A DNA stretch of 64,000 nucleotides, taken from the IMG/VR virus record IMGVR_UViG_3300022752_000021. One strand, written 5' to 3'. Positions 1 through 64,000 of this stretch are shown here, piece after piece. Made by a program: the position numbers and the translations under genes. The stretch is from a virus. Positions within the stretch are counted from its first letter, which is position 1; every line of letters begins with the position of its first letter. Under the pieces are notes generated by a model. It did no database searches and was not told where the DNA came from. It saw only the letters and a program-made list of their open reading frames with translations.

Positions 1-195
1 GTTTGGATCCGTTTGTGTGATAATATATGGAACATAAACTTCTTCAACGCCATCAAAATGATATTCGGAGAAGAACTGAATAGCATCATCAATGCGATCT
101 TCAACTTGGGCATCGTCAACATTTATTTCAATGACAGGAAAGCCAAGCCTACGAAGGGCATAGTCTTTGAGATCTTCGCGTGATGTTATTGCCAT
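1..195 (-). CDS. gp13: Neck protein gp13 (N-terminal part; runs off the window)
   Basis: Manual translation from ATG at 195: MAITSREDLKDYALRRLGFPVIEINVDDAQVEDRIDDAIQFFSEYHFDG, the characteristic N-terminus of T4-like gp13. Confidence 0.9.
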   Translation of the reverse strand, partial: MAITSREDLKDYALRRLGFPVIEINVDDAQVEDRIDDAIQFFSEYHFDGVEEVYVPYIITQTDPN

Positions 196-197
196 TT

Positions 198-485
198 CTA
201 CCTCCTAGCATTTCGAAGATGTTCAATATGCTTTTCGTCTATCTCTCTTTGCTGCTTACAGAGTTTTATCTGTGCTTTATTCTTTAAGATGTTCTCTCCA
301 AGATCATACGGAATGTTCAATCCAATTTGAGACAGACCATTTGATTTGTAGTGCTTCTTCCCATCATAATAATGAATAGTATCTTCAACAACATAATCAG
401 AAAATACCGACTGAACATCTTTGACAGAGAAAACTTCTTCGCCAATAATAAAGATATCACCCACTCTTCGAAATCCGTTTATCAT
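198..485 (-). CDS. Hypothetical protein
   Basis: 95-aa ORF coupled to both neighbours in the virion operon. Confidence 0.6.
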   Translation of the reverse strand: MINGFRRVGDIFIIGEEVFSVKDVQSVFSDYVVEDTIHYYDGKKHYKSNGLSQIGLNIPYDLGENILKNKAQIKLCKQQREIDEKHIEHLRNARR

Positions 486-2422
486 GGTCCAAATACTTCG
501 GGTTCTTCCGATACGAATGGTACGTTCTTTGAGCCACCGCTTGTCTTTCCAGTTTTGACACCACTCTTTGTTGATGCTGCTGCAATTTCTCGTTTTACTG
601 ATCTATATGATTCATCCATACGAGCATAGTAATCAAGCAAATCAAGACGGAGATTACTTATTTGTTGTGCAGTGACAATTCTATCAAAGTTCAATCCATC
701 TGTGAATCTATAACTTGACAAGCATATTCCTTGAGTTGCAAGCAATCCACTAGTCAAAATATAGTTTAATGTGTTGGTATCAAATGGATTGATGAATAGC
801 GAATTATATGCTCCCGCTGAAAATCCATACGAATCACCTTGCGAGAACAATCTACCAAATGGATTCTTACCTAATAGAGTATCGAATGCATTGCCACATG
901 AACCGCGATTACCATAAGCACCTTGAATCATTTCAGATCGCTCAAGCATGTTTTCAAACTTGACATTTGTGTTGTAGTGATTGATGAAATCTTGAAGAGT
1001 CAATCCGCTATCCGTGATTGATGTCAGATTGAAAGAATAATCATAATCAACAACATTTCCTAGTGTTGTACCAATTGGAAATGGATTGAAATATCTTCTT
1101 GAGATTGGTCCATAGCCAAGAGAAAATCCTGTAGCATCGGCATATGCAGTAGCACCAGTCAATCCTCGTTGATATCGATATACATCACGAACCCCGACAT
1201 TGGCAGTGGTTGCAAGACCAACAATTCCTCCTGGAAGGAATGTGAGATCCGTCATTCGGGAAACTATACCAACCATATAATCCGTGCTTTCTGCAAAGAA
1301 CGCATCATAGCCATCAAGGTTGTTGAAGTTCATCACAAAACAAATGTCCTGTGATTGATGTGTGAATCCCGCAAGAGTCGGAACTCCTGTAAGAGTGTTT
1401 CCACCATATGGATAGAATCCGTAAGCAGAAACAAATCCACCTGTATTGTCTGCATCAAAGACTCGCAGAGAATCAATGTATCCATTGAACGACTCAGACC
1501 CACTATGATTATTTCCAATGTAGAGTCCAGAGGTATTATTATTTTCAGGGATAAATGTAAGTCCGCCGCTGACAGTAAATTTCTTTATATTATTGAAATA
1601 TGCACTTATATCGTAACTAGTACCAGAAGTCTTGATGAGAGATACAGCAACATGATTCCAAGCGTTCAAACTTATTCCAGCAGAGTTGACGATATTTTGT
1701 GTTTGATTGAAGCCAGACGTTGTACCATTTGTTTGCCATACAAATTGTAGTTGAGTTCCGCTGCTATCGTATGACAACTTCCAATTTGCCGATGCACCAT
1801 CAGTTCCCTTTTGTATTAGCGTAAAATTATTTGCTAAACTCGTTGGGTAGAAAAACATCTCAAATCCATAACTAGAATAAGCATTGCTGGTGTTTCCTGC
1901 TCCAAGATTATTGTGTGGTGCAGTGTAAATCAGACTAGATCTCTTTACGATATTTGTGACGTAAACAAATCCACCTGTACCACTAGCGGCTCTAGTAAAC
2001 TTTCCAGAAGACGTACCAAATTTTTTGACTGTAGTTGTGTGTGTTGGTTTTGTGGTTGGACTACTTGTGTTATAAACAACAGTTGTTTTTGTTATATCTT
2101 GAACGATTGGCGAGTTGAATGAAAAGTATGGATATGGATTCTGCATATTAAGAATAACTTCAACTCTTGGATCGTAATAAGCAGTCCGTTCTATGTTCTG
2201 AATTATTCTTGATCCATCGATAGTAAAGTCTTCGGCTGGTGCTATAGCATTTTCTAGAGCCGAGAGTTCGTCTCCAGTTGGTAAATAGGATTCATCAATA
2301 TAAGCATGTAGCCTTCTATTAAGAATATCACCAAACTCAGGAATATCAAAGTCGGTATACGCTTTTGGATATATTCTGGTGATCTTTCCGTATTGATTAA
2401 GTGTGACTAGTCTAAAAGCCAT
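482..2422 (-). CDS. Virion structural/tail-associated protein with LamG (concanavalin-like) domain
   Basis: LamG motifs KFGTSS...FEMFFYP...WNHVAV...YIG...FNGYIDSLRV; located in the virion operon. Confidence 0.75.
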   Translation of the reverse strand: MAFRLVTLNQYGKITRIYPKAYTDFDIPEFGDILNRRLHAYIDESYLPTGDELSALENAIAPAEDFTIDGSRIIQNIERTAYYDPRVEVILNMQNPYPYFSFNSPIVQDITKTTVVYNTSSPTTKPTHTTTVKKFGTSSGKFTRAASGTGGFVYVTNIVKRSSLIYTAPHNNLGAGNTSNAYSSYGFEMFFYPTSLANNFTLIQKGTDGASANWKLSYDSSGTQLQFVWQTNGTTSGFNQTQNIVNSAGISLNAWNHVAVSLIKTSGTSYDISAYFNNIKKFTVSGGLTFIPENNNTSGLYIGNNHSGSESFNGYIDSLRVFDADNTGGFVSAYGFYPYGGNTLTGVPTLAGFTHQSQDICFVMNFNNLDGYDAFFAESTDYMVGIVSRMTDLTFLPGGIVGLATTANVGVRDVYRYQRGLTGATAYADATGFSLGYGPISRRYFNPFPIGTTLGNVVDYDYSFNLTSITDSGLTLQDFINHYNTNVKFENMLERSEMIQGAYGNRGSCGNAFDTLLGKNPFGRLFSQGDSYGFSAGAYNSLFINPFDTNTLNYILTSGLLATQGICLSSYRFTDGLNFDRIVTAQQISNLRLDLLDYYARMDESYRSVKREIAAASTKSGVKTGKTSGGSKNVPFVSEEPEVFGP

Positions 2423-2429
2423 GATTTCC

Positions 2430-3404
2430 TCAAATGCTGAATCCGTTGCTTACCAGTGTTGCCAAACTATAAGAATCTGTGTAGGGTTTTGTTGGACCTA
2501 GAGTACCCGATCCGTCTTCTGGTTGGGACATATACGCTGGTGGTTTTACCGATTGATAGTTGTTTCTATATGCAATTATTCCAAATAGTGGCGGTAGTAA
2601 ATTTGCTACACTTATACTGGACGATGTCCAGACGCCGGTTCCAACTATATTTGAATAGTCTGCTGAATGGGCAAATGGGACATAGTTGTAACTTGCATAA
2701 CCACCAGTGCCAAGGCTTGTGGATACTGCTACACCACCAGGCAGATAGACTTCAGACCATATGAATCTAATTGGTTGTGTTCCCACTAGCCCACCAGATA
2801 AGCCAGAACTTGTGGTGAATGTTGAAAGTTGTGTTGAGGAATTTTGAATATATGAACTTGCAACACTGCCGAAGTGTGTTGCATTTGATCCAGCATCATC
2901 ATCCCACCACCGAGTTGAAGTTTCAAACTCAACATTCGTGATAGATCCGTTGAAAGCAGCATATTGGCTAAAATCCAAAGGGAATATCGATTGACTATAT
3001 TTCGTGGAAATTGATGAACCAGACCCAGCATAGTAGTTAAACTTGTGAATAGAAGACACACAAGAAATTACATCTATACTTGAAGTTTTGGATGCGGAGT
3101 ATCCGAAGTTACCGACATACGCTGCACAAGCGTTCAAGTTTGCACTTGAGGTATTTGCAATCAAATAAGAACATAAACGAGAAAACACTGCTACTGATCC
3201 ATTTGCAGTCAAATTGCTATTTTGTAATGCAACATATGATCCGCCTATTGCAGCATTCTGACCAACTATTTGATAGTCATATGAAAACGATATATCACCC
3301 TGTGCTGGATGCCCTCCTGGACCCAACAAAAGTTCTGTTTGCTCAGTAGCGGTTGTTTGGCTATTATCCACATCTATAGAACCAATTTCTTGTTCAAGTC
3401 CCAT
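2430..3404 (-). CDS. Putative virion/tail fibre-associated protein
   Basis: Ser/Gly-rich, beta-type composition; coupled to the upstream fibre gene. Confidence 0.5.
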   Translation of the reverse strand: MGLEQEIGSIDVDNSQTTATEQTELLLGPGGHPAQGDISFSYDYQIVGQNAAIGGSYVALQNSNLTANGSVAVFSRLCSYLIANTSSANLNACAAYVGNFGYSASKTSSIDVISCVSSIHKFNYYAGSGSSISTKYSQSIFPLDFSQYAAFNGSITNVEFETSTRWWDDDAGSNATHFGSVASSYIQNSSTQLSTFTTSSGLSGGLVGTQPIRFIWSEVYLPGGVAVSTSLGTGGYASYNYVPFAHSADYSNIVGTGVWTSSSISVANLLPPLFGIIAYRNNYQSVKPPAYMSQPEDGSGTLGPTKPYTDSYSLATLVSNGFSI

Positions 3405-5290
3405 TAGAATGCTCCCGTCCAGATTGTGCCTGGTCTACCTTCCAAAGCACCAGTTCTAATTGCTATGGATAAAGTTTTTTCTGTCACATCCCAATGATAT
3501 ACCGTACCTCTTATTTTTCCATCTGGTGAAGAATACGTCTGTCCTGGATTGAAAGATGTTTCTGTGAAATTTAAGGTAGATCCTGCCTTGTCTTTCAATT
3601 TCAATTCTGTTATAGATTGACCACTAAATGCAGAGAAACATCTATCGGTAATAATGGTTGAACCATTGAAGGCACAAAATCCATGTACAGTTCCTGTACA
3701 TACACTACCGAATAATTTGACATACGATGCATTATTTGATATTGCACCATATGAACAGTTGCTGAGAACAACACGACCTAAATTGGCACTGGTACTTCTA
3801 TCACAATATACACCGACTTGAAAATCCTTGAACCCAACATTTTTAAATAATCCAGTTCCAAGATTTTGCGGTTCATTTTCAACTCGTTCACCTAACTTAG
3901 AACCAGTTGCATACAACCCTGCTTTATTACTATAGCCTGAAGTATTGTATTGTCCTGCGCCAATCAAATTGTAATGCGAACCTTGCAGTGTTCCATCGAA
4001 AAAGATGTCTTTGATTTTTCTTAGTCCACCAGACTTGACGGACAAAATAGTTCCATTTCTGCGGAATACAGTTGGAATAATTTTTACAGTTACTTCGTTT
4101 GAATTAACAGTCTTCCATCCTGCGGAGAAACCCTCACCACTCGTTCCACTTACATTTACACTATAGACATGGTGATTTGATCCAAATCGAACTGCATCAT
4201 TAAGAAGTGTTCCTGCTGGTCCTGTAGCAGTAAATCTTACTGTGGAGTTGTCACCACTACCATCAATTTTTTGCTTTGTATAAGCCGCAGAAGAACCAGC
4301 AGGACTATTCACAGGGAATGTTATTCCGCGGACATTCGATGTTGCTCCGATTGGATTTCCGTTGGATGCATTCGAACCATAGTATCCAATAGGAATACTG
4401 CTCATCGCAAATTGTCTAACTGATGTTTGTTGCCCGAGCCAAGAAGTAACACCGTTAATATTGTTGTCCACAACCTGTGCATCGGTTAGCGAAGAACTGT
4501 CATACATGTTTCCACGATAGCCATTTCCATAGAATCGCGTCCATACTTGAGCAGTATTTCCGCCTGTATTTGCTAATGGCATTGGAACTGTGAACCAGTT
4601 ATCTCGGATCGAAGATTCTATTGCTAACTTACCAACTGGTGGCGACGAACCATTTGTTGTACCAGCAGCAACTAACTTGTGGCATCCTAATATTGATGCT
4701 TGTCGTGCAATATTGTTTCTGAATTCATATGGATACGCAGCATAATAGAATGCTGGATTGTAATCACCATTAAAAGTTAGCGTGTAGTCTTCGACAATGA
4801 TGCCACAACCAGGAACTGTGAATTGTGATGCTAGAGGAGAGGCTTCTGTTATAGAACTATATCCTGATCCTGTGGTTGTCGCATAGCAACAAGCCATGGT
4901 TATGCCATGAAGAACCCCGCTATAAAAACCAGACAAGCCAGCGGCTGTATAACCACGGGTTTTATAGTAGTCAACATATTTTAATTTCAAAAGTTGCGAT
5001 GGGCTACCAAGAAGAGCAATTCTTTCCCCTTGAGGGTGATCAACTTGCAACACATCATCCAAATCGTATATACCAGGAGCAAAATTGATGCTTACAAATC
5101 CAGCCTCTGAAATAATTTTATCTGCTAAAAATTGTAACGCTCTTTGTGGTGTTCTAAACGGAGAGTCTTGTTCAATACCACTGTTAAGCACATCATCACC
5201 CGTAGTCGAAACGTACAGGTTTATATTTGTTGCGATGACTGGTTTTTCACCAGCCCCAAGAGTTACTCTATGTGCCGAAAACTCGCCCAT
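3404..5290 (-). CDS. Tail fibre/spike-like protein (beta-helix-like)
   Basis: N-terminal LYVSTTGDD...PFRT...A...I.FAPGIY motif typical of beta-helix (pectin-lyase-like) fibre proteins. Confidence 0.6.
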   Translation of the reverse strand: MGEFSAHRVTLGAGEKPVIATNINLYVSTTGDDVLNSGIEQDSPFRTPQRALQFLADKIISEAGFVSINFAPGIYDLDDVLQVDHPQGERIALLGSPSQLLKLKYVDYYKTRGYTAAGLSGFYSGVLHGITMACCYATTTGSGYSSITEASPLASQFTVPGCGIIVEDYTLTFNGDYNPAFYYAAYPYEFRNNIARQASILGCHKLVAAGTTNGSSPPVGKLAIESSIRDNWFTVPMPLANTGGNTAQVWTRFYGNGYRGNMYDSSSLTDAQVVDNNINGVTSWLGQQTSVRQFAMSSIPIGYYGSNASNGNPIGATSNVRGITFPVNSPAGSSAAYTKQKIDGSGDNSTVRFTATGPAGTLLNDAVRFGSNHHVYSVNVSGTSGEGFSAGWKTVNSNEVTVKIIPTVFRRNGTILSVKSGGLRKIKDIFFDGTLQGSHYNLIGAGQYNTSGYSNKAGLYATGSKLGERVENEPQNLGTGLFKNVGFKDFQVGVYCDRSTSANLGRVVLSNCSYGAISNNASYVKLFGSVCTGTVHGFCAFNGSTIITDRCFSAFSGQSITELKLKDKAGSTLNFTETSFNPGQTYSSPDGKIRGTVYHWDVTEKTLSIAIRTGALEGRPGTIWTGAF

Positions 5291-5300
5291 TTATGAATCC

Positions 5301-7136
5301 TTATAGTGCTGTGCCACCACCGTATATGGTGAGGCTTAGATACTGGAAATTGTCGCTGAATGTCGAACCCATAACATCGTAGACCCTAACACCAAATGTA
5401 AGACCTTGAAGACTATATGGATTTGCCAAGAACATCTGTGTGGCACCAGATCCATTTTTAATCACAGTTGCTTCAACTATGTATTTTTCTTGATCTGCGG
5501 TTCCTAGTTCTGCCAACATATCATGGGTGAATTGATAATTCCCCTGCCCAAGTCTAGAAACAGTCCATGTTCCACTACCATAGGAGATGTCTACTGTACA
5601 ACCAGCACCAGATGATGCTCTTGCCCATCTCTTTGCAGTATTCTTTGCAATGATTGCTCCACCACCAGAAGGACCAAGGCGATAGATTTTCGCAACAGAG
5701 TCTTTTCTTGTTTTGATGATCCAAACAGCAACCATGTGTTGTGGAACATTTGTGTGTGCGCCGTTAGCACCAGCATTTGCAATGGTTCCATTAACAGTTG
5801 GAGTAAATCCAGTTGCGCTTATGTATATATTTCCATTGACTGTATGGCTGTGCGCTCCTGCCAGACCCAAATCTGTGCCACCAGGTTTATTTACATAAAC
5901 ATTGTGCTGACCAACACCTGAAGCAAAGGCTTTGTTAGATTCGACTGCTACATTCGGGTGTCTATGTCCATCTATTTGAGTTGTCACAAGATTGAATGTG
6001 ACACCGATTGGACCAGATGTACCAATAGACGCTGATAAAGTCAACCCGTGACTGTGAATTGGTATCTCATTTGTGGTGAGAGTATGTTCCTCTTCACCAC
6101 CAAATGTTCCAACTGTATAACTGTTGAATGCGGAATTCTCAAGACCCGTAATACCGCGAGAATCACCAATAATGAATCTTGCTCTCAAATCGGGTTTCTT
6201 GAATTCTGTTTTTGCTGGACTCACAACTTTATAAACTGAATCAATCCCTTCAAGACGAATGAGATCGTTATTTGCAAGTTGATTGTTGTGATGACTACCA
6301 GCAGATACGCCGTCTATGAATAGTGGATTGACAAATGCGCTAACACCCGTGACCTGTGTGCCAGATGCATTTGGTGTTCCCGTAAGGATTGTGCATTCTA
6401 TTTGCCCATCAATCCCTGCCTTAGATACAAAGAACTTTTTACCTATAACATTATCAGCATTAAGAGAGTCTACTCCCACTTGTTTGTTGAGAGTCATATT
6501 CTGAATAAATCCATACAACTGCCCATCATTGAGAGCAGCGTATAAATCGGAATATGTGGTGATATTTAAAAACCCGCCATCGCAGATAGACCAACCATCT
6601 GGAATATCCTGAGTTGTTCCTGCAAAAGCAAGAATGGAACCAACTGGTTGTATATCACTGATATCAACTGCCGAGTCTCCGACAATAACATCACCCGCTG
6701 TATTTACGACAACACCATCAATCTGATTTATTCCAGAACCATCGATGGTTGTACTGGAAATAATGATTACGGGTTTGATTACACTTCCTGGTGAAGTGGG
6801 TGGGGTTGTTGTTAACTTTCCTGCATTGGTGTCTGAAAGGTACAGTATATACGAACTGGTTGATCCACTAATTGTGGACATCAGAGAATCGGGTAATGAG
6901 ATTTCACCAGAATATACAATAGAAAAGTCTGTGGCATTTATGGATTCGATAACACCCAAGAAGTTTGAATTGGCTTGAGAATTTGCTTTTGCAAGCATGT
7001 ATAGATCGGTGGCAGGATCCCACCGAATCACATCTCCAACAGACAAAACATCGCCCGTAAGACCAGCATGGGTGATCTTATTTTTAACAGTTCTTGTATC
7101 GGCTAATGCTACTGGATCAAACGCGCTGCTGCCCAT
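5301..7136 (-). CDS. Tail fibre protein with phage tail-collar domain (gp12-like)
   Basis: Collar motifs PVGSILAFAG..IPDGWSICDG...Y.DLYAAL and PDLRARFIIG; GGEEEHTLT..EIPIHSH His motifs. Confidence 0.8.
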   Translation of the reverse strand: MGSSAFDPVALADTRTVKNKITHAGLTGDVLSVGDVIRWDPATDLYMLAKANSQANSNFLGVIESINATDFSIVYSGEISLPDSLMSTISGSTSSYILYLSDTNAGKLTTTPPTSPGSVIKPVIIISSTTIDGSGINQIDGVVVNTAGDVIVGDSAVDISDIQPVGSILAFAGTTQDIPDGWSICDGGFLNITTYSDLYAALNDGQLYGFIQNMTLNKQVGVDSLNADNVIGKKFFVSKAGIDGQIECTILTGTPNASGTQVTGVSAFVNPLFIDGVSAGSHHNNQLANNDLIRLEGIDSVYKVVSPAKTEFKKPDLRARFIIGDSRGITGLENSAFNSYTVGTFGGEEEHTLTTNEIPIHSHGLTLSASIGTSGPIGVTFNLVTTQIDGHRHPNVAVESNKAFASGVGQHNVYVNKPGGTDLGLAGAHSHTVNGNIYISATGFTPTVNGTIANAGANGAHTNVPQHMVAVWIIKTRKDSVAKIYRLGPSGGGAIIAKNTAKRWARASSGAGCTVDISYGSGTWTVSRLGQGNYQFTHDMLAELGTADQEKYIVEATVIKNGSGATQMFLANPYSLQGLTFGVRVYDVMGSTFSDNFQYLSLTIYGGGTAL

Positions 7137-7146
7137 CGTATTCCTC

Positions 7147-9720
7147 TTATAGTTCGGATTCCACTTGATAGTTTATAAATTTCTCTCCAGGACTACTTCT
7201 TGTTCCACGGAAACCCTTATTGGATTTCAAGGGTGGAATGGTGAATGAAGGTATGCCATCTTCCTTTATATCAACCGTGGATGATGCCCCATTTCGAATA
7301 TCAATCGGATATCGAACATCATATTTGTTAGATAATATCAAAATACTATCTGGATCTGATGCAATAGTTCCAGAAGTGGCATTCTTGAATGGAGTATTTA
7401 CGTTACTCGTTTGGTAATATCTCTTGCATCTGTTTAGTTCGGTTGTTTTGTCGTTCAACTCAAACGGTGATGCGTTTTGACCATATTCAAACTGAACTTG
7501 TGCAAGATAGATTGAGTAATCGTTCACACCAGCCAAATTTGGATTGATTGCTTCTGTTACGTCTTCTCCAACCAAATCTGAACCAGCACGAACAAAGAAT
7601 CGTATTTCTGGTCCATCGTTTCCACAGACACCAATCAAACCACCTAAAGAATCGGGTAGTGCAAATGTATGACTAAATCGAGTCCAACGTGTTGGGAGAA
7701 CCATGGTAAATCCAGGTTCCTTTTGAGAATTTGGTTCAACGCCAGTGGTTGCATAGTCTGGTGCTGTACCACCACCAAAATCTCTTCTGAACGAAACACC
7801 CAATCGTGCATTTGCTACTGAAGCCTTTGCATAGAATGAGATAGTTGCATAACCTGATGGGAAATGCTCTATACCTTCAACTCGTTGGAAAAGATATGTC
7901 TGACTTCCAGCAGTATATCCACCAGTTCCAATTTGCATTTGCATTGCGTATCTAGAATACGCAGATGAATCTGCAAGATCACCAAGACCCAATGGACTGC
8001 GATTTGTCGAAATGTTTAGTCTATCTGCGGTACTTCCGCCGCTGTTTATCAACTTCCAACGATCAGCGTTATATCTGTCTGGTTCTGATATTGGATTTCT
8101 GTATGAGAATGTTGTGCCTCTTTGCCAGAAATCAAAATTACCATTGATTAACTTATTCTTGAATCCCGATCCACTCTCTGGAATAAGAATGCTTGTTCCT
8201 GTATCTGTGTTGGTGTTGACCAACAAGCCGACATAATTTTGCACAATGCCTGATGTTGGTGTAAGAGCAACCATCATCGGCTTTCTAACTTGATTGACTG
8301 TATTTGGCGGTTGTGTTGTGAGAGAACCTTCTTCTGCCGCAAGGAAGTATACTGATCCTGGCGTAAAGGTAAGACCCGACGCAGACAAATCAATATAACC
8401 AGAAACAGTCATAAGAGACGCTGCTGAGTTACCCGCGTAGGTTACTTTAGAGATTATTCCGAGTGCTTCTGCTTCTTCAACATTGTTACAAGAAGCCTTC
8501 ACATAAGAACCATAAGGCATTGATGCAGATGTGATTCCTTCTTCAAAGCGAACCGCATCTCCGACAGAGAAGTAGTTTGGATCGTGTTTGATGACAACAG
8601 TTGATGCGTTCAACTTGGAATAGAGCGTATCAATATCAACAACTTTATTTCCAACATAATTCATCACCATGGCTTTGTTTGAGCCAAGTGCATAAAGTAT
8701 GGGCTTTCTAACCTTTCCTGTTATGGATGGGGCAGTCTTTGTTATCTTTCCTGCATCTGAATCTGATAAGAAGTAAAACTCACCAGTTCCTAGTGAAGAG
8801 GTTGCATCTATACTAGCAATGCAGTTAGCAAAATTTCCTGTGACATATCCAATGGTGCTAACATCCACAATCTGACTTGTGCTATTAACATGGACTGCAA
8901 TACCAAGAGATTCTGCGTTTGAAACATTGTCTGCTTTTGCTAGAGTTATTCCACCAGTATTTACATCATGGCGAACAACCATACCAAAGGTAAGACCAAT
9001 GGCAGAAATATTTGATACCCCATCAAATCTCTTGATGAGAGAGGAGTTTATCATTCTTGAAGAGCCATCACTGAGGAACGACATTGCTCCATAAGTGGCT
9101 CCTGGTGAGTCAAAATATGTTTCTACATCTATTGTTGCGCCACCGCTATGGGTGGTGATCATCATCTTGGATGCTGGTGTATTGTCATTTCCCTCACTCA
9201 AGACAAACTTGTTGTTTGCTGAGTAGAGTTTTGCATCTCCAGCAAAGGCAAGACTATCGCTGATTCTCCATGCAGTATAAGTCTTACCGCCATCAAATGC
9301 CTTCCAAAGAAAATACTTGTCTCCACAAGCACCAGCGATTACGATACCACCGCCACCAGCATTGGTGATTATAGAATCTGAAGTTCCACCCGTTCCACCA
9401 CTTGAGTTGACCGCACCGAGAACGAGGTTATAGTCATCAATCGTGACCAGGTTTGTGTTTACCGTGGTTACGGTTCCATCAAACGTAATATTACCCGTAA
9501 AGGTATGGTCGCCAGGAACAACCGTGTCGAGATACACTGTAGCAACACCATCATCACCCTGATTAACCGCAATACCAGTTGCGCCTTCTACTTCATACAC
9601 CTTGATGCGATTCAACTTGTCGATGATCTCGCCATTGGTAAGCGTATACCATTCATAGAAGGTATCAGCCAGTGTCAACTGCGGGATTATGTAGTTACTA
9701 TTTGCTGGACCAGTCGGCAT
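7147..9720 (-). CDS. Virion structural/tail fibre protein
   Basis: N-terminal DTFYEW..TN motif, GTVTTVNT...DD repeat unit, and NKLINGNFDFWQRG...DRW fibre domain ending EL.RCKRYY. Confidence 0.75.
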   Translation of the reverse strand: MPTGPANSNYIIPQLTLADTFYEWYTLTNGEIIDKLNRIKVYEVEGATGIAVNQGDDGVATVYLDTVVPGDHTFTGNITFDGTVTTVNTNLVTIDDYNLVLGAVNSSGGTGGTSDSIITNAGGGGIVIAGACGDKYFLWKAFDGGKTYTAWRISDSLAFAGDAKLYSANNKFVLSEGNDNTPASKMMITTHSGGATIDVETYFDSPGATYGAMSFLSDGSSRMINSSLIKRFDGVSNISAIGLTFGMVVRHDVNTGGITLAKADNVSNAESLGIAVHVNSTSQIVDVSTIGYVTGNFANCIASIDATSSLGTGEFYFLSDSDAGKITKTAPSITGKVRKPILYALGSNKAMVMNYVGNKVVDIDTLYSKLNASTVVIKHDPNYFSVGDAVRFEEGITSASMPYGSYVKASCNNVEEAEALGIISKVTYAGNSAASLMTVSGYIDLSASGLTFTPGSVYFLAAEEGSLTTQPPNTVNQVRKPMMVALTPTSGIVQNYVGLLVNTNTDTGTSILIPESGSGFKNKLINGNFDFWQRGTTFSYRNPISEPDRYNADRWKLINSGGSTADRLNISTNRSPLGLGDLADSSAYSRYAMQMQIGTGGYTAGSQTYLFQRVEGIEHFPSGYATISFYAKASVANARLGVSFRRDFGGGTAPDYATTGVEPNSQKEPGFTMVLPTRWTRFSHTFALPDSLGGLIGVCGNDGPEIRFFVRAGSDLVGEDVTEAINPNLAGVNDYSIYLAQVQFEYGQNASPFELNDKTTELNRCKRYYQTSNVNTPFKNATSGTIASDPDSILILSNKYDVRYPIDIRNGASSTVDIKEDGIPSFTIPPLKSNKGFRGTRSSPGEKFINYQVESEL

Positions 9721-9721
9721 C

Positions 9722-9892
9722 TCAGTTTCTCTTTACTAGAAGTTCGTTTACTTGCCTCTTAAGTATATTTATCTCGTCCTTAAGAGACTTTATTTCTTCT
9801 GTCAATTTTCTTCTGTGCATAATCTCCTTTTCCTTTTCGGGATTGGAGAAAACAAGTAGACCGTTGTTCTTATCTCTGATGTAGTCTTTCAT
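9722..9892 (-). CDS. Small coiled-coil protein downstream of the VrlC-like gene
   Basis: 56-aa ORF translated manually (MKDYIRDKNNGLLVFSN...EIKSLKDEINILKRQVNELLVKRN); start overlaps the upstream stop. Confidence 0.65.
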   Translation of the reverse strand: MKDYIRDKNNGLLVFSNPEKEKEIMHRRKLTEEIKSLKDEINILKRQVNELLVKRN

Positions 9893-12800
9893 GAGAGTGC
9901 TACTACCTTGAGATTCTTGATGACAGGCACAAGGGCTTTGTTGTCTGTGTACAAGCAGATCTTTACAGCAAATGTGTCGAAATCTGATACTCCACTTAGG
10001 GTGTAGGACACTTCTCTGAAATCGGATGGATTTGTTCCACTGACAAAAGAGTTGTCCTGATAGAATCCACTTGTGGTATCAAGGGTCAGTGCGCTGTATG
10101 GGCGACCAACTTCTCCCGTAGCATCACCGGTTCCAAAGATGTATGTCTTAGCATATACATCCACTTTTGTGTTTTTTGGATTGTTTGTATCAAATACAAC
10201 CTTGAGTTCTTTTGCTTTTTGTCTGTTCGGAATCTTCATCTCTCTTGTGATATATCTTGCGGTGTCATCAATGCTACCACTAAATGGTGCTAATTCACTG
10301 GTTGTGTTGGATGAACTAATCACGTTCTTCACAACATATCCAACACCAACAACATTGCTTCTATCAAGATCCACCATGAAGGTGTTCTTACCTTGGCTTT
10401 GATTGCTTACCGTTAGTTGTAAATCTATATCTCCAGCACCATCAACTGTTTTCTCTGACGGGAGAACGAAGTTTCTATACAGAGTTGCTGAATAATTCGA
10501 ACCATCTATATTGATAGTGGTGATTAGACTTACATTTGGTGGGGTGAACGCATAAAGATTTGGTTGGAGAATGGCAACCAGCCGTGCTTTGGAAGGAAGA
10601 GCATTCTCTAATGTGACATTATCAACAGTTGAGAACTGACATCTGTTGAGTTTGAATGTCAAATCTGTGCTTTGGTCTGCTGACCCAACATCACTGTTGC
10701 TTGTATTGAATAGCGAACCACCCATAAAGGTTGATGATATTCTTTGTCCTGTTGTGATATCTTTTTCTCCTATAGAAGCAGCAAACAAAGAATACTTTGT
10801 TGTGTTTGCTCTAATGAGAATTGCATATTGTCCAGGTTGCAAATAGACTGGAGATGAGAACTTAAAGTTTGTTGCAACGGGCTTTGTATTGTCTACAACA
10901 ACATTACTTGGAGACTTAACAACCGTGCTGAACGGAACAATATACGATGTCTGTGGTAGACCACTGACAGTTGGGCAAATCTCCACCGTGACTGGAAGTG
11001 TTGAATCCTTTTCACTAAAGTAAAGATCCACGCTCTCTAAATAGATGCCATCTGGATGTTCATTTGAGTCCACAAGGAATGTTTGAGCAAGTGGATCAAT
11101 CCATTGATCATATTTGGTGGAGTTGAAGTTCTTTCCACGTTGGAGAGGATTTGAAACAAACTTATTGCTGCTTGGAGTTTGTCTTCTCAACTCAGGCAAT
11201 CTTACAGATGCTACGTCGATTGGATTATCTTTCTTGATTCCAACAACATAGTATGTACCTTCTGCTACAGTAGTTGCATTTGCAACCACACCAGTTGAGT
11301 CATCAATGATACGAACACCCTTTTCACCAACCAAGAATGTGCCTGGTGCTATGGTGTATTGCACATTGAGTAACGAGCCATCATCTGATGTTGTGAAGTA
11401 AGATGAACCAGAAACACCATTCAATGTGCATTGACTTGTGATATTAGTATCATCAAAGAAAACATAGACATTCGTCTTTGGTTTCATGTTGTAGGCACTG
11501 ATGGTGATTGGCTTCTGTCTGACATAAGGAACTACACTCTGATTCAAAATCGTGTCTGAAGCGATATTGATATAGTTCTTATCAGTTCTGATGTCGAATG
11601 AAAGAGTATCTTTTCTATTTTGCTGTGACTCTTCAGTGAACCTAGTTACTTGATCTCTTGCTCGGAATGCTTCTTGAATAGCAGTTGCAGCAGATTCTTT
11701 CTTACGGGCTGTGGAGAAGAACTTATTGTTTGCTTTTCTTTCAGCATCAACGTCAACTGCAATTCCACTCCAGTTGCTTTCCCAATCTGCCCATTGAGTT
11801 CCGTGTCCCTTTGTATACACATCGTCGGGGTAGAGTTCGGCAGATATTGGGAGTTTTCTACCCATGTCACCAGAAACCCAAGCATCATTGCGTCCAGTAT
11901 CATTATTCTTTATATAAGGTCTTCTTATAGTGTCATACCAATAATCAGCATGAGGAGTTATCTTAAGTTGACCAACCCAATTTGGTAGACCAAATTGATT
12001 TACCTTGATCCTTGAACTTGCTTTTTGTTGCTCTGCGACTGGAGTCGCGTGTTGTGTGTATGAAGCACAGAAGATGTTGTCTACTGTAGTTGTTGTACCC
12101 GCAGCAACTCCTGTGTATTCAAACTTGAAAGCATCTGATATGAATGCTGGACGAAGTTCTCCGTGTTCGAAGTCAACAGAGCATCTGTAGTCTTCGTTCA
12201 TCACATCACCGATGGAATGTCCCTCAAATGCATCAACCAAAATTGCTCTCTTGATTCCTTCGTTTCCATTTGAGAGAGTTAAATCTGTACTAGCAATACT
12301 TGCTTCAAGATCTGAAAGGACAGCAAATTGCTCAAGATTGTCGATTCGATCAGAAAGATCATTTATATCTTTCATTGTAAATCGATCAACACCAGCACCT
12401 TCTCCCTTGATGTCTGCTGCGTTGAACGTGTATGCAGGAACACTGATTGAATAAAGTGTCATGGCATCACGGAGATCTTCGGGTGCAACTGGAGACTCGT
12501 TTGCAGAACCAGGTATTCTGAATACTGTTGTATCATCACCATCTGCCGCTATGTTGCGGGAGATTGCTATCTTATCGATGCGGGGGAGATATGCTTCGTG
12601 GTCATTGCGAATGCTGTTTTGCATGGTGTATACACCACCAACATGCTTATATGCAACACGATTATCTGCTGATGGAGCATTTGTTCCCGAACTAAACACT
12701 CGCCCTTGAGTTGTTACATATCCCTCAACCACTAGATTGTGTCTGAAGTCAACCATATTTGCCAACTGATATGCTTTCCCTGATGTTGGGCTAACATAAG

Positions 12801-15138
12801 TTGGTATATTTTCATATGAGATACCAGCATAGGAATTAGCAACAAATGGACCGCTTCCAGAATGCCTAAAGTATTTGTATGTTACGGTGAAATTGAAGGT
12901 AGTTCCTCTTTTATACAGATACAAGTATTCTGGCTTCACATACAGAACGCCCCAACTATAGAAAGAATCTTGTTGACCTGTATGGAAACGGAACCTATTA
13001 GTAATATCCAATCCTGTGGAATCAACTATACTCTGAATTGAATTAACGTCTGTATTTGTAAGTCTAAAGAGTATTTGACTTGGATTTCCACTGTCATCAG
13101 ATACGATCACTCGTTGCCAAGAGTTGTTGTTGACACGATTACTACCATCAGTACTTGGTATAAACGTGTCTACTGCGTCTGTTAGTGTTTTTGTCCTTAT
13201 AGAAGAAAGATTTTGACCTTCTTGAGTCTTATACTTTGTCTTTCCAACAAGCCAATATTGTCCACCAGTAAGATTACTTGCAGATATCCTTACTTTATCA
13301 CCATCAGCAGAAATCACACCAGTCACTCTTAGTGTTCCTGATGGTAGTTCCGTCGTTGGTAACACAACCCTATACATCAATCCAGAGACGTTATTTAAAA
13401 GGTAATAGCCATCAGCAGCATCAATAGAAACAGGACTACCATCAGGAACTTCGCCCGTGGAGGTACACCAGTTGTAGTCAGATCCCAAATTCAACAAAAC
13501 ATCTTTGCTTTGTGTACCAGCAGCCCATGAGAATGATACTGATGCTTCTCTGATGTATTCAAGGCTATCAACAGTCTTAATCATTGTCGTTGATGCGTTT
13601 GAATTGAGTGGATAGAGCAATGCACGTTGATTTGGTGCTGTCACAACGGGAACTGCTGTTCCCTGCTCCACTGTTATATTTGACAGCAATTTGGTAGAAA
13701 GAAAAGTCTTTCTATTAAGATAGTAGAGATTTAGCGGATGTCCATTTGTTGCTGTTAATCCCGATGGGCTATAGTGTGATATACGAGCGACAAATGGAAT
13801 GGGTGAATTAGAGGAATATGTTGTGCTAGAAACTATCGGTTCCGATGAAACTAGCCATGCAGTAAACGCCAATTTGGATGCATTGTTCGCAAATCCACCA
13901 TCAGCGTATTCACTAACGGTTAATTCTGCTGTTGCCCCGTATATTTCATACTCAACTGTGTAGTCATCCACTCCAGTATTTTGTAGGGGTACGGTCAGAT
14001 TACAGGTACTGTCATAGTTTCCACGAATGTAGTTACCGTAAAAATTGTTGGTTCTGATGTTCGTGAAATCGGCTGTAGTTCTTGCTTTTGGTATTTGAAT
14101 AATGTCTTTGAATCGGCTCTCATATTCATAGCCGTAGACATATGCTTTACCAGCACTTATTTCTGCATAAGCAAATGTATCTCCACCTTCTTTGAATGTG
14201 ATGTCAAAGTCGGAAGAGACATAATTGCCACTCTCTTCATACGTTCTCTTCGCAAACAAATCCATGATGTCAGAATATTGCGTATAGTCGTATTTCTTGA
14301 CAACAGTTCCGTCGATGTAATTTACAAGACTTATAAAATTCTCTGATGGGCTATCTGTGAAAGAAAGAACAAGGTCAATCTTATATCGGTGTGCGCCAGG
14401 AGCATTGTAGTTGTAACTCCCGTTAGCAGGATCCTTGATCGTGTAATCATCTTTCTCGGTGACTATTGTGTTTCTAACATCAAAACCCATCACACCAGTT
14501 GGTGTTGAGAAGTCACGAATAAAATTCGTAACTTGATATGCTGGTTCTAATTGATTGTCAGTTTTGACAAACGAGCCGTTGATGTAGTAAATGCCACTTC
14601 CAACAGATACAACTTTAGATTTGCCCCCGTATGGAACCGTAGAACTTGATGGGGCAACGGTTGCTACTGATGCAGGAGTTGCATCTGTTGTAAGAGTGGC
14701 ACCAGCAGTGAATGTGACACCTGAAAGATATGAAACTATGGCAACAGCATATGGATCAGAATCGCTATATGTTGCAAGAAAATCCAAAACCTTTGCCTTT
14801 GCCACAACATTGCCGCTACCATCAAGTTGAATGAGATTGTTTCCAACAACATCTTCTGCGGTTAGAGTTGCAGATGGGCTTGTTGCGGTTGATGGCAATA
14901 AACGAACAAAATCTAATGTTTGTGTGGAAATCTCCCCACCAATTATACGACTTCCATCCTTGAAAACATGATTACCAAATCGTTCGATTTGGTTTTGTAA
15001 GATAGTCTGTAGTTGAGTCAGTTCTCTAGACTGAACCGCATATCCAGGGCGGAAGAGCATCCGCAAGAACTTCTTGTCCTCATTGAAATCATCGTAATAT
15101 GGACTTGTGTTGAAAAGTTCTGAATCGTAAGACGACAT
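9889..15138 (-). CDS. Large virion structural protein (VrlC/DUF4815 type)
   Basis: 1749 aa; begins FNTSPYYDDF....FLRMLFRPGYAVQSRELTQLQTILQNQIERFG, contains APGAHRYKI and DPLAQTF; typical of cyanophage-like T4 myoviruses. Confidence 0.9.
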   Translation of the reverse strand: MSSYDSELFNTSPYYDDFNEDKKFLRMLFRPGYAVQSRELTQLQTILQNQIERFGNHVFKDGSRIIGGEISTQTLDFVRLLPSTATSPSATLTAEDVVGNNLIQLDGSGNVVAKAKVLDFLATYSDSDPYAVAIVSYLSGVTFTAGATLTTDATPASVATVAPSSSTVPYGGKSKVVSVGSGIYYINGSFVKTDNQLEPAYQVTNFIRDFSTPTGVMGFDVRNTIVTEKDDYTIKDPANGSYNYNAPGAHRYKIDLVLSFTDSPSENFISLVNYIDGTVVKKYDYTQYSDIMDLFAKRTYEESGNYVSSDFDITFKEGGDTFAYAEISAGKAYVYGYEYESRFKDIIQIPKARTTADFTNIRTNNFYGNYIRGNYDSTCNLTVPLQNTGVDDYTVEYEIYGATAELTVSEYADGGFANNASKLAFTAWLVSSEPIVSSTTYSSNSPIPFVARISHYSPSGLTATNGHPLNLYYLNRKTFLSTKLLSNITVEQGTAVPVVTAPNQRALLYPLNSNASTTMIKTVDSLEYIREASVSFSWAAGTQSKDVLLNLGSDYNWCTSTGEVPDGSPVSIDAADGYYLLNNVSGLMYRVVLPTTELPSGTLRVTGVISADGDKVRISASNLTGGQYWLVGKTKYKTQEGQNLSSIRTKTLTDAVDTFIPSTDGSNRVNNNSWQRVIVSDDSGNPSQILFRLTNTDVNSIQSIVDSTGLDITNRFRFHTGQQDSFYSWGVLYVKPEYLYLYKRGTTFNFTVTYKYFRHSGSGPFVANSYAGISYENIPTYVSPTSGKAYQLANMVDFRHNLVVEGYVTTQGRVFSSGTNAPSADNRVAYKHVGGVYTMQNSIRNDHEAYLPRIDKIAISRNIAADGDDTTVFRIPGSANESPVAPEDLRDAMTLYSISVPAYTFNAADIKGEGAGVDRFTMKDINDLSDRIDNLEQFAVLSDLEASIASTDLTLSNGNEGIKRAILVDAFEGHSIGDVMNEDYRCSVDFEHGELRPAFISDAFKFEYTGVAAGTTTTVDNIFCASYTQHATPVAEQQKASSRIKVNQFGLPNWVGQLKITPHADYWYDTIRRPYIKNNDTGRNDAWVSGDMGRKLPISAELYPDDVYTKGHGTQWADWESNWSGIAVDVDAERKANNKFFSTARKKESAATAIQEAFRARDQVTRFTEESQQNRKDTLSFDIRTDKNYINIASDTILNQSVVPYVRQKPITISAYNMKPKTNVYVFFDDTNITSQCTLNGVSGSSYFTTSDDGSLLNVQYTIAPGTFLVGEKGVRIIDDSTGVVANATTVAEGTYYVVGIKKDNPIDVASVRLPELRRQTPSSNKFVSNPLQRGKNFNSTKYDQWIDPLAQTFLVDSNEHPDGIYLESVDLYFSEKDSTLPVTVEICPTVSGLPQTSYIVPFSTVVKSPSNVVVDNTKPVATNFKFSSPVYLQPGQYAILIRANTTKYSLFAASIGEKDITTGQRISSTFMGGSLFNTSNSDVGSADQSTDLTFKLNRCQFSTVDNVTLENALPSKARLVAILQPNLYAFTPPNVSLITTINIDGSNYSATLYRNFVLPSEKTVDGAGDIDLQLTVSNQSQGKNTFMVDLDRSNVVGVGYVVKNVISSSNTTSELAPFSGSIDDTARYITREMKIPNRQKAKELKVVFDTNNPKNTKVDVYAKTYIFGTGDATGEVGRPYSALTLDTTSGFYQDNSFVSGTNPSDFREVSYTLSGVSDFDTFAVKICLYTDNKALVPVIKNLKVVALS

Positions 15139-15150
15139 CTGCTATTGCTC

Positions 15151-17436
15151 CTAGAACCCAATCAAGATTTTGAATTGTTCCATTTGTTCTATATTTCGTT
15201 GAACTGGTCGTATATTTTCTATGTATAACAAATCTCCAGATCCTATATCAAGGTCGGGATTGCTTATCGCATTGATGGTTACTGTAGGCATAACTACACC
15301 AGCAGATGCTCCATATGGAGTGAACGACACTGGATCAGATAAATTGAATGATCCTGTCACATTAGACAACTGTGCTATTCCTGTGAACCCAACACCACCA
15401 GCAACAGTAAAATCGACAATGTCGCCTGTCACTTTTTTCAGTGTAGTAAAATCTGTTTGTGATAGAGTTCCATCTAATGCATTCGATCCCTCAAGCACAC
15501 CATCTGTAAATGCACTGGAGTTTACAAGAGTGAGTCTTGTAGTTAGCCTATATTCTCCAAGATCAGCAATCACTCTTGGGGCAAATGCTGTTGATGCAAA
15601 TCTGCCAAAGATTTCATCATTGCCGAATGTCAAACCAACCGTTCCACTAGTAGAACCAAAATTCATTTGTCCAAACTGCTCACCAAACTCTTCGTCTAAG
15701 TCTACGATATTTGCTCCACTTAACGTGTAACCACCAGAGAAGGTTAAGGTCTTTCCAGAGGCAAACGACCCAAAGGTAGTGTCAATCACAACACTTCGAT
15801 TGTAATGGTCATATGATGTTATTACACCTGTTGCAGAAAGCGTAAGACCAATCGCATTGACATATTGATTTGCCGTATCGCCAGTTGCGAATGCTGCCGA
15901 AAATCCACTTGCATAATGAATTCTTACTTTAGTTGAAGCATCTTCTGACAGCCTGAAATTGCCGACAAGATCGGTCAAGAATATCTTATGAAATCTAGTT
16001 CCAGGAACTGTTTGTGAATCCACAATACGAGCAGATGCTTTGGTTTCTTTACCAAAGATATGATTGCCCACAACAAACGTATCTGTGAAATAAAGTTCGT
16101 TCTTGTATGGTGGTCGCTTCACAAGTGCTTCTACAACTTTGTCTTCATTTGAACCAGCCAAGGTCAACCCACCATAGAGATATGGATTTTTTAGAAGACC
16201 AAATTGACGATACTCATTTCTTGTGGAAAGTTTGTTTCCCTCTGTCCCTTCAAGTTCAACAACCAACATCACATCCGATGCACCAAGTTCTTTTACAGCG
16301 TTATATCCATGTCCCTTTGGTGTAGATAGATTTGTTGTGATAGAGTTGTTTAGTGGTAGAGACTGAATTGGAGTAGTAGTAATCCTTGGCTTGGCATAAG
16401 AGTAGTTTTTGCCAGAATTTACTACAGACAAAGAAGCAATTTTTTGATTTACTGATGTGATAGGAATGACAACAGCATTCTCCCCATCACCATCAACAAC
16501 AACATTCGGAACTATTTTGAATGTGCTTTGATTCGTTATATCTCTGTCTAGTGATGGATATACATTTGCATAGTAATAACTAACACCAGATCCACCCTTT
16601 ACAAAATTCAATATTCTAAAGTACTGACCAATGCCTGGTCCACTGCTAATATAGATGGCGTAGTTGTCGTAGTACCCGCTTGTGGGGATTCCATCCTCAC
16701 CGACTGGAACGAAATGGATGTATGAAGATCCCGCAGCATTTACGGTGATGCCAAGATCAGAATATATCGTTCCCTTATAAAGATCGCTTATAGTACGATC
16801 ATATTTGAATATCTTGGTAAATGTCGGACTCAACGAAGCATTCATAGAAACCGAGTCTATCGAACCAGGCTTCGCTGTGTTTTGAACCTCTCGCTGCTCT
16901 AGGTATTCACCCGAAGAAACAAAGATCGGGATATAATCTAACGTGATGTATTCAATGTCATCTTCGGATACTGTATAGAGATACTTCCATTTATAGCCAT
17001 CGGCTAATGTAATCGTATCTGGTGATTTACCTGTTGGCATAATCGTGGATGCACCAACAGCACCCATACACTTATAAACATTGAAATCTGTTGTTATCAC
17101 ATAGAATGACTTTCCTGCCATATCAGTTGTTTCTGAATATGGTGTGTATGCATTTCCATATGTCCAAGTGATTCGCGGAACAACAAAACGCATATTCTCT
17201 GGTTGAATTCGCTTTGCATAAATCATGTTTCTAAACGAATCATATTGATTGCGCGAAGACTCTGCTACGGAAGGTGGATTTGTATCACTCTCAACACTTG
17301 TGGTTGTTTCTGTATTGTCTTCATAAGGAACAGATCTACCAACAAACAAGTAGTAGTTGTTGCTGTTTGCAATCGAAGATCTGATTAGATCAATCAGATC
17401 AGTTTTCAACAAAGTTTTGAGAGCGTTGTTTGCCAT
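15151..17436 (-). CDS. gp8: Baseplate wedge subunit gp8
   Basis: YLFVGR, VVPRITW, FNVYKC, DGYKWKYLY, PKGHG, RQFGLLKNP and terminal SGDLLYIEN..P.QR...Q.E.FKI. Confidence 0.9.
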   Translation of the reverse strand: MANNALKTLLKTDLIDLIRSSIANSNNYYLFVGRSVPYEDNTETTTSVESDTNPPSVAESSRNQYDSFRNMIYAKRIQPENMRFVVPRITWTYGNAYTPYSETTDMAGKSFYVITTDFNVYKCMGAVGASTIMPTGKSPDTITLADGYKWKYLYTVSEDDIEYITLDYIPIFVSSGEYLEQREVQNTAKPGSIDSVSMNASLSPTFTKIFKYDRTISDLYKGTIYSDLGITVNAAGSSYIHFVPVGEDGIPTSGYYDNYAIYISSGPGIGQYFRILNFVKGGSGVSYYYANVYPSLDRDITNQSTFKIVPNVVVDGDGENAVVIPITSVNQKIASLSVVNSGKNYSYAKPRITTTPIQSLPLNNSITTNLSTPKGHGYNAVKELGASDVMLVVELEGTEGNKLSTRNEYRQFGLLKNPYLYGGLTLAGSNEDKVVEALVKRPPYKNELYFTDTFVVGNHIFGKETKASARIVDSQTVPGTRFHKIFLTDLVGNFRLSEDASTKVRIHYASGFSAAFATGDTANQYVNAIGLTLSATGVITSYDHYNRSVVIDTTFGSFASGKTLTFSGGYTLSGANIVDLDEEFGEQFGQMNFGSTSGTVGLTFGNDEIFGRFASTAFAPRVIADLGEYRLTTRLTLVNSSAFTDGVLEGSNALDGTLSQTDFTTLKKVTGDIVDFTVAGGVGFTGIAQLSNVTGSFNLSDPVSFTPYGASAGVVMPTVTINAISNPDLDIGSGDLLYIENIRPVQRNIEQMEQFKILIGF

Positions 17437-17437
17437 A

Positions 17438-19435
17438 TTAGAAATTCGGTGATACTAGGGTTGAACTTTCGATTAGACCATACTCATTATTTTCGCCTGT
17501 TGTGCCAAGATACGGGGTTCCTATTGGATTCGAGTGGAAGTGATATCCGATAGGCATCTTAAAGAATGGTTTCAAACAAACTGCTCCAAATGAAGCACCA
17601 ACACCAGTTCCACCCTCCCACATGCTGGTGAGTCCAACTATTCCTCTGATATTTGGGTGATGGTAAACCCCCCAATAGGAATAACTGAATCCCTGTGCTT
17701 CTATGTATCCCTCAACTCCAAGGCTGCTGCCGAGCGGTCTTCCTTGTGGATCATGAGTAAAGCCACCTGTTTCGGGAACAATGCCATGACCAAATCGAAT
17801 CATCTGTATAGTTGCAGTATTTCCACTACCACCAACAAGCGTAAGCGTTGATCCTTCAACAAATCCACCACCAGTTATAGAACCAACATCAAGGAGATTG
17901 AAGTCTATTGTTTTGAGAAGCAATGCGCCTTGAGTTGGACCCATGTAGGCAAACTCAAACACATTTGCGCTGATGATATTTCCATTCGATCCAGATGCTG
18001 CAATAGAACCGAAAGTCATACCAGCAGTGAAAGTAAATCCTACTGGAGTGATTATTAGTTTTCCGCCACTTGAACCATAGTTCTGATATGAATTGAACGT
18101 ATTGCCGCGCGGATTGAAGCCGCTTGTATAAAGGTAGTACAAGTCCGCAGTTGTTCCCATTCTATATGGAGTGTAGTGTCCAATGTATGGGATTTCATAT
18201 CTCTGAAACTCTGAATGGAATGGCAATGAATCGACCAGGTTACGCTTGATCAGAACCTCACCAAACATCTTGAATCCAGCGGGGTGAATTAGTTTCTTAT
18301 ATGTTTCTCTATAGCGAGAAAATGCGATTTCGCTACGAAGTACATACGAGAAATCTTGATAGTATGATCCATCAAAGATTCTCTTGTTTGAACTCAACTT
18401 TCCGTCGTTGTTTGCATAGTAACCTGTGTAGTTTGTCACACCACCAATCACAGCAGTTGCAGAAAATCCAGAACCTGTATTTGTTGCCACACCAACAGAA
18501 ACCTTGTTGGACTGATATCCAATTCCAGAATCTATAATTCGGAGAGTCTTGATCTCCCCCTCTTCATCCAAGAGTTCTATTGCAACAGAAAGACCAACAC
18601 CATCGCCACTATTTCCAATCACCACATCATCGGTCTTAGAATAGTTTGAACCACCAGATGTGACTTCGACGGAAGAAACCACAGGGTATACAGTTTCATT
18701 GAATGTGGTGACTGTTGAAACGACCGCTTGATTCGGAAGGAAATCTCCAACAAGATCTTTCAAGAAAAGTTCACATACGTTGTAATACTGCTTTTGGTAT
18801 TGAACGACTTGTTTTACAACACCAGAGCCAATTACCTCGCCGCTAACGGGATCTATTTGATAAACTTGGCTTCCTTCAACTGCGTAGTTTGCCGTTCCAC
18901 CAGTATTTGTTGTTTTTATAGAGATTGGTTCTATCCACCGTCCCGCAGATGTTCGTAATATGTCTTTGGTTGGATAGTAAATTTCTGCTGTTGCATTGTA
19001 TAAAAGTCTGAACAAGAACCTGTAAGCCTTTTCAGTTCCTTTTGCCCCATAGAAAGCGCGAGCATTCTTGATGAAGTTCGCTTCACTTATAAGATTACCA
19101 GATGAATCTGTCGCTAACTGATAGGGAAAGTTTTTGAGATATGTCTCTCTAAAATCAAGAAAGAATATACTCAAACTCTTATCAACATCCATCAAATCCA
19201 TAAACCCATCAATGATGCCGAATGGATTTTCCGCTCGTTCTAACCATTCATAATATGTTTCTAGAAATGTTCTAAAGTCTTCGTGATCCCGATTGATGAA
19301 GTCTGGAACTTGATCTGCAATCAGGTTGCTAGGACCAAACCTCTTGATTATTCGCGGAGACTCCTCCGACAGAGCCAATGTCTGTATCGCTGGTGCGGAA
19401 CCAGTTCCGCCGAATAACAGTGGTAATGATGCCAT
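17438..19435 (-). CDS. gp7: Baseplate wedge initiator gp7-like
   Basis: QVPDFI...F..FLETYYEWLE, FYGAKGT, YYQDFSYV, HPAGFKMFGE; lies between gp6 and gp8. Confidence 0.8.
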   Translation of the reverse strand: MASLPLLFGGTGSAPAIQTLALSEESPRIIKRFGPSNLIADQVPDFINRDHEDFRTFLETYYEWLERAENPFGIIDGFMDLMDVDKSLSIFFLDFRETYLKNFPYQLATDSSGNLISEANFIKNARAFYGAKGTEKAYRFLFRLLYNATAEIYYPTKDILRTSAGRWIEPISIKTTNTGGTANYAVEGSQVYQIDPVSGEVIGSGVVKQVVQYQKQYYNVCELFLKDLVGDFLPNQAVVSTVTTFNETVYPVVSSVEVTSGGSNYSKTDDVVIGNSGDGVGLSVAIELLDEEGEIKTLRIIDSGIGYQSNKVSVGVATNTGSGFSATAVIGGVTNYTGYYANNDGKLSSNKRIFDGSYYQDFSYVLRSEIAFSRYRETYKKLIHPAGFKMFGEVLIKRNLVDSLPFHSEFQRYEIPYIGHYTPYRMGTTADLYYLYTSGFNPRGNTFNSYQNYGSSGGKLIITPVGFTFTAGMTFGSIAASGSNGNIISANVFEFAYMGPTQGALLLKTIDFNLLDVGSITGGGFVEGSTLTLVGGSGNTATIQMIRFGHGIVPETGGFTHDPQGRPLGSSLGVEGYIEAQGFSYSYWGVYHHPNIRGIVGLTSMWEGGTGVGASFGAVCLKPFFKMPIGYHFHSNPIGTPYLGTTGENNEYGLIESSTLVSPNF

Positions 19436-21282
19436 TAGTAGTTTCCAGTAGCAGAATCAAGGAAGTTGACTGTTATTGCGGTTTGGGAGTTTGTATCAAC
19501 CTGAAGGACTTGATTTCTCTTCGGGATTATGTCGAATCGTTGATCTGGTGTAACTTCAAAAACAATGTAAGGTAGTGTACCAGTTCCGATTGGAAGGAAG
19601 CCTCGTAGATTCACTTTGCCTGTTTGGTAATCAATGGTTCCCAATTTGCTCTTTATGATAACCTTCTCAGAACCTCGCATAGAATACAAGGTCAATTCAC
19701 CAGCACCGTCGTCTTCGATAAAGCAATCTTTGATGTCATTGTTTGAGTCTCTGTGCTTGAAGATAGAAGTTTTTACGATGCTTTGTTCATATCCCTCGTA
19801 AGGGTGATTCAGAGCAATGTCAAAGTTGAGCGTATAGTTTCCAGCAAATGATATTGATGGGATTATCTTCTTATAAAGAGAAGTCGATATTCTATTGCTC
19901 ATTATGCTGTTGCTAGCAAGATCAATGTATCTCGACAAAATAGAGTAGCGGAAAGGGGCATTGAACTTGCCAAGATATAAACTAAAATAGTTTCGTATTG
20001 CTGCCATAGCAGCATCTTTGATAGTTGATTCAGAAACAAATGATCGTCTAGAATCATAGGTAACGAAACATGTAACATTGACAAATGTGTAGTCGGGATC
20101 GACTATTTCTGGTGTGATTGAAACAGTCTTCTTCTTATCAAGGATGTCACGCTTGATTGCTTCTTTTTGAGCATCACTCAACAATGCGGTATTCTTTGGC
20201 AAGATTGAAATGAATACCTTTCCGTATATTGGTGGGTCGTTTTGATCTCCTCCCCAAACACGCGCAGAGTCTGCTCCAGCATATTCCCGTAAGATGATTG
20301 CTTCGTAGTCATCAACAGTCACAGCACGATTTTGTGCTTGATAGAACTTTGGAGCGGTGTATCTAATCTTTTCTTCTGTCTCGCGTTCCCCACCACCATA
20401 TGATGGAGTTGTCGTGGCTACTTCTGCACCAAAATCATCTCCACCAATTCCATCGAATGTAAACGCGGGTGACTCTTCGGTTTCGCCTTTACCAATGTCA
20501 TTTCCGAGCAAGCCATCTGTTTCAAAATAGAGAATGGTGATAAAGTTTCCATCAGTTGGCTTTTGTCCAAGGATGCCGTCACCAAAACTTATTTCGTAGT
20601 TTCCACGATAGTTTTCATTGATAAAGAATACTTTACTATCAGAAGCAATGTCTAGAAAGTCTGCACTTTCCTTCCATGTTATATCCATGTTAGTCAAGTC
20701 TGACTGCGAAGACATGACGTATATCTTGGTCAAATCCTTGTCTATGTTCTTTGATGGTATTTCAAACTTCGTTGTGTTGCTGTTGGCGTTGTATACAAAC
20801 GAAGCAGAACGATATACGCCTTGTCGAATCTCGACGTTTTTTGCTGTATACGGAACTGTAGTCTTGTCTATTGTAAAAACATCAGTTGTGGTGAATGTAT
20901 AGTTCTCGCCGTCTTTGGATGAGAAGAATTTAGTGCCTTGTGGAATACTTGAGGGAACTCCGCTTGTTGTACCGAAAGTAACGTCAACAACAGCCGTAGC
21001 AGCATTCCTTGAGTTTGGGACATAACCCAAATTCTTTGCGAGTGATACTATAGAACGACGAAGAACTGCCGAATCAATAAAAGACTCTGATGCAAGCATG
21101 TTTGCATAAAGAGCCATGTAGTGTGTGTTGTAGGCAAGAAGATCTAAAAGGATATTTGCTCCAGAGCCTTCGTAATCGAAGTCGCTGAATTCATTTGTAC
21201 CCGAAAGAAACGTCTTCAGGTTTTCCTTGATTCCATCGAAATCAAGATCTGTTACTGGTGTGGTCAATGCACGATTTGGCAT
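19435..21282 (-). CDS. gp6: Baseplate wedge subunit gp6
   Basis: LDFDGIK.NLK.FL, FSDFDYEGS, LLDLLAYNTHY, AQNRAVT..DY, PPIYGKVFISI. Confidence 0.95.
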   Translation of the reverse strand: MPNRALTTPVTDLDFDGIKENLKTFLSGTNEFSDFDYEGSGANILLDLLAYNTHYMALYANMLASESFIDSAVLRRSIVSLAKNLGYVPNSRNAATAVVDVTFGTTSGVPSSIPQGTKFFSSKDGENYTFTTTDVFTIDKTTVPYTAKNVEIRQGVYRSASFVYNANSNTTKFEIPSKNIDKDLTKIYVMSSQSDLTNMDITWKESADFLDIASDSKVFFINENYRGNYEISFGDGILGQKPTDGNFITILYFETDGLLGNDIGKGETEESPAFTFDGIGGDDFGAEVATTTPSYGGGERETEEKIRYTAPKFYQAQNRAVTVDDYEAIILREYAGADSARVWGGDQNDPPIYGKVFISILPKNTALLSDAQKEAIKRDILDKKKTVSITPEIVDPDYTFVNVTCFVTYDSRRSFVSESTIKDAAMAAIRNYFSLYLGKFNAPFRYSILSRYIDLASNSIMSNRISTSLYKKIIPSISFAGNYTLNFDIALNHPYEGYEQSIVKTSIFKHRDSNNDIKDCFIEDDGAGELTLYSMRGSEKVIIKSKLGTIDYQTGKVNLRGFLPIGTGTLPYIVFEVTPDQRFDIIPKRNQVLQVDTNSQTAITVNFLDSATGNY

Positions 21283-21283
21283 T

Positions 21284-21679
21284 TTACCTTAGCCTTTCTA
21301 TTGTTACAAAAACCTTTGAGTTTTCTTTCGTATTCAACAACATGAAAGATATAGTTACTTCGAACGTGTTTGTATCTTCGTTGAATATGACGATAACATC
21401 ATTTATTTTTGCTCTTGGTTCGTATCGATTCAAAATATCTATGATGTTTGACCGAACCATTACTGCGGTCATCGGTGTTGCTGGTTCAAACAATAACCTT
21501 GTAAGCCTCGCATCTATTTGGGGCTTGAATGGCTTATCGTATTTGTTCATCATGACAAGATTACGAATTGCTCTCTTGACTGCCTCTGCATCTGTCTTTT
21601 GAGGGACATCAGATGTCATTGGGTGTGGAGCAAAGTCTAGATCTAGATCTTTGAAAAGGTTTTTTCGTATCTTGTTCAT
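21284..21679 (-). CDS. gp25: Baseplate wedge subunit gp25
   Basis: DLDLDF..HP...D, AVKRAIRNLV, LLFEP, YEPR. Confidence 0.92.
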   Translation of the reverse strand: MNKIRKNLFKDLDLDFAPHPMTSDVPQKTDAEAVKRAIRNLVMMNKYDKPFKPQIDARLTRLLFEPATPMTAVMVRSNIIDILNRYEPRAKINDVIVIFNEDTNTFEVTISFMLLNTKENSKVFVTIERLR

Positions 21680-22314
21680 CTATAGTCTTTGGCTGAGTTC
21701 AGCAGGAATGAGATTTGGTCGCGAGTGTATTCAAACTCTGTTTTGGTTGCAGATTCATCTACATTATCTAGAGTTCCCAAATCACACCATTCAATGGTTA
21801 TGTATCCATAAACTACCAAACTATCATTGCAAAAAAGCGGAAGAATAGAGAATGCAATGGTGTCGTGTAACTCGTAGAACTTCTTGGTGTTTGATTCGAA
21901 CAACCCATTGGTCATTCTGATATGAGAATCATTGTCTCTGAGTTGTTGAATGATCTCAACGAATCGACTCACCAAAACGTCCTGTCTGAATTGCATTGTG
22001 GACGGTGTTTTGGGATCGCATGATTGGTGGGATATACTCATTCTACGCATACAAGAACCATCAGCAAACTTACCACCATTATGGAATTGGGTAAGCGAGG
22101 TTCTTGATGCCTTGCTCTTCATCCGCAGTTCACTCAACATATCGGATATACGCATATTCACATTGTTGAATGTCTCTTCTTTTCTTGCTGCTGTTCTTTT
22201 CCTAAAATACCTAATGATAGGTTTCAATGCGACAACCGCTGTTATAAGAGCGGTCAAAGTTCCTAAAACAGCACCAAGAACCTCAACCCAACTAAGTATT
22301 GAATCTGTACCCAT
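21676..22314 (-). CDS. Putative holin (T4 T-like: single TM helix plus GAF-like soluble domain)
   Basis: N-terminal hydrophobic helix (WVEVLGAVLGTLTALITAVVAL), basic stretch, then FHNG motif and a C-terminal LPL...YGYITIEW GAF-like pattern; late-promoter-like GATAAATA upstream. Confidence 0.45.
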   Translation of the reverse strand: MGTDSILSWVEVLGAVLGTLTALITAVVALKPIIRYFRKRTAARKEETFNNVNMRISDMLSELRMKSKASRTSLTQFHNGGKFADGSCMRRMSISHQSCDPKTPSTMQFRQDVLVSRFVEIIQQLRDNDSHIRMTNGLFESNTKKFYELHDTIAFSILPLFCNDSLVVYGYITIEWCDLGTLDNVDESATKTEFEYTRDQISFLLNSAKDYR

Positions 22315-22335
22315 TTCTTTCTCCAAAGTGTGAAA

Positions 22336-22343
22336 TATTTATC
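22336..22343 (-). promoter_or_regulatory. T4-type late promoter variant (GATAAATA)
   Basis: One mismatch to TATAAATA, about 20 nt before the ATG at 22314. Confidence 0.55.
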
Positions 22344-22377
22344 AACTACAAAATGATAAGATAATCACCATCAATCA

Positions 22378-23250
22378 TCAGACTGATCTATTCTTTAGAC
22401 TTGGGATGAGACTCAAAAAGTCCACTGGGGATCCCTCAACTGTTACCCCATTTTCTGCTGCCAAAGATGACAACTGACTACTTGCACCTGGCTGCGTTAT
22501 TAGATTTGTTATAAGTTGACCACCATAGCAAGGATCTAACAACATAGTTGATATTAGACCATTTGCTAGGGCATAGTCGGCTAAAGCAAGAGCGGCAATG
22601 GCATAAGTTGTTCTGTCAGCATTTTCAAAACCTTGCATTGTGGTTGTAAGTTCACTTATATTTGTGGACAATTGTCCGAGTTGGGAAAACAACCTACCAA
22701 GTTCTTGTGTATTTGAACCCTGACCAAGACTGAGTTGATACCCAACCTCACCCAAAAGTCTTCCAATCTCATAAGTGTTTGCGCCAAAGTTATCAAAGAA
22801 CGGACCGACAATTCTTGGGTCTAATGATGAAAATCCCTGTGTAAAGTTGTCTTTTAAAGTCTGTCCAGGATCTTTCAAAACTTCTTGCATGGAGTTGTAG
22901 GCAGACATCACACCAATAATTTGATCAATGGTATATTCGGGATCATTTCGCAACACCCCACTCAACTTATTTGTGTGGTCTTGAAATTTCTGAAGTTGGT
23001 CATTTAGAGCGACTAAATTTCTGTTCAAGTCGCCAAGATCTTGACTCGCCGCACTAAGTCCGTCAATTTTTCCAATAAGACCATCAAGTTCTGGACCTAA
23101 AATATCGAAAACCTGTGTGAGTGGATTCCTCAATAAGTTTCCTGCCATAAAGTCATTTATGAACTTTTTAGCACCTGGTGGGATTAGACCCGCAACAACG
23201 CTGCAATTTGCAGCACTAAAAATACTCACATTTGTTTCAAGAGAACTCAT
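22378..23250 (-). CDS. Hypothetical helical protein (probable baseplate-associated)
   Basis: 290-aa ORF coupled to the PAAR gene. Confidence 0.6.
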   Translation of the reverse strand: MSSLETNVSIFSAANCSVVAGLIPPGAKKFINDFMAGNLLRNPLTQVFDILGPELDGLIGKIDGLSAASQDLGDLNRNLVALNDQLQKFQDHTNKLSGVLRNDPEYTIDQIIGVMSAYNSMQEVLKDPGQTLKDNFTQGFSSLDPRIVGPFFDNFGANTYEIGRLLGEVGYQLSLGQGSNTQELGRLFSQLGQLSTNISELTTTMQGFENADRTTYAIAALALADYALANGLISTMLLDPCYGGQLITNLITQPGASSQLSSLAAENGVTVEGSPVDFLSLIPSLKNRSV

Positions 23251-23516
23251 TAACCAACCTCCACATCACTATGAGATAAAAGAATATGATTACAAGATGC
23301 TATGTCTCCAGTTCTACACACACCAAGATCTTCAAAGAGAACCGACGTAAATGACGTGACCATTTTCGCTTTTTCATGTTCGCTATCATTATCGTGTGAT
23401 GAAACCAAACTACCAAATCTTGCCACAGGCATATCGTTTACAAGCACAGAGTATGTTCCTGTCAACACGACACCACCACCAACGTAACTTCTACCAACCA
23501 ATCCGATGTTTGGCAT
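23250..23516 (-). CDS. PAAR-like spike tip protein (gp5.4-like)
   Basis: VLVNDMPVARFG..H..H and VCRTGD.ASCNH; downstream of gp5. Confidence 0.85.
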   Translation of the reverse strand: MPNIGLVGRSYVGGGVVLTGTYSVLVNDMPVARFGSLVSSHDNDSEHEKAKMVTSFTSVLFEDLGVCRTGDIASCNHILLSHSDVEVG

Positions 23517-23710
23517 TAGAACTCTCCCCCATCTAATTCAGTTATATTGAATCCTGCAAGCAGTTCAAAACCAGATTCGTAGAAATATGGAGGAATGCCA
23601 GAAGTTTTCCTTTTGCAAACATAAGTGAACCCATCATCGGTGTAATAAACCACATCACCTACGTTGTAGGTTGTGGATATATTGAATACGCCTTTCCATA
23701 CCAAGTGCAT
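23516..23710 (-). CDS. Small protein resembling a carbohydrate-binding (CBM5/12-like) module
   Basis: WKG.F.....YNVGDVVYY...TYVC pattern; ends LDGGEF. Confidence 0.5.
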   Translation of the reverse strand: MHLVWKGVFNISTTYNVGDVVYYTDDGFTYVCKRKTSGIPPYFYESGFELLAGFNITELDGGEF

Positions 23711-23713
23711 CTA

Positions 23714-24880
23714 TCAGACTCCCCCAAATGGATTCGGGTAAACGCCAGGAATAATAAATGCATCACTAGCAGACTCGCCTTTTCTTGAAAGGCAATTCAA
23801 CTTAATGCTGGTGGTCTTACCAGAAAGTGCCAAATCACTACCAATTTTGGTTTTCAGAATCACATCACCAATAGCGGACGATACAACAAATCCACCAATT
23901 CCATAAACCTCATTGACACAGTTTCCCATGACCTTGGTGTATTTGTTGCCTATTATTGTTTCGCGGTAGTCACCAAGAACAGAAACATCCCACGTTCCAT
24001 ACACAATAGCCCTAACATCTTTTAGGGCTTGAAGATTTACGTTACCATCAACTTGAAGATTTAGGCTTCCACCAGGAATGCTACTACCAACATAGATGCT
24101 GGCATCACCATTCACGGTTATTTTTGCTGCGCCATTTATATGAACAAAATCACTTCCTGCTATGAGTTCATAGTTGTTTCCAACAATCTTTTGAACTCTT
24201 GTTCCCGATGGATTACCCGCAAATCCATTTGCAACTTCTTCAAATGATCCACCAGGATGGTATGTATGATGTCTTTCTTTACCTGAAGTATCATCCCACT
24301 CTTCCACCATACCAGATGATGTTGCAAACACTTTATTGTTTGGGTATTGCGGATTGTATGGGGTTTCTGGTTCAGACCATCTTTGAGTTTCAAGTGCATC
24401 CCATGCGACTGGAATCAACTTCGTGGTTCCATTCTTTTTGGACTCAACAATAGTCTTGTCTGTGTGTTCACCCGTGGCAAGAAAGTTGACATCGCTGTGC
24501 TTTACATCAACGTATTCTTGTGTGGGGTATGTTCCCGATGGATCATTGAATCCAACCTTTTTGTCTGCTATTTCCTGTGGTATGCCACCAACAGAGAACA
24601 TGACAATCGGCTGTTGTGCATTGATTCCATCCCTGAAAAATCCGAACACATGTGTTCCCGTCAAAAGTCCAGTTGGAGATTTTCCAACCCCGCTTATCGA
24701 CGCGCTTGTGATGTCCAGTAGTGGATGCGCCCAAGGAAGATCTTCGGTCGGAAGATTTTTCTTGTTTTCTGGATGATATCCGAAGATGCGAACACGAACT
24801 CTACCGAGTTTCAATGGGTCATTTGTGTCTTCAACGACACCAAACCACCAAACAAATCCAGTCTGACCCATTATGTTCAT
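23714..24880 (-). CDS. gp5: Baseplate central spike gp5 (OB-fold plus beta-helix; no lysozyme domain evident)
   Basis: WWFGVVED.NDPLKLGRVRVR..GYH, LPWA, VFGFFRDG..AQQP, YP.N.V..T.SG...E.DDT...ER. Confidence 0.92.
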   Translation of the reverse strand: MNIMGQTGFVWWFGVVEDTNDPLKLGRVRVRIFGYHPENKKNLPTEDLPWAHPLLDITSASISGVGKSPTGLLTGTHVFGFFRDGINAQQPIVMFSVGGIPQEIADKKVGFNDPSGTYPTQEYVDVKHSDVNFLATGEHTDKTIVESKKNGTTKLIPVAWDALETQRWSEPETPYNPQYPNNKVFATSSGMVEEWDDTSGKERHHTYHPGGSFEEVANGFAGNPSGTRVQKIVGNNYELIAGSDFVHINGAAKITVNGDASIYVGSSIPGGSLNLQVDGNVNLQALKDVRAIVYGTWDVSVLGDYRETIIGNKYTKVMGNCVNEVYGIGGFVVSSAIGDVILKTKIGSDLALSGKTTSIKLNCLSRKGESASDAFIIPGVYPNPFGGV

Positions 24881-24883
24881 CTA

Positions 24884-25024
24884 TCATCGGTTCCTTTCAG
24901 AAGTTCCGAAGTTTTCGTTGCCCCATCTTTCCCAATCAAGGAGTTCTTCCTTGGTGTATGGCAACTTCCACAACTTTTCTTCCGTTTCTCTTGGTGTGAT
25001 TACCTTCTTTTCTGTTTCTTCCAT
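24884..25024 (-). CDS. Small hypothetical protein (46 aa)
   Basis: Manual ORF MEETEKK...ELLDWERWGNENFGTSERNR with GGAG RBS, filling the gap between two virion genes. Confidence 0.5.
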   Translation of the reverse strand: MEETEKKVITPRETEEKLWKLPYTKEELLDWERWGNENFGTSERNR

Positions 25025-25048
25025 AATCCAACTCCATTCTCAAGAATG

Positions 25049-26350
25049 TTACTCAAAAGCGTCGGGGATTCCCTTAATCAACGAATCCTTAGCCAACTCC
25101 AACGTGGTGTTGTATCCGACTTCTCTATTTATCATGTGTTTCATAGAGACAATGATGTACTTACCACTCAAATAGATGTCTTCCCAATCCTTTTCATTGG
25201 AGTCCATATATCCTATTTTTGGTATCTCAAAATCAATGACATCTAATAGACGCAGTGTGGAATTTCCATTTACAAGCAGGGACAACTTAATCGTGTTGAA
25301 TTGGCGAAGAATGCTTGCTCTCTCACGGAAATAATCCTGTGGAGCATCGTTGTCAGCGATTGAGTTTACTCTGTTAGTTTGAACTGGTAGGTAATTGATA
25401 AAACCCAGTTTTGCGTTAGTGAGTTCTGTGTCGGCAGAAGGTATAAGTTTGTAATCGTTTAAGTGATACGATCTATCAAATGAGTTGTGGTAATCGTATT
25501 CATAGTACGACATCTTTTTAGTTGTGATGTCGTGAGTCATTAGATATCCAGAATACATTCCTGTTTTGTATTCCAACAATCTATCGAAATACGAAGACAC
25601 ATTGTAGTCTTGCACCTTTTCAAGAAATCGATTTATGTTAGAGATGTTCACGGGATTACTTGGCTCGTATCGATATGTCATTACTGGTGGCTGAGTAGAT
25701 CTACCAAGCATATTAGCAAAATGAAATCCATCAACATCCTCATAGAAGACAAAGCATGATGGACCTCTACCATTCGACGGACCTGGTGTGAATGCTCTCT
25801 GTGCCAACCAATTTATGGAATAGATTGGAGACCAGTATGGGAATATAAACTGAAACGGCTTGTTGTTTGTTTCATCAAGAGTGATAACAGCAGAGTCTTT
25901 GAAGTTTTCAACAAATATCTCTTTGGCTATTTTAGCAATCGATCCTTTTTTAGAACACGATATCTTTCTCTTATTGTTGTCGTATTGAACCTCTGAAACA
26001 AACTGCATCTTGTAGACTTCAGACTTCTCATTCGTAGTTCTTGATTTTCCAACAACAGAAAAAACTCTGCCTGTTATTTCAACAGGCACTTTTGCACCTT
26101 TTGTTCTATATGATAGTTGAATTAGTTCATTGCCTACAATCGGAATGACTTCTGAGTAGTTCAATGTGTCTCGTATAGTCAACTCACCGATCATCTTGGT
26201 ATCGAAGATGGTTTCATAAATGACAACTTCAATAAACTGCGGAATCAAGTCTACTGGGTCACCACCTTTAGCCGAGGTGATTACCAACTTGAGCAATTCA
26301 TAATCATTTGGCTTTGTATAAGCCTTTTCTTCTTTTGCGATATTAGGCAT
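25049..26350 (-). CDS. Baseplate hub/tail protein (gp27-like position)
   Basis: IYE.IF....G.L.I.D, PIVGNE, FVFYEDVDGFHF, YLSGKYII..MKH, LELAKDS; lies between gp53 and gp5. Confidence 0.7.
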   Translation of the reverse strand: MPNIAKEEKAYTKPNDYELLKLVITSAKGGDPVDLIPQFIEVVIYETIFDTKMIGELTIRDTLNYSEVIPIVGNELIQLSYRTKGAKVPVEITGRVFSVVGKSRTTNEKSEVYKMQFVSEVQYDNNKRKISCSKKGSIAKIAKEIFVENFKDSAVITLDETNNKPFQFIFPYWSPIYSINWLAQRAFTPGPSNGRGPSCFVFYEDVDGFHFANMLGRSTQPPVMTYRYEPSNPVNISNINRFLEKVQDYNVSSYFDRLLEYKTGMYSGYLMTHDITTKKMSYYEYDYHNSFDRSYHLNDYKLIPSADTELTNAKLGFINYLPVQTNRVNSIADNDAPQDYFRERASILRQFNTIKLSLLVNGNSTLRLLDVIDFEIPKIGYMDSNEKDWEDIYLSGKYIIVSMKHMINREVGYNTTLELAKDSLIKGIPDAFE

Positions 26351-27212
26351 TTCTCAAAAAGTTCTCCACATCTCTGTTTACGTCTCTGAGATACCTACCG
26401 TCAACAAGAACTATATTTCGCTTCTCGTCATTTTGTGCTATCTCATAGTCTCTATTTGTGACAAGTTCATTGGTATAGTCTTCCAACACATAACGTCCAA
26501 GTGGCGTTGCACCGAACGTGAATCCAAAACTTGAAGCAGACAAAAACTCACCATGAAGAGATGATGGAACTCTTGGATTGAGTATCTCACCATCAGAATT
26601 TTCAAAGTGGTGTGCTGCATATGGGGATTCTATAACTTTTCCTATTCGGGCAACGTAATAAGTTGTAACCCCCAATGCATTAGTATTTGCACCAGCAATA
26701 TAGTCACCTTCAGCGGGAATCCATGCGGTCTTCTGTGTGAAGTCCATCACCAATCGGCAATACTGAGGATCGTATTCCACAACTCTTGCATTCATCAACG
26801 AACTCTGAATAGATGGTTGTAGACTTGGATTTGTTACTGTAGTTGCATAAACAATATCGTTTGTTCTAAAAGACCCCTCAAACGCTTTTGTTCCACCGAC
26901 ATCAGTGAGAAACAACGTGTAGCCTGGATATTTTTCGTTGACGTAGTTATCTAATGAATTAGAAGACAAAACCCAATCATAGTATGGATTGGTGATATCA
27001 TTGAGACTCATCACCACCCAATTCATATTCGAATCTTTATAGACGCGATCTGCTAATACTTCCAAGCGATCCGTGTCGTTTATCGTTACATTGATTGGGT
27101 ATGCTCCCTCATCAATTACGGTTTGCTCTACCTTGAAACGAACCGTGATGTCAGACATCTCACGATAGCCATATGGAGTGATGTAGTTTACTCTTGGTAG
27201 TTTATCGTACAT
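26343..27212 (-). CDS. gp53: Baseplate wedge subunit gp53
   Basis: R.EVLA..VY.DS...WVV...NDI.NPYYDW; VTN.DYE...N..KRNI. Confidence 0.88.
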   Translation of the reverse strand: MYDKLPRVNYITPYGYREMSDITVRFKVEQTVIDEGAYPINVTINDTDRLEVLADRVYKDSNMNWVVMSLNDITNPYYDWVLSSNSLDNYVNEKYPGYTLFLTDVGGTKAFEGSFRTNDIVYATTVTNPSLQPSIQSSLMNARVVEYDPQYCRLVMDFTQKTAWIPAEGDYIAGANTNALGVTTYYVARIGKVIESPYAAHHFENSDGEILNPRVPSSLHGEFLSASSFGFTFGATPLGRYVLEDYTNELVTNRDYEIAQNDEKRNIVLVDGRYLRDVNRDVENFLRNA

Positions 27213-27213
27213 T

Positions 27214-28752
27214 TTAGTATCCGTGTACTATGTGTTCGTTTGTCAACTGTTCCATTTCCTGGAACCCAAGTTCAAGACGAATGAATGCTGGCTTTGAATC
27301 TGTGAAAGTTTTGAAATCTCCAGCGGCAGCATAATCCACATTTATAGATTGGAGTGCGAGTCTTGGTAGTTTTGGTAGGTTGTCATTTATCACAATCATG
27401 CCGCTTGGCTCTTCGATTATGAAGAACGACATCTCAAACTCTGCTGGAAACGTGAAGAAGTGTCCACCGCCACCCTGAAGACCTGGATACGCATGATATC
27501 GAAGCATCTTTATGATGTTGAGAACTGTCTCTGCTTCCTTCTCATTTCGTGGGGCGAAATCAAATGTGAAGTTGTGACTGCGAACACCAACATCACGGAA
27601 CATCATTTCTCTTCTAGGATTCTGTGTTGTTCGTTGTTGTGCTGCTCGTATAGCACCAGCATTCACTTCCTGCAAGTTTTCACCAACACCAAGAGGTATG
27701 TTCCCTGCTATAGCACCAACTGCATCAGAAATTCCCTTTCGCCCAACCTTTTCAATCGCAGCGGAGACGGCTCCTCTTTTTCCAGTTATAGCATCCAACA
27801 CCATTCTAGAAGTTCCCATTTCTTCTTCCGAATATATCAACTGATCGTTGATTGAAAACTTTTGCGGCATGTAGAGACATATCGTGTCTTTTGATTTTAC
27901 ATTTGCGTTGTTGAAGCGTCTATTTGCAAGAAGTATGTTTTGCTCCTCGCGAGGACGATTGACCGCTCTACCAGAAGCACCCCTACGATTGTAGTTTCGC
28001 GGGTTCTTATTCGCTTCTGCAAGGTTGTCTCTTAAAGATGCTTCTCCATAACTAGCCAAAAATCCAGCAGTGTTTTTAACAGCCCCGACTGCGGCGTTGT
28101 AAGTAGATTCTATTACACCAGCATCACCAGCACCTTGAAGTAGTGCTTCAACGCCACCAATATTCTCATCGGATGTTAAGCCAGTTGATCGCAAACCTTC
28201 TGATGAAAAGATTGCTTTGGAATATCTATCTGCTTGTTGTTGTGAGTAACCAGCCTGAATGAGAGTGTTATACGTTGCTGTTTCATTATCACCAATCAAC
28301 CATCCCTGTCGTGCCTCACCAGCAAACTGATTACCACCTTTAGCCAAGACGGAACTAGTTACTTGATTGTACTCTCTAGTTGATAACCGAACTTCATCTG
28401 ACGTTCCTTGATAAATATTGAGTGTGATGAAGTGTCTAAATCTTCGATTCTTACCCAATTCTTGTGGGTATACAAGAAATGATGGGATTCCAAGTATTAC
28501 ATTTTGTTGGTCTGGGTCTATTTGAATGCGACCATTTTCATCGGCTCTGCCAAATTCAGAACCCATGTGACCTTGTGTGGATGTTGTGTTGATGAGTTCT
28601 TCTAAAGATCGCTCACCAGGACGGTAATATGATGTCTTTTCTTTGGAACGTGAGTTACCACCAGCCGCACCGAGTATGGGGTACTCAAGTTGGTTTGGAA
28701 TCGTTTGATTTTCCGTATAGTATAACTTCTCTATATTCTTTCGTTCAGGCAT
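27214..28752 (-). CDS. gp48: Baseplate tail-tube cap gp48
   Basis: LYMP, NP..EMMF..V..RSHNFTFDFAPRN..EA, P.EF, L..INVDY, L.LGFQEME. Confidence 0.85.
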   Translation of the reverse strand: MPERKNIEKLYYTENQTIPNQLEYPILGAAGGNSRSKEKTSYYRPGERSLEELINTTSTQGHMGSEFGRADENGRIQIDPDQQNVILGIPSFLVYPQELGKNRRFRHFITLNIYQGTSDEVRLSTREYNQVTSSVLAKGGNQFAGEARQGWLIGDNETATYNTLIQAGYSQQQADRYSKAIFSSEGLRSTGLTSDENIGGVEALLQGAGDAGVIESTYNAAVGAVKNTAGFLASYGEASLRDNLAEANKNPRNYNRRGASGRAVNRPREEQNILLANRRFNNANVKSKDTICLYMPQKFSINDQLIYSEEEMGTSRMVLDAITGKRGAVSAAIEKVGRKGISDAVGAIAGNIPLGVGENLQEVNAGAIRAAQQRTTQNPRREMMFRDVGVRSHNFTFDFAPRNEKEAETVLNIIKMLRYHAYPGLQGGGGHFFTFPAEFEMSFFIIEEPSGMIVINDNLPKLPRLALQSINVDYAAAGDFKTFTDSKPAFIRLELGFQEMEQLTNEHIVHGY

Positions 28753-29211
28753 ATGATTAACCGAGAAAACAAGTTCCTACAGGGCGTGTTCAGTCCAAAG
28801 AACCCCAAGAAGTATAGGGGTGATCCCACAAAGATTATGTATAGGAGTTCGTGGGAGAGAAAGTTTATGGATTATTGCGATTTGAAGGAATCCATCGTTG
28901 AATGGTCTAGCGAATCAACGATTATTCCATACCACTATGACCTAGATGGTAAGACTCACCGATACTTCATAGACTTCAAGATTGTCGTAAGAGAGAAGAA
29001 TGACACTCTGCAAACGTACCTCGTTGAGATCAAACCAAAGAAACAAACGCAGCCACCAAAACAACCAAAGAGAAAAACTAAAACTTACATGTATGAGTCT
29101 TTTCAGTATGTGAAAAACCAAAATAAATGGGATGCTGCAAAAAAATATGCTGAAGTCCGAGGGTGGAAGTTCATCGTCTTGACTGAAACAGATCTTGGAA
29201 TCAAAAACTAA
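28753..29211 (+). CDS. gp4: Head completion nuclease gp4
   Basis: PKNPKKYRGDP..I.YRSSWE..FM..CD, WSSE...IPY, HRYFIDF, VEIKP..QT, NQ.KW.AA. Confidence 0.95.
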   Translation: MINRENKFLQGVFSPKNPKKYRGDPTKIMYRSSWERKFMDYCDLKESIVEWSSESTIIPYHYDLDGKTHRYFIDFKIVVREKNDTLQTYLVEIKPKKQTQPPKQPKRKTKTYMYESFQYVKNQNKWDAAKKYAEVRGWKFIVLTETDLGIKN

Positions 29212-29894
29212 TGCAAAATCAAAACGAGCCAATGACCTTCAAGATAATCTTTGAGCAACTTCAGGCAATGAAGGACGAAGATTTAGATTCCCCCACCGAA
29301 GACCAAGAGATGGCATCATTGCGGTGGTATGATCAATTTACAACAGAAGCATATAGGGAAATAACAGAGACAAACGAAAAGTCATACAAGGACAAACAGC
29401 GAATTTTGCTAAACAGCATACCTGAATACTACACACCGATCCAAAAAGCAGGAACTATGTGGTCTTTCTTATATGAAGCCGAAAGCGACCGCCTTCAGTT
29501 TTGGGACAGAATCCCCTTAGTCTTGAGGATGATTGACAACAAAGATGATACCAAAAGTTTCATGGGTATGAATCTCCACTATCTCTATCCCCGTTATAGA
29601 AAGGTTTTACTCTTGAGTTTGTTGCGTCGAGTCACGGCTGACTTGGAAAACGAAAATGCCAGAATAACTAAACTCAATAGTTCTTCGCTGTTCAAATTTC
29701 CTGATAAATATGGAAGAGCCTGTATTCGTAGGTACAAATACGACAACATTCGAAGAAAACCCATTCGTATACCACCAGAACACTGGCTCAAAATGATTTA
29801 CTTACCAACATACCACTTTGTTGGTGGAAGACCTAATAAGGTGTGGGCAAAAACTTATGAAACAATGAAGAAGATGGGACTAACAAAAAGGTAA
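29211..29894 (+). CDS. gp2: DNA end protector gp2
   Basis: G.M..F.Y, L.FWDR.PLV, F.G.NLHYL. Confidence 0.85.
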   Translation: MQNQNEPMTFKIIFEQLQAMKDEDLDSPTEDQEMASLRWYDQFTTEAYREITETNEKSYKDKQRILLNSIPEYYTPIQKAGTMWSFLYEAESDRLQFWDRIPLVLRMIDNKDDTKSFMGMNLHYLYPRYRKVLLLSLLRRVTADLENENARITKLNSSSLFKFPDKYGRACIRRYKYDNIRRKPIRIPPEHWLKMIYLPTYHFVGGRPNKVWAKTYETMKKMGLTKR

Positions 29895-29897
29895 TCA

Positions 29898-30836
29898 ATG
29901 ACGCAGTTTCAAGGAACCAACAATCCCAACCCACTATATGTCCCACCAGATCTAGCAGCAAAAAGCGCACAACAGGCTCTAGAAGATTTGGGTCTTCGTG
30001 GCTCTTCTATTCAAGACTCAAATCCTGTCATCAATTCGATTGAATCGCAGATTGCACAAACCAACGCCAGAATCGAAAAGTTCTATGATGATCTCATCAA
30101 TGAAACTGGTGGTATGAAATATCGCGATCCATTGACAAGTAACATCGCTCGACAGATGGCGCATATTGCGGATATGAACTTTTACTCAAGACCAACGCGG
30201 TTCTATTTTGAAATCGAAGGTCTTGGTTGGCCCCAAAATGAAAGACTTGTTCGCAACTGTCAAAGTACAGCAATGCCTGGTCGCGCATTGCAAACGCAGC
30301 CATTGAAAATCTACGGACCACCCGTGGAGTATGCGTATGAAGCCAACTACGCAAACGAGTTGCAAATGACTTTCCGCGTAGGCGAAGACTTATTCGAAAG
30401 AGATTTCTTCGAAGGTTGGATGGGATCTGTCTATTCTCCAATGACGGGAGATTTGCTCTACCCAGACACTTACATGACAAACATGCGAATCTACCAACTC
30501 GACCGAAGAGATCTCAAAGTCTATTGCACCGAACTATACAACGTGTTCTGCAAAAACATATCCGATATAGAACTATCAACTGATGCAACGGATCAAATCA
30601 CAACGATAAATGTCACTCTTTCCTATTCAGAGTATCAGGTGATTGGTAAGAGAAACTTTCCATATTACGTCAGAAAAGATCGTGGAGAAACCGAAGAAAC
30701 AACTACGATTGCATCAAAAATACAGGCTTCTATATCAGAAGCACAAAAGATACACCAAGTCCGTCTTGATCGCGGTGTCCAACGTGCTGGTGATATTCGA
30801 AATGAAGTTCGGGAAGCATTGAATCGAAGTAATTGA
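29898..30836 (+). CDS. Tail tube/tube-initiator-like protein (gp54/gp19 family)
   Basis: SRPTRF, C.ST.MPGR.L, MTF......ER.FFE.W, Y...M.IYQLD. Confidence 0.7.
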   Translation: MTQFQGTNNPNPLYVPPDLAAKSAQQALEDLGLRGSSIQDSNPVINSIESQIAQTNARIEKFYDDLINETGGMKYRDPLTSNIARQMAHIADMNFYSRPTRFYFEIEGLGWPQNERLVRNCQSTAMPGRALQTQPLKIYGPPVEYAYEANYANELQMTFRVGEDLFERDFFEGWMGSVYSPMTGDLLYPDTYMTNMRIYQLDRRDLKVYCTELYNVFCKNISDIELSTDATDQITTINVTLSYSEYQVIGKRNFPYYVRKDRGETEETTTIASKIQASISEAQKIHQVRLDRGVQRAGDIRNEVREALNRSN

Positions 30837-30863
30837 TTGACCCTTTCAACAATGGAGTAAATT

Positions 30864-31565
30864 ATGTCATTACCAACACTCGGAATACCAAAATATAGAA
30901 TAACGATACCTTCTACCAAGAAAGAAACGACGTTTAGACCGTTTCTAGTCAAAGAACAGAAGGTTCTCTACATGGCTCTTGAGAGTCAAGATGATAAGCA
31001 GATACTTGATGCCATGTGCAACATCATACAATCTTGTGTTGATGGTATTTCAAGCATGTCAAAGATGCCAATGTTTGACATCGAATACTTGTTCACCAAA
31101 ATCAGAGCAAAATCTGTGGGTGAAATTATAGAAGTGAAGGCTAAATGCCCTCAATGCCAAAAATCAAATGAACTTTCGATCAATTTAGACGAAGTTGAAG
31201 TCCAATTCCCCGAATCCATATCAAATAAAATCATGATAAGCGACAAAGTGGGCATTGTCATTCGATACCCGTGCATTACTGATGCTCGCTCCAACCTAAA
31301 CAACATGAGCGTTGATGAGGTTTTACACTTTGTGGCTAATTCGATTGAGACTGTGTTTGACGAAGACAATGTATACACAAGAAAAGACTTTACAGATGAG
31401 GAAATCCAAAAGTTTGTTGAGTCCATGACGAACAATCAGTTTGAACTCATTGGAAAGTTCTATACGAATCTTCCAGAAATGAAAAAGGATGTTGATTGTC
31501 ACTGTATTAGTTGTGGGCATGACTTCAAAGCGTCATTCACAGGACTTCAAGATTTTTTTACATAA
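30864..31565 (+). CDS. gp26: Baseplate hub subunit gp26
   Basis: P.Y...IPST....FRPFLVKEQK.L, FDIEYLF..IRAKSVGE, CxxC motifs, terminal GLQDFF. Confidence 0.92.
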   Translation: MSLPTLGIPKYRITIPSTKKETTFRPFLVKEQKVLYMALESQDDKQILDAMCNIIQSCVDGISSMSKMPMFDIEYLFTKIRAKSVGEIIEVKAKCPQCQKSNELSINLDEVEVQFPESISNKIMISDKVGIVIRYPCITDARSNLNNMSVDEVLHFVANSIETVFDEDNVYTRKDFTDEEIQKFVESMTNNQFELIGKFYTNLPEMKKDVDCHCISCGHDFKASFTGLQDFFT

Positions 31566-31756
31566 TGCTCTGTCACGATAGCCTTGGGAATCTGTATAAC
31601 ACAAATTTTGCGTTGATGCAGCACCACAAGTATTCGCTGACAGAGTTGGAAAATATGATTCCATGGGAAAGAGAAGTATATGTAAATATGATTGTGAAGT
31701 TTATAAAGGATGAAAATGAACGACTAAAGCAACAGCAGTTACAAACGAGCAGATAA
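31565..31756 (+). CDS. gp51: Baseplate hub assembly catalyst gp51
   Basis: NFALMQHHKYSLTELENMIPWEREVY. Confidence 0.92.
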   Translation: MLCHDSLGNLYNTNFALMQHHKYSLTELENMIPWEREVYVNMIVKFIKDENERLKQQQLQTSR

Positions 31757-33448
31757 ATGGCACTACCAAATCCGAGTTCAACACCCCAAACAACACCACC
31801 AATCGACAATAGCATACGAGAAGCCATTTCGACAGGTATCAAGGCTGGATTGTTGACCACACAGAGCAGGATATTTTCTAAAGTTCCAAGAATTCTTGGC
31901 GGTGGTATTCTCGCAGAGAGAGCAGAAGAAAAACGACGAGAACTTTATGCACGTCAAGGTAGAGATGTTGTAACGGGAAGAAAACTCACCAAAGAAGAGA
32001 TCGAAGAACGAGAACGTCGTAAGATGTCGCAAGATGCGATGGGTGAGATCAATGAAAATGTTGATCTGATTCGCATACTACTTGAAAAGCATTTTGGTAA
32101 AGCACCAACTGGCACACTTCCTATGTTGGGGTTGGCAGGAATGCCAAAGATACTATCACCTAATAAGGGTACAACACCTTATGAGTTAGCAGATGAATCA
32201 GGTGGAGTAAATCTTGCTCAAGAAGAACAGCAGATAGAGCAACGGGAAGCAGACAAAGAAACACAACTTGAAGTTCAAGAAGAAAACCACGCATTCCTAG
32301 AGAAACTGTTTGAAAAATACTTCGGTGTTGCTAAAACAAACGAAGATGAAGCACAAACAAAAGAAAATCAGAGTATGCTTGGAAGCATATTCAGCAAAAT
32401 TGCTGGTGCTGTAGATTTTATTAGTGATGTAAAAACTCTTGGTGGAGCAAAACTTCTAAAGAAAATTCCTGGTGCTGCAAGGATTGGTCGTGTATTCGGT
32501 TTGGGTGCAGCAGCGACAACTGGTGCAGCAGCGACAACTGGTGCAGCAGCGACAACTGGTGCGGCGGCTACAGGCGCGGCAACGACAACTGGTGCAGCAA
32601 CGACAACTAGTGCGACGAAAGCGGGTGCAGCGGCTACAGGAGGAAAAGGATTCTTTGCAAGAATTGGCGGTTCTCTTGGCAAACTAACAGGTAGAGCAAT
32701 CGGTGCAGTGAGAAACGCGGGAGCGGGTTTGATGAAAATGGGTATTGGACCATTGGCTAAAAGCATTTTCGCTTTCTTGGGACCGATACTGACAGGTGTT
32801 TTTGGCGCAATGGATATTTCAAGCATAAAGCATGATTCGACACTATCTGATAAAGAAAAGAAAGAACAGATAGGACTCAAAATTGGTGGTATGATGACTT
32901 CCATGGGCGCACAAATTGCAGCAGCATTGATGGCACCTGGTGCTGGAAATGTTATTGTTGGCGCACTTGATGCTTTTGGTGTGGGACCACAAGCATTGGG
33001 TGAATGGCTAACATCCATGCTTGGCGGTGAGAAACTTTACGATTTTGCATCAGCAATACCTGGAATTAGTTCCTTACTAGAACTTCCCAAGGGAGTAGAT
33101 AGGGAAGGAACTCCAACTATGGAGCCAACACAGCAGAATGTTCCATCTGCTGAAGAGTATAACAAGTTTGGTATGAATACTGGAATGGAAACTCCAGCAA
33201 TAACTCCAACACAAGTAGCCGCCGCAGTTCCGAACATCACGCCAACATCCGCTGCAACATTAGGTAATCTTCAGGTGGAAAGTTCTGCTTTGAAGTCTGC
33301 GCCTCAAATAATGCCACCTGTTGTTGTTCCAACAAACAATGCGGTTGTGAACAACACCAACAATGTATCTTGGATGTCATCATTGACAGCAACAAGATCT
33401 GGTGCCGATCTTGATGAGAAGGTGTTCAAACTTGGTCTTGCATTCTGA
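31757..33448 (+). CDS. Putative tape-measure/hub protein (gp29-like position)
   Basis: 563 aa, helical and Ala/Gly-rich with hydrophobic segments; follows gp26-gp51. Confidence 0.55.
   Translation: MALPNPSSTPQTTPPIDNSIREAISTGIKAGLLTTQSRIFSKVPRILGGGILAERAEEKRRELYARQGRDVVTGRKLTKEEIEERERRKMSQDAMGEINENVDLIRILLEKHFGKAPTGTLPMLGLAGMPKILSPNKGTTPYELADESGGVNLAQEEQQIEQREADKETQLEVQEENHAFLEKLFEKYFGVAKTNEDEAQTKENQSMLGSIFSKIAGAVDFISDVKTLGGAKLLKKIPGAARIGRVFGLGAAATTGAAATTGAAATTGAAATGAATTTGAATTTSATKAGAAATGGKGFFARIGGSLGKLTGRAIGAVRNAGAGLMKMGIGPLAKSIFAFLGPILTGVFGAMDISSIKHDSTLSDKEKKEQIGLKIGGMMTSMGAQIAAALMAPGAGNVIVGALDAFGVGPQALGEWLTSMLGGEKLYDFASAIPGISSLLELPKGVDREGTPTMEPTQQNVPSAEEYNKFGMNTGMETPAITPTQVAAAVPNITPTSAATLGNLQVESSALKSAPQIMPPVVVPTNNAVVNNTNNVSWMSSLTATRSGADLDEKVFKLGLAF
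32504..32642 (+). repeat. 18-bp coding tandem repeat GGTGCAGCAGCGACAACT (GAAATT)
   Basis: Three exact copies at 32504-32557 followed by degenerate copies. Confidence 0.9.
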
Positions 33449-33848
33449 GTTTGTTGAATAGTTTCATATCAAACTCATGGATGCCATCATCCATCGTGTA
33501 GAAGATCTTATCGAAACACTTCACACACCAAGGCATACACTTGGGACATGGGCGCGAGATACGCATCTGTCCGTGGCTATTGAAACGAAAGTTCCATAGT
33601 TCAAGACCTTCGCGTTTGTCGCACTTCAGGAATGCATCAAGTTCTGAATGCACTTCGCCAAAAAGATATCCGTGTTTGACTGCAAGAGGGTGTGTCTTGA
33701 AACGGTTGACACCAACAGCAAGGATTCGATTCTTGTGCAGAATGACGCTGCAATGCTTCTTCCTACGAGGAATCTCAAGGCACTTTGCATAGGCAAAGTC
33801 GATCAACTTGCGGTGTTTTTCGGGATCTATCATAATAAAGATCTTCAT
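33426..33848 (-). CDS. Zn-dependent cytidine/dCMP-deaminase-superfamily protein
   Basis: H.SVI...RILAVGVN, HSE (HxE) and RPCPKC (PCxxC) motifs. Confidence 0.8.
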   Translation of the reverse strand: MKIFIMIDPEKHRKLIDFAYAKCLEIPRRKKHCSVILHKNRILAVGVNRFKTHPLAVKHGYLFGEVHSELDAFLKCDKREGLELWNFRFNSHGQMRISRPCPKCMPWCVKCFDKIFYTMDDGIHEFDMKLFNKLRMQDQV

Positions 33849-34154
33849 CCAATCCCGACACTCCTATTTATGGAGTTGTCAGAGATGCTTCTGAAAACAT
33901 TCTATTCGAATTCAAAAGAATGTTATTGTTGCTTTTGCGAGTGCTGCGAGGATCAACATCGTGAAGGTAAATATCGCTAGTACCTTGGCAACACCTAGTG
34001 CTATCATTGTCGAGTCATCATCGTCTTCCTGTTTCATATTCATAACCATACCTCCATATAATGTATGGGTCAAGCAACACCACAAATCAAATCTTTGAAT
34101 GATTTGTTTCTGAATCTATTCGTGCGAGATAAAAACATTCTTTCTCTCACTTCC

Positions 34155-34182
34155 TTGACTTCCCCAAAGTAGACGTTACTCT
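34155..34182 (+). promoter_or_regulatory. Sigma70-type early promoter
   Basis: TTGACT-16 bp-TACTCT at the start of the plus-strand accessory region. Confidence 0.5.
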
Positions 34183-34271
34183 TATGTCGATGAAGGTCAT
34201 GGTGTCCTTCGAAGCGCACTTGTTGAGGAAGGGAGTCCTCGACGTATAGATATAGGAAGATTGGTGGCTTT

Positions 34272-34538
34272 GTGAAGTTGTTCCGAATGCTCATAGATAC
34301 TGACTCCAACCCAGATGACGATGTCCCCATTGTCAAAGGAAAGGAGACTGGTATTATGGAGGAGAAGAACATGTTTGAAGGAGTTAGTGACTCTCGCAAG
34401 GAAGCAATGATCCACGATCTCATCCTAGTGGTGAAGTCGGCAATGACGAAAGTGAATGCAAGGGAACAACTTTGGTGCGACATCCTTGCTAAGACTGAAA
34501 ATGACATTCGCAGGGTCGTAAACGAAACGATCCGATGA
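34272..34538 (+). CDS. Hypothetical protein
   Basis: ORF in the plus-strand array; true start may be downstream (GGAG before ATG at about 34356). Confidence 0.5.
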   Translation: MKLFRMLIDTDSNPDDDVPIVKGKETGIMEEKNMFEGVSDSRKEAMIHDLILVVKSAMTKVNAREQLWCDILAKTENDIRRVVNETIR

Positions 34539-34549
34539 AGGAGTGAAAC

Positions 34550-34936
34550 ATGAAAATGGAATTCGATCACAAGTTCGTGGCAGCATTCAATACGTTTATG
34601 ACAAGTCTCAAGACGCTTGTCGAAACTTCGACCGCATCGGCTAGCACAGCAGACTACGAAGAAGGATACAAGTACATTCGCATCATTCTTGTTCGAACAG
34701 ATGCGGATGGTTCAAAAAAGAAGTCTGCGTGGGGATTCATCGACAAGCGAAGTGCCGACATTTTCCGCGCGGCAAGTTGGAAGGCTCCATGCCTCAATCA
34801 CATTCGCGGTAATCTTTACGACGATGACAATGGTCTGAAGCATTGCCATTGGACTGGTCCTGCGTACATATGGGCAATCAATGATTCCAAAAAGGAGGCA
34901 GTCGCGGCTCAACCCGCTCCCGAAGGAGGGATCTAA
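34550..34936 (+). CDS. Conserved T4-like phage hypothetical protein
   Basis: KYIRI...SAWGFIDK..DI..AASWKAP..HIRGNL pattern recalled from marine/freshwater myoviruses; GGAG RBS. Confidence 0.7.
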   Translation: MKMEFDHKFVAAFNTFMTSLKTLVETSTASASTADYEEGYKYIRIILVRTDADGSKKKSAWGFIDKRSADIFRAASWKAPCLNHIRGNLYDDDNGLKHCHWTGPAYIWAINDSKKEAVAAQPAPEGGI

Positions 34937-35205
34937 TGGGCTACAGACTGCACATCGACATTCCACTCAATCTCACCGAAGACGAGGCAATCAAGGACAG
35001 CCTTGCTATCATGTCTGCCATCGAAAACATTCTGTTGACGAACGTAAAAACTGAAGCCGATACTATCAACTATCGTCTTGGTCACGACGATGATCGTCAG
35101 AAGTCGAACTACCTCGACAAGAATGAGAATGGACACGTCAGCAACAAGAAGTCAAAGATTCTTGTGAAGAGAGAGTTGACAGCATCCGAAGGCACGATAG
35201 AGTAA
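34936..35205 (+). CDS. Hypothetical protein
   Basis: Coupled ORF with GGAGG RBS. Confidence 0.6.
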   Translation: MGYRLHIDIPLNLTEDEAIKDSLAIMSAIENILLTNVKTEADTINYRLGHDDDRQKSNYLDKNENGHVSNKKSKILVKRELTASEGTIE

Positions 35206-35616
35206 TCATGAGAGCGAAAGAAGACCATGATCAAACTCCCAGTGACAGTTGGGACAAAGCCCAACAATGTTCTTGGGATCATTAATTTCAGAAATAGTAG
35301 CGGTTTCAGGAAAGGCTTTGACGGGTTTGATATGACACATTTCGACATGCTTATCATAACCGCAGTTTTGGCATTTGGTTATGATTCCTTCGAATGCGTC
35401 TCTTGCATGATAGCGGATTTTGGCGTAACGATTGGATACATGACCTCTCTGATAAGTTGATTCTCCTTTGGTGGTGTTTAAACATGATTCTTTCAACTCT
35501 TTCTTGTTCAACTCCCCACAGGGCTTGCAATACTTGCGCCCCGATCCACACCACGCACCACACCGTTTGCACATAATCTTTCTTCTGTATTCTCTGTTAG
35601 TAGTTCGATTTGACAT
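35206..35616 (-). CDS. HNH endonuclease (free-standing, tRNA-adjacent; paralog 1)
   Basis: N-terminal CxxC zinc finger; C-terminal CQNCGYDKHVEMCHIKP...N...LCPNCHWEFDH. Confidence 0.88.
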   Translation of the reverse strand: MSNRTTNREYRRKIMCKRCGAWCGSGRKYCKPCGELNKKELKESCLNTTKGESTYQRGHVSNRYAKIRYHARDAFEGIITKCQNCGYDKHVEMCHIKPVKAFPETATISEINDPKNIVGLCPNCHWEFDHGLLSLS

Positions 35617-35617
35617 A

Positions 35618-35658
35618 TGAATCCCTCCTCAACTTATATATAAAACTGTTGGGATTCA
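35618..35658 (-). promoter_or_regulatory. RBS-sequestering hairpin with late-promoter-like TATATATA
   Basis: Minus strand TGAATCCC-AACAGTTT-TATATATA-AGTTGAGGA-GGGATTCA-T-ATG; the 8-bp inverted repeat overlaps the GAGGAGG SD. Confidence 0.7.
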
Positions 35659-35664
35659 AACAAC

Positions 35665-35735
35665 GCGCTGAGGGCGGACAGTTTCGCAGGCTCGCTTATA
35701 ACGAGTTCAAGCCAGGGCAGCACTGGATCGGCGTA
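35665..35735 (+). tRNA. Non-canonical tRNA-Ile(UAU)-like RNA
   Basis: Acceptor GCGCTGA/TCGGCGT+A; D-stem GCGG/TCGC; anticodon stem GGCTCG/CGAGTT with loop CT-TAT-AA; T-arm CCAG-GGCAGCA-CTGG lacking TTC. Confidence 0.65.
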
Positions 35736-35810
35736 TTTCTCAAACAGGCTCTTCGCACATGAGTCGCTGCGACAGAAGCCAAACAATCGCGACTCACAGG
35801 AGATTTTGCA

Positions 35811-36134
35811 ATGTTCGGACTTAGCAATAACAGTGTGTTCAAGTATGTCGGTGTTCTCTCTGCTCTCGTCTTCGTGTGGTTCACGTTCCTCTCACCAGAG
35901 AGCGCAAATGCAGCACAGAAGGCAAACTACGGTTTGATTGCCCTGTTTGCATCTCTTGCACTTTACTACTACTCGCAATTCACTCGCGAGCGTTCATTCC
36001 AAGAGAATGACAGTGTGTATCGTCGCATTGATGATGTTGAGCGTGAGTTCAACCTTCGCATCAATGAAGTTGAGCGTGAAGTCAACGAATGTGTTGATAG
36101 CAAGTGCGCTGATTCTTGCAAGCGCGGTCGCTGA
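35811..36134 (+). CDS. Membrane protein (two TM segments plus coiled coil)
   Basis: Two hydrophobic segments; AGGAG RBS. Confidence 0.7.
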   Translation: MFGLSNNSVFKYVGVLSALVFVWFTFLSPESANAAQKANYGLIALFASLALYYYSQFTRERSFQENDSVYRRIDDVEREFNLRINEVEREVNECVDSKCADSCKRGR

Positions 36135-36204
36135 TGATTGATGGTGTCCGTCTACCATGAGTGGCGGCAGAGGGTTCGCGCATTCTGCGAATAACGCGAT
36201 TTCG

Positions 36205-36696
36205 TTAGTGGTCTAGTTCCCAGTGACAATTCGGACAAAGAAATGCAATGTTTTTTCTGGAGTTGATCTCTGAAAGCAGAGTATCATCGCTAAAGGATGA
36301 TATTGGTTTTACATGACATAACTCCGTGTGTTTGTCATAGCCGCATTTTTCACAACAATCAGTTTTCCAACCAAACATAGTTGCAAGTCTTTTTCCGTGT
36401 TGCCTTATTTTTTCATATCGGTGCTTTGAGGCATAACTTGAAGAACTACCAACCGAATCTTTTTTTGTTGTCTTGTTTCCGTAGTCAACACAACGACTCT
36501 GTATAGAGCAAGACTTGCAATGTTTAGGTTTGTCAGACTTTTTTCTTCGTGAACACTTTTTACCACATATCACACACTTGTTTTGTGGTTCGGTGCTTCT
36601 TTTTGGAAAAACTTTATTGTTGTGTTTTGCCGCGCAAGATTTTGAGCAAAATTTAGGATTGTTTGTATGTTGTTGGCAGTTTAGACAAAGATTCAT
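36205..36696 (-). CDS. HNH endonuclease (paralog 2)
   Basis: Start at ATG 36696 (MNLCLNC, GGGGGA RBS); NPKFCSKSCAA; CEKCGYDKHTELCHVKP...LCPNCHWELDH. Confidence 0.88.
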   Translation of the reverse strand: MNLCLNCQQHTNNPKFCSKSCAAKHNNKVFPKRSTEPQNKCVICGKKCSRRKKSDKPKHCKSCSIQSRCVDYGNKTTKKDSVGSSSSYASKHRYEKIRQHGKRLATMFGWKTDCCEKCGYDKHTELCHVKPISSFSDDTLLSEINSRKNIAFLCPNCHWELDH

Positions 36697-36706
36697 GTTT
36701 TCCCCC

Positions 36707-36777
36707 GTGAGTATGATGTAACGGCAACATGCCACTCTTCCAAAGTGGCTTTACGGGTTCGAATCCCGTTACTCACA
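36707..36777 (+). tRNA. tRNA-Gly(UCC)
   Basis: GTGAGTA/TACTCAC acceptor; CCACT-CTTCCAA-AGTGG; ACGGG-TTCGAAT-CCCGT. Confidence 0.9.
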
Positions 36778-36799
36778 TTATATATAATAAGTTGGTAGA

Positions 36800-36822
36800 G
36801 GGTTCGAATCCCGTTACCCGCT
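36800..36822 (+). repeat. Duplicated 3' fragment of a tRNA-Gly (T-arm plus acceptor strand)
   Basis: GGGTTCGAATCCCGTTAC is identical to 36755-36772; the fragment continues CCGCT instead of TCACA. Confidence 0.8.
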
Positions 36823-36826
36823 TTTT

Positions 36827-36916
36827 GGACAGATGGCAGAGTGGTCTAATGCTGCGGTTTACTAAACCGCCGATGGTTCTAGAAACCATCCGAGGGTTCG
36901 AATCCTTCTCTGTCCG
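36827..36916 (+). tRNA. tRNA-Ser(ACU), type II
   Basis: GGACAGA/TCTGTCC+G73; GCGGT-TTACTAA-ACCGC; long variable arm GATGGTT..AACCATC; canonical T-loop. Confidence 0.85.
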
Positions 36917-36917
36917 T

Positions 36918-36988
36918 TGTCCGATTGTGTAACGGTAGCACAAGAGATTCTGGTTCTCTTTGTCCTAGTTCGAATCTAGGTCGGACAA
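36918..36988 (+). tRNA. tRNA-Gln(CUG)
   Basis: TGTCCGA/TCGGACA; AGAGA-TTCTGGT-TCTCT; CCTAG-TTCGAAT-CTAGG. Confidence 0.9.
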
Positions 36989-36991
36989 TTT

Positions 36992-37073
<82 letters not shown>

Positions 37074-37078
37074 CTCAA

Positions 37079-37150
37079 GCCGCCATAGTATAAAGGCTAT
37101 TACCGTTGATTTGTAATCATCAAATCTGAGTTCGATTCTCAGTGGTGGCT
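37079..37150 (+). tRNA. tRNA-Thr(UGU)
   Basis: GCCGCCA/TGGTGGC; loop TTTGTAA; CTGAG-TTCGATT-CTCAG. Confidence 0.85.
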
Positions 37151-37153
37151 TTC

Positions 37154-37227
37154 GGTCCTATCGTCTAGTTGGTCTAGGACAGGACACTTTCAATGTCCCA
37201 ACTGGGGTTCGAATCCCCATAGGATCA
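37154..37227 (+). tRNA. tRNA-Glu(UUC)
   Basis: GGTCCTA/TAGGATC; GGACA-CTTTCAA-TGTCC; TGGGG-TTCGAAT-CCCCA. Confidence 0.9.
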
Positions 37228-37234
37228 TTCTTCC

Positions 37235-37597
37235 ATGCCATGTTATGCAATCTCAATCCGTGAAGACAAGGAACACCTCCTGAGAGATGGGGGTGGTTTC
37301 TTGTTCTTCAAGAAAAAGAATCTCGCAATTCAAATGTGTGATTCAATGAATGCACTTCGTAAATCTATGAAGATTGATCAAGTGTATTCGATATGCAAGA
37401 TAGATGAAAAAGATTGGAAAGGCTTTCCAGTAATCTACGATCAGGAGTACGAAGATGACGCTACCGAGCGAGATGTTTCAGGCTATGCGAAACGCACGGC
37501 ACTTCATGCTGGCGTTGATGGATCCGAAGGAAACTCCAAAGGTTCCAAGAGAAATAAGAAAGCGAGCGAGGGATCGACTCAAGCACTTCCCTTCTGA
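37235..37597 (+). CDS. Hypothetical protein
   Basis: ORF after the tRNA cluster; C-terminal part overlaps the next gene. Confidence 0.45.
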   Translation: MPCYAISIREDKEHLLRDGGGFLFFKKKNLAIQMCDSMNALRKSMKIDQVYSICKIDEKDWKGFPVIYDQEYEDDATERDVSGYAKRTALHAGVDGSEGNSKGSKRNKKASEGSTQALPF

Positions 37598-37778
37598 ATA
37601 CGAAATCACCGAATTGGAAAAGATGTATTCATTCAAAGACAAGGATCCAAACATTCTTCTCAATGAGTGCATGAAGCGTCTTGACTCCATTCGCGGAGAA
37701 CTTACCATAGTGAACAAGAAGGTTGGTGATGTCGGCAACGGCATCGTTGAAGTAATTCAAAACTCAAGGAGTCAATGA
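37455..37778 (+). CDS. Conserved small phage protein (BPSL0761-like MT.P.E...P.VP..IR..A...L.HFP)
   Basis: Motif recognised by eye; AGGAG RBS. Confidence 0.65.
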   Translation: MTLPSEMFQAMRNARHFMLALMDPKETPKVPREIRKRARDRLKHFPSEYEITELEKMYSFKDKDPNILLNECMKRLDSIRGELTIVNKKVGDVGNGIVEVIQNSRSQ

Positions 37779-37779
37779 G

Positions 37780-38034
37780 ATGCCAAACAGTAAAGCAAAG
37801 AGTGTTGCGAGAAAGCATCGCAAAGCACGAAACCGTTGGAAGACCAAGAACCGTGAGAGTCTCACCCATGCAAAGGTGAAATCTCCACCAAAGAAGAAGC
37901 AATCTGTTTTTGAGCGAGCGAAAACATCCCCTCTGGCGGGGGCTTCCCCGTCAGCCGTATCTAACCCGTCAGAGGGGACTCCTCGCACCGCGTCAACGAT
38001 GTTGTTCACTGAACTCAAAGCAAAGGGTGGATGA
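37780..38034 (+). CDS. Basic hypothetical protein
   Basis: Lys/Arg-rich; AGGAG RBS. Confidence 0.55.
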   Translation: MPNSKAKSVARKHRKARNRWKTKNRESLTHAKVKSPPKKKQSVFERAKTSPLAGASPSAVSNPSEGTPRTASTMLFTELKAKGG

Positions 38035-38300
38035 AAATGGAAAAAACACAAATTGTCGAATCACTCCATCAAGGTGTTTGTGAAGTGGTGTTTACAAAAC
38101 AAGACGGCACGGAGCGTACACTTCGATGTACGCGATCTGCAAGCATTGCACCAATCACCAACACTAAAACCCTCCTCAATGAGGAGGGTGGTGGTCCAGA
38201 TGTGATCCCTGTGTGGGACATGGATTCTGCACAATGGCGATCATTCAATATGAACACCATCAAGTCATTCCGCAAGATTGGAACTACTTTGAATGGTTAA
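38031..38300 (+). CDS. SH3-like WYL_2/DUF2693-type protein
   Basis: L..GVC.V.FTK.DGTER.L.CT ... VWD.D...WRSF. Confidence 0.8.
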   Translation: MKMEKTQIVESLHQGVCEVVFTKQDGTERTLRCTRSASIAPITNTKTLLNEEGGGPDVIPVWDMDSAQWRSFNMNTIKSFRKIGTTLNG

Positions 38301-38311
38301 GTGAAAACACC

Positions 38312-38385
38312 GCCCCTCTAACTCAATTGGCAAGAGTAGCGGTCTTTTAAACCGCATTGTCTGGGTTCAAGTCCCAGGGGGGGCA
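38312..38385 (+). tRNA. tRNA-Lys(UUU)
   Basis: GCCCCTC/GGGGGGC; GCGGT-CTTTTAA-ACCGC; CTGGG-TTCAAGT-CCCAG. Confidence 0.92.
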
Positions 38386-38450
38386 TTGATGTGTGAATTT
38401 GGCGCGGTAGACTTTCTCGGATTCATAAATAAGCATGGAGGTTTGAATCC

Positions 38451-38813
38451 ATGCCATATAAAGATCCAGAACAAAAGAAGAAACATCGAAAAGCATACTA
38501 TGAACGGACAAAGGCGCAAGCACACGAATACTACCTAGAAAACAAACTCAAGTTTCGTGATAGAAATCGTGTGGCTAGAAGAAGAAATACCGAATTTGTC
38601 AATGAATACAAAGTAAAACACGGGTGTAGTAAATGCGGATACAAAGCCCATGCTTGTGGCATAGACTTTCATCACACGGAAAAGAAGAAAGAGAATGTAG
38701 CAAGAATGGCAAAATCATGCCTTTCGATAGAAAGTCTTTTGGGGGAGATGTCGAAATGTATTTTACTGTGTGCTACTTGTCACAGAGAAGAACATTACGC
38801 ACATAAATCGTAG
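38451..38813 (+). CDS. HNH endonuclease (distinct family) between tRNA-Lys and tRNA-Leu
   Basis: CSKCGY....IDFHH...K...E..KC.LLCATCHREEH; upstream GGATTCA-TAAATA...GGAGG-TGAATCC hairpin. Confidence 0.85.
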   Translation: MPYKDPEQKKKHRKAYYERTKAQAHEYYLENKLKFRDRNRVARRRNTEFVNEYKVKHGCSKCGYKAHACGIDFHHTEKKKENVARMAKSCLSIESLLGEMSKCILLCATCHREEHYAHKS

Positions 38814-38821
38814 AAAACTTC

Positions 38822-38904
38822 GCCAGCGTGGTGGAATGGCTTACACGGTTCACTCAAAATGAACTGATCGATAGATCATGCAGGTTCGAATCCTGTCGCT
38901 GGTA
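38822..38904 (+). tRNA. tRNA-Leu(CAA)
   Basis: GCCAGCG/CGCTGGT; GTTCA-CTCAAAA-TGAAC; variable arm TGATC..GATCA; TTCGAAT. Confidence 0.92.
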
Positions 38905-38906
38905 TT

Positions 38907-39170
38907 ATGAACAGAGAACGCTACATCGAACTAGAACGCACAGGTCAAGGACTAACCAAGGAAGAGTGGGAGCAGGGTTGGCATTGGTGCAACGAATGGG
39001 ATGGAATGCTTGTCGGTCCCAACACCGACGAAGCACTTGTCTGTTCTTGCAACCATCCTGCCATCGAAGCATGGAAGGAATCGGAAGAAGGTAAGAAGAT
39101 GCAGAAGGAACTTGACGAGCGATTCGAAAAACTCACCGAGAAAAACTTCTTGATGGAGGACGGCAAGTGA
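38907..39170 (+). CDS. Hypothetical protein (LT.EE...GWHWC.EWDG.L motif)
   Basis: ORF coupled to the next gene through a GTGA overlap. Confidence 0.65.
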   Translation: MNRERYIELERTGQGLTKEEWEQGWHWCNEWDGMLVGPNTDEALVCSCNHPAIEAWKESEEGKKMQKELDERFEKLTEKNFLMEDGK

Positions 39171-39541
39171 GCGACAAGAACTACGAACCAACCTATGAAG
39201 GTCAACTGGACAAGTGCCAAGACGAAAGACACGCACTGCAAATGCAACTTGAGGAATATCAGGAGTGCTTTGCAAATCTCCACAAGGAACACCATGAGTT
39301 GTGGGATGATTTTGAGCGTGTCACGAAGGAACGGGATGAGGCTCGTAGGAGAATCTGCGAAACCACCGACATGACCAACCCCAACGATGACTGCTATGTG
39401 CGATTGACTCCGAAGCAGATTGCAGAGCATTATGGTTGGGATTGCTACAAGAAGCCATATTGCTTTCGTGTAAACGGCGTTGTCGTTTCTAAGGGCAAGG
39501 CAGTCCCACCTAAGTTTGAACTTGGAGAGGATGACGAATGA
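39167..39541 (+). CDS. ERD.ARR..C / GWDC family protein (paralog)
   Basis: ERDEARRRIC...IAEHYGWDCYK. Confidence 0.7.
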   Translation: MSDKNYEPTYEGQLDKCQDERHALQMQLEEYQECFANLHKEHHELWDDFERVTKERDEARRRICETTDMTNPNDDCYVRLTPKQIAEHYGWDCYKKPYCFRVNGVVVSKGKAVPPKFELGEDDE

Positions 39542-39789
39542 GCGATGATATTGTGGCACGGTTGCGCTACTACACACAGGTAGATACGACAAGTCCTGTC
39601 TTTATAGTCAATGCCGATCTTCTCAAAGCCGCCGACGAGATCGAACGACTTCGCGCGGAACGCGACGAAGCGAGGCGCGAAGTGTGTCAAATGAAAGGAA
39701 CCGTCAGGTGGAATCATTATTTTCCACACTTTGATCCGAAGGGTTATGCGGAGAATCGCGGGTGGGATTGCCACAAGGATTACAAGTGA
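39538..39789 (+). CDS. ERD.ARR..C / GWDC family protein (paralog)
   Basis: DIVARL...AADEIERLRAERDEARREVC...AENRGWDCHK. Confidence 0.7.
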   Translation: MSDDIVARLRYYTQVDTTSPVFIVNADLLKAADEIERLRAERDEARREVCQMKGTVRWNHYFPHFDPKGYAENRGWDCHKDYK

Positions 39790-40112
39790 ACTACGACAAT
39801 GTGACCAACGACAAGTATCTTGGCGAATACTTGGACATTCATCGTGCATTCGGCAGACCCAAGATCGTTGATGAGATGATCCAATCACGATTCGATTACG
39901 ATCCTTTCTTGCGGGATGCAATCTATACCGCTGCATTGCAGATCGAAAAAGTTTGGAAAGAGGAAGAAGTTCGCGAGTTCGTGCTGCGTATGTCGTGGCA
40001 CATCATGCACCTTGAGGAAACACTCAAGCGAAACAACATCACCCACGAACCATACCGAAGTTACTACAACATGCCAAATGAAGAGGAAGCACATAATGAA
40101 ACCAAAGATTAG
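39786..40112 (+). CDS. Hypothetical protein
   Basis: GTG start overlapping the previous TGA. Confidence 0.6.
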   Translation: MNYDNVTNDKYLGEYLDIHRAFGRPKIVDEMIQSRFDYDPFLRDAIYTAALQIEKVWKEEEVREFVLRMSWHIMHLEETLKRNNITHEPYRSYYNMPNEEEAHNETKD

Positions 40113-40295
40113 ACATACTCTTTATGTTGTGACCATAACAATTCTCACAACAACACTTTTTATGGTGAAGTGTCAAGGGAATTTGTGGGCGCATCAGATT
40201 CGTCCCATTCCCACAGAATCCGAAAAAGTGCGTCCACCAGGAGAAGGTGTCAAACTTGGAACAGGAAAGAATATGCATTACAGGATGAACACACA

Positions 40296-40925
40296 ATGAA
40301 GACACTAATCGCAGCAGCATTTATCACAACGGCAGCACACGGAACTGGGACGCTCTGCACCTTTGAGAACCTTCCTGCTCCAACAACTCCTAGTATGAGT
40401 TCCGCTACCACGGGATTCTATTGGGATTACCTCTCCTCATATGAGGGATTCCACTTCACAAGTTCATCCTCCCAAGGCAACTTTCAATGGGGATACTACG
40501 ATCTCGTTGGTGGTGGGGGATACGCAGGATACGATGAGGGAATCATCGGGGATCGTGCTTTGTTTACCCCGTGGGGTTCTGAGCAGAACAAGAACTACCG
40601 CATTCGTCGTGATGATCTTTGGATTCTCAACAGCATTGAAGTCACATCAGTTTGGAATTCGACCGCAGTAGTTATAGAGGGATACCGATACGGAGAGGGT
40701 GTGTTTACTTATACTACACAACTCACAGCAGCACAGCGGGTAAAACTAAACATCTCCTCTGGATATCCTGGTCCGCTTAACAACATTACAGAGATCAAAA
40801 TCTACACCAATACATTTAGTTCTCATCTCGCTATCGACAATCTCAACTACACGGTGGTTCCTGCACCATCGGCACTTGCCCTGCTTGCGATTGCTGGTAT
40901 TTCAACTAATCGACGGAGGAAGTAA
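40296..40925 (+). CDS. Exported protein with PEP-CTERM-type (VPAP) sorting signal
   Basis: Signal peptide MKTLIAAAFITTAAHG; C-terminus VVPAPSALALLAIAGISTNRRRK (motif, TM helix, Arg cluster). Confidence 0.85.
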   Translation: MKTLIAAAFITTAAHGTGTLCTFENLPAPTTPSMSSATTGFYWDYLSSYEGFHFTSSSSQGNFQWGYYDLVGGGGYAGYDEGIIGDRALFTPWGSEQNKNYRIRRDDLWILNSIEVTSVWNSTAVVIEGYRYGEGVFTYTTQLTAAQRVKLNISSGYPGPLNNITEIKIYTNTFSSHLAIDNLNYTVVPAPSALALLAIAGISTNRRRK

Positions 40926-41027
40926 AATGCTTGATCTCATAACCATTGGTTTCTTTATTATCGCCTTCGTATTTGTCTTAGTAGATCTTCGTTTGCGCCG
41001 ACTTGAAAGTAAACAGGGAAAGTAGAA

Positions 41028-41414
41028 ATGATGAAACTCGCAACAATTTTAGCATCCGCTTGTGTTGGAATCGTGGCAGAACCACCGATCCTTCCTTTCA
41101 CAGAAATCAGTGATCAAAAACTCATGACCATGATGCAACACATGGTTGCGGCAGATGAAATCACAACCCAAGATTTCAATGTTGCTCTTCAACTTGAGCA
41201 TATTCGGTGGAAGTATACCGAAATGCGGACTATATTCTACGACACAGCAAAACAATCAGCGGATGGGTCTGTGATCTTCACAAAGGATCTAGGTAAGATC
41301 TTTGATGCCATTGATACTGATTTGGAGAAGCAACGCGAAAAGGCTCTTCAAGAAATTAAGAAGCGTAAGAATGAACAAGAGCAAAAGAAAACTCCTGTTG
41401 GGAATGAAGTATGA
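41028..41414 (+). CDS. Hypothetical protein with possible signal peptide
   Basis: Hydrophobic N-terminus. Confidence 0.55.
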   Translation: MMKLATILASACVGIVAEPPILPFTEISDQKLMTMMQHMVAADEITTQDFNVALQLEHIRWKYTEMRTIFYDTAKQSADGSVIFTKDLGKIFDAIDTDLEKQREKALQEIKKRKNEQEQKKTPVGNEV

Positions 41415-41579
41415 AAGACATTGCCTATGAACTTCGCGTTCTGAGCAAGAGGCAAGATCTGCCACCGGATGTAATTCGTACAATTTCAGAGGCGTATGCT
41501 GAGATTGTGGAACTTCGCAGTCAAGTAAGCAAATACGCTCTGGAAGCGATCACTCGTTTCGATGAAGAGAATGGGCTTA

Positions 41580-41587
41580 TATAAATA
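41580..41587 (+). promoter_or_regulatory. T4 late promoter TATAAATA
   Basis: Exact consensus 23 nt upstream of the ATG at 41611. Confidence 0.8.
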
Positions 41588-41610
41588 CCTCCATACAGGA
41601 GGACTTTTCC

Positions 41611-42144
41611 ATGAAGTCGTATAGAGAGTTCATTTCAGAGGCAGCAAGCCGTTCCCTTTCCCGTCTACACGGTCATATTCAGAGTGGTCATATGGTGGGT
41701 TTCATCTCAGCAAGCCGTGGGAATCTTTCTCCTGCCGAGAATAATAAGAGGACGAAGGAACTCAGGACAAGCCTCAAGCAGCATGGATATAGTCCCATCC
41801 CTGTAAAGGGTGAGTACATCGAAGACCACAATGGAGAGAAGAAGAAGGTGAAGGAGAAGACCTTCATGATTCACTCTGGTCAACTACCCCTCCGCTCAAA
41901 GAAGGCAGTAGAAGATCATGCAACGCTTCTTAGTGATCTCAAGAAGCATGGGGAGAAGTATGGTCAGGACACTGTTCTCACCGTCTCCAAGAAGCATGGC
42001 AGCGTGTTCCATGGAACTGGCAAGTCTGATTGGGTTCCAAAGGGTAAGAGAGCGCGTATCGGTGGTGCTGGTATCAGTACCAATGTTGGTGACTTCAATA
42101 CACGATTGAAGCGCAAGAAGTTCATAGTAGGTGGAGGTGCTTAA
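41611..42144 (+). CDS. Putative internal head protein with capsid-targeting sequence
   Basis: N-terminus MKSYREFISEA; late promoter; ISASRG...EN..RT..L...L...GY..V.G.Y.E body conserved in T4-like phages. Confidence 0.75.
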   Translation: MKSYREFISEAASRSLSRLHGHIQSGHMVGFISASRGNLSPAENNKRTKELRTSLKQHGYSPIPVKGEYIEDHNGEKKKVKEKTFMIHSGQLPLRSKKAVEDHATLLSDLKKHGEKYGQDTVLTVSKKHGSVFHGTGKSDWVPKGKRARIGGAGISTNVGDFNTRLKRKKFIVGGGA

Positions 42145-42409
42145 TGAGTGGTTTTTTTTCGAAATGGATAGAGAGTTACTTTCAAGGAAAGCGCATATTC
42201 GACAAGAGTCTATTTCGCATGACTGCGAATGAACGAATTGCGAAATATGGAATTGATAAGGTTGCTGAACTTCAAACTATGAGTCCAGCAAAGAGAGTCG
42301 AGATCTACGGAGAGGATTTTGAACAATATCTCTCCTCTGCCAAGAACGCATAAGATTCAGAATCAAATAAACGAAAGTAAGATTCTTTTCGATTCGCGTT
42401 CAAAGAGTA

Positions 42410-42437
42410 TTGACAGCAGAAGATTCCGCGATATACT
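42410..42437 (+). promoter_or_regulatory. Sigma70-type early promoter
   Basis: TTGACA-16 bp-TATACT. Confidence 0.7.
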
Positions 42438-42525
42438 TGTAGCACAACAGTTGAGGAACGCACGGGACTGCGGTGCGAACTCCTCTTTCAAAAGTGAAGC
42501 AGTCAATGTTTAGGAGTGTATAGTT

Positions 42526-42819
42526 ATGGCAACTGCAACCAAGACTCGTTCGACCCGTCCGCTCACCAAGACCCGTCAGGTCATCAATCATCTCCGTTCA
42601 GGTAAGCCAATCACCGCGGATCGCGCACTCAACAAGTTTGGTGTGAAGAACCTTCGTGCGATGATTTCTAGCATTCGCGAAGAGTTTGAGAAGTACGGCA
42701 ACTGGCAAATCACGACAACTCAGAACAACCGTGGTGAGACTGTCTACAACATGATCGACACTCACCCTGGTCAGCGCGTCTACGGCTTTGACGCTCAAGG
42801 CAATCGCTTCCGTCTTTGA
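42526..42819 (+). CDS. Winged-helix DNA-binding protein
   Basis: V.NHL.SG..IT...A...FGV.NLRA.IS.IR HTH pattern; AGGAG RBS. Confidence 0.75.
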   Translation: MATATKTRSTRPLTKTRQVINHLRSGKPITADRALNKFGVKNLRAMISSIREEFEKYGNWQITTTQNNRGETVYNMIDTHPGQRVYGFDAQGNRFRL

Positions 42820-42891
42820 CTAAGACAGTTGCGTGATTGACTAGACAATCACATCGGTGTTTGAATTCAGAATATTATTATTTGTCCGCGT

Positions 42892-42989
42892 GGGAACGGC
42901 AGTCGGGGTCAGCGGATGCTCCGATACTAGAAGTCTAGATCTAGACTAGAACGACGGCAGGGGGTAACTCCCCCTGCCGTTCCCTTTTT
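42892..42989 (+). ncRNA. Structured element ending in an intrinsic terminator, with a competing 5' antiterminator-like arm
   Basis: ACGGCAGGGGG-TAACT-CCCCCTGCCGT followed by TCCCTTTTT; GGGAACGGCAG (42892) is fully complementary to CTGCCGTTCCC (42974-42984). Confidence 0.5.
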
Positions 42990-43002
42990 ATGGAGAGACT
43001 GC

Positions 43003-43140
43003 ATGGAAAACAGACGGCACAGCGCAGGAAAGGGTGATTCGTATCGCCCCGTAGATCAGAAGAAGTGGGCAGAGAATTGGGACAGAATCTTCGGTAAGAA
43101 GAAATCGAAGAGAAAGACCTCCCCCAAGAAGCCGAAGTAG
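43003..43140 (+). CDS. Small conserved phage protein (GKGD..RP...NWDRIF)
   Basis: 45-aa ORF translated manually; GGAG RBS. Confidence 0.65.
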   Translation: MENRRHSAGKGDSYRPVDQKKWAENWDRIFGKKKSKRKTSPKKPK

Positions 43141-43146
43141 AATCCT

Positions 43147-43605
43147 TCATTTCGGGTGATCGAACAGCCAATGGCAATTTGGGCATAAAATAAGCAGATT
43201 TTCGTCTGCGTTTATTTCCGACAACATTGTCTTTGGATCAAACTCTGATATTGGTTTTCGATGACAAACCTCAACATGCTTATCCCAACCACACTGCTCA
43301 CAAGATTTTGTTTTTGTGGCTTTTGGGGTTGCTCTTGCTCTGCTTCTAACCAGAGCATATGCAGAGGATCGGTGATGTTTTGTGTATATGGCTTCTTCTA
43401 AAGTCATATCTTTCATAAATCTGTTTTCCACAAAGCATTTTTTGCAGTATTTTCTACTGCTACGCAACGGACATCCGCACGAATGACAACTTCCTTCAAC
43501 CGCTCTTTTGATGTGTATCTTATTGTTGGTTGAAGCGGCACATGAACGAGAACAAAACTTTGGATTGTTTGTTTCTTTTCCACAAGCGATACAAATCTTT
43601 GACAT
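43147..43605 (-). CDS. HNH endonuclease (paralog 3)
   Basis: Start at ATG 43605 (MSKICIACG); NPKFCSRSCAA; CEQCGWDKHVEVCHRKP...LCPNCHWLFDH. Confidence 0.88.
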   Translation of the reverse strand: MSKICIACGKETNNPKFCSRSCAASTNNKIHIKRAVEGSCHSCGCPLRSSRKYCKKCFVENRFMKDMTLEEAIYTKHHRSSAYALVRSRARATPKATKTKSCEQCGWDKHVEVCHRKPISEFDPKTMLSEINADENLLILCPNCHWLFDHPK

Positions 43606-43656
43606 GAGACGAACCTCCGTTAGACTACATATATAGTCGAAACGAAAGTTCAACTC
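43606..43656 (-). promoter_or_regulatory. RBS-sequestering hairpin with late-promoter-like TATATATG at the apex
   Basis: Minus strand GAACTTTCGTT pairs with AACGGAGGTTC (11 bp including GU; covers GGAGG); inner GACTA/TAGTC stem. Confidence 0.75.
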
Positions 43657-43663
43657 ACAAATT

Positions 43664-43739
43664 GCCCGTGTACCGGCACCGCCTTCTAAGCGGTAGAACC
43701 GTAACTGGATCGATGCAGGTTCGACCCCTGCCACGGGTG
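43664..43739 (+). tRNA. D-arm-less tRNA-Arg(UCU)-like RNA
   Basis: GCCCGTG/CACGGGT+G; only 7 nt before ACCGC-CTTCTAA-GCGGT; 20-nt variable region; GCAGG-TTCGACC-CCTGC. Confidence 0.65.
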
Positions 43740-43742
43740 CTT

Positions 43743-43925
43743 ATGGCAGACATTCAACAACTCATAGATCGACTGCAAACTGCAAGAGACGAAGTTAGTA
43801 ATCCCCGCGCAAAGATGCATGAATACACAAGCGAGGATCTTGAAACTCTCTTGGTTGATGTCATCTTCGCCCTTCAAGAGAAGACAGAAATTCATTTTGA
43901 GAACTTGACTCAAGGAGCCGATTGA
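43743..43925 (+). CDS. Hypothetical protein
   Basis: ATG immediately after the tRNA-like gene. Confidence 0.5.
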   Translation: MADIQQLIDRLQTARDEVSNPRAKMHEYTSEDLETLLVDVIFALQEKTEIHFENLTQGAD

Positions 43926-43926
43926 A

Positions 43927-44199
43927 ATGTCCACAATGAAGACTCTCAACTCTCGCTATGGCGACTCTCGTAAGATCACAGACAATGGTCATGGTGTGTG
44001 GACCATCGAAGGAAAAGCACATTACTACCGCGTTGGAATGAATGGTGACAACACAAAGATCGGATACTTCGATCCTGAAGGTGGACCATTCATTTCTGTT
44101 GGTAGCGACTATGGTTTCGGCAAGATTGGCGAAATCATCGTTGAAAATACTGAAGAGGGCAACTTCAAAATTCGTGTTGAAGTTGATGATTCGAATTGA
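43927..44199 (+). CDS. Conserved phage hypothetical protein (SRYG..R...DP.GGPFI.VG)
   Basis: Motif recognised by eye; AGGAG RBS. Confidence 0.65.
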   Translation: MSTMKTLNSRYGDSRKITDNGHGVWTIEGKAHYYRVGMNGDNTKIGYFDPEGGPFISVGSDYGFGKIGEIIVENTEEGNFKIRVEVDDSN

Positions 44200-44316
44200 C
44201 ACTATTGGCGTTCTGACGAAAACGCGGTCTTGACAAGAGATGCTCTTGCGTAAAACGGTCTGTACTAGTAATCGACCGACAAAGTAAGGTAGATGGTGTA
44301 ATCCATCATAGTGTCA
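44197..44316 (+). ncRNA. 120-nt multi-hairpin RNA with tRNA-like closure
   Basis: TGACACTAT/ATAGTGTCA closing stem; internal hairpins GCGTT/AACGC, CAAGAG/CTCTTG, CGGTC/GACCG, GATGG/CCATC. Confidence 0.55.
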
Positions 44317-44342
44317 TCATTCATAGGTCGAGTGAATCGACC

Positions 44343-44375
44343 ACAAGAGGCTTGCAAAAGCCTCTTGTTTTGTTT
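44343..44375 (+). terminator. Rho-independent terminator
   Basis: ACAAGAGGCTT-GCAA-AAGCCTCTTGT-TTTGTTT. Confidence 0.85.
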
Positions 44376-44408
44376 CAGAACTCTAAATATTCATAGGAGG
44401 ACTGAAAC

Positions 44409-44645
44409 ATGGCAAAAAATCTCAACAAGAAGTCCGCTAGAGAAGCAGATGAATATTTTCTATGCACACATGTGAACTCCGAAGGCTATCAATATGAACT
44501 TTTGCTCACCAAGAGCGAGTTTGATAATGGAGTTGCGCGAGCATTACGCAATCCCGAAGACATTCCTGTGAATTTCATAGTGTTGCAAGGTATCAAGGAC
44601 GAAACGAAGTACCCTTGCCCATGTCGCAAAGACGACAAATTGTGA
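44409..44645 (+). CDS. Hypothetical late protein
   Basis: TCTAAATA late-promoter variant and AGGAGG RBS upstream. Confidence 0.65.
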   Translation: MAKNLNKKSAREADEYFLCTHVNSEGYQYELLLTKSEFDNGVARALRNPEDIPVNFIVLQGIKDETKYPCPCRKDDKL

Positions 44646-44765
44646 AATTTCAAGTGTAAAATGCATATTTGAGCGAAAAAAATCAGTTTTTGGTCATTTT
44701 TCCGAACTATTCGGAAAGAATTTTCACTTTTTTTGGTTTTTTCGCCCATCAGACTCATTAGGGGC

Positions 44766-44793
44766 TTGCATTCTGACGATTTACTGTCATACT
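44766..44793 (+). promoter_or_regulatory. Sigma70-type early promoter (probable leaderless transcript)
   Basis: TTGCAT-16 bp-CATACT, ATG at +7; preceded by A/T tracts. Confidence 0.55.
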
Positions 44794-44799
44794 ACCTAC

Positions 44800-45072
44800 A
44801 TGAGCAACTTCCAAGGTGACATCGAACTTGAACGTCTCGCAAACGATTCCATGCAGGATTGGGGCGATGACTTCGACCCCGAAACCGTGGAGCAAGTGGA
44901 GCAACACGTCATGGAGGAGCATGACGAAGCGCAACGCGATTACCCCGAACGATTCAATTCGCGCGAAGAATGGGATGCCTACAACGAAGAATGCGACCGC
45001 CACGATCTTGAACGGGCGCATCTCAAGGGTAATGACATCGACTTCGGTGATCTTTTCGATCTTTCCTTTTGA
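44800..45072 (+). CDS. Acidic early protein
   Basis: Asp/Glu-rich, 90 aa. Confidence 0.65.
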   Translation: MSNFQGDIELERLANDSMQDWGDDFDPETVEQVEQHVMEEHDEAQRDYPERFNSREEWDAYNEECDRHDLERAHLKGNDIDFGDLFDLSF

Positions 45073-45097
45073 GAATCCAAACACAGGAGTTTTCACC

Positions 45098-45403
45098 ATG
45101 AGCAAGACCAAGACTGCAAAGAAGTCCGTCCGCACCAAGGTTTCCGTCAAGGTGACGAAGACCGCAGAGCCGTCGCTGATTTTCGACAAGCCAGGTCCAC
45201 AGACTCACACACGCGAACAGGCAGACGCACGAATTCGTGATCTTCGCGCGAAGGTGAGCAAGATGTACGCAGACGGAAAGTTCAAGTCTTCGATGGCTAT
45301 GACCGTTCCGCTCACACACATCGACAATGCAACCTACTACAAAATGTGCGGATGTTTTGACCGCGCGATTGACATCTGCGACAACTGTGATTCGAATCTC
45401 TGA
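45098..45403 (+). CDS. Hypothetical early protein
   Basis: AGGAG RBS before MSKTKTAKK. Confidence 0.65.
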   Translation: MSKTKTAKKSVRTKVSVKVTKTAEPSLIFDKPGPQTHTREQADARIRDLRAKVSKMYADGKFKSSMAMTVPLTHIDNATYYKMCGCFDRAIDICDNCDSNL

Positions 45404-45424
45404 ACAAACAAGGAGAAACACACA

Positions 45425-45862
45425 ATGAACAACGAGAACAACAACATCACAATCGAAATGCAGCACCCCGAACTCGACCTCGACATTGTGGATCGTTTGC
45501 TTACCAAACCTCCACTACACATCCTCACGAACATGGATCTCGTAAAGGCAGCGGACGAGATCCGTGTTCTTCGCGCAATGCAGACTGCGTATCAGATTGA
45601 GATTCAGAAAATCTTTGAGGAGAATACCAAACTCAAGGGCGAGGCAAAGGAACTCCACAATATGGTGGATGATCTTTCGGGTTGGGTTGCAGGGGTCGAA
45701 GCGGACAACGATACGCTCCGCAAGGACATTGCTCGACTCAAGGAAGAGCGTGATTTGGCACGGCGTGAGATTTGCCGATGGGAGGCATCCGCCACGGGTA
45801 AGCGAATCACGGAATGTGCCAAGTTGAACGAATGGGACTGCTTCAAGGAGGAATCCAAGTGA
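45425..45862 (+). CDS. ERD.ARR..C / WDC family protein (paralog)
   Basis: DIVDRL...AADEIRVLR...ERDLARREIC...EWDCFKEESK. Confidence 0.7.
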   Translation: MNNENNNITIEMQHPELDLDIVDRLLTKPPLHILTNMDLVKAADEIRVLRAMQTAYQIEIQKIFEENTKLKGEAKELHNMVDDLSGWVAGVEADNDTLRKDIARLKEERDLARREICRWEASATGKRITECAKLNEWDCFKEESK

Positions 45863-45870
45863 GCAACGAA
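45833..45870 (+). repeat. 38-bp gene-junction repeat, copy 1 (copy 2 at 47329-47366)
   Basis: TGGGACTGCTTCAAGGAGGAATCCAAGTGAG(C/T)AACGAA; one mismatch between copies. Confidence 0.9.
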
Positions 45871-46086
45871 GAGCGCGAATGGGAAGAACTAATAGGCAAG
45901 CGGCTACTGCTGACGGACATAATCACAAGAATCCAACGCAATGAATGGACGCTGCTAGAACTAAATTCAAACGGCAGGATTGGAAAGTTCCGCAACGAAC
46001 TTGCCAACACCTGTTTTTGGACTGACCTTGATGATCTCGTCGTGATGGATGTGCTTCCCGAAATGTACAAGCAGGAAACCAAGTGA
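45859..46086 (+). CDS. Hypothetical protein
   Basis: GTG start overlapping TGA; GGAGG RBS. Confidence 0.6.
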   Translation: MSNEEREWEELIGKRLLLTDIITRIQRNEWTLLELNSNGRIGKFRNELANTCFWTDLDDLVVMDVLPEMYKQETK

Positions 46087-46457
46087 CCACACACATTCTC
46101 AACATCTTGCTTGGGCTTTCCACAGTCGGATTCGTCGTGGTGTCCTTGCTCTACATGATTCACTTGCATGACACCAAGTGGAAACTCTTGAGCAAGGACA
46201 ACAAGATTCGTCATCTTGAATCCGAGTTGCGCCACTACAGCAGTCTCTACTTTTCGGGATGTGCTTGCAAGAAGAACCACGCACACACCGAGGAAGCGGA
46301 TAGCAGCAAGACCAATGAGAAGCCCAGCAGCGGATGGTTTTCGTCCCTGTTGAAAATGGGTGTCTTGGCGGCGATTGCCTACCTTGCCTATTTCCTGTAC
46401 AAGAAGTACAAGCAACGCTCAAAGTCCGTTCCCATCACAGCAGAAGTCATCAACTGA
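46083..46457 (+). CDS. Membrane protein
   Basis: Two hydrophobic segments. Confidence 0.6.
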   Translation: MTTHILNILLGLSTVGFVVVSLLYMIHLHDTKWKLLSKDNKIRHLESELRHYSSLYFSGCACKKNHAHTEEADSSKTNEKPSSGWFSSLLKMGVLAAIAYLAYFLYKKYKQRSKSVPITAEVIN

Positions 46458-46575
46458 AACACAGAAAGGAGAAAGCCATGAATAACTTTTGGAAGTACAT
46501 CAAAGCCGCAGCCATCGTTGCTGGAGTGTCAATGGTGGCATACTACGGCTACAAGAAGATCCGCAAGATGTTTGC

Positions 46576-46604
46576 TTGACAGCACACCATTTACCTGCTA
46601 TACT
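46576..46604 (+). promoter_or_regulatory. Sigma70-type early promoter
   Basis: TTGACA-17 bp-TATACT. Confidence 0.8.
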
Positions 46605-46625
46605 CTAACAACAAGGAGACTGACA

Positions 46626-46907
46626 ATGACTAAGACTGCAACAAAGAACAAGACCAACAAGACCGTTACCACAAGTGCATCTGACCTCTACGACATCGCA
46701 AAGACGATGGAGGGTCTGTTCGCAAAGATTACTAAACTCAACAACAATGTCTCGTCACGCTCCATCAGCGGTCGTGATATTGAGAAGGTATGTGATGACA
46801 TCTCAGAGGAGATGGGTGAGGCATTCGACACCCTGAAGACCATCCTCATTCAGAATGAAGTTGTCAGCGGGCCTTCCTACCCCCTCACTCTGCCCAAGAA
46901 GATTTGA
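46626..46907 (+). CDS. Hypothetical early protein
   Basis: AAGGAG RBS before ATG 46626. Confidence 0.65.
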   Translation: MTKTATKNKTNKTVTTSASDLYDIAKTMEGLFAKITKLNNNVSSRSISGRDIEKVCDDISEEMGEAFDTLKTILIQNEVVSGPSYPLTLPKKI

Positions 46908-47094
46908 TAACAAGGAGAACAACAATGACTGACACAATCGCCATGACACTCGCACAGAAGTCCGACCGCATCCTCTCCCAAACGCGGGGCTTGAGCGGAG
47001 CGACACCGAACGCCACGCAACTCATCGAGGAACTGCGGTGGGCGTTGGAGGAGAACATGAAGGAAGTGCAGCGGCTACGGAAGGAGGACGGCAA

Positions 47095-47358
47095 GTGAAA
47101 GACACAGACATCATTGCGGCGATTGCTCCTGACGCGGTATCGCTGATGGACAAGGCAATCGCAGAGATCAAGCGACTTCGGCAGGAGAACGCAACCCTCA
47201 CCGCCGAGCGCGACCATGCGAGGCGGATGTATTGCAAAGCCGTTGCCGATCACTATGAATATGCGTGCAACGCAGAACTTGATGGTGCTGGCCCTTACAC
47301 GCAGAAGGATGCAGCAAAGGATGAAGGTTGGGACTGCTTCAAGGAGGAATCCAAGTGA
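47095..47358 (+). CDS. ERD.ARR..C / GWDC family protein (paralog)
   Basis: EIKRLR...ERDHARRMYC...AKDEGWDCFKEESK. Confidence 0.7.
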   Translation: MKDTDIIAAIAPDAVSLMDKAIAEIKRLRQENATLTAERDHARRMYCKAVADHYEYACNAELDGAGPYTQKDAAKDEGWDCFKEESK

Positions 47359-47366
47359 GTAACGAA
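47329..47366 (+). repeat. 38-bp gene-junction repeat, copy 2
   Basis: See 45833-45870. Confidence 0.9.
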
Positions 47367-47636
47367 TACGCAAAGTTTCTTCGTGATTTTGCGGATGCGA
47401 ACATTGACTCGTTTGAGGATGAGCAACTTCATATGCTCCGCAATGCGGCCCGTGAGATCGAAAACCTGATCGAAGAACGCGACTCCGCACGATGGGAAGT
47501 CTGTGAACTTTCGGGAAATGGATCAATCGACTCCGCATCACGGGTGGCAGAGGAGCGTGGATGGGATATCACCGAAGAGGATGATGGCGAAGCCAACGCC
47601 AACAACAATCTGTTCCGTTCGACCGACATGTCCTGA
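47355..47636 (+). CDS. ERD.AR..C / GWD family protein (paralog)
   Basis: AAREIENL.EERDSARWEVC...AEERGWD. Confidence 0.7.
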   Translation: MSNEYAKFLRDFADANIDSFEDEQLHMLRNAAREIENLIEERDSARWEVCELSGNGSIDSASRVAEERGWDITEEDDGEANANNNLFRSTDMS

Positions 47637-47653
47637 GACAAGGAAAACACACA

Positions 47654-47974
47654 ATGAACAACGATAACAACAACACCATCACCGCACAAGAGAACATCAA
47701 CAACCTCGACCTCCTTGGCAAGACCATCATGGGCTTTTACACGTCGGGCAAGAGCATTGATCCTGTGACTGCTTCTCTTCTTGTAGTCCTTGTTGCGGAT
47801 TGTCGTGTGTACTCGACCGCGCGTGATGCGGATCGTCTCAACGACATCGGCAGCGACATCATCAAGAAAGTTTTCGAAGAAGTGAATCCTTCAAGCAACG
47901 AAGAAACCAATTCTGTTTCTGACGTTGCAGACTCCATCATCGCTGATCTTCGCAAGAGTGGCATCAACCTTTGA
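47654..47974 (+). CDS. Hypothetical early protein
   Basis: AAACACACAATG start motif. Confidence 0.65.
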   Translation: MNNDNNNTITAQENINNLDLLGKTIMGFYTSGKSIDPVTASLLVVLVADCRVYSTARDADRLNDIGSDIIKKVFEEVNPSSNEETNSVSDVADSIIADLRKSGINL

Positions 47975-47985
47975 GAAAACACACA

Positions 47986-48411
47986 ATGAACTTCGCAAAC
48001 TACACACTCACAACGATTCTCGCTTTCACTGTTGCAACAGCGGGTGTTGCTGTTCCACCACCAGCAAATTTCAACCCCGACGAAATTCTTACTGCGATTC
48101 GAAAAGTTGAAACAGGTGGATGCAAAGATCCAAGCAACGCAGTTGGTGATGGTGGCAAGGCAATCGGTCCTTTGCAAATTCACTATTCGTATTGGAAAGA
48201 TGCAGTTGAGTTCGATCCTTCCATCGGTGGCAAGTACTCAGATTGCAAGAGCGAAGCCTACGCGAGAAAGATTGTGATCGCGTACTGGACTCGCTACGCA
48301 CCGAATTGGTCATTTGAAACGCTCTCGCGTGTACATAATGGCGGTCCAAAAGGTCACAAAAAGACCTCAACTCTGGATTATTGGCGGAAAGTGCAGAAAA
48401 AACTCGACTAA
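47986..48411 (+). CDS. Exported lysozyme-like protein (i-type/destabilase-like)
   Basis: Signal peptide; AIRKVETGG (candidate catalytic Glu), GPLQI...YWKDA, RVHNGGP.G. Confidence 0.75.
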   Translation: MNFANYTLTTILAFTVATAGVAVPPPANFNPDEILTAIRKVETGGCKDPSNAVGDGGKAIGPLQIHYSYWKDAVEFDPSIGGKYSDCKSEAYARKIVIAYWTRYAPNWSFETLSRVHNGGPKGHKKTSTLDYWRKVQKKLD

Positions 48412-48431
48412 AACCACGGTTGGTTCCTCCG

Positions 48432-48526
48432 TAAGTCTTTATAAGACCTAGACTTACAGAAATCTGAACTTTTTTGACCAATTTTCGTCTGACCCCGTAG
48501 ACAAACAAGCCAAAGTATCAGATACT
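48432..48526 (+). promoter_or_regulatory. TAAGTC-N13-GACTTA palindrome plus sigma70 promoter
   Basis: Palindrome at 48432-48456; TAGACA-17 bp-GATACT at 48498-48526; ATG at +7. Confidence 0.6.
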
Positions 48527-48532
48527 TATGGC

Positions 48533-49792
48533 ATGTCGATTAAGAACAGCAGCACCAAGTCCGTCCGCAACACCAACAACGGAGTCACCATGTACAGCAA
48601 TCTTCAGACTCGTCAGCGTCGTTTCGTGGATACCATCGTCTCGCTCTACGGCAACGGTGACGGTGAACACAACTACACTCGCTCGCAAGTTCTCACTGCC
48701 TGTGAGAAGTGTGGCATGAGCGGTGCGCCTGTGTGGGTCACGAATGACCCGAAGCGTCGTGCGGGTCGCGGTCTTTACAACATTCCCGAAGCGGTCGCGG
48801 CTTGCGCTCCGTCTGCACCAAAGATTCGCGCGGCGGCAGTTGCGGCAGTTGTCGAGTCTGCTCCTGCACCTACGTCGGTTGCCGCTCTTGTCACTGAGGT
48901 TGAGAAGTTCATCCCTCAGACGAATCCGATCTACGTTCCGTGGGGTCACTTCTCCACTCTGCGCTCCATCGTCAAGTCGAAGGTGTTCTTCCCCGCGTGG
49001 ATCAACGGTCTGTCGGGCAACGGCAAGACTCTCATGGTCGAGCAGATTTGCGCGAAGGAAGGACGCGAGTTCTTCCGCGTCAATATCACGGAAGAGACTG
49101 ACGAAGACGATTTGCTTGGTGGCTTCCGTCTCATCAACGGCAACACTGTGTGGGTCGATGGTCCTGTGGTCGAAGCGATGAAGCGCGGTGCGGTTCTCCT
49201 CCTTGACGAACTTGATCTTGGTTCGTTCAAGACGATGTGCCTTCAGCCAGTGCTTGAAGGTAAGGGTGTCTTCCTCAAGAAGGTTGGTCGCTTCGTCAAG
49301 CCAGAGCGTGGTTTCACCGTGTTCGCAACGGCAAACACCAAGGGTAAGGGTAGCGACGATGGTCGCTTCGTCGGTACTCGCGTTCAGAATGAGGCTTTGC
49401 TTGAACGCTTCAAGGTGACTGTCGATCAACCATATCCGCCAGTTGCTACTGAGATTGCGATTCTCAGCAAGGCGTTCGATGCGCTTGGCGTTGACGCGGC
49501 GGTTGCCACGGTTCTGTCTGAAAACCTCTCGCGTTGGTCAGACTCTGTCCGCAAGGCATACGATGCGGGTGCGGTCGAAGATCTCATCTCAACTCGCCGT
49601 CTCGTTGCGATTGCCGAAGGCTATGTGATCTTCGGTGATCTCAAGACTGCGATGAACCTCGCGCTTGCGCGGTTCGATGAGAACACTCGCGAATCGTTCT
49701 ACTCGTTCTACAGCAAGATTGCGGATACCGCCACGGAACCACAAAAGAATGCGAAGTCTGAAGAGAAGTCTGATCAGACTGTCCCATTCTGA
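48533..49792 (+). CDS. CobS/MoxR-family AAA+ ATPase
   Basis: Walker A GLSGNGKT, RVNIT.ETDEDDLLGGFRL, Walker B LLLDE, ATANTKGKGS.DGRF, EALLERF; the cyanophage-type 'CobS'. Confidence 0.92.
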   Translation: MSIKNSSTKSVRNTNNGVTMYSNLQTRQRRFVDTIVSLYGNGDGEHNYTRSQVLTACEKCGMSGAPVWVTNDPKRRAGRGLYNIPEAVAACAPSAPKIRAAAVAAVVESAPAPTSVAALVTEVEKFIPQTNPIYVPWGHFSTLRSIVKSKVFFPAWINGLSGNGKTLMVEQICAKEGREFFRVNITEETDEDDLLGGFRLINGNTVWVDGPVVEAMKRGAVLLLDELDLGSFKTMCLQPVLEGKGVFLKKVGRFVKPERGFTVFATANTKGKGSDDGRFVGTRVQNEALLERFKVTVDQPYPPVATEIAILSKAFDALGVDAAVATVLSENLSRWSDSVRKAYDAGAVEDLISTRRLVAIAEGYVIFGDLKTAMNLALARFDENTRESFYSFYSKIADTATEPQKNAKSEEKSDQTVPF

Positions 49793-49824
49793 AAAAACAC
49801 ACAAACTCCAAGGAGAAACACACA

Positions 49825-50154
49825 ATGAGCAACATTCCAAGTTTCAACAGTGTCTGTGGTACTGTGGTCGAATCCCTCGCGGAGACGATCCTCAATCGTG
49901 AAGCCGTCATCGTTCAACTCCGACAAGAGAACGCGCGTCTTCAGAGTGAAGTTGAGGCAGGAGATACAGACGAGAGAAAGGTTTGGCAACTTCAGGATGA
50001 AGTTCGCACTCTCCGCGAAGACAACGCGGCTCTTCGGCGCGTGATCGAACGACAGAATGGTCGAATCGCAACACAGGCTCGACGTGATCCACGCGGCAAC
50101 ACTCCCTCAGACAGCGATCCGCAAACAGGAGTTCAATACGGAGATTTGACTTGA
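49825..50154 (+). CDS. Coiled-coil hypothetical protein
   Basis: Heptad pattern; conserved start motif. Confidence 0.65.
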   Translation: MSNIPSFNSVCGTVVESLAETILNREAVIVQLRQENARLQSEVEAGDTDERKVWQLQDEVRTLREDNAALRRVIERQNGRIATQARRDPRGNTPSDSDPQTGVQYGDLT

Positions 50155-50238
50155 CCTGAATAGAACTTGTAAGCGACCGCAAACTCAAAATTTGTTTTCT
50201 GTTTTTCAAAATTCAAACTTCAGTAGGAGAAACTCACA

Positions 50239-50505
50239 ATGGCTCGCAAGCCCATCAATCCAAACATCATCAATTGGGACACCGTCGAAAGCACTCTCAA
50301 CAGCGGCAAGACAAACTTCAAGACTCTTGGCAAGTTGACTGGCGTTTCAGCGTCCACCATTCGTCGCCTGATGCTCTCTCGCTACGGTACTCGCATTGCA
50401 CTCAAGCGCGGTCGCGCCGTTGGTGGTATCGTGTGGAACAATCAAACTCCACAGTCTGTGCCACCGCAAAGTTCTGATCAAAACGACGAAACCACCAACT
50501 CCTAA
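50239..50505 (+). CDS. Small HTH-like protein
   Basis: [20 protein letters not shown]-like pattern. Confidence 0.55.
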
Positions 50506-50525
50506 AACACAGAGGGAAACACACA

Positions 50526-50813
50526 ATGAGTTCTGAAACTTACAATGGGTGGTCAAACCACAGCACATGGAACATTTCGCTCTGGCTTTCAAACGACGAG
50601 AATCTTTACAAGACTTCGGTGAATGCTGTTGACAGACTTCATGCCCGTGGTAATCTTCCAACTGCGGAATGGGCAAAGGCATTCGTCAGCATCGCGTTCG
50701 ATGACCACTACCGCAAGCAGCAGACTCCCGATGGAGTCACGGTTGATGACCCGACGATCAACTGGCAGCAGATTGCCGACATGCTTCGCGAACTTGCAAC
50801 TGTCACCTCCTGA
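50526..50813 (+). CDS. Conserved phage protein (YNGW.N..TWN..LW..NDE family)
   Basis: Motif recognised by eye, with TPDGV near the C-terminus. Confidence 0.7.
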
Positions 50814-50837
50814 AACTGAGAAAGAGAGAAACACACA

Positions 50838-51140
50838 ATGAGCAACGACGAAGATACCTTCTACCACGATTACCTCGACCGCACCCTCATTGCGCTTGAG
50901 GAGGACTACGACGAAGACGAAGAGGAGTGGGAAGAAGAGGAAGAAGACGAGTGGGGTGACGAGTTGTCTGATGATGACGATGATGAAGAGGACTTCGAAG
51001 AGGAAGACGAAGATGAATGGGACGAAGAAGACCTCGACAGCGAAGAAGACGAATTCGAAGACGAAGAGGACTTCGAAGATGACGAAGAAGAAGAGTGGGA
51101 AGGTGAAGACGAAGATGAGTACTTCGACAACGATGAGTGA
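50838..51140 (+). CDS. Extremely acidic protein
   Basis: About three quarters Asp/Glu with periodic W/F/Y/L; conserved start motif. Confidence 0.75.
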   Translation: MSNDEDTFYHDYLDRTLIALEEDYDEDEEEWEEEEEDEWGDELSDDDDDEEDFEEEDEDEWDEEDLDSEEDEFEDEEDFEDDEEEEWEGEDEDEYFDNDE

Positions 51141-51196
51141 GTGAATGCATAGTCTGTCTTTCTGAGAACACAAAACTCCAACAAAGGAAACTCACA

Positions 51197-51601
51197 ATGA
51201 GCAGCAACTCGACCGCAAAGACCGTCGCAGAAACCGCCATCCTCAAGTGCATGGAGAGTGAGGTGGGCAAGAAGATCATTGTTTCCAAGATCCTCGCGCT
51301 CAATGATGAGAATCGTCGCCTCAAGAACAAGTACAACGAGGCACGAATTGCAGTGTTCTCTCTCAACGAAGTTTCGCTGATTCTCTCAAAGATCATCGAA
51401 CACAATTACAAGATCTATGCCGATACTGGCATTCCGATGGACTCGACTTCCAAGGTTCTCAACAACAAACTTAAGAACTTCACGTTGGAGAACTTCGGAG
51501 AGACGATGGTGATTCGCATTGAGGAAATTCTCCACGACACCGATGGGGATGATCTGTTGCTTCGTGACCTTGTCGGAAAGGAACCAATTGCCAATGGCTA
51601 A
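51197..51601 (+). CDS. Hypothetical protein
   Basis: AAGGAAACTCACAATG start. Confidence 0.65.
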   Translation: MSSNSTAKTVAETAILKCMESEVGKKIIVSKILALNDENRRLKNKYNEARIAVFSLNEVSLILSKIIEHNYKIYADTGIPMDSTSKVLNNKLKNFTLENFGETMVIRIEEILHDTDGDDLLLRDLVGKEPIANG

Positions 51602-51959
51602 AATCAAATTTCTGCTTGTCACAGAAGATCTGATTTCATACATCGTCACAACTCCATTTGAGCAAGTCTGCGAACTTGTTGCATGGCTTGAAGGCATTCG
51701 GGGAAATGCAAAGTTCGTAGATGATCCAGTTGCATGGCTACCAAGCGGATCATTTGCAAACATCATCGTCACAGAGGATGATGTTGATGATCTTCCAAAC
51801 AACGCACAAACCGCGATGCTTGGTGAATGCAATCAGATGTTGTATGAGTGTCATGGAACACTGATGGTCGATGACAATGACTCTGTGTTCTATTGGGTGC
51901 GCGACAACAAGAACATCGAAGAGTGGAAGTTACCTTCGATGCTTGCAAAGGGAGAGTAA
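51594..51959 (+). CDS. Hypothetical protein
   Basis: Coupled ORF. Confidence 0.6.
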   Translation: MAKIKFLLVTEDLISYIVTTPFEQVCELVAWLEGIRGNAKFVDDPVAWLPSGSFANIIVTEDDVDDLPNNAQTAMLGECNQMLYECHGTLMVDDNDSVFYWVRDNKNIEEWKLPSMLAKGE

Positions 51960-51972
51960 AAGTTTTGGGTTT

Positions 51973-52045
51973 GCTCCCGTAGCGTAGAGGATAGCGCGGG
52001 TCTTTCCTAAAGACCAGGTCATAGGTTCGAATCCTATCGGGAGCG
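51973..52045 (+). tRNA. tRNA-Arg(CCU)
   Basis: GCTCCCG/CGGGAGC; GGTCT-TTCCTAA-AGACC; ATAGG-TTCGAAT-CCTAT. Confidence 0.92.
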
Positions 52046-52211
52046 TTTGGAGAATTCACAATGCCAAAAGACGAAACTCAAAATGTGGAAACTCGCAAAC
52101 GACTTGATGACATTTACTATGAAGTTCGAATTGGAACTTCAATGTTGGTGTTTCTCATCATCGCAAACATTCTGATTCTTTCTGCTAGTTTGCTTGGCTT
52201 TGTGGTGTGGC

Positions 52212-52240
52212 TTGACACCACTCAAACCACCAAGTAAGAT
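52212..52240 (+). promoter_or_regulatory. Sigma70-type early promoter
   Basis: TTGACA-17 bp-TAAGAT. Confidence 0.7.
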
Positions 52241-52259
52241 ACACACACAGGAGGCTCAT

Positions 52260-52460
52260 ATGCCAAAGCGAGTCATCGACAGGTTCGACTTGGAAGCGGA
52301 GCGCGAAGGTGCAGCAGTAGTCAAGCACAATCGCACAATCTGCAAGCCGTTCGGAAACGGCAAGGGCATCATCAAGCAACGCAAGATGCACAGTGATGCA
52401 GAGGCAATGATCGAACGCAAGACTGTGAAGTTCTCATTCGAAAGGATCGCATATGCGTAA
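52260..52460 (+). CDS. Hypothetical protein
   Basis: AGGAGG RBS. Confidence 0.6.
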   Translation: MPKRVIDRFDLEAEREGAAVVKHNRTICKPFGNGKGIIKQRKMHSDAEAMIERKTVKFSFERIAYA

Positions 52461-52665
52461 TTGTGAAGATTGTGGAAATGAGATTCCAACCGCTCGACTT
52501 GAGTTCTTGCCTGATGCAAAGCACTGCGTGAAGTGCAGCGACAAACACACATTCAAGTATCATGCGAGAATCATCTACTCGCACAAGACAGCGGGTGAAT
52601 TGTTCGTGGCACGGACATCACAGGGAGCGCAACGATTGGAACGCGAATACGCGCGTGGTCGGTGA
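52453..52665 (+). CDS. TraR/DksA-type C4 zinc-finger protein
   Basis: CEDCG.EIP.ARLE.LP....CVKC. Confidence 0.85.
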   Translation: MRNCEDCGNEIPTARLEFLPDAKHCVKCSDKHTFKYHARIIYSHKTAGELFVARTSQGAQRLEREYARGR

Positions 52666-52688
52666 AAACTCACACAAGGAAACACACA

Positions 52689-53000
52689 ATGGAAAACACT
52701 GATACCGTTTCTGATTCTCTAAACCGTCTTAACCTTGTCGCCTCTGATTACAATCGCGGGTTCACGATGACTTTCTCCAATCGTGTCACGGTTTCCGTCC
52801 GTTGGGGTAGTGCGAACTACTCTGATGGCAAGACCACCGCAGAGGTCGCGGCATGGGATGCCGATACGCACGAATGGGTACATGTTGTTGGATATGACTA
52901 CGACGGTGATGATGTCCTTGGGCGGCTCACCACGAACGAGGTTGCAAGGTTCCTCTATGCAGCATCGACCATGCCTTCCGCAATGAAGTCAAACTCTTGA
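52689..53000 (+). CDS. Conserved phage hypothetical protein (F.N..TVSV.WG..NY...AEVA)
   Basis: Motif recognised by eye; conserved start motif. Confidence 0.65.
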   Translation: MENTDTVSDSLNRLNLVASDYNRGFTMTFSNRVTVSVRWGSANYSDGKTTAEVAAWDADTHEWVHVVGYDYDGDDVLGRLTTNEVARFLYAASTMPSAMKSNS

Positions 53001-53010
53001 GGAGAATCGC

Positions 53011-53319
53011 ATGAGCATACCAAAAGATTACATTCTTGTTCGTGAGCAAGTGGGAGGTCAACCACGAAGCGAGATGGTCTTTCTGATCTACGAAGATTCG
53101 GGTGGAAAATATGGAAGCCTGATTCAATACTGTGGTGTAGAAAGAAAACCAACACCAGAGTTCTACTGTACTCTGAAATCTCCCATAACAGAGAGTGAAT
53201 CCATCGAATTGGTTCAATTTGACAGGTTCTACAACATTGACTTGCTACGCAAACTTTGGGTTTCGATGACTTCCCACCAAGGCTTCGGGGGAAAGAAGTA
53301 CGAGGTTTCGAAAGAATGA
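53011..53319 (+). CDS. Hypothetical protein
   Basis: GAGGAG RBS. Confidence 0.6.
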   Translation: MSIPKDYILVREQVGGQPRSEMVFLIYEDSGGKYGSLIQYCGVERKPTPEFYCTLKSPITESESIELVQFDRFYNIDLLRKLWVSMTSHQGFGGKKYEVSKE

Positions 53320-53690
53320 GACAAGTAAAAACTCACACTTTGCGATACATAGAATTCAACCACAACGTCTGGGTGTTCTCGTTTCAAGACTACGGAGATC
53401 ATTATCGTGTTCGGATGGATGGTCCTTGTGATTTTCCTATCACTCTTCCAACCAATGATCCAGTTGTGAAAGGATGTGAATACAACAAATTCACATTCTT
53501 TTCGGGTGCTGTTTGGAGAGTGCATGTCGATGTGGCACGGGTCATCTACTCTACGCTCGTAGCGCAAGGCTTCGTGAAAGCAGAATACAGTCCTCACATG
53601 GAGAATCGTGATGATGACTCGACGTTCGATTCGTACTATAAGGAAGAGGCAGATGCAAACAATGCATACTTCTTGGGGAACTACAAATGA
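53316..53690 (+). CDS. Hypothetical protein
   Basis: ATGA-coupled ORF. Confidence 0.6.
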   Translation: MRQVKTHTLRYIEFNHNVWVFSFQDYGDHYRVRMDGPCDFPITLPTNDPVVKGCEYNKFTFFSGAVWRVHVDVARVIYSTLVAQGFVKAEYSPHMENRDDDSTFDSYYKEEADANNAYFLGNYK

Positions 53691-53902
53691 GTGAAGAACA
53701 AAAACTTCGTGAGAGAATTCGGGATCTAGAACTGCGAATTGGTGATGCTTCAATGTTGCTTGCAGATTGGAATGGCTACTACAATCCCGAAACCCGAACA
53801 GGAAACACAGTCGAACTTGCAAAACTCATAGAGGATGGATATAAAATTCTACAGGGCAAGAGTTGGAGAAACTTCACAAACTACGGAGGAGAACAGCCAT
53901 GA
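53687..53902 (+). CDS. Hypothetical protein
   Basis: ATGA-coupled ORF. Confidence 0.55.
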   Translation: MSEEQKLRERIRDLELRIGDASMLLADWNGYYNPETRTGNTVELAKLIEDGYKILQGKSWRNFTNYGGEQP

Positions 53903-54043
53903 CCATGACAGAGATTGGTATCGTGTTAGTGATTGCGGGATGCTCATTCCTCATGGGATGGTATCTAGGCAGAGTTCATCTCATGTTGGATGACATGATC
54001 AAGCGGTATGATAGAAGGAAGTAATAGAGAGAAATAGATAGAG

Positions 54044-54832
54044 TTGATGCTTACAAAGACCACACTCTTCCTCTCTGACCTCCACCTTGCTTCCAACAAA
54101 TGCAAAGCCTCAAGACTGAAGGAATTCCTAAAGGAAGACGAATCGCACAATGTCTTCCTTGTTGGTGATATCCTCGACATCTGGCGATTCCAACAGGCAT
54201 TTCGAATGGATGCAAAGACACAGACAGATCATGTCGATTGCATACGGAAGTTGCTAAAGAAGGGGAAGTCTGGTGAAGTTCATTACATTTGGGGAAACCA
54301 TGATGAGTTCATGCATCGGTTCTCTGAGTCAAAGTCTTTCGGTGGTATTCACCTACACGAACGCTGCGAGTACACAGCATCGGACGGTCGCCGCTATCTT
54401 GTACTGCACGGACACCAGTTTGATCTAGTGTGCAAATACAAGATCGGAACATTCATTTCCAAGATCGGGGACATGGGGTACGAGATACTCATCGAAGTGA
54501 ATGACTGGTACAATTGGGTGAGGCGGAAACTTGGATTTCGATACTCATCATTGTCAAAGTTCATAAAGGTCAAGTTCAAGAAGGCAACGATGTTCATAGG
54601 AAGTTTCGAAAAGCATCTTGCCGAATACGCAGAGAAGCACGGGTACGATGGAGTGATCTGCGGACACATTCATGAGCCAGCAGACAAGATGATTGGGAAG
54701 ATTCACTACATGAACTGTGGATGCTGGACGGATGAGGAGAACCTGACTTACATTCGTGACATTGGAAAAGGATTAGAACTATGCAAGTACCAACAAAGTG
54801 GCAAAAACTCAGATGGCAAGCAGAAGATGTGA
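54044..54832 (+). CDS. Calcineurin-like metallophosphoesterase (UDP-2,3-diacylglucosamine hydrolase LpxH-like)
   Basis: SDLHL, LVGDILD.W, GNHD, HGHQFD, GVICGHIH, YMNCGCW. Confidence 0.85.
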   Translation: MMLTKTTLFLSDLHLASNKCKASRLKEFLKEDESHNVFLVGDILDIWRFQQAFRMDAKTQTDHVDCIRKLLKKGKSGEVHYIWGNHDEFMHRFSESKSFGGIHLHERCEYTASDGRRYLVLHGHQFDLVCKYKIGTFISKIGDMGYEILIEVNDWYNWVRRKLGFRYSSLSKFIKVKFKKATMFIGSFEKHLAEYAEKHGYDGVICGHIHEPADKMIGKIHYMNCGCWTDEENLTYIRDIGKGLELCKYQQSGKNSDGKQKM

Positions 54833-55402
54833 TTTTCTATATTCCAATTCATGTGATGTTTCTTCTGGCTGCTATTTGCATGAGTGCATTGTTTCTCGTT
54901 TATGATGGAGTGGAATTCATAGTAAGAAAGATCCTCAAATGAAAACTCTCTTTGCATTCTTCATAGTCTTTTTTGTAATTGCCGTAGTGTTCCGTTGGGC
55001 ATGGAACTTCTTTCTACGAGACTTCTGTATAGTTCTACTGCCACCAAGAGATCATCCAAAGGCAGAGGAGATGGAAGGTTTGTTCAATGCCTATGACAAG
55101 GCATTCACGGAGAAGAAGAGAAAGAACTAGGAACTTTGGGAAATCGGTTTGGTGACAAAAAATTGCCAAGCCGATTTTTCATTTTCGACATAGGGCAAAA
55201 TAAAAGTGGGGGTAGGGGGTGGGGGGTGTATGGGAAAGAGATGGGGAGTTTGGGAAATGTTTTTGAGAGGAAAATGGGGAAGGCTGCATTGCCAATTTAC
55301 AGCACCCATGTCAACCCCAAAAACACTGTTCCAAGCAAGATTTTCAAAGATTCTTGCCTTACCGCATGTCCGAATAATACCCCCAAAATCACCGATTTGG
55401 CG

Positions 55403-55494
55403 TAAGTCCTGATATTCCCAAGACTTAGAATCTTTGCCATTTTTGATTCCATACGCTCAAGCGGATTGTCGTAAGTGCCGATTTAGAGTATACT
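55403..55494 (+). promoter_or_regulatory. TAAGTC-N13-GACTTA palindrome plus sigma70 promoter
   Basis: Palindrome at 55403-55427; TTGTCG-17 bp-TATACT at 55466-55494. Confidence 0.6.
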
Positions 55495-55502
55495 TACAGC
55501 AT

Positions 55503-58040
55503 ATGGATATCACCATGAACACCGCTAACACCGCTCGCAACTCCATTCTCGCGCGTCTTCTCGCGTCTGAAAATCTCACGGTCGAACATTCGCCGTCTTG
55601 CCAGACTGCGTACTTCGAATTGGATTCTCGCCGTCTTGTCCTTCCTCAATGGGACAACAAGGATCAGAGCGTCTATGACTTCCTTGTGGGTCACGAAGTT
55701 GGTCACGCGAAGTACACTCCCGCTGCTGCATGGAAGGAAGCAAGTGTTCGCATCGGTGGCACGAAGAATGCCATGCTTGCGAAGGACTATATCAATGTGA
55801 TTGAAGACGCTCGCATTGAGCGCATGATCAAGCGCGAGTTTCCTGGTCTTCGTCGCGACTTCGTCAACGGCTACCAAGCACTCAGCAACATGAATCTCTT
55901 CGATCTCAATGGTCGCGACATCGCTTCGTTGTCCACCATCGACCGCTTGAACATTCACTTCAAGATGGGCATTCACCTTGGCGTTGAAGTTCCATTCAGC
56001 GCGGAAGAGATGAAGTTCGTTGAAGCGATCAATGCCGCGCGTACCTTCGATGATGTCGTTGCCATCGCTTCGGAAGTTTATGAATTCGCGAAGAATCAGA
56101 AGCGCGAAGAAGAAGCGCAGACGAACGTCAAGCCACAACAAGGAGAAGACAAGAACGAACGCAAGCAAGAACGCGCTTCGAAGTCTTCGCAAGAGGACGG
56201 CGACAACGGCGAAGAGGAGAACGAACAAAGCCAGAGCGGTGATGAAGATGGCGAAGAGGGTGAATCTTCCGATACTCGCGATGCGGGTGAAGAAGACGGT
56301 GAAGACACCGATGGTCAAGGTGAAGACGCTGAAGGCGAGGAAGACGGCGAGCGTCGTGCTGGTGGCGAAGATTCGGATGAAGAGTCCGATGACGATGGTT
56401 CTACTGCGGAAGCCTCAGACGAGACGGACGAAGCCTCAGCGCAAGATGCTGAAGACGAGAACGAAGTCACCCCTGATGCGGCTTCGACCGTTGGTGAGAT
56501 GGAGAAGGCAATGCAGAAGTTCGTGACCGATTCGAAGATCGATTGGAACATTCGCGTTCCGCAAATTGATATTTCGAAGATCTTGGTTTCGACCGACGAG
56601 TTCATCGAACTGATGAATCGTAGCAAGCCAGCAACAACTCACACTGCCGATGTGAACACTATCGAACGCGCTGGTGGCATGGCAAAGTACCTTGACGAAC
56701 AAGCCGCTGAGATGTTCAAGGAACTCACCGAAGAGAATCGCCGCGCGGTTGATCAGATGTGCCGTCGCTTCGAAACTCGCCGCGCGGCTCGCAACTATGC
56801 GCGTGAGTCGAGCGCGAAGACGGGTCGCATCTCTTGCCGCAATCTCGCAAAGTACAAGTTCAGCGAAGACATCTTTGAGCGCATGACCATCAAGCGCGAC
56901 GAGAAGAACCACGGCATCGTCATCCTCCTCGACTGGTCGGGTTCGATGTCTAGCATGATCAACGAGACGATTAGCCAACTCGCGGCACTCCTGATGTTCT
57001 GCCGTCGCGTCGGTATTCCTGCCGAAGTGTACTTCTTCAACAGCATGTACAGCAAGTTCTGCGATGATCTTTTCAATAAGCAAAATGCAACTGCGATTCT
57101 GAATGCACCAGCAGGAAATGTGCCATCTCGTTCGAACTGCCTTCGTTGGGGTATGAGTACGCAAGGTTGTGTTTGGGATTCGCACAATGAGCGCATCGCG
57201 TTCACCGAACATGTTTGCAAACTTCCTGCTGGCACGGTCAAGCAAGGCTACACCGCGATGTACGAACCGTTCAGTCTTGTTCAGGTCTACAATCAGAACA
57301 TGGACAACAAGACCTTTGCCAATGTGATGGGTCGCTTGGCATTCCTTGGCAAGATGGTCAGCGGTCGCTGCCGCGTCACTCCACCAGACTCGTTGATGCT
57401 TGGTACTACTCCACTTGATGAGTCGATCCTTGCAATGCGTGACATTGTCAACAACTTCCGAAAGTCCAGCAATAGCAAGGTGACTCTCATCACCCTCACC
57501 GATGGTGAAGGCATGAGCGTCATCAATCGCGTTCATGCTCCAGATTCGCTCAGGGAGCATAAGACTGAGAGCGGTCGCATTCGCCGCGTCTCTAACGTGA
57601 TGATCGATGCAGCGAATGGTCGCCGTTACACCGATACGCACAGCAACACCGCTGTGGTCAACATGTTCAAGGATGCCACGGGTTGTGATGTGGTTGGCAT
57701 CATGATGGTTGCTAGCAAACTCTCCTACTGCTCGACTCTTGATCGTCTTGCAACGAAGGACAATGACACTTTCGAAATTCGTCGCCAGAAGATCGAAGCC
57801 TGTTACAAGAAGTTCGAAGAAGAAAAGTTCGTTGCAGTGAATGCAGAGGGATACGCGGGATACTTCTTCGTGCAAATTGAGAATCGTCTCATGGCAGACC
57901 GCGAAGCCAAGGTGGAAGAGCGCAAGTTGGAGAAGATGAAGAACAAGAAGGTTGCCGCGACTCGCGCATTCATTGCTGCGATGAAGCGTCAAGAAGTCAA
58001 TCGCATGTTCCTCAACCGTCTCATGGACATCGTTGCCTAA
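55503..58040 (+). CDS. CobT-like vWA-domain protein with N-terminal zincin motif (probable partner of the AAA+ ATPase)
   Basis: LARLLA.ENL, HEVGHA.YTP, NVIEDARIE; long acidic linker; MIDAS DWSGS...TPL...TDGE. Confidence 0.9.
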   Translation: MDITMNTANTARNSILARLLASENLTVEHSPSCQTAYFELDSRRLVLPQWDNKDQSVYDFLVGHEVGHAKYTPAAAWKEASVRIGGTKNAMLAKDYINVIEDARIERMIKREFPGLRRDFVNGYQALSNMNLFDLNGRDIASLSTIDRLNIHFKMGIHLGVEVPFSAEEMKFVEAINAARTFDDVVAIASEVYEFAKNQKREEEAQTNVKPQQGEDKNERKQERASKSSQEDGDNGEEENEQSQSGDEDGEEGESSDTRDAGEEDGEDTDGQGEDAEGEEDGERRAGGEDSDEESDDDGSTAEASDETDEASAQDAEDENEVTPDAASTVGEMEKAMQKFVTDSKIDWNIRVPQIDISKILVSTDEFIELMNRSKPATTHTADVNTIERAGGMAKYLDEQAAEMFKELTEENRRAVDQMCRRFETRRAARNYARESSAKTGRISCRNLAKYKFSEDIFERMTIKRDEKNHGIVILLDWSGSMSSMINETISQLAALLMFCRRVGIPAEVYFFNSMYSKFCDDLFNKQNATAILNAPAGNVPSRSNCLRWGMSTQGCVWDSHNERIAFTEHVCKLPAGTVKQGYTAMYEPFSLVQVYNQNMDNKTFANVMGRLAFLGKMVSGRCRVTPPDSLMLGTTPLDESILAMRDIVNNFRKSSNSKVTLITLTDGEGMSVINRVHAPDSLREHKTESGRIRRVSNVMIDAANGRRYTDTHSNTAVVNMFKDATGCDVVGIMMVASKLSYCSTLDRLATKDNDTFEIRRQKIEACYKKFEEEKFVAVNAEGYAGYFFVQIENRLMADREAKVEERKLEKMKNKKVAATRAFIAAMKRQEVNRMFLNRLMDIVA

Positions 58041-58060
58041 ACCAAAGGAGGAAACTCACA

Positions 58061-58405
58061 ATGGAAACTACAACAAACATTCCACGCATCACTCATGGTC
58101 AACCACACATTTACCAAACTTCAACCGAAATGGTGATCAGCCACCATTGGATTGACAAGGGAGACACGGCTCTTCTCTTCAGGGTGATTCAAGAGACATA
58201 TCATGGAACCCCATTCACCCTGTGCAGCATTGCCGCGTACACGAAATTTGAGGATGGAGTTGCATACGGTGGTGCAAGAGATATTCAGGTTGGAAACCTC
58301 AAGATCCTCACCTCTCTCACGGGTCGATGGAAACTTGAGGAAGCAAGAAAGATGTGGAGGGTCTTGACCGCAAATGGATGGGGAATCATGGGTCAACCTA
58401 AATAA
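58061..58405 (+). CDS. Hypothetical protein
   Basis: GGAGGAAACTCACAATG start. Confidence 0.65.
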   Translation: METTTNIPRITHGQPHIYQTSTEMVISHHWIDKGDTALLFRVIQETYHGTPFTLCSIAAYTKFEDGVAYGGARDIQVGNLKILTSLTGRWKLEEARKMWRVLTANGWGIMGQPK

Positions 58406-58424
58406 AAACTAGGAGGGATTTGAG

Positions 58425-58880
58425 ATGATTCGTACACTCAACAACTCAAGCCCCGAAGCGAAGAACTTCCTAAAGTTCATTCGTACTGACCTACGAAACA
58501 ACAGAGTGATGTTGAAGTTCTCTAAGAGTAGAGATGTACGCTTCGACAGCAACACAATAACCGCTGCATACTTCCAAGAGCCTTGTCTGAAAAGACAGGG
58601 CATTATTCGTATTGGGACAGGCAATAGAAAACCCATCAATGTTCTCACCAATCTCATTCATGAGTATTGCCACTTCCTTCAATGGAAGAATCGTGATACC
58701 CTATGGATGGACACAGATGCATCCTCTGGCATTCGTGGAGAGAAATACATTCGTCTTGAGGAACAAACAGAACGTGAAGCAATCTCCCTCATTCGTCAAT
58801 GGCATCTACCCGTCAATCTCTCTGCAATTCGCAAGAGATCTCGTTCTTACATCGCACATCTTCGTACCACAGAGAAATAA
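58425..58880 (+). CDS. Zincin-like metallopeptidase
   Basis: LIHEYCHFLQW (HExxH) and downstream E..E. Confidence 0.7.
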   Translation: MIRTLNNSSPEAKNFLKFIRTDLRNNRVMLKFSKSRDVRFDSNTITAAYFQEPCLKRQGIIRIGTGNRKPINVLTNLIHEYCHFLQWKNRDTLWMDTDASSGIRGEKYIRLEEQTEREAISLIRQWHLPVNLSAIRKRSRSYIAHLRTTEK

Positions 58881-58905
58881 ATATTGAAACAGGAGATTTT
58901 TCATC

Positions 58906-59196
58906 ATGCCCACCTATGACTACAAATGTTCCCGATGCGATCACTCATTCGAACTTTTCCAATCCATTTCGAATCGTGATACCCCATGCTCCCATCCATG
59001 CCCCCATTGTGGTGTCTCTGAATCCATTCAAAGGGATTGGATCGGATCACCCGCAGCAGCAGTGGATATGAATCTAACACCTGGTGCAGATTTCAAAGAG
59101 GTCATGAAAAAGGTATCCAAAGGTGTTCCGAAACGATTCCGTGACAACCTCGACCAAGCCGCATCTCGTCGTGGCACCGTATGGGGTAATGGCTGA
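58906..59196 (+). CDS. FmdB-family zinc-ribbon protein
   Basis: MPTYDYKCSRC.HSFE....CPHCG. Confidence 0.85.
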   Translation: MPTYDYKCSRCDHSFELFQSISNRDTPCSHPCPHCGVSESIQRDWIGSPAAAVDMNLTPGADFKEVMKKVSKGVPKRFRDNLDQAASRRGTVWGNG

Positions 59197-59291
59197 AATC
59201 ATGCCTAACCCATATTTTTTCTACATATAAATGTATTTCTAAACCTACAAATTGGCATCAACTACCCAAACTTACATAAGGAAATGGAAAA

Positions 59292-59732
59292 ATGAGATAC
59301 TCAGAAGCACGACAGATTTTAGCAGAAGCCATTGGTTATCTTGATGAAGCCTTTAAGGACACAAGCGACAAAGCCAATCGTTCGATGTTGGCACAATCGG
59401 CAAAACGCCACCCAATGACTCACACCCCATTGAATTTAGACAGACGGGGTGCATCCCATGATGAAAAGACCTCAGCAGCAAACATTCGAACATGGCAAGG
59501 TCACATTGACCGAGTGCATGATCTCGTCAAGCACCATCAAAGCAGGAAGCCAGGTTGGAGTGACACATACCGTGGGAATGTGTCACAAAAGGATATCAAT
59601 GCCAAGGTCAAGGAACTCAAGGGCATTCACAAGAAACTCACGGCAAGGCAAAAGAAGGCAGTCGCAAACCACAAGGCAGGAAACTTCGAAGCAAATCGTG
59701 ATCACTACATGTTGAACACGGACTTCGAATAA
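59292..59732 (+). CDS. Basic protein, putative internal head protein
   Basis: TATAAATG at 59226; ILAEA and LDEA protease-like sites; His/Lys-rich. Confidence 0.65.
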   Translation: MRYSEARQILAEAIGYLDEAFKDTSDKANRSMLAQSAKRHPMTHTPLNLDRRGASHDEKTSAANIRTWQGHIDRVHDLVKHHQSRKPGWSDTYRGNVSQKDINAKVKELKGIHKKLTARQKKAVANHKAGNFEANRDHYMLNTDFE

Positions 59733-59759
59733 AGTCACAGACTTCACAAAAGGAACAAG

Positions 59760-60644
59760 ATGAACAACCAATTCCTAAATCACCTAAACTCAATCACACC
59801 CCAAGGCAGAGCCAAGGATACATCCATCTTTGTTCCCGCGAAGGATCTCAATGAAGCCGTTCCTGATGTTGGACAGAACATCAGAGGAACACCAAAGAAG
59901 GCAGCAAGAAAATTTGCACAAGCCTTGCACAACTTGGCACAGGATCGCGGAAGTCTTGAGAACTACCAAGCCGCAAGAGAGCGTCTTACCAAGAAGAAGG
60001 CAAGCAATGCACAACGTCAAGGTCGAAACCTTGATAGGGCAGTTCAAAGTTTCAAGAAGAGAATGAGAATGGATGAAGCCCCCAAGTATGCACAGGATGC
60101 CATTCCCGCAGTTCCTGAACTTCTCATGCTCACCTACAGCAACAAGCACAAGCGAGATTCGGATGGCTTGAAGAAGTTTGTTGGCAAGGGTAAGAAGAAT
60201 CCAATGCCAGTTTATGAAGGTGCAGTGAAGGCTTCGATGGAGGATTGGTTGTCTGATCTTCCAAAGCCAGTGATCCGCGAACTCAAGGCAAAGCACGGCA
60301 AGATACTTGCCCGTACTGGTGGGCATGTTAAGGGAATCGGTGGAATCGGGGCGAAGAATTCAGCGAAACTTCATCAAAGCATTCAAGGTATTCTTCAAAA
60401 GCATAATGTTCCTAAACTGATGGGTTCACATGCGGAAGGTTCCAATGCCATTCAGATGTCGTTCCACACATACCACGGCGATCTCCATGAGTCGGAGGAT
60501 GAGAAGAGAGAATCAACCAAGAGCATGATTGCTCGTTTGGTTGCAAGGGGTCACAAGAAGATTGGAAAGCCAATTCCAAAGAATGTTCTTCGTGACATTG
60601 AGAAGGAACACAAGAACGAAGATGATGACTACGAGGACGATTGA
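59760..60644 (+). CDS. Basic protein, putative internal head protein
   Basis: LNEA, VYEG and LHES motifs separating basic segments. Confidence 0.65.
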   Translation: MNNQFLNHLNSITPQGRAKDTSIFVPAKDLNEAVPDVGQNIRGTPKKAARKFAQALHNLAQDRGSLENYQAARERLTKKKASNAQRQGRNLDRAVQSFKKRMRMDEAPKYAQDAIPAVPELLMLTYSNKHKRDSDGLKKFVGKGKKNPMPVYEGAVKASMEDWLSDLPKPVIRELKAKHGKILARTGGHVKGIGGIGAKNSAKLHQSIQGILQKHNVPKLMGSHAEGSNAIQMSFHTYHGDLHESEDEKRESTKSMIARLVARGHKKIGKPIPKNVLRDIEKEHKNEDDDYEDD

Positions 60645-60646
60645 AC

Positions 60647-60961
60647 ATGAAGTCATTCAATCAGTTTCTCACCGAAGCATCTTCCAATGAAAGATATGTG
60701 AAGATTAAGCAATCTGGTCATGGTGCGAATATTCGCAAGATCAATGACACTACATCCATGTTCTCACATCGTGGCATCGTCGGTCATGTGGTCAAGGGAT
60801 GGAGTCGCATGGGTGGTTGGGGATATCAGGTAGGGAACATTCGTGTGAATGGTAAGGACATTGGTCTAAATACCATACACGGAACTCATAAGACCATGAA
60901 TGATGCCATTCATAATGCATATTTGCATACGACACATCACATGGCAAAGGGAAATAAATGA
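60647..60961 (+). CDS. Putative internal head protein
   Basis: MKSFNQFLTEA N-terminus. Confidence 0.75.
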   Translation: MKSFNQFLTEASSNERYVKIKQSGHGANIRKINDTTSMFSHRGIVGHVVKGWSRMGGWGYQVGNIRVNGKDIGLNTIHGTHKTMNDAIHNAYLHTTHHMAKGNK

Positions 60962-61326
60962 AGTCATTCAATCGTTTCATCGCAGAGGCAAACGAGCAGA
61001 CGATTCAGAACTTTGTTGATTTTGCTGCACAGGAACTTGGTCTTGCAAATACACCAAATGTTCGTTTGGTTCAGGTGCGTGAAAACGGTATGACCACGGC
61101 ATCGTATTGTCCAGAGGACAAGAGCATTCGCGTTGTGAGTGGCAACAGAGCCACATTCGACATCTGCCGTTCTATTGCACACGAACTCGTCCATCAGATG
61201 CAGGATGAATGTGGTGATGAACTCGACGGAGACACAGGATCACCATGCGAGGACGAAGCAAATGCAATTGCTGGTCGTCTTATTCGGTTGTATGGCGGAA
61301 GCAACGAAGGCTTCTACGAGGAATAA
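60958..61326 (+). CDS. Putative internal head protein with zincin HExxH motif
   Basis: MKSFNRFIAEA; IAHELVHQMQ...EDEANA.AG. Confidence 0.75.
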   Translation: MKSFNRFIAEANEQTIQNFVDFAAQELGLANTPNVRLVQVRENGMTTASYCPEDKSIRVVSGNRATFDICRSIAHELVHQMQDECGDELDGDTGSPCEDEANAIAGRLIRLYGGSNEGFYEE

Positions 61327-61329
61327 GAC

Positions 61330-62364
61330 ATGAAGACTTACAGAGAGTTCATCACAGAAGCAACTACCGTTGTAAAAGCAAAGAAACCCCCTCTCTCCTA
61401 TGCTGACAAGTTCAAGAAGTTGCGCGGCAGTCTTGCCAAGAGCAGCGATATCACAGCACAGGTAGCATCTGGTGATCATGGATCATGGATTCTTACGGGA
61501 CACGATTCTGATAGTAGTCTATCATCAGAAACTATTCGCAAGGCAAAGGATAGAGTATTTGGTAAGCGACAGGGCGACAGTCAGATTCTGTTCTTCCATA
61601 GAACTCACGGCATCGTAACTCACCCAGCAATTGGTCAATTGACTCACCAAGATATTCATACGAATCCAAGGCACCTCAGTCATCATATAGATCAAAATGT
61701 TCGTGCGAAAGTCACTGGAATGGAGAAGGCTGACATAATTGGACAAGGAAGAATCGAACATCACAAGAATGGTGGTGGGATGATTTCCATTGTGGGACGC
61801 AACCATGAAGGTGATGAGGCACCACTTCATCCATCCGTGCTTAGAACTCTTCGCAGGGCATACCCAAAGCACTTCATTCATGATGGACATGGTAATGAAC
61901 TCCATGAGAACTGGTCGTATGCACACGACTTTCATGAGATGCCGAACTCAGAGAAGCAGAAGTATGTCTACCATGTGACTACAGCCGCAAGAGCCGCGAA
62001 GATCGTCAAGGGTGGACTCAAGCCACGAAGTCCGAAAGGACGCACCAACTATCCAAGCCAAAAGGAACACACGCAGGGACACGCATTCGTGACCAACCAT
62101 CATGGCGTGGGGTATTGGGTGGATCAGACAGCCCATGCAGTCAATCGCCGCAAGCGTGAGGTTGGTGAGCGCGACTACGAAAACATTCATGTTGTGAAGT
62201 TCCCAATCGCAAATCTCAGCAAGTCCGCACGAAGAAAGTTCAAGTCTGACGATCTTGGAACCAAGGACTCGCGAAAGCACAGCGACTATGCCCGTGATCC
62301 GATCATAGATCCCTCGACGCATGAAGCACCATCCGCATTCAAGGTCAAGAAGAAAATCCGTTGA
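61330..62364 (+). CDS. Putative internal head protein with C-terminal ADP-ribosyltransferase-like domain
   Basis: MKTYREFITEA; internal LHEN; YVYHVTT....KIVKGGLKP...AFVT resembles the H-x-T type ART fold. Confidence 0.65.
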   Translation: MKTYREFITEATTVVKAKKPPLSYADKFKKLRGSLAKSSDITAQVASGDHGSWILTGHDSDSSLSSETIRKAKDRVFGKRQGDSQILFFHRTHGIVTHPAIGQLTHQDIHTNPRHLSHHIDQNVRAKVTGMEKADIIGQGRIEHHKNGGGMISIVGRNHEGDEAPLHPSVLRTLRRAYPKHFIHDGHGNELHENWSYAHDFHEMPNSEKQKYVYHVTTAARAAKIVKGGLKPRSPKGRTNYPSQKEHTQGHAFVTNHHGVGYWVDQTAHAVNRRKREVGERDYENIHVVKFPIANLSKSARRKFKSDDLGTKDSRKHSDYARDPIIDPSTHEAPSAFKVKKKIR

Positions 62365-62468
62365 ACCCATCAATCCACATAGCATTGATGGATTGATAGG
62401 TGGATTCGATACTGCCGAATGGTGGTATATGTCGGAACACGAAGATAACTAATCCCAGTCAGACGCAC

Positions 62469-62501
62469 AGGTGGGGGACACAATCCCCCACCTTGTTTTT
62501 T
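62469..62501 (+). terminator. Rho-independent terminator
   Basis: AGGTGGGGGA-CACAA-TCCCCCACCT-TGTTTTTT. Confidence 0.85.
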
Positions 62502-62513
62502 CTAAATATCAGT

Positions 62514-64000
62514 ATGAAAACAATACACATAGTTCCCATTGATGAAGCAAGCAAGCCCAAGCCATCTGGCAAGGCATTCCTCCTTCCTGGCTCCTACAGC
62601 CCATACACCATTGGACACCATGAGATGGCAAGGCAAGCCGCTGCACATGCTGCCTCGACGGGTCATACGCACTTCTACCATGGCATCGGTGCCGCATCGA
62701 AGCAATCGGCAGATGATCCGTTGACGCATGGACAAAAGCGTTCCGTCATTCGTTCTGGTCACAGGGACATTGCCAAGGAACACAAGGGAATGCAGTTTCA
62801 TACGACTGAAAAGGAACATGTGAGTCCATTCCATCAAGTGGCACATCTCGCAAGACAGGGACACAAGCACATCACCATCGGTCTTGGATCAGATCAGATG
62901 AAAGAAGGTGGTGTCAAGACCGCAATAGAGAGGCATGTGAAAAAGTACGGTGGAATATTGGACAAGGATGGCAAGGTTCACAAGGCAACGGTGAGTTTCC
63001 ATCAGATGGGTGCGGAGAGGCATGAAGGAGACATGCCAAGGCACGAAGTCCTTGCAAGGCTTCGCAAGGGAGACATGAGCGTGGCAAAGGCAGGACGGCT
63101 TCGCAAGGCAGTTGCATCTGGCGACACAGAACTCGCGCATGAACTCATGCCAAAACACATCAACAAGCCGAAGTACTTCAGCCTGATAAAGAAGCAACAG
63201 GCACGGGTAGCAAAGCCAAAGAAGAAGGCACTCGTCAAGGAAGGATGCATGTCGTTCCTTGATTTCATTGGGGAGGACATCGAACTCACCCATTCTATTG
63301 GGCGAAATACGGTAGAACCAACAAAACATTTTGGTTCCGAATACCTAAAGAAAAAAGAAGCAACCACATTTGGTGGCAATCAAAAGTTTCTCCACCACAA
63401 AAATCTTGGCGAGTTTCATCCCAATTATGAACTCCATAGGCATTCATATGAAGAACGAACTCCCACACGCGATGGTGTGGGGAAAAGACATATTCATGAT
63501 TACAGCATAGTACACAAGCCATCCAACACGGTTGTTGGCGGATTTGTTGGAAATGGTGGTAAGGTATCACGAAAGAGTGGATTCAAAGAGGGTAAGGGAG
63601 ATGATGTAAGCATCATCAACCTTCATATTCACCCAACACATTCCAAGAAGAAGATTGGTGCATCTCTACCAATTCAGGCATACAAGCACTTGCATAAACT
63701 AGGACACTCCGTTGAGAGTGGTTCATTGCAGTCGCCTGGTGGAGCGCATGTTTGGAATACATTGCGTAAAGATCCTGAAGTCAAGAAGCATGTGCGATAT
63801 CATGATCCATTTGAAGGAAGATCATATGCTGCACACAAACTCCCGACAGGGGAGATATGGCAAGACGAACAGGATGATAGAACATTGATTCTACATCGTA
63901 AGCCAAAGAAGAAGGCACTCGTCGCTGAAAGATACATGTCGTTTCTTGATTTCATTGGGGAGGACATCGAACTCATTCCCGTACATCGTGATACGCATGT
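62514..64000 (+). CDS. Multidomain putative head-packaged polyprotein (cytidylyltransferase-like + GNAT-like + further domain), 3'-truncated
   Basis: Manual translation is open from ATG 62514 to the window end; TCTAAATA upstream; GSYSPYTIGH (HIGH-like), DPLT..QK, IGLGSDQ; second domain IHPTHSKKKIGASL...SGSLQSPGGAHVW. Confidence 0.8.
   Translation, partial: MKTIHIVPIDEASKPKPSGKAFLLPGSYSPYTIGHHEMARQAAAHAASTGHTHFYHGIGAASKQSADDPLTHGQKRSVIRSGHRDIAKEHKGMQFHTTEKEHVSPFHQVAHLARQGHKHITIGLGSDQMKEGGVKTAIERHVKKYGGILDKDGKVHKATVSFHQMGAERHEGDMPRHEVLARLRKGDMSVAKAGRLRKAVASGDTELAHELMPKHINKPKYFSLIKKQQARVAKPKKKALVKEGCMSFLDFIGEDIELTHSIGRNTVEPTKHFGSEYLKKKEATTFGGNQKFLHHKNLGEFHPNYELHRHSYEERTPTRDGVGKRHIHDYSIVHKPSNTVVGGFVGNGGKVSRKSGFKEGKGDDVSIINLHIHPTHSKKKIGASLPIQAYKHLHKLGHSVESGSLQSPGGAHVWNTLRKDPEVKKHVRYHDPFEGRSYAAHKLPTGEIWQDEQDDRTLILHRKPKKKALVAERYMSFLDFIGEDIELIPVHRDTH
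63213..63288 (+). repeat. 76-bp in-frame linker repeat, copy 1 (copy 2 at 63900-63975)
   Basis: Encodes KPKKKALV(K/A)E(GC/RY)MSFLDFIGEDIEL; 70/76 identical by manual count. Confidence 0.92.
63900..63975 (+). repeat. 76-bp in-frame linker repeat, copy 2
   Basis: See 63213-63288. Confidence 0.92.

Follow-up and report, generated by a model that had tools for sequence, protein, structure and literature searches.

Three HNH endonuclease genes in one viral genome each lie beside a tRNA or tRNA-like gene, and the locus raises the question of what, if anything, the nucleases and these RNAs have to do with one another. In the 64-kb stretch of DNA that we analysed (the window), nearly all genes from position 28753 on are on the plus strand; the ORF list confirmed the original prediction that three HNH ORFs, here HNH1, HNH2 and HNH3, are antisense to these surroundings (Table 1). 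Two of the three were run on through antisense tRNA sequence in the program-generated list, and we used likely starts instead; those of HNH2 and HNH3 are ATG codons at 36696 and 43605, with GGGGGA and GGAGG upstream, respectively. Measured from start codon to tRNA 5' end, the gaps are 48 nt (HNH1), 10 nt (HNH2) and 58 nt (HNH3), within the 10-60 nt originally given.

Table 1. Features of the nuclease and tRNA loci, in coordinates of the window
Feature	Position	Strand	Description	Basis
HNH1	35206..35616	-	HNH_2-family endonuclease gene, 136 aa	ORF/translation; Pfam PF13391
HNH2	36205..36696	-	HNH_2-family endonuclease gene, 163 aa	
HNH3	43147..43605	-	HNH_2-family endonuclease gene, 152 aa	
HNH4	38451..38813	+	HNH endonuclease gene unrelated to HNH1-3, between tRNA-Lys and tRNA-Leu	
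Divergent control region, HNH1/tRNA-Ile	35610..35642	+	TTGACA overlapping the HNH1 start codon, then palindromic TATATATA	
Variant tRNA-Ile(UAU)	35665..35735	+	Cloverleaf; T-loop GGCAGCA; 4-nt D-loop without GG	Fold
Replacement tRNA-Gly(UCC)	36707..36777	+	Beside HNH2; canonical fold	ARAGORN call; Rfam, 64 bits
Second TATATATA palindrome	36779..36786		Directly after the replacement tRNA-Gly	
3' stub of resident tRNA-Gly	36800..36823	+	T-arm and 3' acceptor strand, 24 nt	
Predicted sigma-70-type promoter toward tRNA-Arg	43599..43626	+	10/12 matches	Promoter scan
Rewired tRNA-Arg(UCU)	43664..43739	+	Acceptor, anticodon and T arms intact; D hairpin absent; conserved 20-nt segment after the anticodon arm	

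The nuclease genes

HNH1, HNH2 and HNH3 are 42-43% identical in pairwise protein comparisons, and the motif that had been quoted for them is present within the 40 invariant columns of their alignment. HNH1 and HNH3 scored 40.8 and 30.0 bits against Pfam HNH_2 (PF13391), above the cut-off of 21, and HNH2 scored slightly under it (19.6 bits), its identity to the other two notwithstanding. Across 24 homologs C102, C105, C141, C144, N132 and N136 were invariant and H110, H115 and H145 were conserved at 90% or more; the zinc cysteines (two CxxC pairs) and catalytic His and Asn are thus kept in this family of HNH_2 (beta-beta-alpha-metal) nucleases. A structure model of HNH3 (pLDDT 88) predicts a strand-strand-helix C-terminal domain, and the best matches in a fold search with this model were all HNH nucleases, but weak (E at least 0.1). 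The three genes are ORFs of their own in intergenic positions, with no intron or intein around them.

Phage tRNA clusters are already known to harbour homing endonucleases (T4 SegB, T5 F-Tfl). SegB cuts tRNA genes at a conserved motif, that of the T-loop, and mobilises itself together with the flanking tRNA genes of the T4 tRNA region (PMC2330249); as here, it is a free-standing nuclease gene in a phage tRNA cluster, absent from close relatives (PMC2330249, PMC13096335), and members of its family show a statistical association with tRNAs. Pfam found only HNH-type domains and no GIY-YIG domain in HNH1-3, which rules out membership in the GIY-YIG family of SegB and limits the likeness to the way of working. 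SegB also differs in that its activity has been demonstrated, whereas that of HNH1-3 is deduced from sequence, and there is no report of SegB carrying a replacement tRNA of deviant structure or having a promoter that overlaps its start codon. The T5 tRNA region likewise has three HNH endonucleases (PMC3326045), which are site-specific, encoded among phage tRNA genes and variably present in T5-like phages. A tblastn search with HNH3 returned no T5 record at E 1e-3, so HNH1-3 and the T5 endonucleases are at best distant relatives. A true homolog is ORF44 of Salmonella phage FelixO1, annotated as an HNH endonuclease (36% identical to HNH3, E 2e-12) and located between tRNA-Lys and tRNA-Ile in a tRNA cluster; unlike HNH1-3 it is co-directional with the tRNAs, and its neighbours are annotated as ordinary tRNAs. 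We found no functional characterisation of ORF44 in the literature.

The fourth nuclease gene of the region, HNH4, matched PHROG 3106 (E 2e-22). It is absent from the related contig L001, where the Lys and Leu tRNAs are 2 nt apart, and it lies within an island of 96% DNA identity shared with L272, the flanks being 73-84% identical.

Alleles with and without nucleases

The sets of nucleases differ among relatives: the window holds HNH1-HNH4, L001 has HNH1 and HNH3 only, and the contig G001 has only HNH4 in this region. In G001 the HNH1 slot holds no nuclease, with 17 nt between the upstream ORF and a canonical tRNA-Ile, and the slot orthologous to that of HNH3 holds a canonical tRNA-Arg(UCU) with its own promoter. 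The comparison with nuclease-free alleles that had been suggested at the outset thus revealed presence and absence at fixed sites. Among relatives of HNH3, L157 differs from L120 by a clean 510-nt insertion, and L122 and L143 by presence or absence of the nuclease at the same site. L147 holds a nuclease remnant with an internal deletion. HNH2 is missing from L001, L272 and G001, and its cassette in the window is inserted within a disrupted resident tRNA-Gly whose position 1 forms the left edge: the HNH2 stop codon lies directly against the stretch that in L001 and L272 runs into position 1 of tRNA-Gly, and the 24-nt stub is the same, letter for letter, as L272:985-1008, where the intact tRNA-Gly of that HNH2-free relative has its 3' end. 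A comparable tRNA-Gly stub of different sequence was seen in L101. HNH1 and its tRNA are 81-85% identical to their counterparts as against 38-78% on the left flank; a flank comparison gave no clear identity island around HNH3. Since the compared relatives are only ~73-80% identical, some of the allele differences could stem from ordinary recombination. The allele states that we found were canonical tRNA without nuclease, variant tRNA with nuclease, and variant tRNA with a decayed nuclease gene, and matched pairs of such alleles are ready substrates for cleavage assays.

From these comparisons we consider it probable that HNH1-3 belong to a single family of free-standing HNH homing endonucleases, of which they form three lineages, and that they reside in a T4-like myovirus, in its tRNA region, as cassettes that carry a replacement tRNA. 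Each cassette would consist of a minus-strand nuclease gene, a short AT-rich palindromic control region and a plus-strand tRNA gene. In a mixed infection with a related, cassette-free phage, the nuclease would cut that phage's tRNA locus, and repair off the cassette-bearing genome would copy the nuclease gene and its tRNA, overwriting the resident tRNA gene. Decoding would be preserved by the carried tRNA (AGA makes up 37% of Arg codons in this phage, AUA 30% of Ile and GGA 35% of Gly, all three being heavily used), and this tRNA, by its sequence or its architecture, would be different enough to be spared by the nuclease, whose gene might later decay or be deleted to leave the variant tRNA alone. 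Cleavage of tRNA-gene DNA by HNH1-3 and resistance of the carried tRNA are steps that we infer; the homing of tRNA-targeted cassettes with their own tRNA variants, as originally proposed, is otherwise well supported by the presence/absence alleles, the canonical tRNAs of the nuclease-free relative and the position of HNH2 inside tRNA-Gly. Against the cassette reading, the tRNA-Gly partner of HNH2 is canonical. The new element would be a nuclease gene that comes together with a promoter and a replacement tRNA and overwrites the resident gene, with three such cassettes in one genome; this would connect mobile nucleases with the way in which tRNAs of unusual build spread.

The same alleles bear on the idea that the nucleases are domesticated helpers resembling SegB of T6, whose breaks in the tRNA region would drive tRNA amplification or exchange and aid escape from tRNA-cutting host defences, the odd tRNA shapes being adaptations to those defences and not to the nuclease. 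In favour of this, amplification of tRNA-Tyr by SegB allows escape from Septu, and SegB has a widespread link to tRNAs (PMC13096335); variant tRNAs are also maintained where nucleases are missing, and one genome keeps three intact paralogs. We nevertheless think this role unlikely, as no tandem amplification is visible in the 64-kb window and the presence/absence in close relatives and the decayed copy resemble selfish turnover; the role is compatible with homing and does not exclude it.

Association with tRNAs across homologs

We counted 88 distinct HNH homologs in viral contigs. A tRNA lies no more than 200 nt from 61 of them and no more than 1 kb from 73; the corresponding counts for another gene of this phage, used as a control, were 0 and 2 of 71, and tRNA density was 0.75 per kb around the homologs versus 0.085 per kb around the control. 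The arrangement exceeds chance. The expectation that homologs would be enriched next to tRNAs was thereby borne out, but divergent orientation as the rule was not, co-directional and convergent arrangements being equally common. Partner and spacing are specific to each nuclease lineage: tRNA-Ile(UAU) at 35-68 nt goes with the HNH1 clade, always the same tRNA-Gly type at 7-14 nt with the HNH2 clade (the homologs in L101-L103 included), and the rewired tRNA-Arg at 49-63 nt with the HNH3 clade. Two exceptions are an HNH1 relative in L006, which adjoins an Ile gene with a canonical T-loop, and an HNH3-clade member in L011, which adjoins an Arg gene with a canonical D-arm.

The T-loop motif TTCRA was missing in 23 of 84 tRNAs at most 150 nt from these nucleases versus 41 of 507 elsewhere (p 2.7e-6, the units being distinct sequences, not independent events). 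When the comparison was stratified by anticodon the odds ratio was 0.25, loss of the motif being ~4 times commoner beside nucleases, and for Arg-UCU the motif was lacking in 10/19 near nucleases and 1/22 elsewhere. Such an excess of T-loop variants fits what nuclease-resistant variants would be expected to leave.

An association of this kind might also arise if tRNA clusters were permissive landing pads, in which selfish nucleases collect because an insertion is tolerated between genes that are small and processed independently, with no recognition of tRNA genes and the tRNAs as bystanders. All three orientations do occur among the homologs, several unrelated HNH families share the same tRNA clusters, and the same partners (Arg-UCU, Ile-UAU, Gly-UCC and Met) recur at these loci. 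These four are common phage tRNAs in general. This account seems quite improbable to us given that spacing and partner are fixed per lineage despite otherwise mosaic contigs, that the HNH2 cassette lies within a tRNA gene and not between genes, with the stub remaining, that the resident tRNA was replaced and not just displaced at the Ile and Arg slots, and that T-loop variants are enriched in the adjacent tRNAs at the same loci.

Partner tRNAs and control regions

Two of the three partner RNAs had been called non-canonical, and this proved correct: ARAGORN and Rfam made no tRNA call for the Ile-like or the Arg-like RNA, neither of which matched RF00005, and only the Gly gene was called. The Arg-like RNA scored 25 bits against Rfam tRNA-Sec (E 0.16), and the Ile-like RNA had no Rfam match at all. 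Both are conserved RNAs with compensatory base changes and represent real families. In the variant tRNA-Ile(UAU) family, double changes occur at 8 of 21 pairs. In an alignment of 43 sequences of the rewired tRNA-Arg, 95.6% of cells were paired and there were 232 double-change cells against 63 +/- 8 in shuffles; double changes were seen at 19 of 20 pairs, and none of 500 shuffles reached the observed values. The rewired tRNA-Arg occurs in 49 viral contigs as well as in 5 isolated phages, and many members have an encoded CCA end. A displaced D-stem, if there is one, would pair CGG in the 5' linker with CCG just before UAAUUGGA; these bases vary only in Salmonella phage SSBI34 (CUC with GAG) and partly in Alishewanella phage Slicko01, the other sequences having been found by a pattern that fixes these bases. 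The CCGG:CTGG pairing of the original prediction showed no double changes, and one of its pairs had six mismatches. By their acceptor, anticodon and T stems, 7-nt anticodon loop with U33 and CCA or discriminator the Ile-like and Arg-like RNAs fit the broad features of functional tRNAs, and the variants are presumably charged and used in translation. Standard tRNA finders overlook such genes, and phage tRNA repertoires are undercounted as a result.

A nuclease is nearby in only about 14-17 of 50 rewired tRNA-Arg genes and 3 of ~17 variant tRNA-Ile genes, the latter type being present also in nuclease-free contigs; since both mostly occur without a nuclease, the variant tRNAs do not depend on it and may predate it. 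The HNH2-type tRNA-Gly likewise occurs in G001, which is without HNH2. A partnership in which the odd RNAs bind to the HNH proteins beside them, guide these proteins or are their processing substrates has a very low probability in our view: tight physical linkage and a tRNA promoter overlapping the nuclease start codon are all that speaks for it, and this part of the original prediction finds no support, since the RNAs also occur on their own and the nuclease is missing from close relatives, to which may be added that one partner is an ordinary tRNA-Gly, that HNH_2 is a DNA nuclease family, and that the RNAs keep anticodon loops, acceptor stems and often an encoded CCA, as working tRNAs would.

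Within the homing-cassette reading, we raise tentatively, and with more doubt than belief, that homing endonucleases acting on canonical tRNA genes may drive the evolution of non-cloverleaf or elbow-altered phage tRNAs, the variants being nuclease-immune replacement alleles fixed by gene drive and not by translational advantage. For a cassette to spread without loss of an essential decoder, the carried tRNA would have to work in translation yet hide the nuclease recognition site. Such alleles would include the tRNA-Arg(UCU) with its rewired D-arm, the tRNA-Ile(UAU) that lacks a T-psi-C loop and many T-loop-mutant tRNAs near HNH genes. If correct, the idea would explain, in concrete and testable evolutionary terms, why a bacterial translation system has tRNAs of deviant structure.

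The HNH1 and HNH3 control regions each appear to carry a sigma-70-type promoter with its -35 hexamer over the nuclease start codon. In the predicted tRNA-Arg promoter the -35 TTGACA overlaps the HNH3 start codon and the HNH3 ribosome-binding site lies inside the spacer; TTGACAT and a TATACT/TATAAT-type -10 were conserved in all nine HNH3-bearing alleles inspected. The motif of the HNH1 control region is conserved in L001 and L006. The palindrome TATATATA occurs twice in 64 kb against 0.32 expected, both times at HNH/tRNA junctions, and it is also found after the HNH2-linked tRNA-Gly of L101.

HNH genes beside tRNA genes

The window, which encodes a Gp5 OB baseplate hub and a T4 tail-tube cap protein, belongs to a T4-like myovirus; as far as 28.7 kb its structural genes are on the minus strand, and beyond them small plus-strand genes form a long run. 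Within that run we confirmed three related minus-strand HNH genes (HNH1, HNH2 and HNH3), whose proteins are 42–43% identical to one another, share the motif quoted in the original prediction and match Pfam HNH_2; the zinc cysteines, the catalytic His and the Asn are kept in 24 homologs. For HNH2 and HNH3 we preferred the ATG starts to those of a mechanical ORF list, which over-extends both genes upstream into antisense tRNA sequence. Structure searches added nothing to the Pfam assignment: the AlphaFold model of HNH3 was confident (pLDDT 88), a Foldseek search with it matched HNH nucleases weakly (E 0.1 or above), and a profile search against solved structures gave one weak McrA HNH match (E 0.048). 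The closeness of each nuclease start to the 5' end of a plus-strand RNA, noted in the original prediction, was borne out by the measured gaps (see table), and among the three partner RNAs ARAGORN and Rfam recognised tRNA-Gly(UCC) alone.

Features of the window discussed in the text
Feature	Position	Strand	Remarks
HNH1	35206-35616	minus	opposite to surrounding plus-strand run
Ile-like RNA	35665-35735	plus	5' end 48 nt from HNH1 start codon
HNH2	36205-36696	minus	likely start ATG 36696, preceded by purine-rich ribosome-binding site
tRNA-Gly(UCC)	36707-36777	plus	5' end 10 nt from HNH2 start codon; ARAGORN and Rfam
tRNA-Gly stub	36800-36823		24 nt
tRNA-Ser, anticodon ACU (A34)	36826-36917		ARAGORN and Rfam, 51 bits
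HNH4 (unrelated HNH gene)	38451-38813	plus	between tRNA-Lys and tRNA-Leu
S-adenosylmethionine lyase family ORF	41611-42144		PF23780, E 2.8e-14
HNH3	43147-43605	minus	likely start ATG 43605, preceded by purine-rich ribosome-binding site
Arg-like RNA	43664-43739	plus	5' end 58 nt from HNH3 start codon
AAA ATPase (control gene)	48533-49792

Megablast with positions 33000-46000 found no match among GenBank phages; relatives of the window were taken from IMG/VR. A scan with the three HNH proteins gave 248 relatives, to which HNH2-only and HNH3-only scans added closer ones. Among 88 distinct HNH_2 homologs, 48 had an ARAGORN tRNA within 100 nt, 61 within 200 nt and 73 within 1 kb, versus 0/71 within 300 nt and 2/71 within 1 kb for the AAA ATPase gene of the same phage, a control that is clean at 300 nt or less and imperfect at 3 kb (27/71) because a tRNA-Arg(CCU) lies ~2 kb away in this phage group. 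The homologs are therefore enriched near tRNAs, the opposite of the lack of enrichment that the original prediction named as one refutation. Density of tRNAs was 0.75 per kb in the homolog loci versus a comparison value of 0.085 per kb, and the FelixO1 homolog is placed between tRNA-Lys and tRNA-Ile.

Orientation to the tRNA varies across the family (divergent, co-directional and convergent arrangements were all seen); inside each shallow clade of the tree, partner and spacing are fixed. Members of the HNH2 clade (L101-L103) lie 7–14 nt from one tRNA-Gly sequence type, those of the HNH1 clade 35–68 nt from tRNA-Ile(UAU), and those of the HNH3 clade 49–63 nt from the Arg-like RNA, always divergently. 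Since the tree groups each of the three genes with homologs of other contigs, we rejected recent duplication within this genome as their origin. Pairs of HNH_2 paralogs with a different tRNA beside each also occur in single tRNA clusters elsewhere (L101:3001-3486 and ~3710 onward; L089:1369-1800 and ~3472 onward), so several cassettes per genome are not unique to the window.

Alleles with and without the nucleases

That nuclease genes reside in phage tRNA clusters is already established. Cleavage in tRNA genes has been demonstrated for SegB of T4 and T6, with a family-wide tRNA link (PMC2330249, PMC13096335), and a passage of PMC3326045 places three HNH enzymes in the T5 tRNA region. HNH1–HNH3 would resemble these enzymes in their way of working, but they differ from SegB in catalytic fold and are therefore not members of its family; HNH3 has no detectable similarity to the T5 records. 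The original prediction read the three as homing cassettes that may carry cleavage-resistant tRNAs. The cassette part of this reading is well supported by nuclease-free alleles and a tRNA stub, described here; the resistance part is a plausible inference, taken up in the last section. Such cassettes would tie nuclease gene drive to deviant tRNA architecture, and the matched allele sets from relatives allow direct tests.

The proposed comparison with HNH-minus alleles could be made in two related contigs (~73–80% DNA identity to the window), which hold different nuclease subsets. One (loci L001, L081 and L154) carries HNH1 at 93% aa and HNH3 at 74% aa and is without HNH2, the distance from a small ORF to tRNA-Gly being 75 nt versus 572 nt in the window; it is also without HNH4, its Lys-Leu gap being 2 nt. 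The other, G001 (loci L272 and L285), has HNH4 (98% aa) and none of HNH1–HNH3. In the place of HNH1, its upstream ORF lies 17 nt from a canonical tRNA-Ile(UAU) with T-loop TTCGAAT and GG in the D-loop; the slot orthologous to that of HNH3 holds a canonical tRNA-Arg(UCU) with its own TTGACA-17-TAAAAT promoter, and homology with the window returns at the T-arm and 3' flank. Among more distant contigs with the Arg-like RNA, L157 compared with L120 has a clean 510-nt insertion ending at the tRNA 5' end, L122 has ~800 nt extra relative to L143, and in L147 a mutated C-terminal nuclease remnant is all that remains. These states of presence, absence and decay are those that would be expected of a homing endonuclease life cycle. 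HNH4 lies inside a 1.1-kb island with 95–96% DNA identity between the window and G001 (flanks, 73–84%), which looks like a recent co-conversion tract; the island (window 38401-39541 versus L272:2951-4381) spans HNH4, tRNA-Leu and ~600 nt downstream.

The polarity of the change can be read at HNH2. A conserved sequence, with TTTCGT or GTTCAT at its end, leads directly into position 1 of tRNA-Gly in L001 and L272; in the window the same sequence is joined directly to the stop codon of HNH2 (36205). On the right side of HNH2 follow an intact tRNA-Gly with a different but compensated acceptor stem, a TATATATA palindrome, and a stub identical to the final 23 nt of tRNA-Gly in L272, which form the T-arm and 3' acceptor strand, and to the next base. 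Taken together, the left junction at tRNA position 1 and the right stub indicate that ~595 nt (nuclease, replacement tRNA-Gly and palindrome) replaced positions 1-48 of a resident tRNA-Gly, a polarity that shows insertion into a formerly intact tRNA gene. A comparable T-arm stub of different sequence lies behind the HNH2-linked Gly of L101; none was found beside the HNH3 3' end.

In the control region between nuclease and tRNA, the plus strand of all nine inspected HNH3-bearing alleles reads TTGACAT, whose CAT is the nuclease start codon, followed by a 16–17-nt spacer whose opposite strand bears the ribosome-binding site of the nuclease, by TATACT, TATAAT or TAGACT in a short palindrome, and then by the tRNA. 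The HNH1 start codon is overlapped by TTGACA, after which comes TATATATA. We rejected TATATATA as a general phage promoter, as its two occurrences in 64 kb (0.32 expected) are confined to the HNH1 and HNH2 junctions. We infer that the cassette may provide the promoter for its carried tRNA, because the inverted nuclease gene would block upstream read-through. Another promoter-like site close to consensus (TTGACA-16-TAGAGT, plus strand, 35176-35203) is located where the ORF upstream of HNH1 ends, and is directed into HNH1 antisense.

The tRNA cluster is mosaic down to single tRNA genes. The Gly-Tyr interval (window 36917-36989 versus L272:1088-1255) has Ser-ACU and Gln-CUG in the window, Ser-GGA and Asn in G001, and no tRNA in L001. 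For the AGY box the anticodon ACU is unusual; L106 also has a Ser-ACU gene. The product of the lyase-family ORF, whose position beside the tRNA cluster is conserved in L001, is likely an anti-restriction enzyme that degrades S-adenosylmethionine.

Two families of odd RNAs

The family of the Arg-like RNA counts 40 distinct sequences in 49 viral contigs. Blastn of the window's 76-nt copy at E 1e-3 gave no match; with a commoner family member as query (E 1), the RNA was found in five isolated phages. It is unannotated in Agrobacterium phage Atu_ph04 (L187), Stenotrophomonas phage SOVA965 (L190), Limnohabitans phage DC31 (L191) and Salmonella phage SSBI34 (L189), and labelled tRNA-Ser in Alishewanella phage Slicko01 (L188). 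An HNH gene belonging to another family stands ~30 nt or less from this rewired tRNA-Arg(UCU) in SOVA965, DC31 and SSBI34. Our literature search found no paper on such architecture in phages; a review (PMC7609411) does not mention phages, and a passage of PMC11551756 describes all known bacterial tRNAs as canonical.

In a 43-sequence alignment, pairing over the acceptor, anticodon and T stems was 95.6%, with 232 double-change cells versus 63 +/- 8 in shuffles. Only 7 nt stand at the place of the D-arm, and a conserved 20-nt segment with UAAUUGGA follows the anticodon arm. We propose that CGG of the 5' linker pairs with CCG just before UAAUUGGA, support being limited to SSBI34 (CUC with GAG) and, partly, Slicko01; the CCGG:CTGG pairing originally suggested fared even less well. 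If the helix forms, the UAAUUGGA segment may be a displaced D-loop, and its GGA presumably resembles G18, G19 and A20 of tRNA-Arg. The Ile-like RNA folds as a cloverleaf whose T-loop reads GGCAGCA and whose D-loop, 4 nt long, lacks GG; its relatives hold this fold by compensatory changes (double changes in 8/21 pairs).

Compensatory changes, together with the CCA encoded by many Arg-like family members, rule out decaying pseudogenes. The more speculative suggestion that the odd RNAs are functional partners of the nucleases was not supported: a nuclease lies within 800 nt of about 14–17 of 50 Arg-like genes, and HNH1 stands beside only three of ~17 Ile-like genes (window, L154 and L165). Both families are thus mostly without any nuclease, which excludes an obligatory partnership. 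In large genes AGA, AUA and GGA account for 37%, 30% and 35% of their own codon families, and no further Arg-UCU or Ile-UAU gene was called in the window, so the carried tRNAs are probably needed by the phage.

Possible resistance of the carried tRNAs

That the carried tRNAs are nuclease-resistant variants is plausible. At the slots of the window's variants the nuclease-free relative carries canonical tRNA genes for Ile and Arg. Across all loci compared, TTCRA was missing from the T-loop in 23 of 84 distinct tRNA sequences located 150 nt or less from an HNH_2 gene versus 41 of 507 elsewhere (Fisher p 2.7e-6, shared ancestry not corrected for; odds ratio 0.25 when stratified by anticodon), a count that is conservative because odd tRNAs missed by ARAGORN are left out. 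For Arg-UCU the figures were 10/19 near HNH_2 genes versus 1/22 elsewhere. SegB recognises a T-loop motif of tRNA genes (PMC2330249), and a T-loop change is therefore plausible as an escape route. Against resistance, the variant tRNAs persist without nucleases, clade members in L006 and L011 lie beside tRNAs canonical in the feature altered in the window, and the Gly partner is canonical. In many HNH_2-adjacent tRNAs the T-loop is not TTCGAAT but, for example, ATCGTAC, TTGGAAT or TGCAATT, and the cloverleaf stays normal (L011:2797-2872, L052:2850-2923, L029:3418-3491 and others).

Follow-up and report, generated by a model that had tools for sequence, protein, structure and literature searches.

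The elbow formed by the D-loop and the T-loop is among the most conserved features of tRNAs, and is the contact site of RNase P, the CCA-adding enzyme and the ribosome. In the tRNA-Pyl of M. barkeri, D. hafniense and M. alvus the anticodon stem has 6 bp, the variable loop is short, the D-loop of 4-5 nt lacks G18G19, T-psi-C is missing, one connector base or none is found, and the anticodon CUA is combined with G73 (PMC7609411). Type II mitochondrial tRNAs have lost the conserved D- and T-loop nucleotides with the cloverleaf intact, and the same 2020 review of non-canonical tRNAs makes no mention of phages (PMC7609411). As regards decoding, tRNA-Ile2(UAU) of Mycoplasma mobile reads AUA without TilS or lysidine (PMC3575796).

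The gene analyzed here lies in a 64,000-nt stretch of DNA (the window) from an uncultured T4-like myovirus with genes for the baseplate hub, the wedge and the tail tube, whose nearest cultured relatives are pelagimyophages and the OM43 phage Melnitz (about 35% identity in gp6). Its D-loop contains AG without GG and its T-loop follows the pattern GGCARYA; tRNAs with this elbow are termed odd, and those with D-loop GG and T-loop UUCRANY normal. No description of the GGCARYA/AG elbow was found in the literature searched. Related phage loci used for comparison are designated by L-numbers. On sequence evidence, the gene most probably (about 0.75) encodes a functional tRNA-Ile(UAU) that decodes AUA and belongs to a phage-specific structural class with a rewired elbow, its allele being exchanged as a cassette. 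The features of the window referred to below are the following:

34936-35205, + strand: P0003, conserved 89-aa gene with no assigned function, used as locus marker
35206-35616, - strand: HNH homing-endonuclease gene (P0001-type), 136 aa, Pfam HNH_2 E 2e-10
35665-35735, + strand: odd tRNA-Ile(UAU) gene, 71 nt, no encoded CCA
35665-35671 with 35728-35734: its acceptor stem, 7 bp, two G-U pairs
35674-35687: its D arm, 5-bp stem, 4-nt loop CAGU at 35679-35682, no GG
35689-35707: its anticodon arm, 6-bp stem, loop CUUAUAA, anticodon UAU at 35697-35699
35712-35726: its T arm, 4-bp stem plus a G/A apposition, loop GGCAGCA at 35716-35722
35735: its discriminator, A73
35811-36134, + strand: P0002, 107-aa predicted membrane protein, downstream syntenic marker
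36205-36735, - strand: second HNH-like gene, Pfam HNH_2 19.4 bits, below the cut-off of 21
36707-37227, + strand: six canonical tRNAs (Gly, Ser, Gln, Tyr, Thr, Glu), 0-4 nt apart except for a 48-nt Gly-Ser gap
38312-38385, + strand: canonical tRNA-Lys(UUU); L004 holds an odd Lys allele (L004:4878-4950) in the matching slot
43147-43650, - strand: third HNH_2 gene, head-to-head with an Arg(UCU)-like element

Cloverleaf, homologs and covariation

The element has the four arms of a tRNA, with a 7-bp acceptor stem and a 7-nt anticodon loop containing U33 and a purine at position 37. G8 and G9 lie between stems, a single unpaired A separates the D and anticodon arms, and the variable loop measures 3 nt if the G/A apposition is assigned to the T stem, or 4 nt if not. 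The conserved tRNA nucleotides G18 G19, T54 psi55 C56 and U8 are not preserved as a set: the D-loop is CAGU, C56 is the only one of the three T-loop nucleotides that is kept, and position 8 is G. The features listed in the initial annotation (G8, a short D-loop without GG, the 6-bp anticodon stem, GGCAGCA and A73) were all found at 35665-35735 on the + strand. T-rich sequence follows every tRNA of the window, this one included, and none of them encodes CCA.

ARAGORN made no call at 35665-35735, nor in any of the 21 odd loci, and Rfam returned nothing at this position at either the gathering threshold or E<=10; its tRNA model (RF00005, gathering threshold 29 bits) gave no score whatever. Because the elbow is rebuilt, standard tRNA finders miss the gene, and such programs undercount phage tRNAs. 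In single-sequence folding the cloverleaf was the minimum-free-energy structure, with a stability at chance level (z -1.07, equalled by 27 of 200 shuffles) and not significant on either strand. A scan for sigma-70 promoters and terminators gave none near the gene and no more than in shuffled sequences.

Taken alone, the fold score and the lack of ARAGORN and Rfam calls would suit a cloverleaf arisen by chance or a tRNA pseudogene in decay. Copies of the element were found in IMG/VR and metagenome contigs by exact-pattern scans, and a covariance model made from the first odd variants recovered more diverged copies among 80 loci collected via the upstream gene P0003; the window element scores 101 bits (model R1). 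In the unambiguous alignment of ten distinct odd Ile sequences every stem cell is paired (220/220), with compensatory double changes in 12 of the 22 pairs and in all four helices. Sliding the partners as a control lowered pairing to 26-38%, and RNAalifold, unaided, gave the same cloverleaf. While the stems drift, no variation is seen in the anticodon loop, in A73 or at the top of the acceptor stem, and G-U pairs kept in every copy indicate an RNA read from the + strand. Similarity between copies extends from end to end of the cloverleaf and is confined to it, the flanking genes of some copies being wholly different.

Covariation among homologs, whose absence the initial annotation had named as fatal to its proposal, was therefore looked for and found, and with it the view that the stems are kept by selection rather than left to decay is borne out. 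Judged by this comparison, 35665-35735 is a real, evolutionarily maintained tRNA gene. The covariation data already refute the chance or pseudogene explanation, which retains virtually no probability: pairing is complete with 12 compensatory pairs over ten distinct sequences, conservation stops at the cloverleaf ends amid unrelated flanks, and the D- and T-loops are perfectly coupled.

A protein-coding origin of the conservation, through overlapping 50-aa open reading frames, was rejected on account of the cloverleaf-bounded conservation in unrelated flanks and the pair-compensating substitutions.

The odd class consists of only ten distinct Ile and five distinct Lys sequences, all of them metagenomic. 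GenBank phages contained no nucleotide match to the locus, the odd Ile element or the odd Lys gene, and an exact-pattern scan of prokaryotic genomes (about 185,000 species) gave no copy of the odd Ile element.

In comparison with tRNA-Pyl (PMC7609411), the window element shares the 6-bp anticodon stem, the short (3-nt) variable loop, the small D-loop of 4-5 nt without G18G19 and the loss of T-psi-C, as well as G8 with the D. hafniense molecule. It differs in UAU with A73 instead of CUA with G73, in G1-U72, in having two connector bases, in the retention of C56 and in having no link to PylRS. The tRNA-Pyl-like geometry pointed out in the initial annotation holds as a resemblance in shape and does not extend to membership, since all of the phage tRNA-Ile(UAU) family, normal-elbow members included, has the 6-bp anticodon stem, and an odd tRNA-Lys (see below) combines the odd T-loop with a normal 5-bp anticodon stem, so that the two traits are not linked. 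Unlike Type II mitochondrial tRNAs (PMC7609411), the phage molecules show no degeneration of the elbow, both loops of which are invariant and strictly coupled, and the motif is present in two isoacceptor families. The compact odd tRNAs may interest engineers of orthogonal tRNAs.

Normal and odd alleles and the coupled loops

The odd tRNA-Ile gene lies in the 194 nt that separate two diverging genes, the HNH endonuclease gene (- strand) and that of the 107-aa membrane protein. Across relatives in the phage clade, a tRNA-Ile(UAU) is found directly 3' of P0003. The 80 P0003 loci form an unbiased set; about 66 have a normal-elbow tRNA-Ile(UAU), all called by ARAGORN, and seven an odd one, none of them called, and never are both present. 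The typical normal allele at these loci has a D-loop with GG and the T-loop UUCGAAU.

On either side of the locus, the flanks of the window and of its close relative L004 show 93-96% identity. The match is lost exactly at the stop codon of P0003 and regained over the final 7 nt of the tRNA (break at nt 64), and between the matched flanks there are 523 nt in the window (HNH gene and odd tRNA) versus 77 nt in L004 (normal tRNA). The normal tRNA-Ile(UAU) of L004 (L004:2850-2924, RF00005 32.7 bits) agrees with the odd one in locus, strand, acceptor top, A73, G8 G9, 6-bp anticodon stem and anticodon loop, whereas the normal form has a D-loop of 7-9 nt with GG and the T-loop UUCGAAU in place of CAGU and GGCAGCA, and only the odd form is undetected. 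The odd Ile sequences and the closest normal-elbow class have in common G1, C2, G3, A73, G8 G9, the 6-bp anticodon stem and the loop UUAUAA, with G1, C2 and A73 present in every member. The shared slot, acceptor-stem top, A73 and anticodon arm identify the odd element as an allele of a recognisable tRNA-Ile(UAU). The tRNA-Ile of L073-L077 has a 5-nt D-loop keeping GG together with a normal T-loop and, by its sequence, looks like an intermediate between the normal and odd forms.

A called tRNA-Ile(UAU) at L007:7255-7344 has a 19-nt anticodon arm identical to that of the window element, a normal T arm, an encoded CCA and an extra variable-region hairpin with loop CAGAUAA (GAU anticodon-like). 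At window 35761-35795 (+), an inverted repeat with 7-nt arms GAGTCGC/GCGACTC immediately precedes the ribosome-binding site from which the 107-aa protein would be translated; it is conserved in L004 and L005 and may form a processing or regulatory hairpin.

A second uncalled cloverleaf family was found by the model, with the anticodon loop CUUUUAA (Lys-UUU), a D-loop without GG and the T-loop GGCAGUA. Its odd tRNA-Lys(UUU) genes, all uncalled by ARAGORN, are located at:

L004:4878-4950
L042:1654-1725
L049:43-114
L035:1534-1605
L100:3135-3206

In these five distinct sequences all 95 stem cells are paired (95/95), with five compensatory pairs. The anticodon stem of 5 bp and the variable loop of 5 nt are ordinary, and the rewired elbow is thus a module independent of the tRNA-Pyl-like geometry. 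At matching slots, L004 has a normal Ile and an odd Lys, and the window an odd Ile and a normal Lys.

Among 64 distinct Ile-UAU and Lys-UUU genes, D-loop GG goes with T-loop UUCRANY in 49/49 cases, and AG without GG with GGCARYA in 15/15. This coupling would represent tertiary covariation in which G18/psi55 is changed to A18/G55 and G19-C56 is kept; we infer that at most the G19-C56 contact can remain in the odd elbow.

Probable decoding of AUA

Since RNase P, the CCA-adding enzyme and the ribosome all contact the elbow, function of the odd Ile cannot be assumed. The proposal, already made in the initial annotation, that it is an AUA decoder gains support from its position in the syntenic slot of an ARAGORN-called tRNA-Ile(UAU), with which it shares the acceptor stem, A73 and the anticodon loop, and these features suggest a working isoleucine tRNA. 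A UAU anticodon lacks the C34 that TilS would modify, and UAU, A37, A38 and A73 are invariant in the ten odd sequences and in the normal alleles. AUA makes up 29% of the Ile codons (233/798) in 24 large genes of the window. The 122-kb direct-terminal-repeat genome holding L052 carries the odd Ile(UAU) together with Lys(UUU), Arg(UCU) and Leu(CAA) only, and no other tRNA-Ile was detectable in it.

The odd Ile lies 4 nt upstream of a normal tRNA-Lys in L052 and L063, and 3 nt upstream of tRNA-Tyr in L026 and L027, on the same strand in each case, a spacing that matches most neighbours in the window array (0-4 nt), which begins about 1 kb downstream of the odd gene. Its expression would involve transcription together with the tRNA region, and trimming of the precursor by RNase P and 3' nucleases; host enzymes would add CCA and attach isoleucine, and the charged tRNA would be used on the ribosome.

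With E. coli components, a UAU-anticodon tRNA-Ile is charged poorly by IleRS and misreads AUG on the ribosome, and charging by IleRS and the reading of AUA but not AUG depend on the IleRS and ribosome of the host (PMC3575796). The tRNA-Ile2(UAU) of M. mobile, which resembles the odd Ile in its anticodon and in needing neither TilS nor lysidine for AUA, requires an adapted IleRS (Arg865) and ribosome (PMC3575796); the odd Ile differs from it in having a non-canonical body.

The missing canonical elbow contacts and the failure of tRNA models to score the odd Ile would also fit a tRNA-shaped RNA that does not decode, serving either as a decoy or sponge for a tRNA-targeting defence or as a processing or regulatory element in the transcript of the tRNA region, and phage tRNAs that act against tRNA-targeting defences have been described (PMC11555353, PMC10264068). 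We consider such a role very unlikely, for the odd Ile replaces, and does not supplement, the sole tRNA-Ile(UAU) of the locus, the parts used in charging and decoding (anticodon loop, A73, acceptor top) stay invariant while the stems drift, and an RNA serving to lure a nuclease that recognises normal tRNAs should have retained normal loops.

Allele exchange, HNH genes and possible origins of the elbow

On the P0003 tree, nine switches between odd and normal alleles are needed, at least six of them forced by well-supported branches, and near-identical odd tRNAs occur in phages between which the P0003 proteins share no more than 47% identity. These two results indicate that the allele is exchanged by recombination. 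Normal and rewired alleles at the same locus, in two isoacceptor families and with at least six swaps, constitute a ready system for testing which functions require the elbow nucleotides.

The HNH gene at 35206-35616 is head-to-head with the odd tRNA-Ile and absent from the close relatives L004 and L005. As expected of a homing cassette, it is present in one and absent from the other of two near-identical genomes, with a diverged junction (window versus L004), and the odd allele, exchanged between lineages as a cassette, would in the window phage travel with the adjacent homing endonuclease. The P0001-type HNH gene was found only beside odd alleles (4/4 loci having it: window, L093, L008 and L094). 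The inserts beside normal alleles proved not to be HNH genes; they comprise cytidylyltransferase-like and dehydratase-like genes and others without an assigned function. In a coherent account, the HNH enzyme would use the common normal allele as its homing target, through a putative cleavage, and be carried along with an odd allele that is naturally immune. Homing leaves unexplained, however, the fixation of one 7-nt T-loop in two tRNA families.

The window enzyme is of the HNH_2 type with a putative cleavage site, whereas SegB is of another type, being a GIY-YIG enzyme. SegB of T4/T6 resembles it in the setting of the endonuclease gene, which adjoins tRNA genes of a T4-like phage and is surrounded by replaced alleles (PMC13096335).

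Carried further, this would make the odd allele mainly a device of immunity at the DNA level: the HNH enzyme would cut the normal allele of competing phages, the changed loops would render the odd one uncuttable, the latter would be copied in along with the HNH gene, and the RNA would still work. Such an explanation accords with the constant presence of an odd allele beside the P0001-type gene at its four loci and of the normal allele in close relatives lacking the gene, and with the HNH gene and odd tRNA being better conserved than their flanks. It also accords with the position of the three HNH-like genes of the window, each of which abuts a tRNA; the second is inserted just upstream of tRNA-Gly, itself a diverged allele with respect to L004. 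SegB-type homing endonucleases likewise cluster with phage tRNA genes (PMC13096335). However, an adjacent HNH gene is missing from 17 of the 21 odd loci, and the four that do represent only two lineages. Any sequence change could provide immunity at the DNA level, while the same T-loop is present in the HNH-unlinked Lys family, fixed while the stems diverge, which points to a constraint on the RNA. Immunity as the main cause is therefore unlikely.

A change acting on the RNA could be a counter-defence. According to a 2026 paper, Schlafen nucleases of prokaryotes cleave tRNAs chiefly at UUC in the T-loop, a single mutation of U54 or U55 abolishes cutting, and the CRISPR-associated Schlafen enzyme CbCash is a T-loop-cutting defence nuclease that requires U54 and U55 (PMC13462974). 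The odd elbow replaces exactly these two bases. By this account the AUA and AAA decoders would survive destruction of host tRNAs, and the matching change of G18 to A in the D-loop would keep the tRNA usable by the ribosome. Phage tRNAs published so far escape nucleases by changes in the anticodon loop (PMC10264068); if the account were correct, the odd tRNAs would be the first natural class with the body, and not the anticodon loop, rebuilt for evasion. The other tRNAs of the window phage keep normal T-loops, so that a broad T-loop nuclease would still cripple translation, and we regard counter-defence as a rather doubtful explanation. The odd elbow suggests a way, open to experiment, in which phages might evade nucleases directed at the T-loop of tRNAs.

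Insertions recur where P0003 adjoins tRNA-Ile, which makes this junction a hotspot (L018:996-1427, L048:2725-3156, L031:1744-2781, and L020, L025, L041 and L047). Its cargo varies by phage and is a cytidylyltransferase-like gene, a GDP-mannose-dehydratase-like gene or a minus-strand gene of about 145 aa starting with MKTFKT.

The Arg(UCU)-like element next to the third HNH_2 gene (window 43664-43739, +) has good acceptor, anticodon and T arms with a normal T-loop and no ordinary D arm, and received no ARAGORN or Rfam call. In the tRNA array, tRNA-Ser (window 36826-36917, +) has the anticodon ACU, whose A34 is unusual for bacteria; L004 is alike in this respect, and L005 has GGA in the slot. 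One array slot is occupied by Gln(CUG) in the window (36917-36989) and by Asn(GUU) in L004 (L004:3562-3635). The array is about 82% identical between the two, as against 93-96% in the flanks, which together with the Gln/Asn swap indicates that tRNA identity is also exchanged within the array.

Follow-up and report, generated by a model that had tools for sequence, protein, structure and literature searches.

Phages carry an apparently undescribed architectural variant of tRNA-Arg with a putatively re-threaded D-arm: a divergent UCU member in a T4-like genome

E. coli argU is a canonical tRNA-Arg(UCU). In the circularly permuted tRNA genes known from certain algae and archaea, the 3′ half of the tRNA is encoded ahead of the 5′ half, and a normal cloverleaf is regained on processing. 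In a 2024 paper, all known bacterial tRNAs were stated to be cloverleaves (PMC11551756). Allo-tRNAs and tRNA-Sec are natural bacterial and phage tRNAs that lie off the standard cloverleaf (8/4 or 9/3 acceptor/T-stem), and these keep the D hairpin, carry a long variable-arm hairpin and have altered stem lengths (PMC5389517, PMC7609411). The D-arm-less tRNAs of metazoan mitochondria, such as tRNA-Ser(AGY/UCU), possess no D hairpin and include one with a UCU anticodon; they are shortened, have lost the elbow contacts between D-loop and T-loop and work with adapted mitochondrial factors (PMC7609411, PMC4013460).

We analysed a tRNA-Arg(UCU) gene located at positions 43664–43739 (+) of a 64,000-nucleotide stretch of phage DNA (IMG/VR record IMGVR_UViG_3300022752_000021, hereafter the window). 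The gene is 76 nt long and does not encode CCA, which is also absent from all nine canonical tRNAs of the window. Its acceptor stem is 7 bp, with the 5′ strand (43664–43670) pairing with 43732–43738 through a G1.U72 wobble and six Watson–Crick pairs, and the 3′ strand continues into the discriminator base G73 (G43739; 43732–43739 together). The anticodon arm (43678–43694) comprises a 5-bp stem (43678–43682/43690–43694) and the 7-nt loop CUUCUAA (43683–43689), with U33, a purine at position 37 and the anticodon UCU at 43685–43687. The T-arm (43715–43731) has a 5-bp stem and the loop UUCGACC, so that these canonical tRNA features, including the UUCGA of the T-loop, are all present. The D-arm hairpin expected between positions 9 and 26 is absent: only the 7-nt linker TACCGGC (43671–43677) joins the acceptor stem to the anticodon stem, and a 20-nt insert (43695–43714) separates the anticodon arm from the T-arm. 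This layout of acceptor stem, short linker, UCU arm, 20-nt insert and T-arm within 76 nt had been reported in the initial annotation and is confirmed in the letters.

Comparison with the described systems placed the gene apart from each of them. Canonical tRNA-Arg(UCU), as represented by RF00005 and by the gene of Streptomyces phage Teutsch, comes nearest and shares with it the acceptor stem, the anticodon arm (C32, U33, UCU, A37, A38), the T-arm, U8 and A9, the D-loop motif, a G/A discriminator and, in congeneric phages, the genomic slot. Unlike canonical tRNA-Arg, which has a D hairpin, the arrangement described here as re-threaded would build the D-stem from two strands flanking the anticodon arm, and its D-loop would come after the anticodon arm and lead directly into position 48. 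The initial annotation had likened the gene to the mitochondrial D-arm-less tRNAs, a comparison that proved misleading: at 76 nt, with a GG motif and a canonical UUCGA T-loop, the window RNA holds all parts of a D-arm, reordered and re-connected. The segment order is non-textbook, as it is in permuted tRNA genes, but the acceptor strands are in their normal places and the rearrangement is internal; judged from the sequence, the mature window RNA would itself be non-cloverleaf. Compared with allo-tRNAs and tRNA-Sec, it has 7/5 stems and neither a D hairpin nor a variable-arm hairpin.

Standard detectors passed over the gene. ARAGORN called nine tRNAs in the window, the re-threaded tRNA-Arg(UCU) not among them, and Rfam at gathering thresholds (29 bits for RF00005) left the window copy unreported. 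Across the wider family described below, ARAGORN called 2/86 members in their own contigs and 0/83 in neutral flanks. Single-sequence folding was uninformative for the window copy (minimum free energy [MFE] −27.3 kcal/mol, z = −1.4), and the centroid structure retained the acceptor and T-arms only.

To determine the distribution of this layout, we searched isolate phages, uncultivated viral genomes and prokaryotic genomes. BLAST with a 91-nt region recovered the same layout in several isolate phages. These included Streptomyces phages (among them Mildred21, where it is annotated as tRNA-OTHER), the Mycobacterium phages Cosmo and Wildcat, phages of Pseudomonas and Alishewanella, and Bas93, a BASEL phage of E. 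coli. When a different subtype served as the query, BLAST added a further 150 isolate phages (Escherichia 84, Klebsiella 40, others), almost all of them lacking annotation at the site. The E. coli carriers comprise members of the rV5-like, phi92-like and Felix-O1-like groups in addition to Bas93. The isolate-phage members totalled more than 150 (Escherichia, Klebsiella, Streptomyces, Mycobacterium, Pseudomonas and others), mostly at sites without annotation or labelled tRNA-OTHER. IMG/VR was scanned with a pattern of three shared motifs (fixed CUUCUAA, GGA and GUUCGA), which matched in at least 119 contigs. Complementary acceptor and T-stems were found in 109 of the 126 pattern matches listed (100 of the 109 being distinct sequences), demonstrating that these are not chance matches, which would lack such pairing. 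The same pattern applied to prokaryote genome contigs gave ~7 credible members among 119 matches, all from metagenome-assembled genomes. The family is therefore overwhelmingly viral, and a general cellular tRNA type was ruled out on the same count.

Together, the pattern scan of viral contigs and BLAST provided 84 distinct relatives. As most of these were gathered with the pattern, conservation of the CUUCUAA, GGA and GUUCGA letters is partly circular. A covariance model built from homologues had been proposed in the initial annotation as a check on the gene, and here it recovered a conserved family. The model (R1), constructed from 19 seed sequences including the window copy, scored members at 48–97 bits and ordinary tRNAs at 34 bits or less, with no overlap (~0.86 Mb searched). 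Members outside the seed scored 48–92 bits; the window copy scored 90.9 bits (E = 2e−23), a value that is partly circular since it is a seed sequence. No sampled relative exceeds 79% identity to the window copy. The window gene is a divergent member of an architectural variant of tRNA-Arg that appears to be undescribed: the full-text literature searched, a body of text to which most subscription journals do not belong, contained no account of a phage tRNA of this kind.

We further investigated which bases of the linker and the insert pair with one another. A first alignment of 77 members was anchored without reference to pairing, the 5′ side being set at a constant distance from the acceptor stem and the 3′ side by the bases immediately preceding an invariant U-A-R. 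In this alignment, linker bases 4–6 and the three bases before U-A-R were paired in 215/231 cells, compared with 125 ± 7 (maximum 158) in 2000 shuffles. Fifteen D-helix types occurred, such as CGG/CCG, CUC/GAG, CCC/GGG, CAC/GUG and GCC/GGC. In the alignment of all 84 distinct members, which is fitted to model R1, the D-helix was 93.7% paired, with changes on both sides in 18, 36 and 35 cells at its three pairs. The remaining helices behaved in the same way: the acceptor stem was paired in 99.1% of cells with both-side changes at all 7 pairs (G.U at pair 1–72 in 21/84 members), the anticodon stem covaried at all five pairs and the T-stem was paired in 99.8% of cells and covarying. All four helices thus covary across the 84 distinct relatives. 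In the window, linker bases 43674–43676 (positions 23′–25′) are predicted from this covariation to pair with 43699–43701 (10′–12′) as a two-strand helix (C43674–G43701, G43675–C43700, G43676–C43699), just before the invariant U-A-R...G-G-A...A-Y motif. The preceding linker base, C43673 (position 22′), faces the invariant U43702 in a non-standard pair, leaving a D-helix of just 3 bp in the window, next to the C.U mismatch at 22′–13′; family counts at this position were U.U 65, C.U 13, G.U 4 and A-U 2. The last linker base, 43677, would by its alignment position be the hinge equivalent to position 26, and the connector AGAA (43695–43698) would correspond to variable-loop positions 44–47. The connector is 4 nt in 41/83 members, and in the window AGAA and U43714 together make 5 nt, as in a class I variable loop.

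A second architecture with a UCU loop was observed in six sampled loci (L106, L113, L016, L032, L120 and L127) and ~16 other IMG/VR loci. Here, a 9–10-nt linker contributes 5–6 bases that pair with a covarying strand (such as CCCGC/GCGGG, CUUGC/GCAAG, CCUCC/GGAGG) located directly before A-N-G-G-A, with no U-A-R motif, and these loci scored 22–28 bits with R1.

The 3′ part of the insert carries the marks of a tRNA core. Members share the motif U-A-R-N(1–2)-G-G-A-N(1–3)-A-Y directly 5′ of the T-stem, and window positions 43702–43714 fit it: U13′ leads into the D-loop-like element A14 A15 C U G18 G19 A20 U C G A21 (43702–43713 in all), after which comes the U48 equivalent at 43714, the putative Levitt partner of A15. 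Among the 84 distinct members, the U was present in 84, A14 in 83, R15 in 84, the first G of GG in 84 and the final A in 84, and U8 and A9 (43671–43672 in the window) were each found in 84/84. None of U8, A9, U13′, A14, R15, A21 and Y48 was fixed by the scan pattern. GGA was found in 15/15 members recovered without the pattern, though the pattern fixed it elsewhere. The R15/Y48 combinations were A/U 79, G/C 3, A/C 1 and G/G 1, so that the two positions appear to switch together, which is consistent with a Levitt pair, with three switched sequences of which two come from one contig. The loop pattern C32 U33...A37 A38 was conserved in 81/84 members and the UUCGA of the T-loop was invariant, the latter partly because the pattern fixed these letters; the discriminator was G in 41, A in 30, U in 10 and C in 2. 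The conserved U, A and R, the G-G-A and the final A and Y correspond in series to U13, A14, R15, G18, G19, A20, A21 and Y48, and the canonical tRNA-Arg genes of these phages carry the same A-A-Y-U-G-G-A D-loop. The near-invariant motif and its match to a canonical D-loop support the rearranged topology proposed in the initial annotation, with a D-loop-like element 3′ of the anticodon arm.

The same topology was examined by reversing it in silico. Segment 10–21 was moved back to the 5′ side of 22–25 in 83 members, and with canonical order restored ARAGORN called 83/83 (82 as Arg) versus 0/83 in natural order, which again supports the view that the D-loop-like element has been moved. A shuffled-segment control was still called in 55/83, demonstrating that ARAGORN alone is a lenient judge. 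With an HMM built on 21 canonical tRNA-Arg genes from phages, the canonical-order versions gained 8.3 bits over natural order (higher in 78/82), and the gain over the shuffled control was small (2.4 bits, higher in 72/82). Put into canonical order, the window copy reads as a class I tRNA of 76 nt, in which the D-stem has four pairs, one of them mismatched, the D-loop 11 nt and the variable loop 5 nt.

The anticodons of the family were UCU in 77 members, CCU in 4, ACG in 2 and CCG in 1. Members found without fixing the anticodon had CCU (4), ACG (2), CCG (1) or UCU, all of which are arginine anticodons, from two codon boxes. One sampled locus (L068:8183–8420, −) carries three re-threaded genes in tandem (CCG, CCU and UCU) followed by a class II tRNA, and the phage seems to serve several arginine codons by means of the re-threaded architecture. 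In Mycobacterium phage Cosmo (L003:309–381, +; also in Wildcat), the family member has the loop CCCCUAC, with the anticodon CCU and C at both 33 and 38, and has no annotation in its record.

Positional evidence for replacement of a canonical gene came from two congeneric Streptomyces phages (Samistivirus). Teutsch possesses a canonical tRNA-Arg(UCU) (L249:231–304; RF00005 61.2 bits, R1 27.5 bits) flanked by tRNA-Gly(GCC) and a conserved ORF, and Mildred21 has a re-threaded gene in exactly this slot (R1 68.7 bits, RF00005 29.5 bits); the T-arms of the two genes are near-identical. Another tRNA was present in the sampled locus for 69/86 members, at a median distance of 180 nt. The sampled loci with members contained 581 called tRNAs, including canonical Arg ACG, UCG and GCG, and no locus with a re-threaded UCU gene also had a canonical Arg(UCU); the sole canonical UCU gene sits in a contig without a family member. 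Among the arginine codons of the window, AGA is the most used (202/564, 36%; 16 per 1000), the sole canonical tRNA-Arg is CCU (51972–52046) and no canonical UCU tRNA was found within its 64 kb, which are a part of the phage genome. The bacterial ArgRS identity set consists of A/G73, A20, C35 and U/G36, with A20 the main determinant (PMC9976931). G43739 (73), C43686 (35) and U43687 (36) match this set. At the level of sequence, A43709 directly follows G18-G19, as A20 does in canonical tRNA-Arg.

The window comes from the genome of a T4-like myovirus and carries baseplate and tail genes and a tRNA cluster; its CobS gene is closest to versions from Pelagibacter and cyanobacterial myophages. It had no nucleotide match in the phage collection, and the 5′ half of the tRNA-Arg(UCU) gene had no exact match in IMG/VR. 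The gene sits in the intergenic region between two divergent neighbours: an HNH endonuclease gene (43147–43605, −; PF13391, E = 4.8e−7), of which the window holds two further paralogues, and a 60-aa ORF (43743–43925, +) with no Pfam match, whose ATG lies 3 nt past the discriminator base. The only relative of this downstream protein (in locus L129, 77% identity) has no tRNA nearby. A sigma-70-like promoter match (TTGACA, 16 nt, TAGACT; 43599–43626, +) was located 37 nt upstream of the gene and agrees at 10/12 positions, weak evidence since shuffles also yield one such site. The three paralogous HNH genes (35206–35616, 36205–36735 and 43147–43605, all −) share 44–45% identity, and each is divergent from a plus-strand tRNA or tRNA-like gene, namely a UAU element, tRNA-Gly(UCC) and the re-threaded tRNA-Arg. 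At distances of up to 400 nt from family members, HNH/GIY-YIG genes accounted for ~9–13/72 ORFs, compared with ~7/72 next to canonical tRNAs, and none was seen in the 25 most frequent of the 40 families matched by 72 ORFs located 2–6 kb away. The idea that re-threading shields the gene from homing endonucleases was rejected, as the association is with phage tRNA regions generally.

Several other elements were observed. The UAU element (35665–35735, +) is a 71-nt cloverleaf-like structure. Its 7-bp acceptor stem contains two G.U pairs, its D-arm is short, its 6-bp anticodon stem carries the 7-nt loop CUUAUAA (anticodon UAU), and its 4-bp T-arm lacks UUCGA. It lies head-to-head with an HNH endonuclease gene, its MFE structure equals the centroid with z only −1.07, and it was undetected by ARAGORN and Rfam and had no match in the phage collection. 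A class II tRNA-Ser (36826–36917, +) has the anticodon ACU in the loop UUACUAA, A34 being unusual in bacterial-type tRNAs except tRNA-Arg(ACG). An ORF at 41611–42144 (+) was assigned by family match (PF23780, E = 2.8e−14) to the S-adenosylmethionine lyases, a known type of phage anti-restriction function. An IMG/VR contig (L001:1611–1853, +) carries two canonical class II tRNA-Leu genes (UAG and UAA) in which a 23-nt T-arm/3′ acceptor string and the 5′ acceptor strand are identical to those of the window tRNA-Arg, a hint that tRNA modules may pass from one isoacceptor gene to another.

Other folds were considered for the linker and the insert. The initial annotation had paired the CCGG of the linker with the CTGG inside the D-loop-like element as a displaced D-stem. 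Four such pairs are possible in the window sequence, and nearest-neighbour energies, which cannot separate the folds and give no preference for the one proposed here, place this fold (−25.0 kcal/mol) close to ours (−25.6 kcal/mol), against −27.3 kcal/mol for the MFE structure. Conservation decides between them. The CCGG:CTGG pairing was formed in 68.9% of cells, its inner two pairs were broken in 40/84 members and its outer two pairs showed no both-side changes, since GG is invariant while the linker varies. The covariation whose absence the initial annotation had named as refuting the idea was thus not found, and the competing helix is 93.7% paired with many compensatory changes. Pairing with CTGG would also take GG out of its elbow contact with the T-loop. 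We regard this fold as very improbable. What stands of the displaced D-stem is that rearranged strands form a D-helix, with 43699–43701 as the partner in place of CTGG. A class II or selenocysteine-like tRNA minus its D-arm, with the 20-nt insert as a long variable-arm hairpin, would account for tRNA-Sec being the best sub-threshold Rfam match and for the 23 nt at the 3′ end shared with the two class II tRNA-Leu genes noted above. The tRNA-Sec match reached 25.3 bits against a gathering score of 47, however, and the family has only arginine anticodons. The hairpin itself was rejected, as only 56.9% of the cells within the insert were paired with essentially no compensatory change, and we find this alternative hardly tenable.

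Alternatives that deny the gene a role in decoding were weighed against the family data. That it is a decaying pseudogene or a by-product of the adjoining homing endonuclease is suggested by the neighbouring HNH gene and by its being missed by standard finders, but is barely conceivable for a sequence with 84 distinct relatives, the nearest only 79% identical, and covariation in every helix; endonuclease genes are, moreover, about equally frequent beside canonical tRNAs and beside members, as counted above. A tRNA-shaped RNA that does not decode, acting as a decoy or sponge for a host tRNA-Arg nuclease or enzyme, or as a processing or regulatory element of the downstream ORF, is a further alternative. 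The gene abuts the start codon of the next ORF, canonical detectors reject it, and the sampled phage tRNA regions carry tRNA-repair genes (RtcB, T4-type RNA ligase) that indicate conflict over tRNAs. A decoy, however, needs no G/A73, no 7-bp acceptor stem and none of the full set of elbow and core invariants, nor would it explain four arginine anticodons in the family or the positional replacement of a canonical Arg(UCU) gene. Members occur in tRNA clusters with varying flanks, indicating that the RNA is not bound to one mRNA, and the nearest relative of the downstream gene is without the RNA. Taken together, these points make a non-decoding RNA unlikely.

We return to a decoding tRNA, and consider it likely from the sequence comparisons that the gene encodes a working elongator tRNA-Arg(UCU) with a re-threaded core, which would read AGA for this T4-like phage. 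After U8-A9, the chain would enter what corresponds to the 3′ strand of an ordinary D-stem (22–25) and pass through position 26 into the anticodon arm. The 4-nt connector would then lead from the anticodon arm into what is normally the 5′ strand (10–13), which would continue into a normal arginine-type D-loop (A14, R15, G18, G19, A20, A21) running straight on to U48 and the T-arm. Three connections would be altered (9 to 22, 45 to 10 and 21 to 48), each of them presumably short in space by analogy with the known tRNA fold, and every local contact would be preserved. An RNA connected in this way should still adopt the L-shape, with G18G19 meeting the T-loop at the elbow and the tertiary pairs U8-A14 and R15-Y48 in place, and should still present the bacterial arginine identity set (A20, C35, U36 and G73). 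This reading starts from a conserved family with covarying helices, arginine-only anticodons and occupation of a canonical slot, and would entail equivalence to tRNA in three dimensions, charging by the ArgRS of the host and use on the ribosome. Re-threading may persist because it would let the RNA elude host factors that recognize the tRNA-Arg D-arm; in the initial annotation, evasion of host anticodon nucleases had been put forward as a possible benefit.

Beyond the window, the family data incline us, on balance, to the view that phages of many lineages use a full-length non-cloverleaf elongator tRNA-Arg that would be L-shaped, charged by host ArgRS and able to decode AGR/CGN. If true, such a tRNA class would be without precedent outside organelles, and it would demonstrate that the L-shape is reachable by a different chain topology. 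It would also represent a natural test of the contacts needed by ArgRS, EF-Tu, RNase P, the CCA-adding enzyme, modification enzymes and the ribosome. Synthesis of t6A37, which is reported to read the shape of the D-stem (PMC13276492), is one example of a factor whose needs the re-threaded core could probe, and the architecture could likewise provide a scaffold for orthogonal tRNA engineering. It would further expose a blind spot of tRNA finders (evident in the ARAGORN calls above), with the arginine decoding capacity of phages under-counted as a result. Finally, the family makes testable the idea that phages change tRNA architecture, beyond sequence, in conflict with host defences that target tRNA.

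Follow-up and report, generated by a model that had tools for sequence, protein, structure and literature searches.

What would a phage gain from a gene in which enzyme-like domains are joined, one after another, by a peptide that looks like a capsid-targeting sequence (CTS)? The CTS of T4 is familiar as a tag that occurs once, at the N-terminus, and engineers have used it to bring foreign proteins into phage heads. The window analysed here, a 64,000-nucleotide stretch of viral DNA, ends inside a gene that raises this question. The reading frame predicted to run from ATG 62514 off the window end is indeed open, for 495 codons (protein P0001), up to the last base (62514-64000; the gene, its parts and its adjacent features described below lie on the plus strand). 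This 5' part of the gene encodes, in order, a nucleotidyltransferase domain (CT), a long linker, GNAT-like module A, a second long linker and the beginning of GNAT-like module B; an exact-DNA search of viral and metagenome contig collections for a continuation beyond the window end found none. We think it probable that the gene encodes a head-cargo polyprotein of an uncultured T4-like myovirus, in which enzyme modules joined by a targeting tag and prohead-protease sites would be packaged, cut and injected.

The identity of the modules comes mainly from structure models. Residues 16-234 (62559-63215) are modelled by AlphaFold as a nucleotidyltransferase of the NMNAT/PPAT (TxGH) fold. A Foldseek search with this model reached a probability of 1.00 with a target TM of 0.74, and VIA aligned 157 of 164 residues to the NMNAT of M. 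jannaschii (1f9a; Z 13.1, rmsd 2.9) and gave a Z of 12.3 with PPAT. By sequence, the domain matches phrog_395 'cytidyltransferase' (1.2e-9) and, weakly, Pfam CTP_transf_like (15.4 against a cut-off of 21). The original prediction of a HIGH-type nucleotidyltransferase-like domain thus holds for the fold, but the motif is TxGH (PYTIGH) rather than HIGH, with T32, G34 and H35 invariant among homologs. A conserved SVAKAGRLRKA stretch could be a second motif of the SxxxxR-type C-terminal class, a candidate by sequence.

Module A (residues 255-465, 63276-63908; modelled fold at residues 268-465) had been called GNAT-like, and its model and a paralog support this. Pfam found no match for module A alone, but a paralog sharing 48% identity with A does match Pfam GNAT, and the cut-offs are passed by the paralogous modules D (33.3 vs 20.7 bits) and B (25.1 vs 23.6 bits). 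Nearly all top Foldseek and VIA matches of the A model (pLDDT 81) are GNATs; the model thus assigns A the GNAT fold, by matches that are modest (E 2.6e-3; Z 5.3-7.7). A profile of the GNAT-like modules searched against PDB sequences found nothing. The acetyl-CoA motif A (Q/R-x-x-G-x-G/A) aligns in these modules with HPxHxxKK(I/V)GxSL, in which the Gly is invariant, and it is degenerate (KKIGAS), with K and S at its first and last positions. The third domain foreseen behind the second linker begins DIELIPVHRDTH (63963-64000, cut by the window end), the same start as in the B modules of P0012, P0063 and P0068, and so belongs to GNAT paralog type B. The notion of separate host-modifying enzymes therefore needs amending: the modules are mostly paralogs of one GNAT-like module, not unrelated enzymes.

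The joints between these modules are two copies of one linker. The first linker, KPKKKALVKE↓GCMSFLDFIGE↓DIEL (arrows here and below mark candidate cut sites), lies at 63213-63288 and the second, KPKKKALVAE↓RYMSFLDFIGE↓DIEL, at 63900-63975; they form the expected 76-nt direct repeat, identical at 70 of 76 positions. The DNA flanking the two copies is unrelated on both sides, leaving the linker as a sharply bounded shared block. In the AlphaFold model, which shows two folded domains, pLDDT falls below 50 only at residues 1-15, 235-267, 453-456 and 466-492, placing both linkers in disordered stretches at domain boundaries. The candidate cut sites, each closing an aliphatic-x-Glu motif, lie after E243 (63240-63242) and E254 (63273-63275) in the first copy and after E472 and E483 (63960-63962) in the second. 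Across the homologs, Glu precedes 190 of 190 module-start anchors, and among 90 distinct junctions P3 is V in 61, I in 26 and M in 3, while P2 varies. T4 gp21 cleaves behind I/LxE and, less strongly, behind xxE (PMC12991175); the junctions fit this specificity and are candidate cleavage sites, with P3 mostly Val here versus Ile or Leu in canonical T4 sites.

The long linkers also contain a CTS-like decapeptide, at 63246-63275 in the first copy and 63933-63962 in the second. In the T4 CTS, MKTYQEFIAE (PMC8442874), targeting depends on residues 4 and 7, and processing on residues 8 and 10 (PMC9026906). At these four positions the internal peptide (C/Y)MSFLDFIGE carries F, F, I and E, so that the proposal of MSFLDFIGE as an internal copy of the targeting motif agrees with the T4 determinants at the level of sequence. 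When 14 N-terminal CTSs from the lineage, T4 being held out, are turned into a scoring matrix, the internal peptides rank first in each protein. They score 16-25 in relatives, compared with 20.1 for the held-out T4 CTS, and 11.6 in the window, where the peptide reaches only about the 98th percentile of shuffles (99th percentile, 12.6).

The N-terminus of the polyprotein carries a putative propeptide of its own, MKTIHIVPIDE↓A (62514-62546), which ends in an I-D-E site and is disordered in the model. It is a partial fit to the CTS, with aliphatic residues in place of aromatic ones; E11 is invariant and A12 nearly invariant among homologs. Upstream, a strong hairpin of the intrinsic-terminator type (10 bp, 7 GC; stem-loop 62469-62493) with a T-tract (together 62469-62500) lies directly before the gene, and L005 likewise has a hairpin, with a different stem sequence. 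The late-promoter-like TCTAAATA is a real motif, conserved in L001 and L005, but its reading as a promoter is doubtful because the CTAAATA (62502-62508) lies only 5 nt before ATG 62514; the same motif class also occurs 20-23 nt upstream of the ORF starts at 41611, 58425 and 58906. A canonical T4 late promoter was considered and discarded: the single perfect TATAAATA in the window is at chance level, and the polyprotein gene has only CTAAATA. No Shine-Dalgarno sequence was found between CTAAATA and ATG 62514, and this absence, together with the position directly behind a terminator, counts against a head-cargo polyprotein. An alternative GTG start at 62400, used by some gene callers (P0008, P0011), was rejected because the terminator lies upstream of 62514 and because the N-terminus conserved across clades begins at the ATG.

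We propose that the gene is part of an internal-protein (head cargo) locus and that it encodes a chain in which GNAT-like acetyltransferase modules come after a nucleotidyltransferase. The joints are basic stretches, predicted to be disordered, that close in aliphatic-x-Glu, to which the long form adds a decapeptide equivalent to the T4 CTS that closes likewise. The chain may be tied to the prohead scaffolding core by its N-terminal propeptide and by the targeting peptides inside it. A gp21-family prohead protease could then cleave behind the junction glutamates, releasing free modules and, from the long linkers, an 11-residue peptide, and the freed enzymes would enter the host along with the DNA. 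The near-identical linker DNA may serve as a recombination site for the gain, loss and reordering of modules. Packaging, gp21 cleavage, injection and the enzyme activities of the modules are what we infer from sequence.

The exchange of modules can be followed among relatives. CT, a small module called S and the GNAT paralogs A, B, C and D turn up again in about 100 metagenomic homologs, arranged in at least 24 orders and numbers, with up to six modules within one ORF, and exchange always falls at the linkers. Even proteins that are 94-99% identical in the modules they have in common differ in architecture. Judged from this comparison, modules are shuffled among the homologs, and the architecture is not fixed; the original prediction of a modular cassette, with domains added or swapped at the repeat, is borne out at the level of sequence, as are the other predictions that sequence can address, and the original interpretation as a whole is partly supported. 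INPHARED phages gave no match in a megablast of the locus or in tblastn of P0001 and P0052, and thus no cultured relative. We give even chances to the more general idea that the CTS and the protease site have been made into a portable linker cassette, such that any modules it flanks would be packaged, released and injected while homologous recombination keeps re-dealing the enzyme set; this would be a protein-level counterpart to the cassette exchange of polymorphic toxins.

Could the chain instead be packaged and stay essentially uncut, as a multidomain ('polyvalent') cargo whose linkers are flexible basic tethers? The targeting-like peptides would then be fusion relics or extra scaffold-binding sites, and at most the N-terminal propeptide would be removed. 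Some polyvalent virion proteins are packaged unprocessed, e.g. the N4 vRNAP (PMC5512222), the prevalence of Val over Ile/Leu at P3 suits this explanation, and paralogous modules might act as one tandem array. We nevertheless regard it as rather unlikely. The short linkers retain aliphatic-x-Glu even where modules are only about 40-60% identical between lineages, while P2 varies. Within the modules the motif is depleted: in a set of 33 modules, which are not independent because they are paralogs, [VILM]xE occurs 78 times versus 108 expected (z -3.4), whereas the control [VILM]xD is not (z -0.4) and the reversed motif is also somewhat depleted (z -1.8). Free-standing single modules also exist, which means that modules can function alone.

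It is less probable still that these are unpackaged cytoplasmic enzymes, for example of NAD/CoA-related metabolism and acetylation, with linkers as plain spacers and an incidental or vestigial likeness to the CTS. NMNAT/PPAT-fold enzymes are usually metabolic, but the neighbourhood of the gene argues otherwise. Three adjacent genes (60647-62364) have T4-type N-terminal CTSs, MKSFNQFLTE↓A, MKSFNRFIAE↓A and MKTYREFITE↓A (family D2), which make this an internal-protein locus context; the gene at 41611 starts, like these three neighbours, with MK(S/T)(F/Y)xxF(I/L)xE↓A, and in every relative examined the polyprotein gene lies within a block of CTS-bearing genes. Aliphatic-x-E↓A is retained at the N-terminus of all 25 distinct variants, with the motif at residues 7-11, and the same modules recur behind ordinary N-terminal CTSs in relatives (MKTYRQLLE↓DIQL at 6023 in L001; MKTFQQFKE↓DIEL in P0060). 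Other findings favour the head-cargo polyprotein itself. Baseplate genes in the window match the T4 gp5, gp6 and gp48 families. Outside the window, a gp21-family protease (PF03420, Peptidase_S77; E 3.3e-39) adjoins scaffold and gp23 homologs in G003, a 156.6-kb relative that carries a syntenic CT-B-C gene. That the protease comes from a relative and not from the window counts against this reading. PF03420 was absent from the fragments carrying L001 and L002 (81 kb and 93 kb), an absence that is uninformative because these fragments are only 36% and 53% complete.

Another possibility, which we consider quite improbable, is that translation starts anew within the long linker, where AAGGAAGGA is followed by ATG 63249, giving nested proteins that each have their own N-terminal targeting sequence and need no cleavage. 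The AAGGA lies 7 nt before this ATG, a distance that falls among those of genuine starts in the vicinity; a site of this kind is missing before the main ATG, and one homolog, P0049, begins exactly at the linker Met (MSFLDF). Yet other clades have Val, Leu or Ile in place of this Met (with an ATC codon in L008), the second linker copy (ATG 63936) has only GAAAGA upstream, the short linkers are devoid of any Met, and AAGGAAGG is accounted for by the conserved K-E-G codons. Internal initiation was rejected as the main reading because the linker Met is not conserved. An assembly chimera, in which the repeat made reads of different strains or genes join wrongly, is hardly credible. In its favour are the metagenomic origin of the data and the near-identical blocks of 24-39 nt that junctions have in common, but the exact shared blocks are shorter than sequencing reads, the reading frame is preserved across every junction, and the repeat is not an artefact because these architectures are found again in numerous independent contigs and sources (P0063, for instance, has 18 member sequences, and two IMG/VR contigs stand behind L001/L002).

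The head-cargo polyprotein, our preferred reading, has clear points of likeness with the internal proteins of T4 (IPI, IPII, IPIII) and with its Alt: the phage is T4-like, the neighbouring genes have near-canonical CTSs, the junction peptide is CTS-like at positions 4, 7, 8 and 10, the junctions close in aliphatic-x-Glu as gp21 sites do, and the cargo, like Alt, looks like host-modifying enzymes. T-even internal proteins are diverse, with only the CTS conserved (PMC3012670), and T4 gives every cargo its own gene and a single N-terminal CTS, the internal proteins being cut once (PMC8442874). Here, in contrast, tag and site recur internally as linkers in ORFs of multiple modules, valine prevails at P3, and the domains of the cargo (NMNAT/PPAT fold, GNAT) differ from the T4 ones. 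The protein also resembles the polyvalent proteins (PMC5512222), which combine several effector-type domains, including GNATs, in one polypeptide with variable architecture and a late or virion gene context: CT and the GNAT modules are at least two disparate effector domains, their architecture varies, and they lie in a cargo neighbourhood. For polyvalent proteins, domain release has been proposed to occur via embedded peptidase domains (PMC5512222), whereas the junctions here carry the motif of a trans-acting prohead protease together with a capsid-targeting peptide, and Pfam detected no peptidase family in P0002, P0003, P0049, P0060, P0063 or P0083. In the giant phages phiKZ and SPN3US, a gp21-related prohead protease cleaves behind Glu in short motifs, frequently more than once per protein; the propeptides are believed to direct proteins to the prohead, and the extra cuts fall within long N-terminal propeptides (PMC5694885). 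Shuffling at sites is not described there, unlike the repeated linker cassettes between interchangeable modules found here. We found no polyprotein with internal CTSs in the literature, which, given limited coverage, is weak evidence of novelty.

If the head-cargo reading is true, this would be an example from nature of a tag and a cut site that are repeated within a single gene and there connect enzymes that can be interchanged. It would provide a clear set of sites for probing the specificity of gp21-family proteases outside T4, and a ready design for filling T4-type capsids with several proteins at a fixed ratio. The concept of polyvalent proteins would then cover T4-like phages as well, with release by a trans-acting maturation protease rather than an embedded peptidase. 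For the phages themselves, it would point to predicted nucleotidyltransferase and acetyltransferase activities delivered by the head, and to an injected arsenal that may be expanded or re-dealt without extra genes or promoters.

The polyprotein gene begins at ATG 62514 with MKTIHIVPIDEA and its frame stays open for 495 codons to the end of the window. A repeat search returned a single 76-nt direct repeat in the window, at 63213-63288 and 63900-63975 (identity 70/76), so both the reading frame and the repeated linker of the original prediction stand. When the two copies are aligned with the single copy at L001, a relative's locus, the shared linker DNA is a sharply bounded block: the window copies agree at 24/24 positions in one part and 38/39 in another, and the flanks are unrelated, the 5' side being the end of the nucleotidyltransferase module (CT) or of module A and the 3' side the starts of modules A, B and C. 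The 495 residues, modelled with AlphaFold2 (32 homologs in the input; mean pLDDT 73.6), form two folded bodies, at about 16-234 and 268-465. The pLDDT of the model drops below 50 only at 1-15, 235-267, 453-456 and 466-492, which, bar the short 453-456 stretch, are the N-terminus and both linkers, and these modelled disordered linkers border the folded bodies, as expected of linkers at domain boundaries. CT models as an NMN adenylyltransferase/phosphopantetheine adenylyltransferase fold (VIA Z 13.1, rmsd 2.9, 157/164 residues against 1f9a; Z 12.3 against 4nah; Foldseek probability 1.00, target TM up to 0.74); it also matches phrog_395, 'cytidyltransferase' (1.2e-9), and T32, G34 and H35 of its PYTIGH motif are invariant among homologs, in line with the nucleotidyltransferase-like first domain that had been proposed. 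Module A, the proposed GNAT-like second domain, has zero Pfam matches of its own, but when it is modelled alone (pLDDT 81, pTM 0.81), almost all its fold matches are GNAT acetyltransferases, at weak scores (Foldseek E 2.6e-3; VIA Z 5.3-7.7). It is 48% identical to module D and, over the core, 44% to C, modules D and B of homologs exceed the Pfam GNAT cut-offs, and ten modules align as members of a single paralogous family, in which a stretch rich in His and resembling motif A reads HPxHxxKK(I/V)GxSL.

The junctions between modules share one motif. Module starts were located by anchors (DIEL-IPV, DIEI-ANV and APEL-DPY, for example), and Glu precedes the anchor in 190/190 cases; 90 distinct junctions have V (61), I (26) or M (3) at P3 and an unconstrained P2 (K, S, T, A, G, R, N or P), and a Lys/Arg run lies ahead of the site. 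Linkers take a short form, ...KKK-x-V-x-E↓DIE... (the arrow marks a candidate cut after Glu), or a long one, ...(L/V)-x-x-E↓(G/R)-x-(M/V/L/I)-S-F-x-(E/D)-(F/Y)-(I/V)-x-E↓..., in which a decapeptide is bracketed by two aliphatic-x-Glu sites. The N-terminus of CT carries aliphatic-x-E↓(A/S/E) at residues 7-11 in 25/25 distinct variants. The T4 prohead protease gp21 cleaves after I/LxE and has weaker activity after xxE (PMC12991175). Inside modules (non-redundant interiors), [VILM]xE is rarer than expected (78 observed versus 108; z -3.4; 0/500 shuffles as low), while the control [VILM]xD shows no depletion (z -0.4) and the reversed motif a mild one (z -1.8); this is the pattern that selection against stray cuts would give, although paralogy among the tested modules makes this a soft test.

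Targeting by the T4 capsid-targeting sequence (CTS) depends on residues 4 and 7, and processing on residues 8 and 10 (PMC9026906). Aligned from its C-terminal Glu, the linker decapeptide (C/Y)MSFLDFIGE places F, F, I and E at these four positions, and in other clades it reads FVSFGEFIAE, with EFIAE common to the T4 CTS. A position matrix derived from 14 N-terminal CTSs in the window's lineage, with the T4 CTS held out, scored the latter at 20.1. The internal peptides were the top-scoring ones in every polyprotein tested (window 11.6 for both copies; metagenomic homologs P0063 16.1, P0071 24.6, P0090 21.5); for shuffles of the window's own protein, the best score per shuffle was 2.6 at the median, 12.6 at the 99th percentile and 18.3 at most. 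In relatives the same modules occur as separate genes behind a true N-terminal CTS whose last Glu is the junction Glu, as in the free-standing gene at L001 6023-6709 (MKTYRQLLE↓DIQLE) and at the starts of P0060 (MKTFQQFKE↓DIELI) and P0083 (MKSFVEFVAE↓S). That MSFLDFIGE is an internal copy of the CTS, as first suggested, is well supported by these comparisons. The long linker might instead, or additionally, since the two could coexist, act as an internal translation start at ATG 63249, with AAGGA 7 nt 5' of it at a spacing inside the range of nearby real starts. This minor alternative is outweighed by the arguments against it: the purine run is accounted for by the conserved K-E-G codons, the Shine-Dalgarno sequence ahead of the second copy is poor, short linkers lack a Met altogether, and other clades replace the linker Met with V, L or I, the codon being ATC at locus L008.

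We split about 100 cluster representatives from a 5.8-billion-protein collection, plus eight IMG/VR loci, at their junctions and assigned the pieces by BLAST to reference modules: CT; S, of about 65 aa; the GNAT paralogs A, B, C and D; and X, a module that adds about 390 aa at the N-terminus. At least 24 arrangements were counted, among them CT-C, CT-A-C, CT-A-B-C, CT-A-D-C, CT-A-D-B-C and CT-D-A-C; CT-B-C, CT-D-C, CT-D-B-C, CT-B-D-C, CT-D-B-D-C and CT-D-B-D-C-C; with S, CT-S-C, CT-S-D-C, CT-S-B-C, CT-S-D-B-C and CT-S-B-D-C; with X, X-CT-B-C and X-CT-B-D-C; and, without CT, A-C, A-D-C, A-D-B-C, D-C and B-C. C is the final module in all apparently full-length proteins. The window's order is CT-A-B..., with a long A-to-B linker where P0068/69 (CT-A-B-C, 922 aa) have a short one. 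Proteins that match the window's at 94-99% identity in the modules they share nevertheless show several different arrangements, so the exchanges are recent. The variety of arrangements and the bounded linker DNA indicate that modules are shuffled at the linker, as had been anticipated, with no fixed architecture. The X-CT junction preserves the site (KITE↓A, TVNE↓E). X itself (residues 1-390 of P0083 and P0093) has no Pfam family and carries a canonical CTS (MKSFVEFVAE↓S, MKPFIEFLEE↓E) ahead of CT. In distant relatives (P0052-P0057, P0094-P0099; L009 5965-8784; L010 5998-9192) a CT-type domain is fused to long unrelated regions (370-1100 aa in total) without DIEL/APEL-type linkers, and the Pfam-scanned members terminate in an HNH_3 endonuclease motif.

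Between 7 and 28 kb, the minus strand of the window carries genes with PHROG matches to the T4 baseplate hub/lysozyme (gp5), wedge, tail-tube cap and tail fibre. The wedge protein is <30% identical to that of any cultured phage, the nearest being rhizobial, cyanobacterial and pelagibacter T4-like myoviruses, and nucleotide and protein searches of INPHARED with the window locus gave zero matches. The T4 CTS is MKTYQEFIAE (PMC8442874). Since the three genes directly 5' of the polyprotein (60647-62364) begin with T4-like CTSs, MKSFNQFLTE↓A, MKSFNRFIAE↓A and MKTYREFITE↓A, we place it in an internal-protein-type cargo locus; a gene at 41611 begins MKSYREFISE↓A. One neighbour (60958-61326, plus strand), the 122-aa MKSFNRFIAE↓A protein, carries HELVHQMQDE, a motif of the HExxH type, matches M78/reprolysin-like metallopeptidases weakly in Pfam, and may be a small packaged zincin. 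Close relatives have mosaic versions of the locus (L001 6023-6709 and 7078-7884 versus window 60647-62364): L001 has an additional free-standing GNAT-like gene among its CTS genes, and its MKTYREFI(T/V)E gene encodes 268 aa versus 344 in the window, with differing internal parts.

A relative's 156.6-kb IMG/VR contig (G003) carries, at locus L005, a syntenic CT-B-C gene with a CT 70% identical to the window's. It also encodes a Peptidase_S77 (gp21) homolog (E 3.3e-39; L011 1357-2004, minus strand; MLLITE...TIAE↓D) adjoining an acidic scaffold-like gene and a homolog of the capsid protein gp23 (E 1e-136; L012 1459-2931, minus strand; ...ALRE↓AAAP near residue 48). A gp21-type protease is, by homology, present in the lineage, and TIAE↓D and ALRE↓AAAP are candidate maturation sites of the aliphatic-x-Glu type seen at junctions. 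The propeptide of T4 gp23 is removed. The relative's gp21 site appears to resemble the T4 self-cleavage site, LIE-9 (PMC9026906), and its gp23 site may parallel propeptide removal, a comparison that is only a lead.

The polyprotein gene is preceded by a strong terminator-like hairpin (62469-62493, plus strand; 10 bp, 7 GC; T-tract to 62500) and then by CTAAATA (62502-62508, plus strand) 5 nt before the ATG, without the Shine-Dalgarno sequence that most nearby genes possess. Both are kept in L001 and L005. Because the L005 hairpin (about 5950-5985) persists with a different stem (GGAGAGG/CCTCTCC versus GGTGGGGGA/TCCCCCACC in the window), a conserved RNA or terminator structure is suggested. Motifs of the form (A/C)TAAATA at 41580-41587, 58398 and 58877 precede the ORF starts 41611, 58425 and 58906 by 20-23 nt, a Shine-Dalgarno sequence lying in the gap, and are candidate late promoters of this phage; the window's sole perfect TATAAATA is the one ahead of the gene at 41611, whose product has a CTS (MKSYREFISEA). 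Given this shared motif class, the predicted late promoter of the polyprotein gene is plausible: its motif is present and conserved, but the promoter reading is uncertain at only 5 nt from the ATG, and the mRNA would be leaderless or nearly so. A 43-aa ORF (62321-62452, plus strand; ...IDGLIGGFDTAEWWYMSEHEDN) overlaps the end of the upstream gene, with the hairpin lying between it and the polyprotein gene. Its core, DGLIGGFDxxE(W/H)W, recurs at L001, L005, L007 and L008, and most of the differences fall on third codon positions, which makes a genuine small gene probable; at L007 the ORF overlaps the start of the polyprotein gene.

In T4, Alt and the internal proteins are each encoded by a gene of their own, with a single N-terminal CTS, and the internal proteins undergo one cut (PMC8442874, PMC9026906), and T-even internal proteins are diverse, with the CTS alone conserved (PMC3012670); in the window polyprotein, by contrast, CTS-like peptides recur internally as linkers. 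Polyvalent proteins likewise combine multiple effectors, GNATs included, in variable architectures within virion and conjugation proteins, but their release is proposed to occur via embedded peptidases, and Alt-family ARTs of T4-like phages are stated not to occur in genuine polyvalent proteins (PMC5512222). Giant-phage head proteins have several Glu cut sites inside long propeptides (PMC5694885), whereas here the candidate sites lie between modules. Our literature search found no description of linkers combining an internal CTS and cut site between exchangeable modules. We consider it somewhat probable that the full mechanism operates, in which the polyprotein would be loaded into the prohead and cut at its junctions, and the modules would be injected and act as enzymes on targets.
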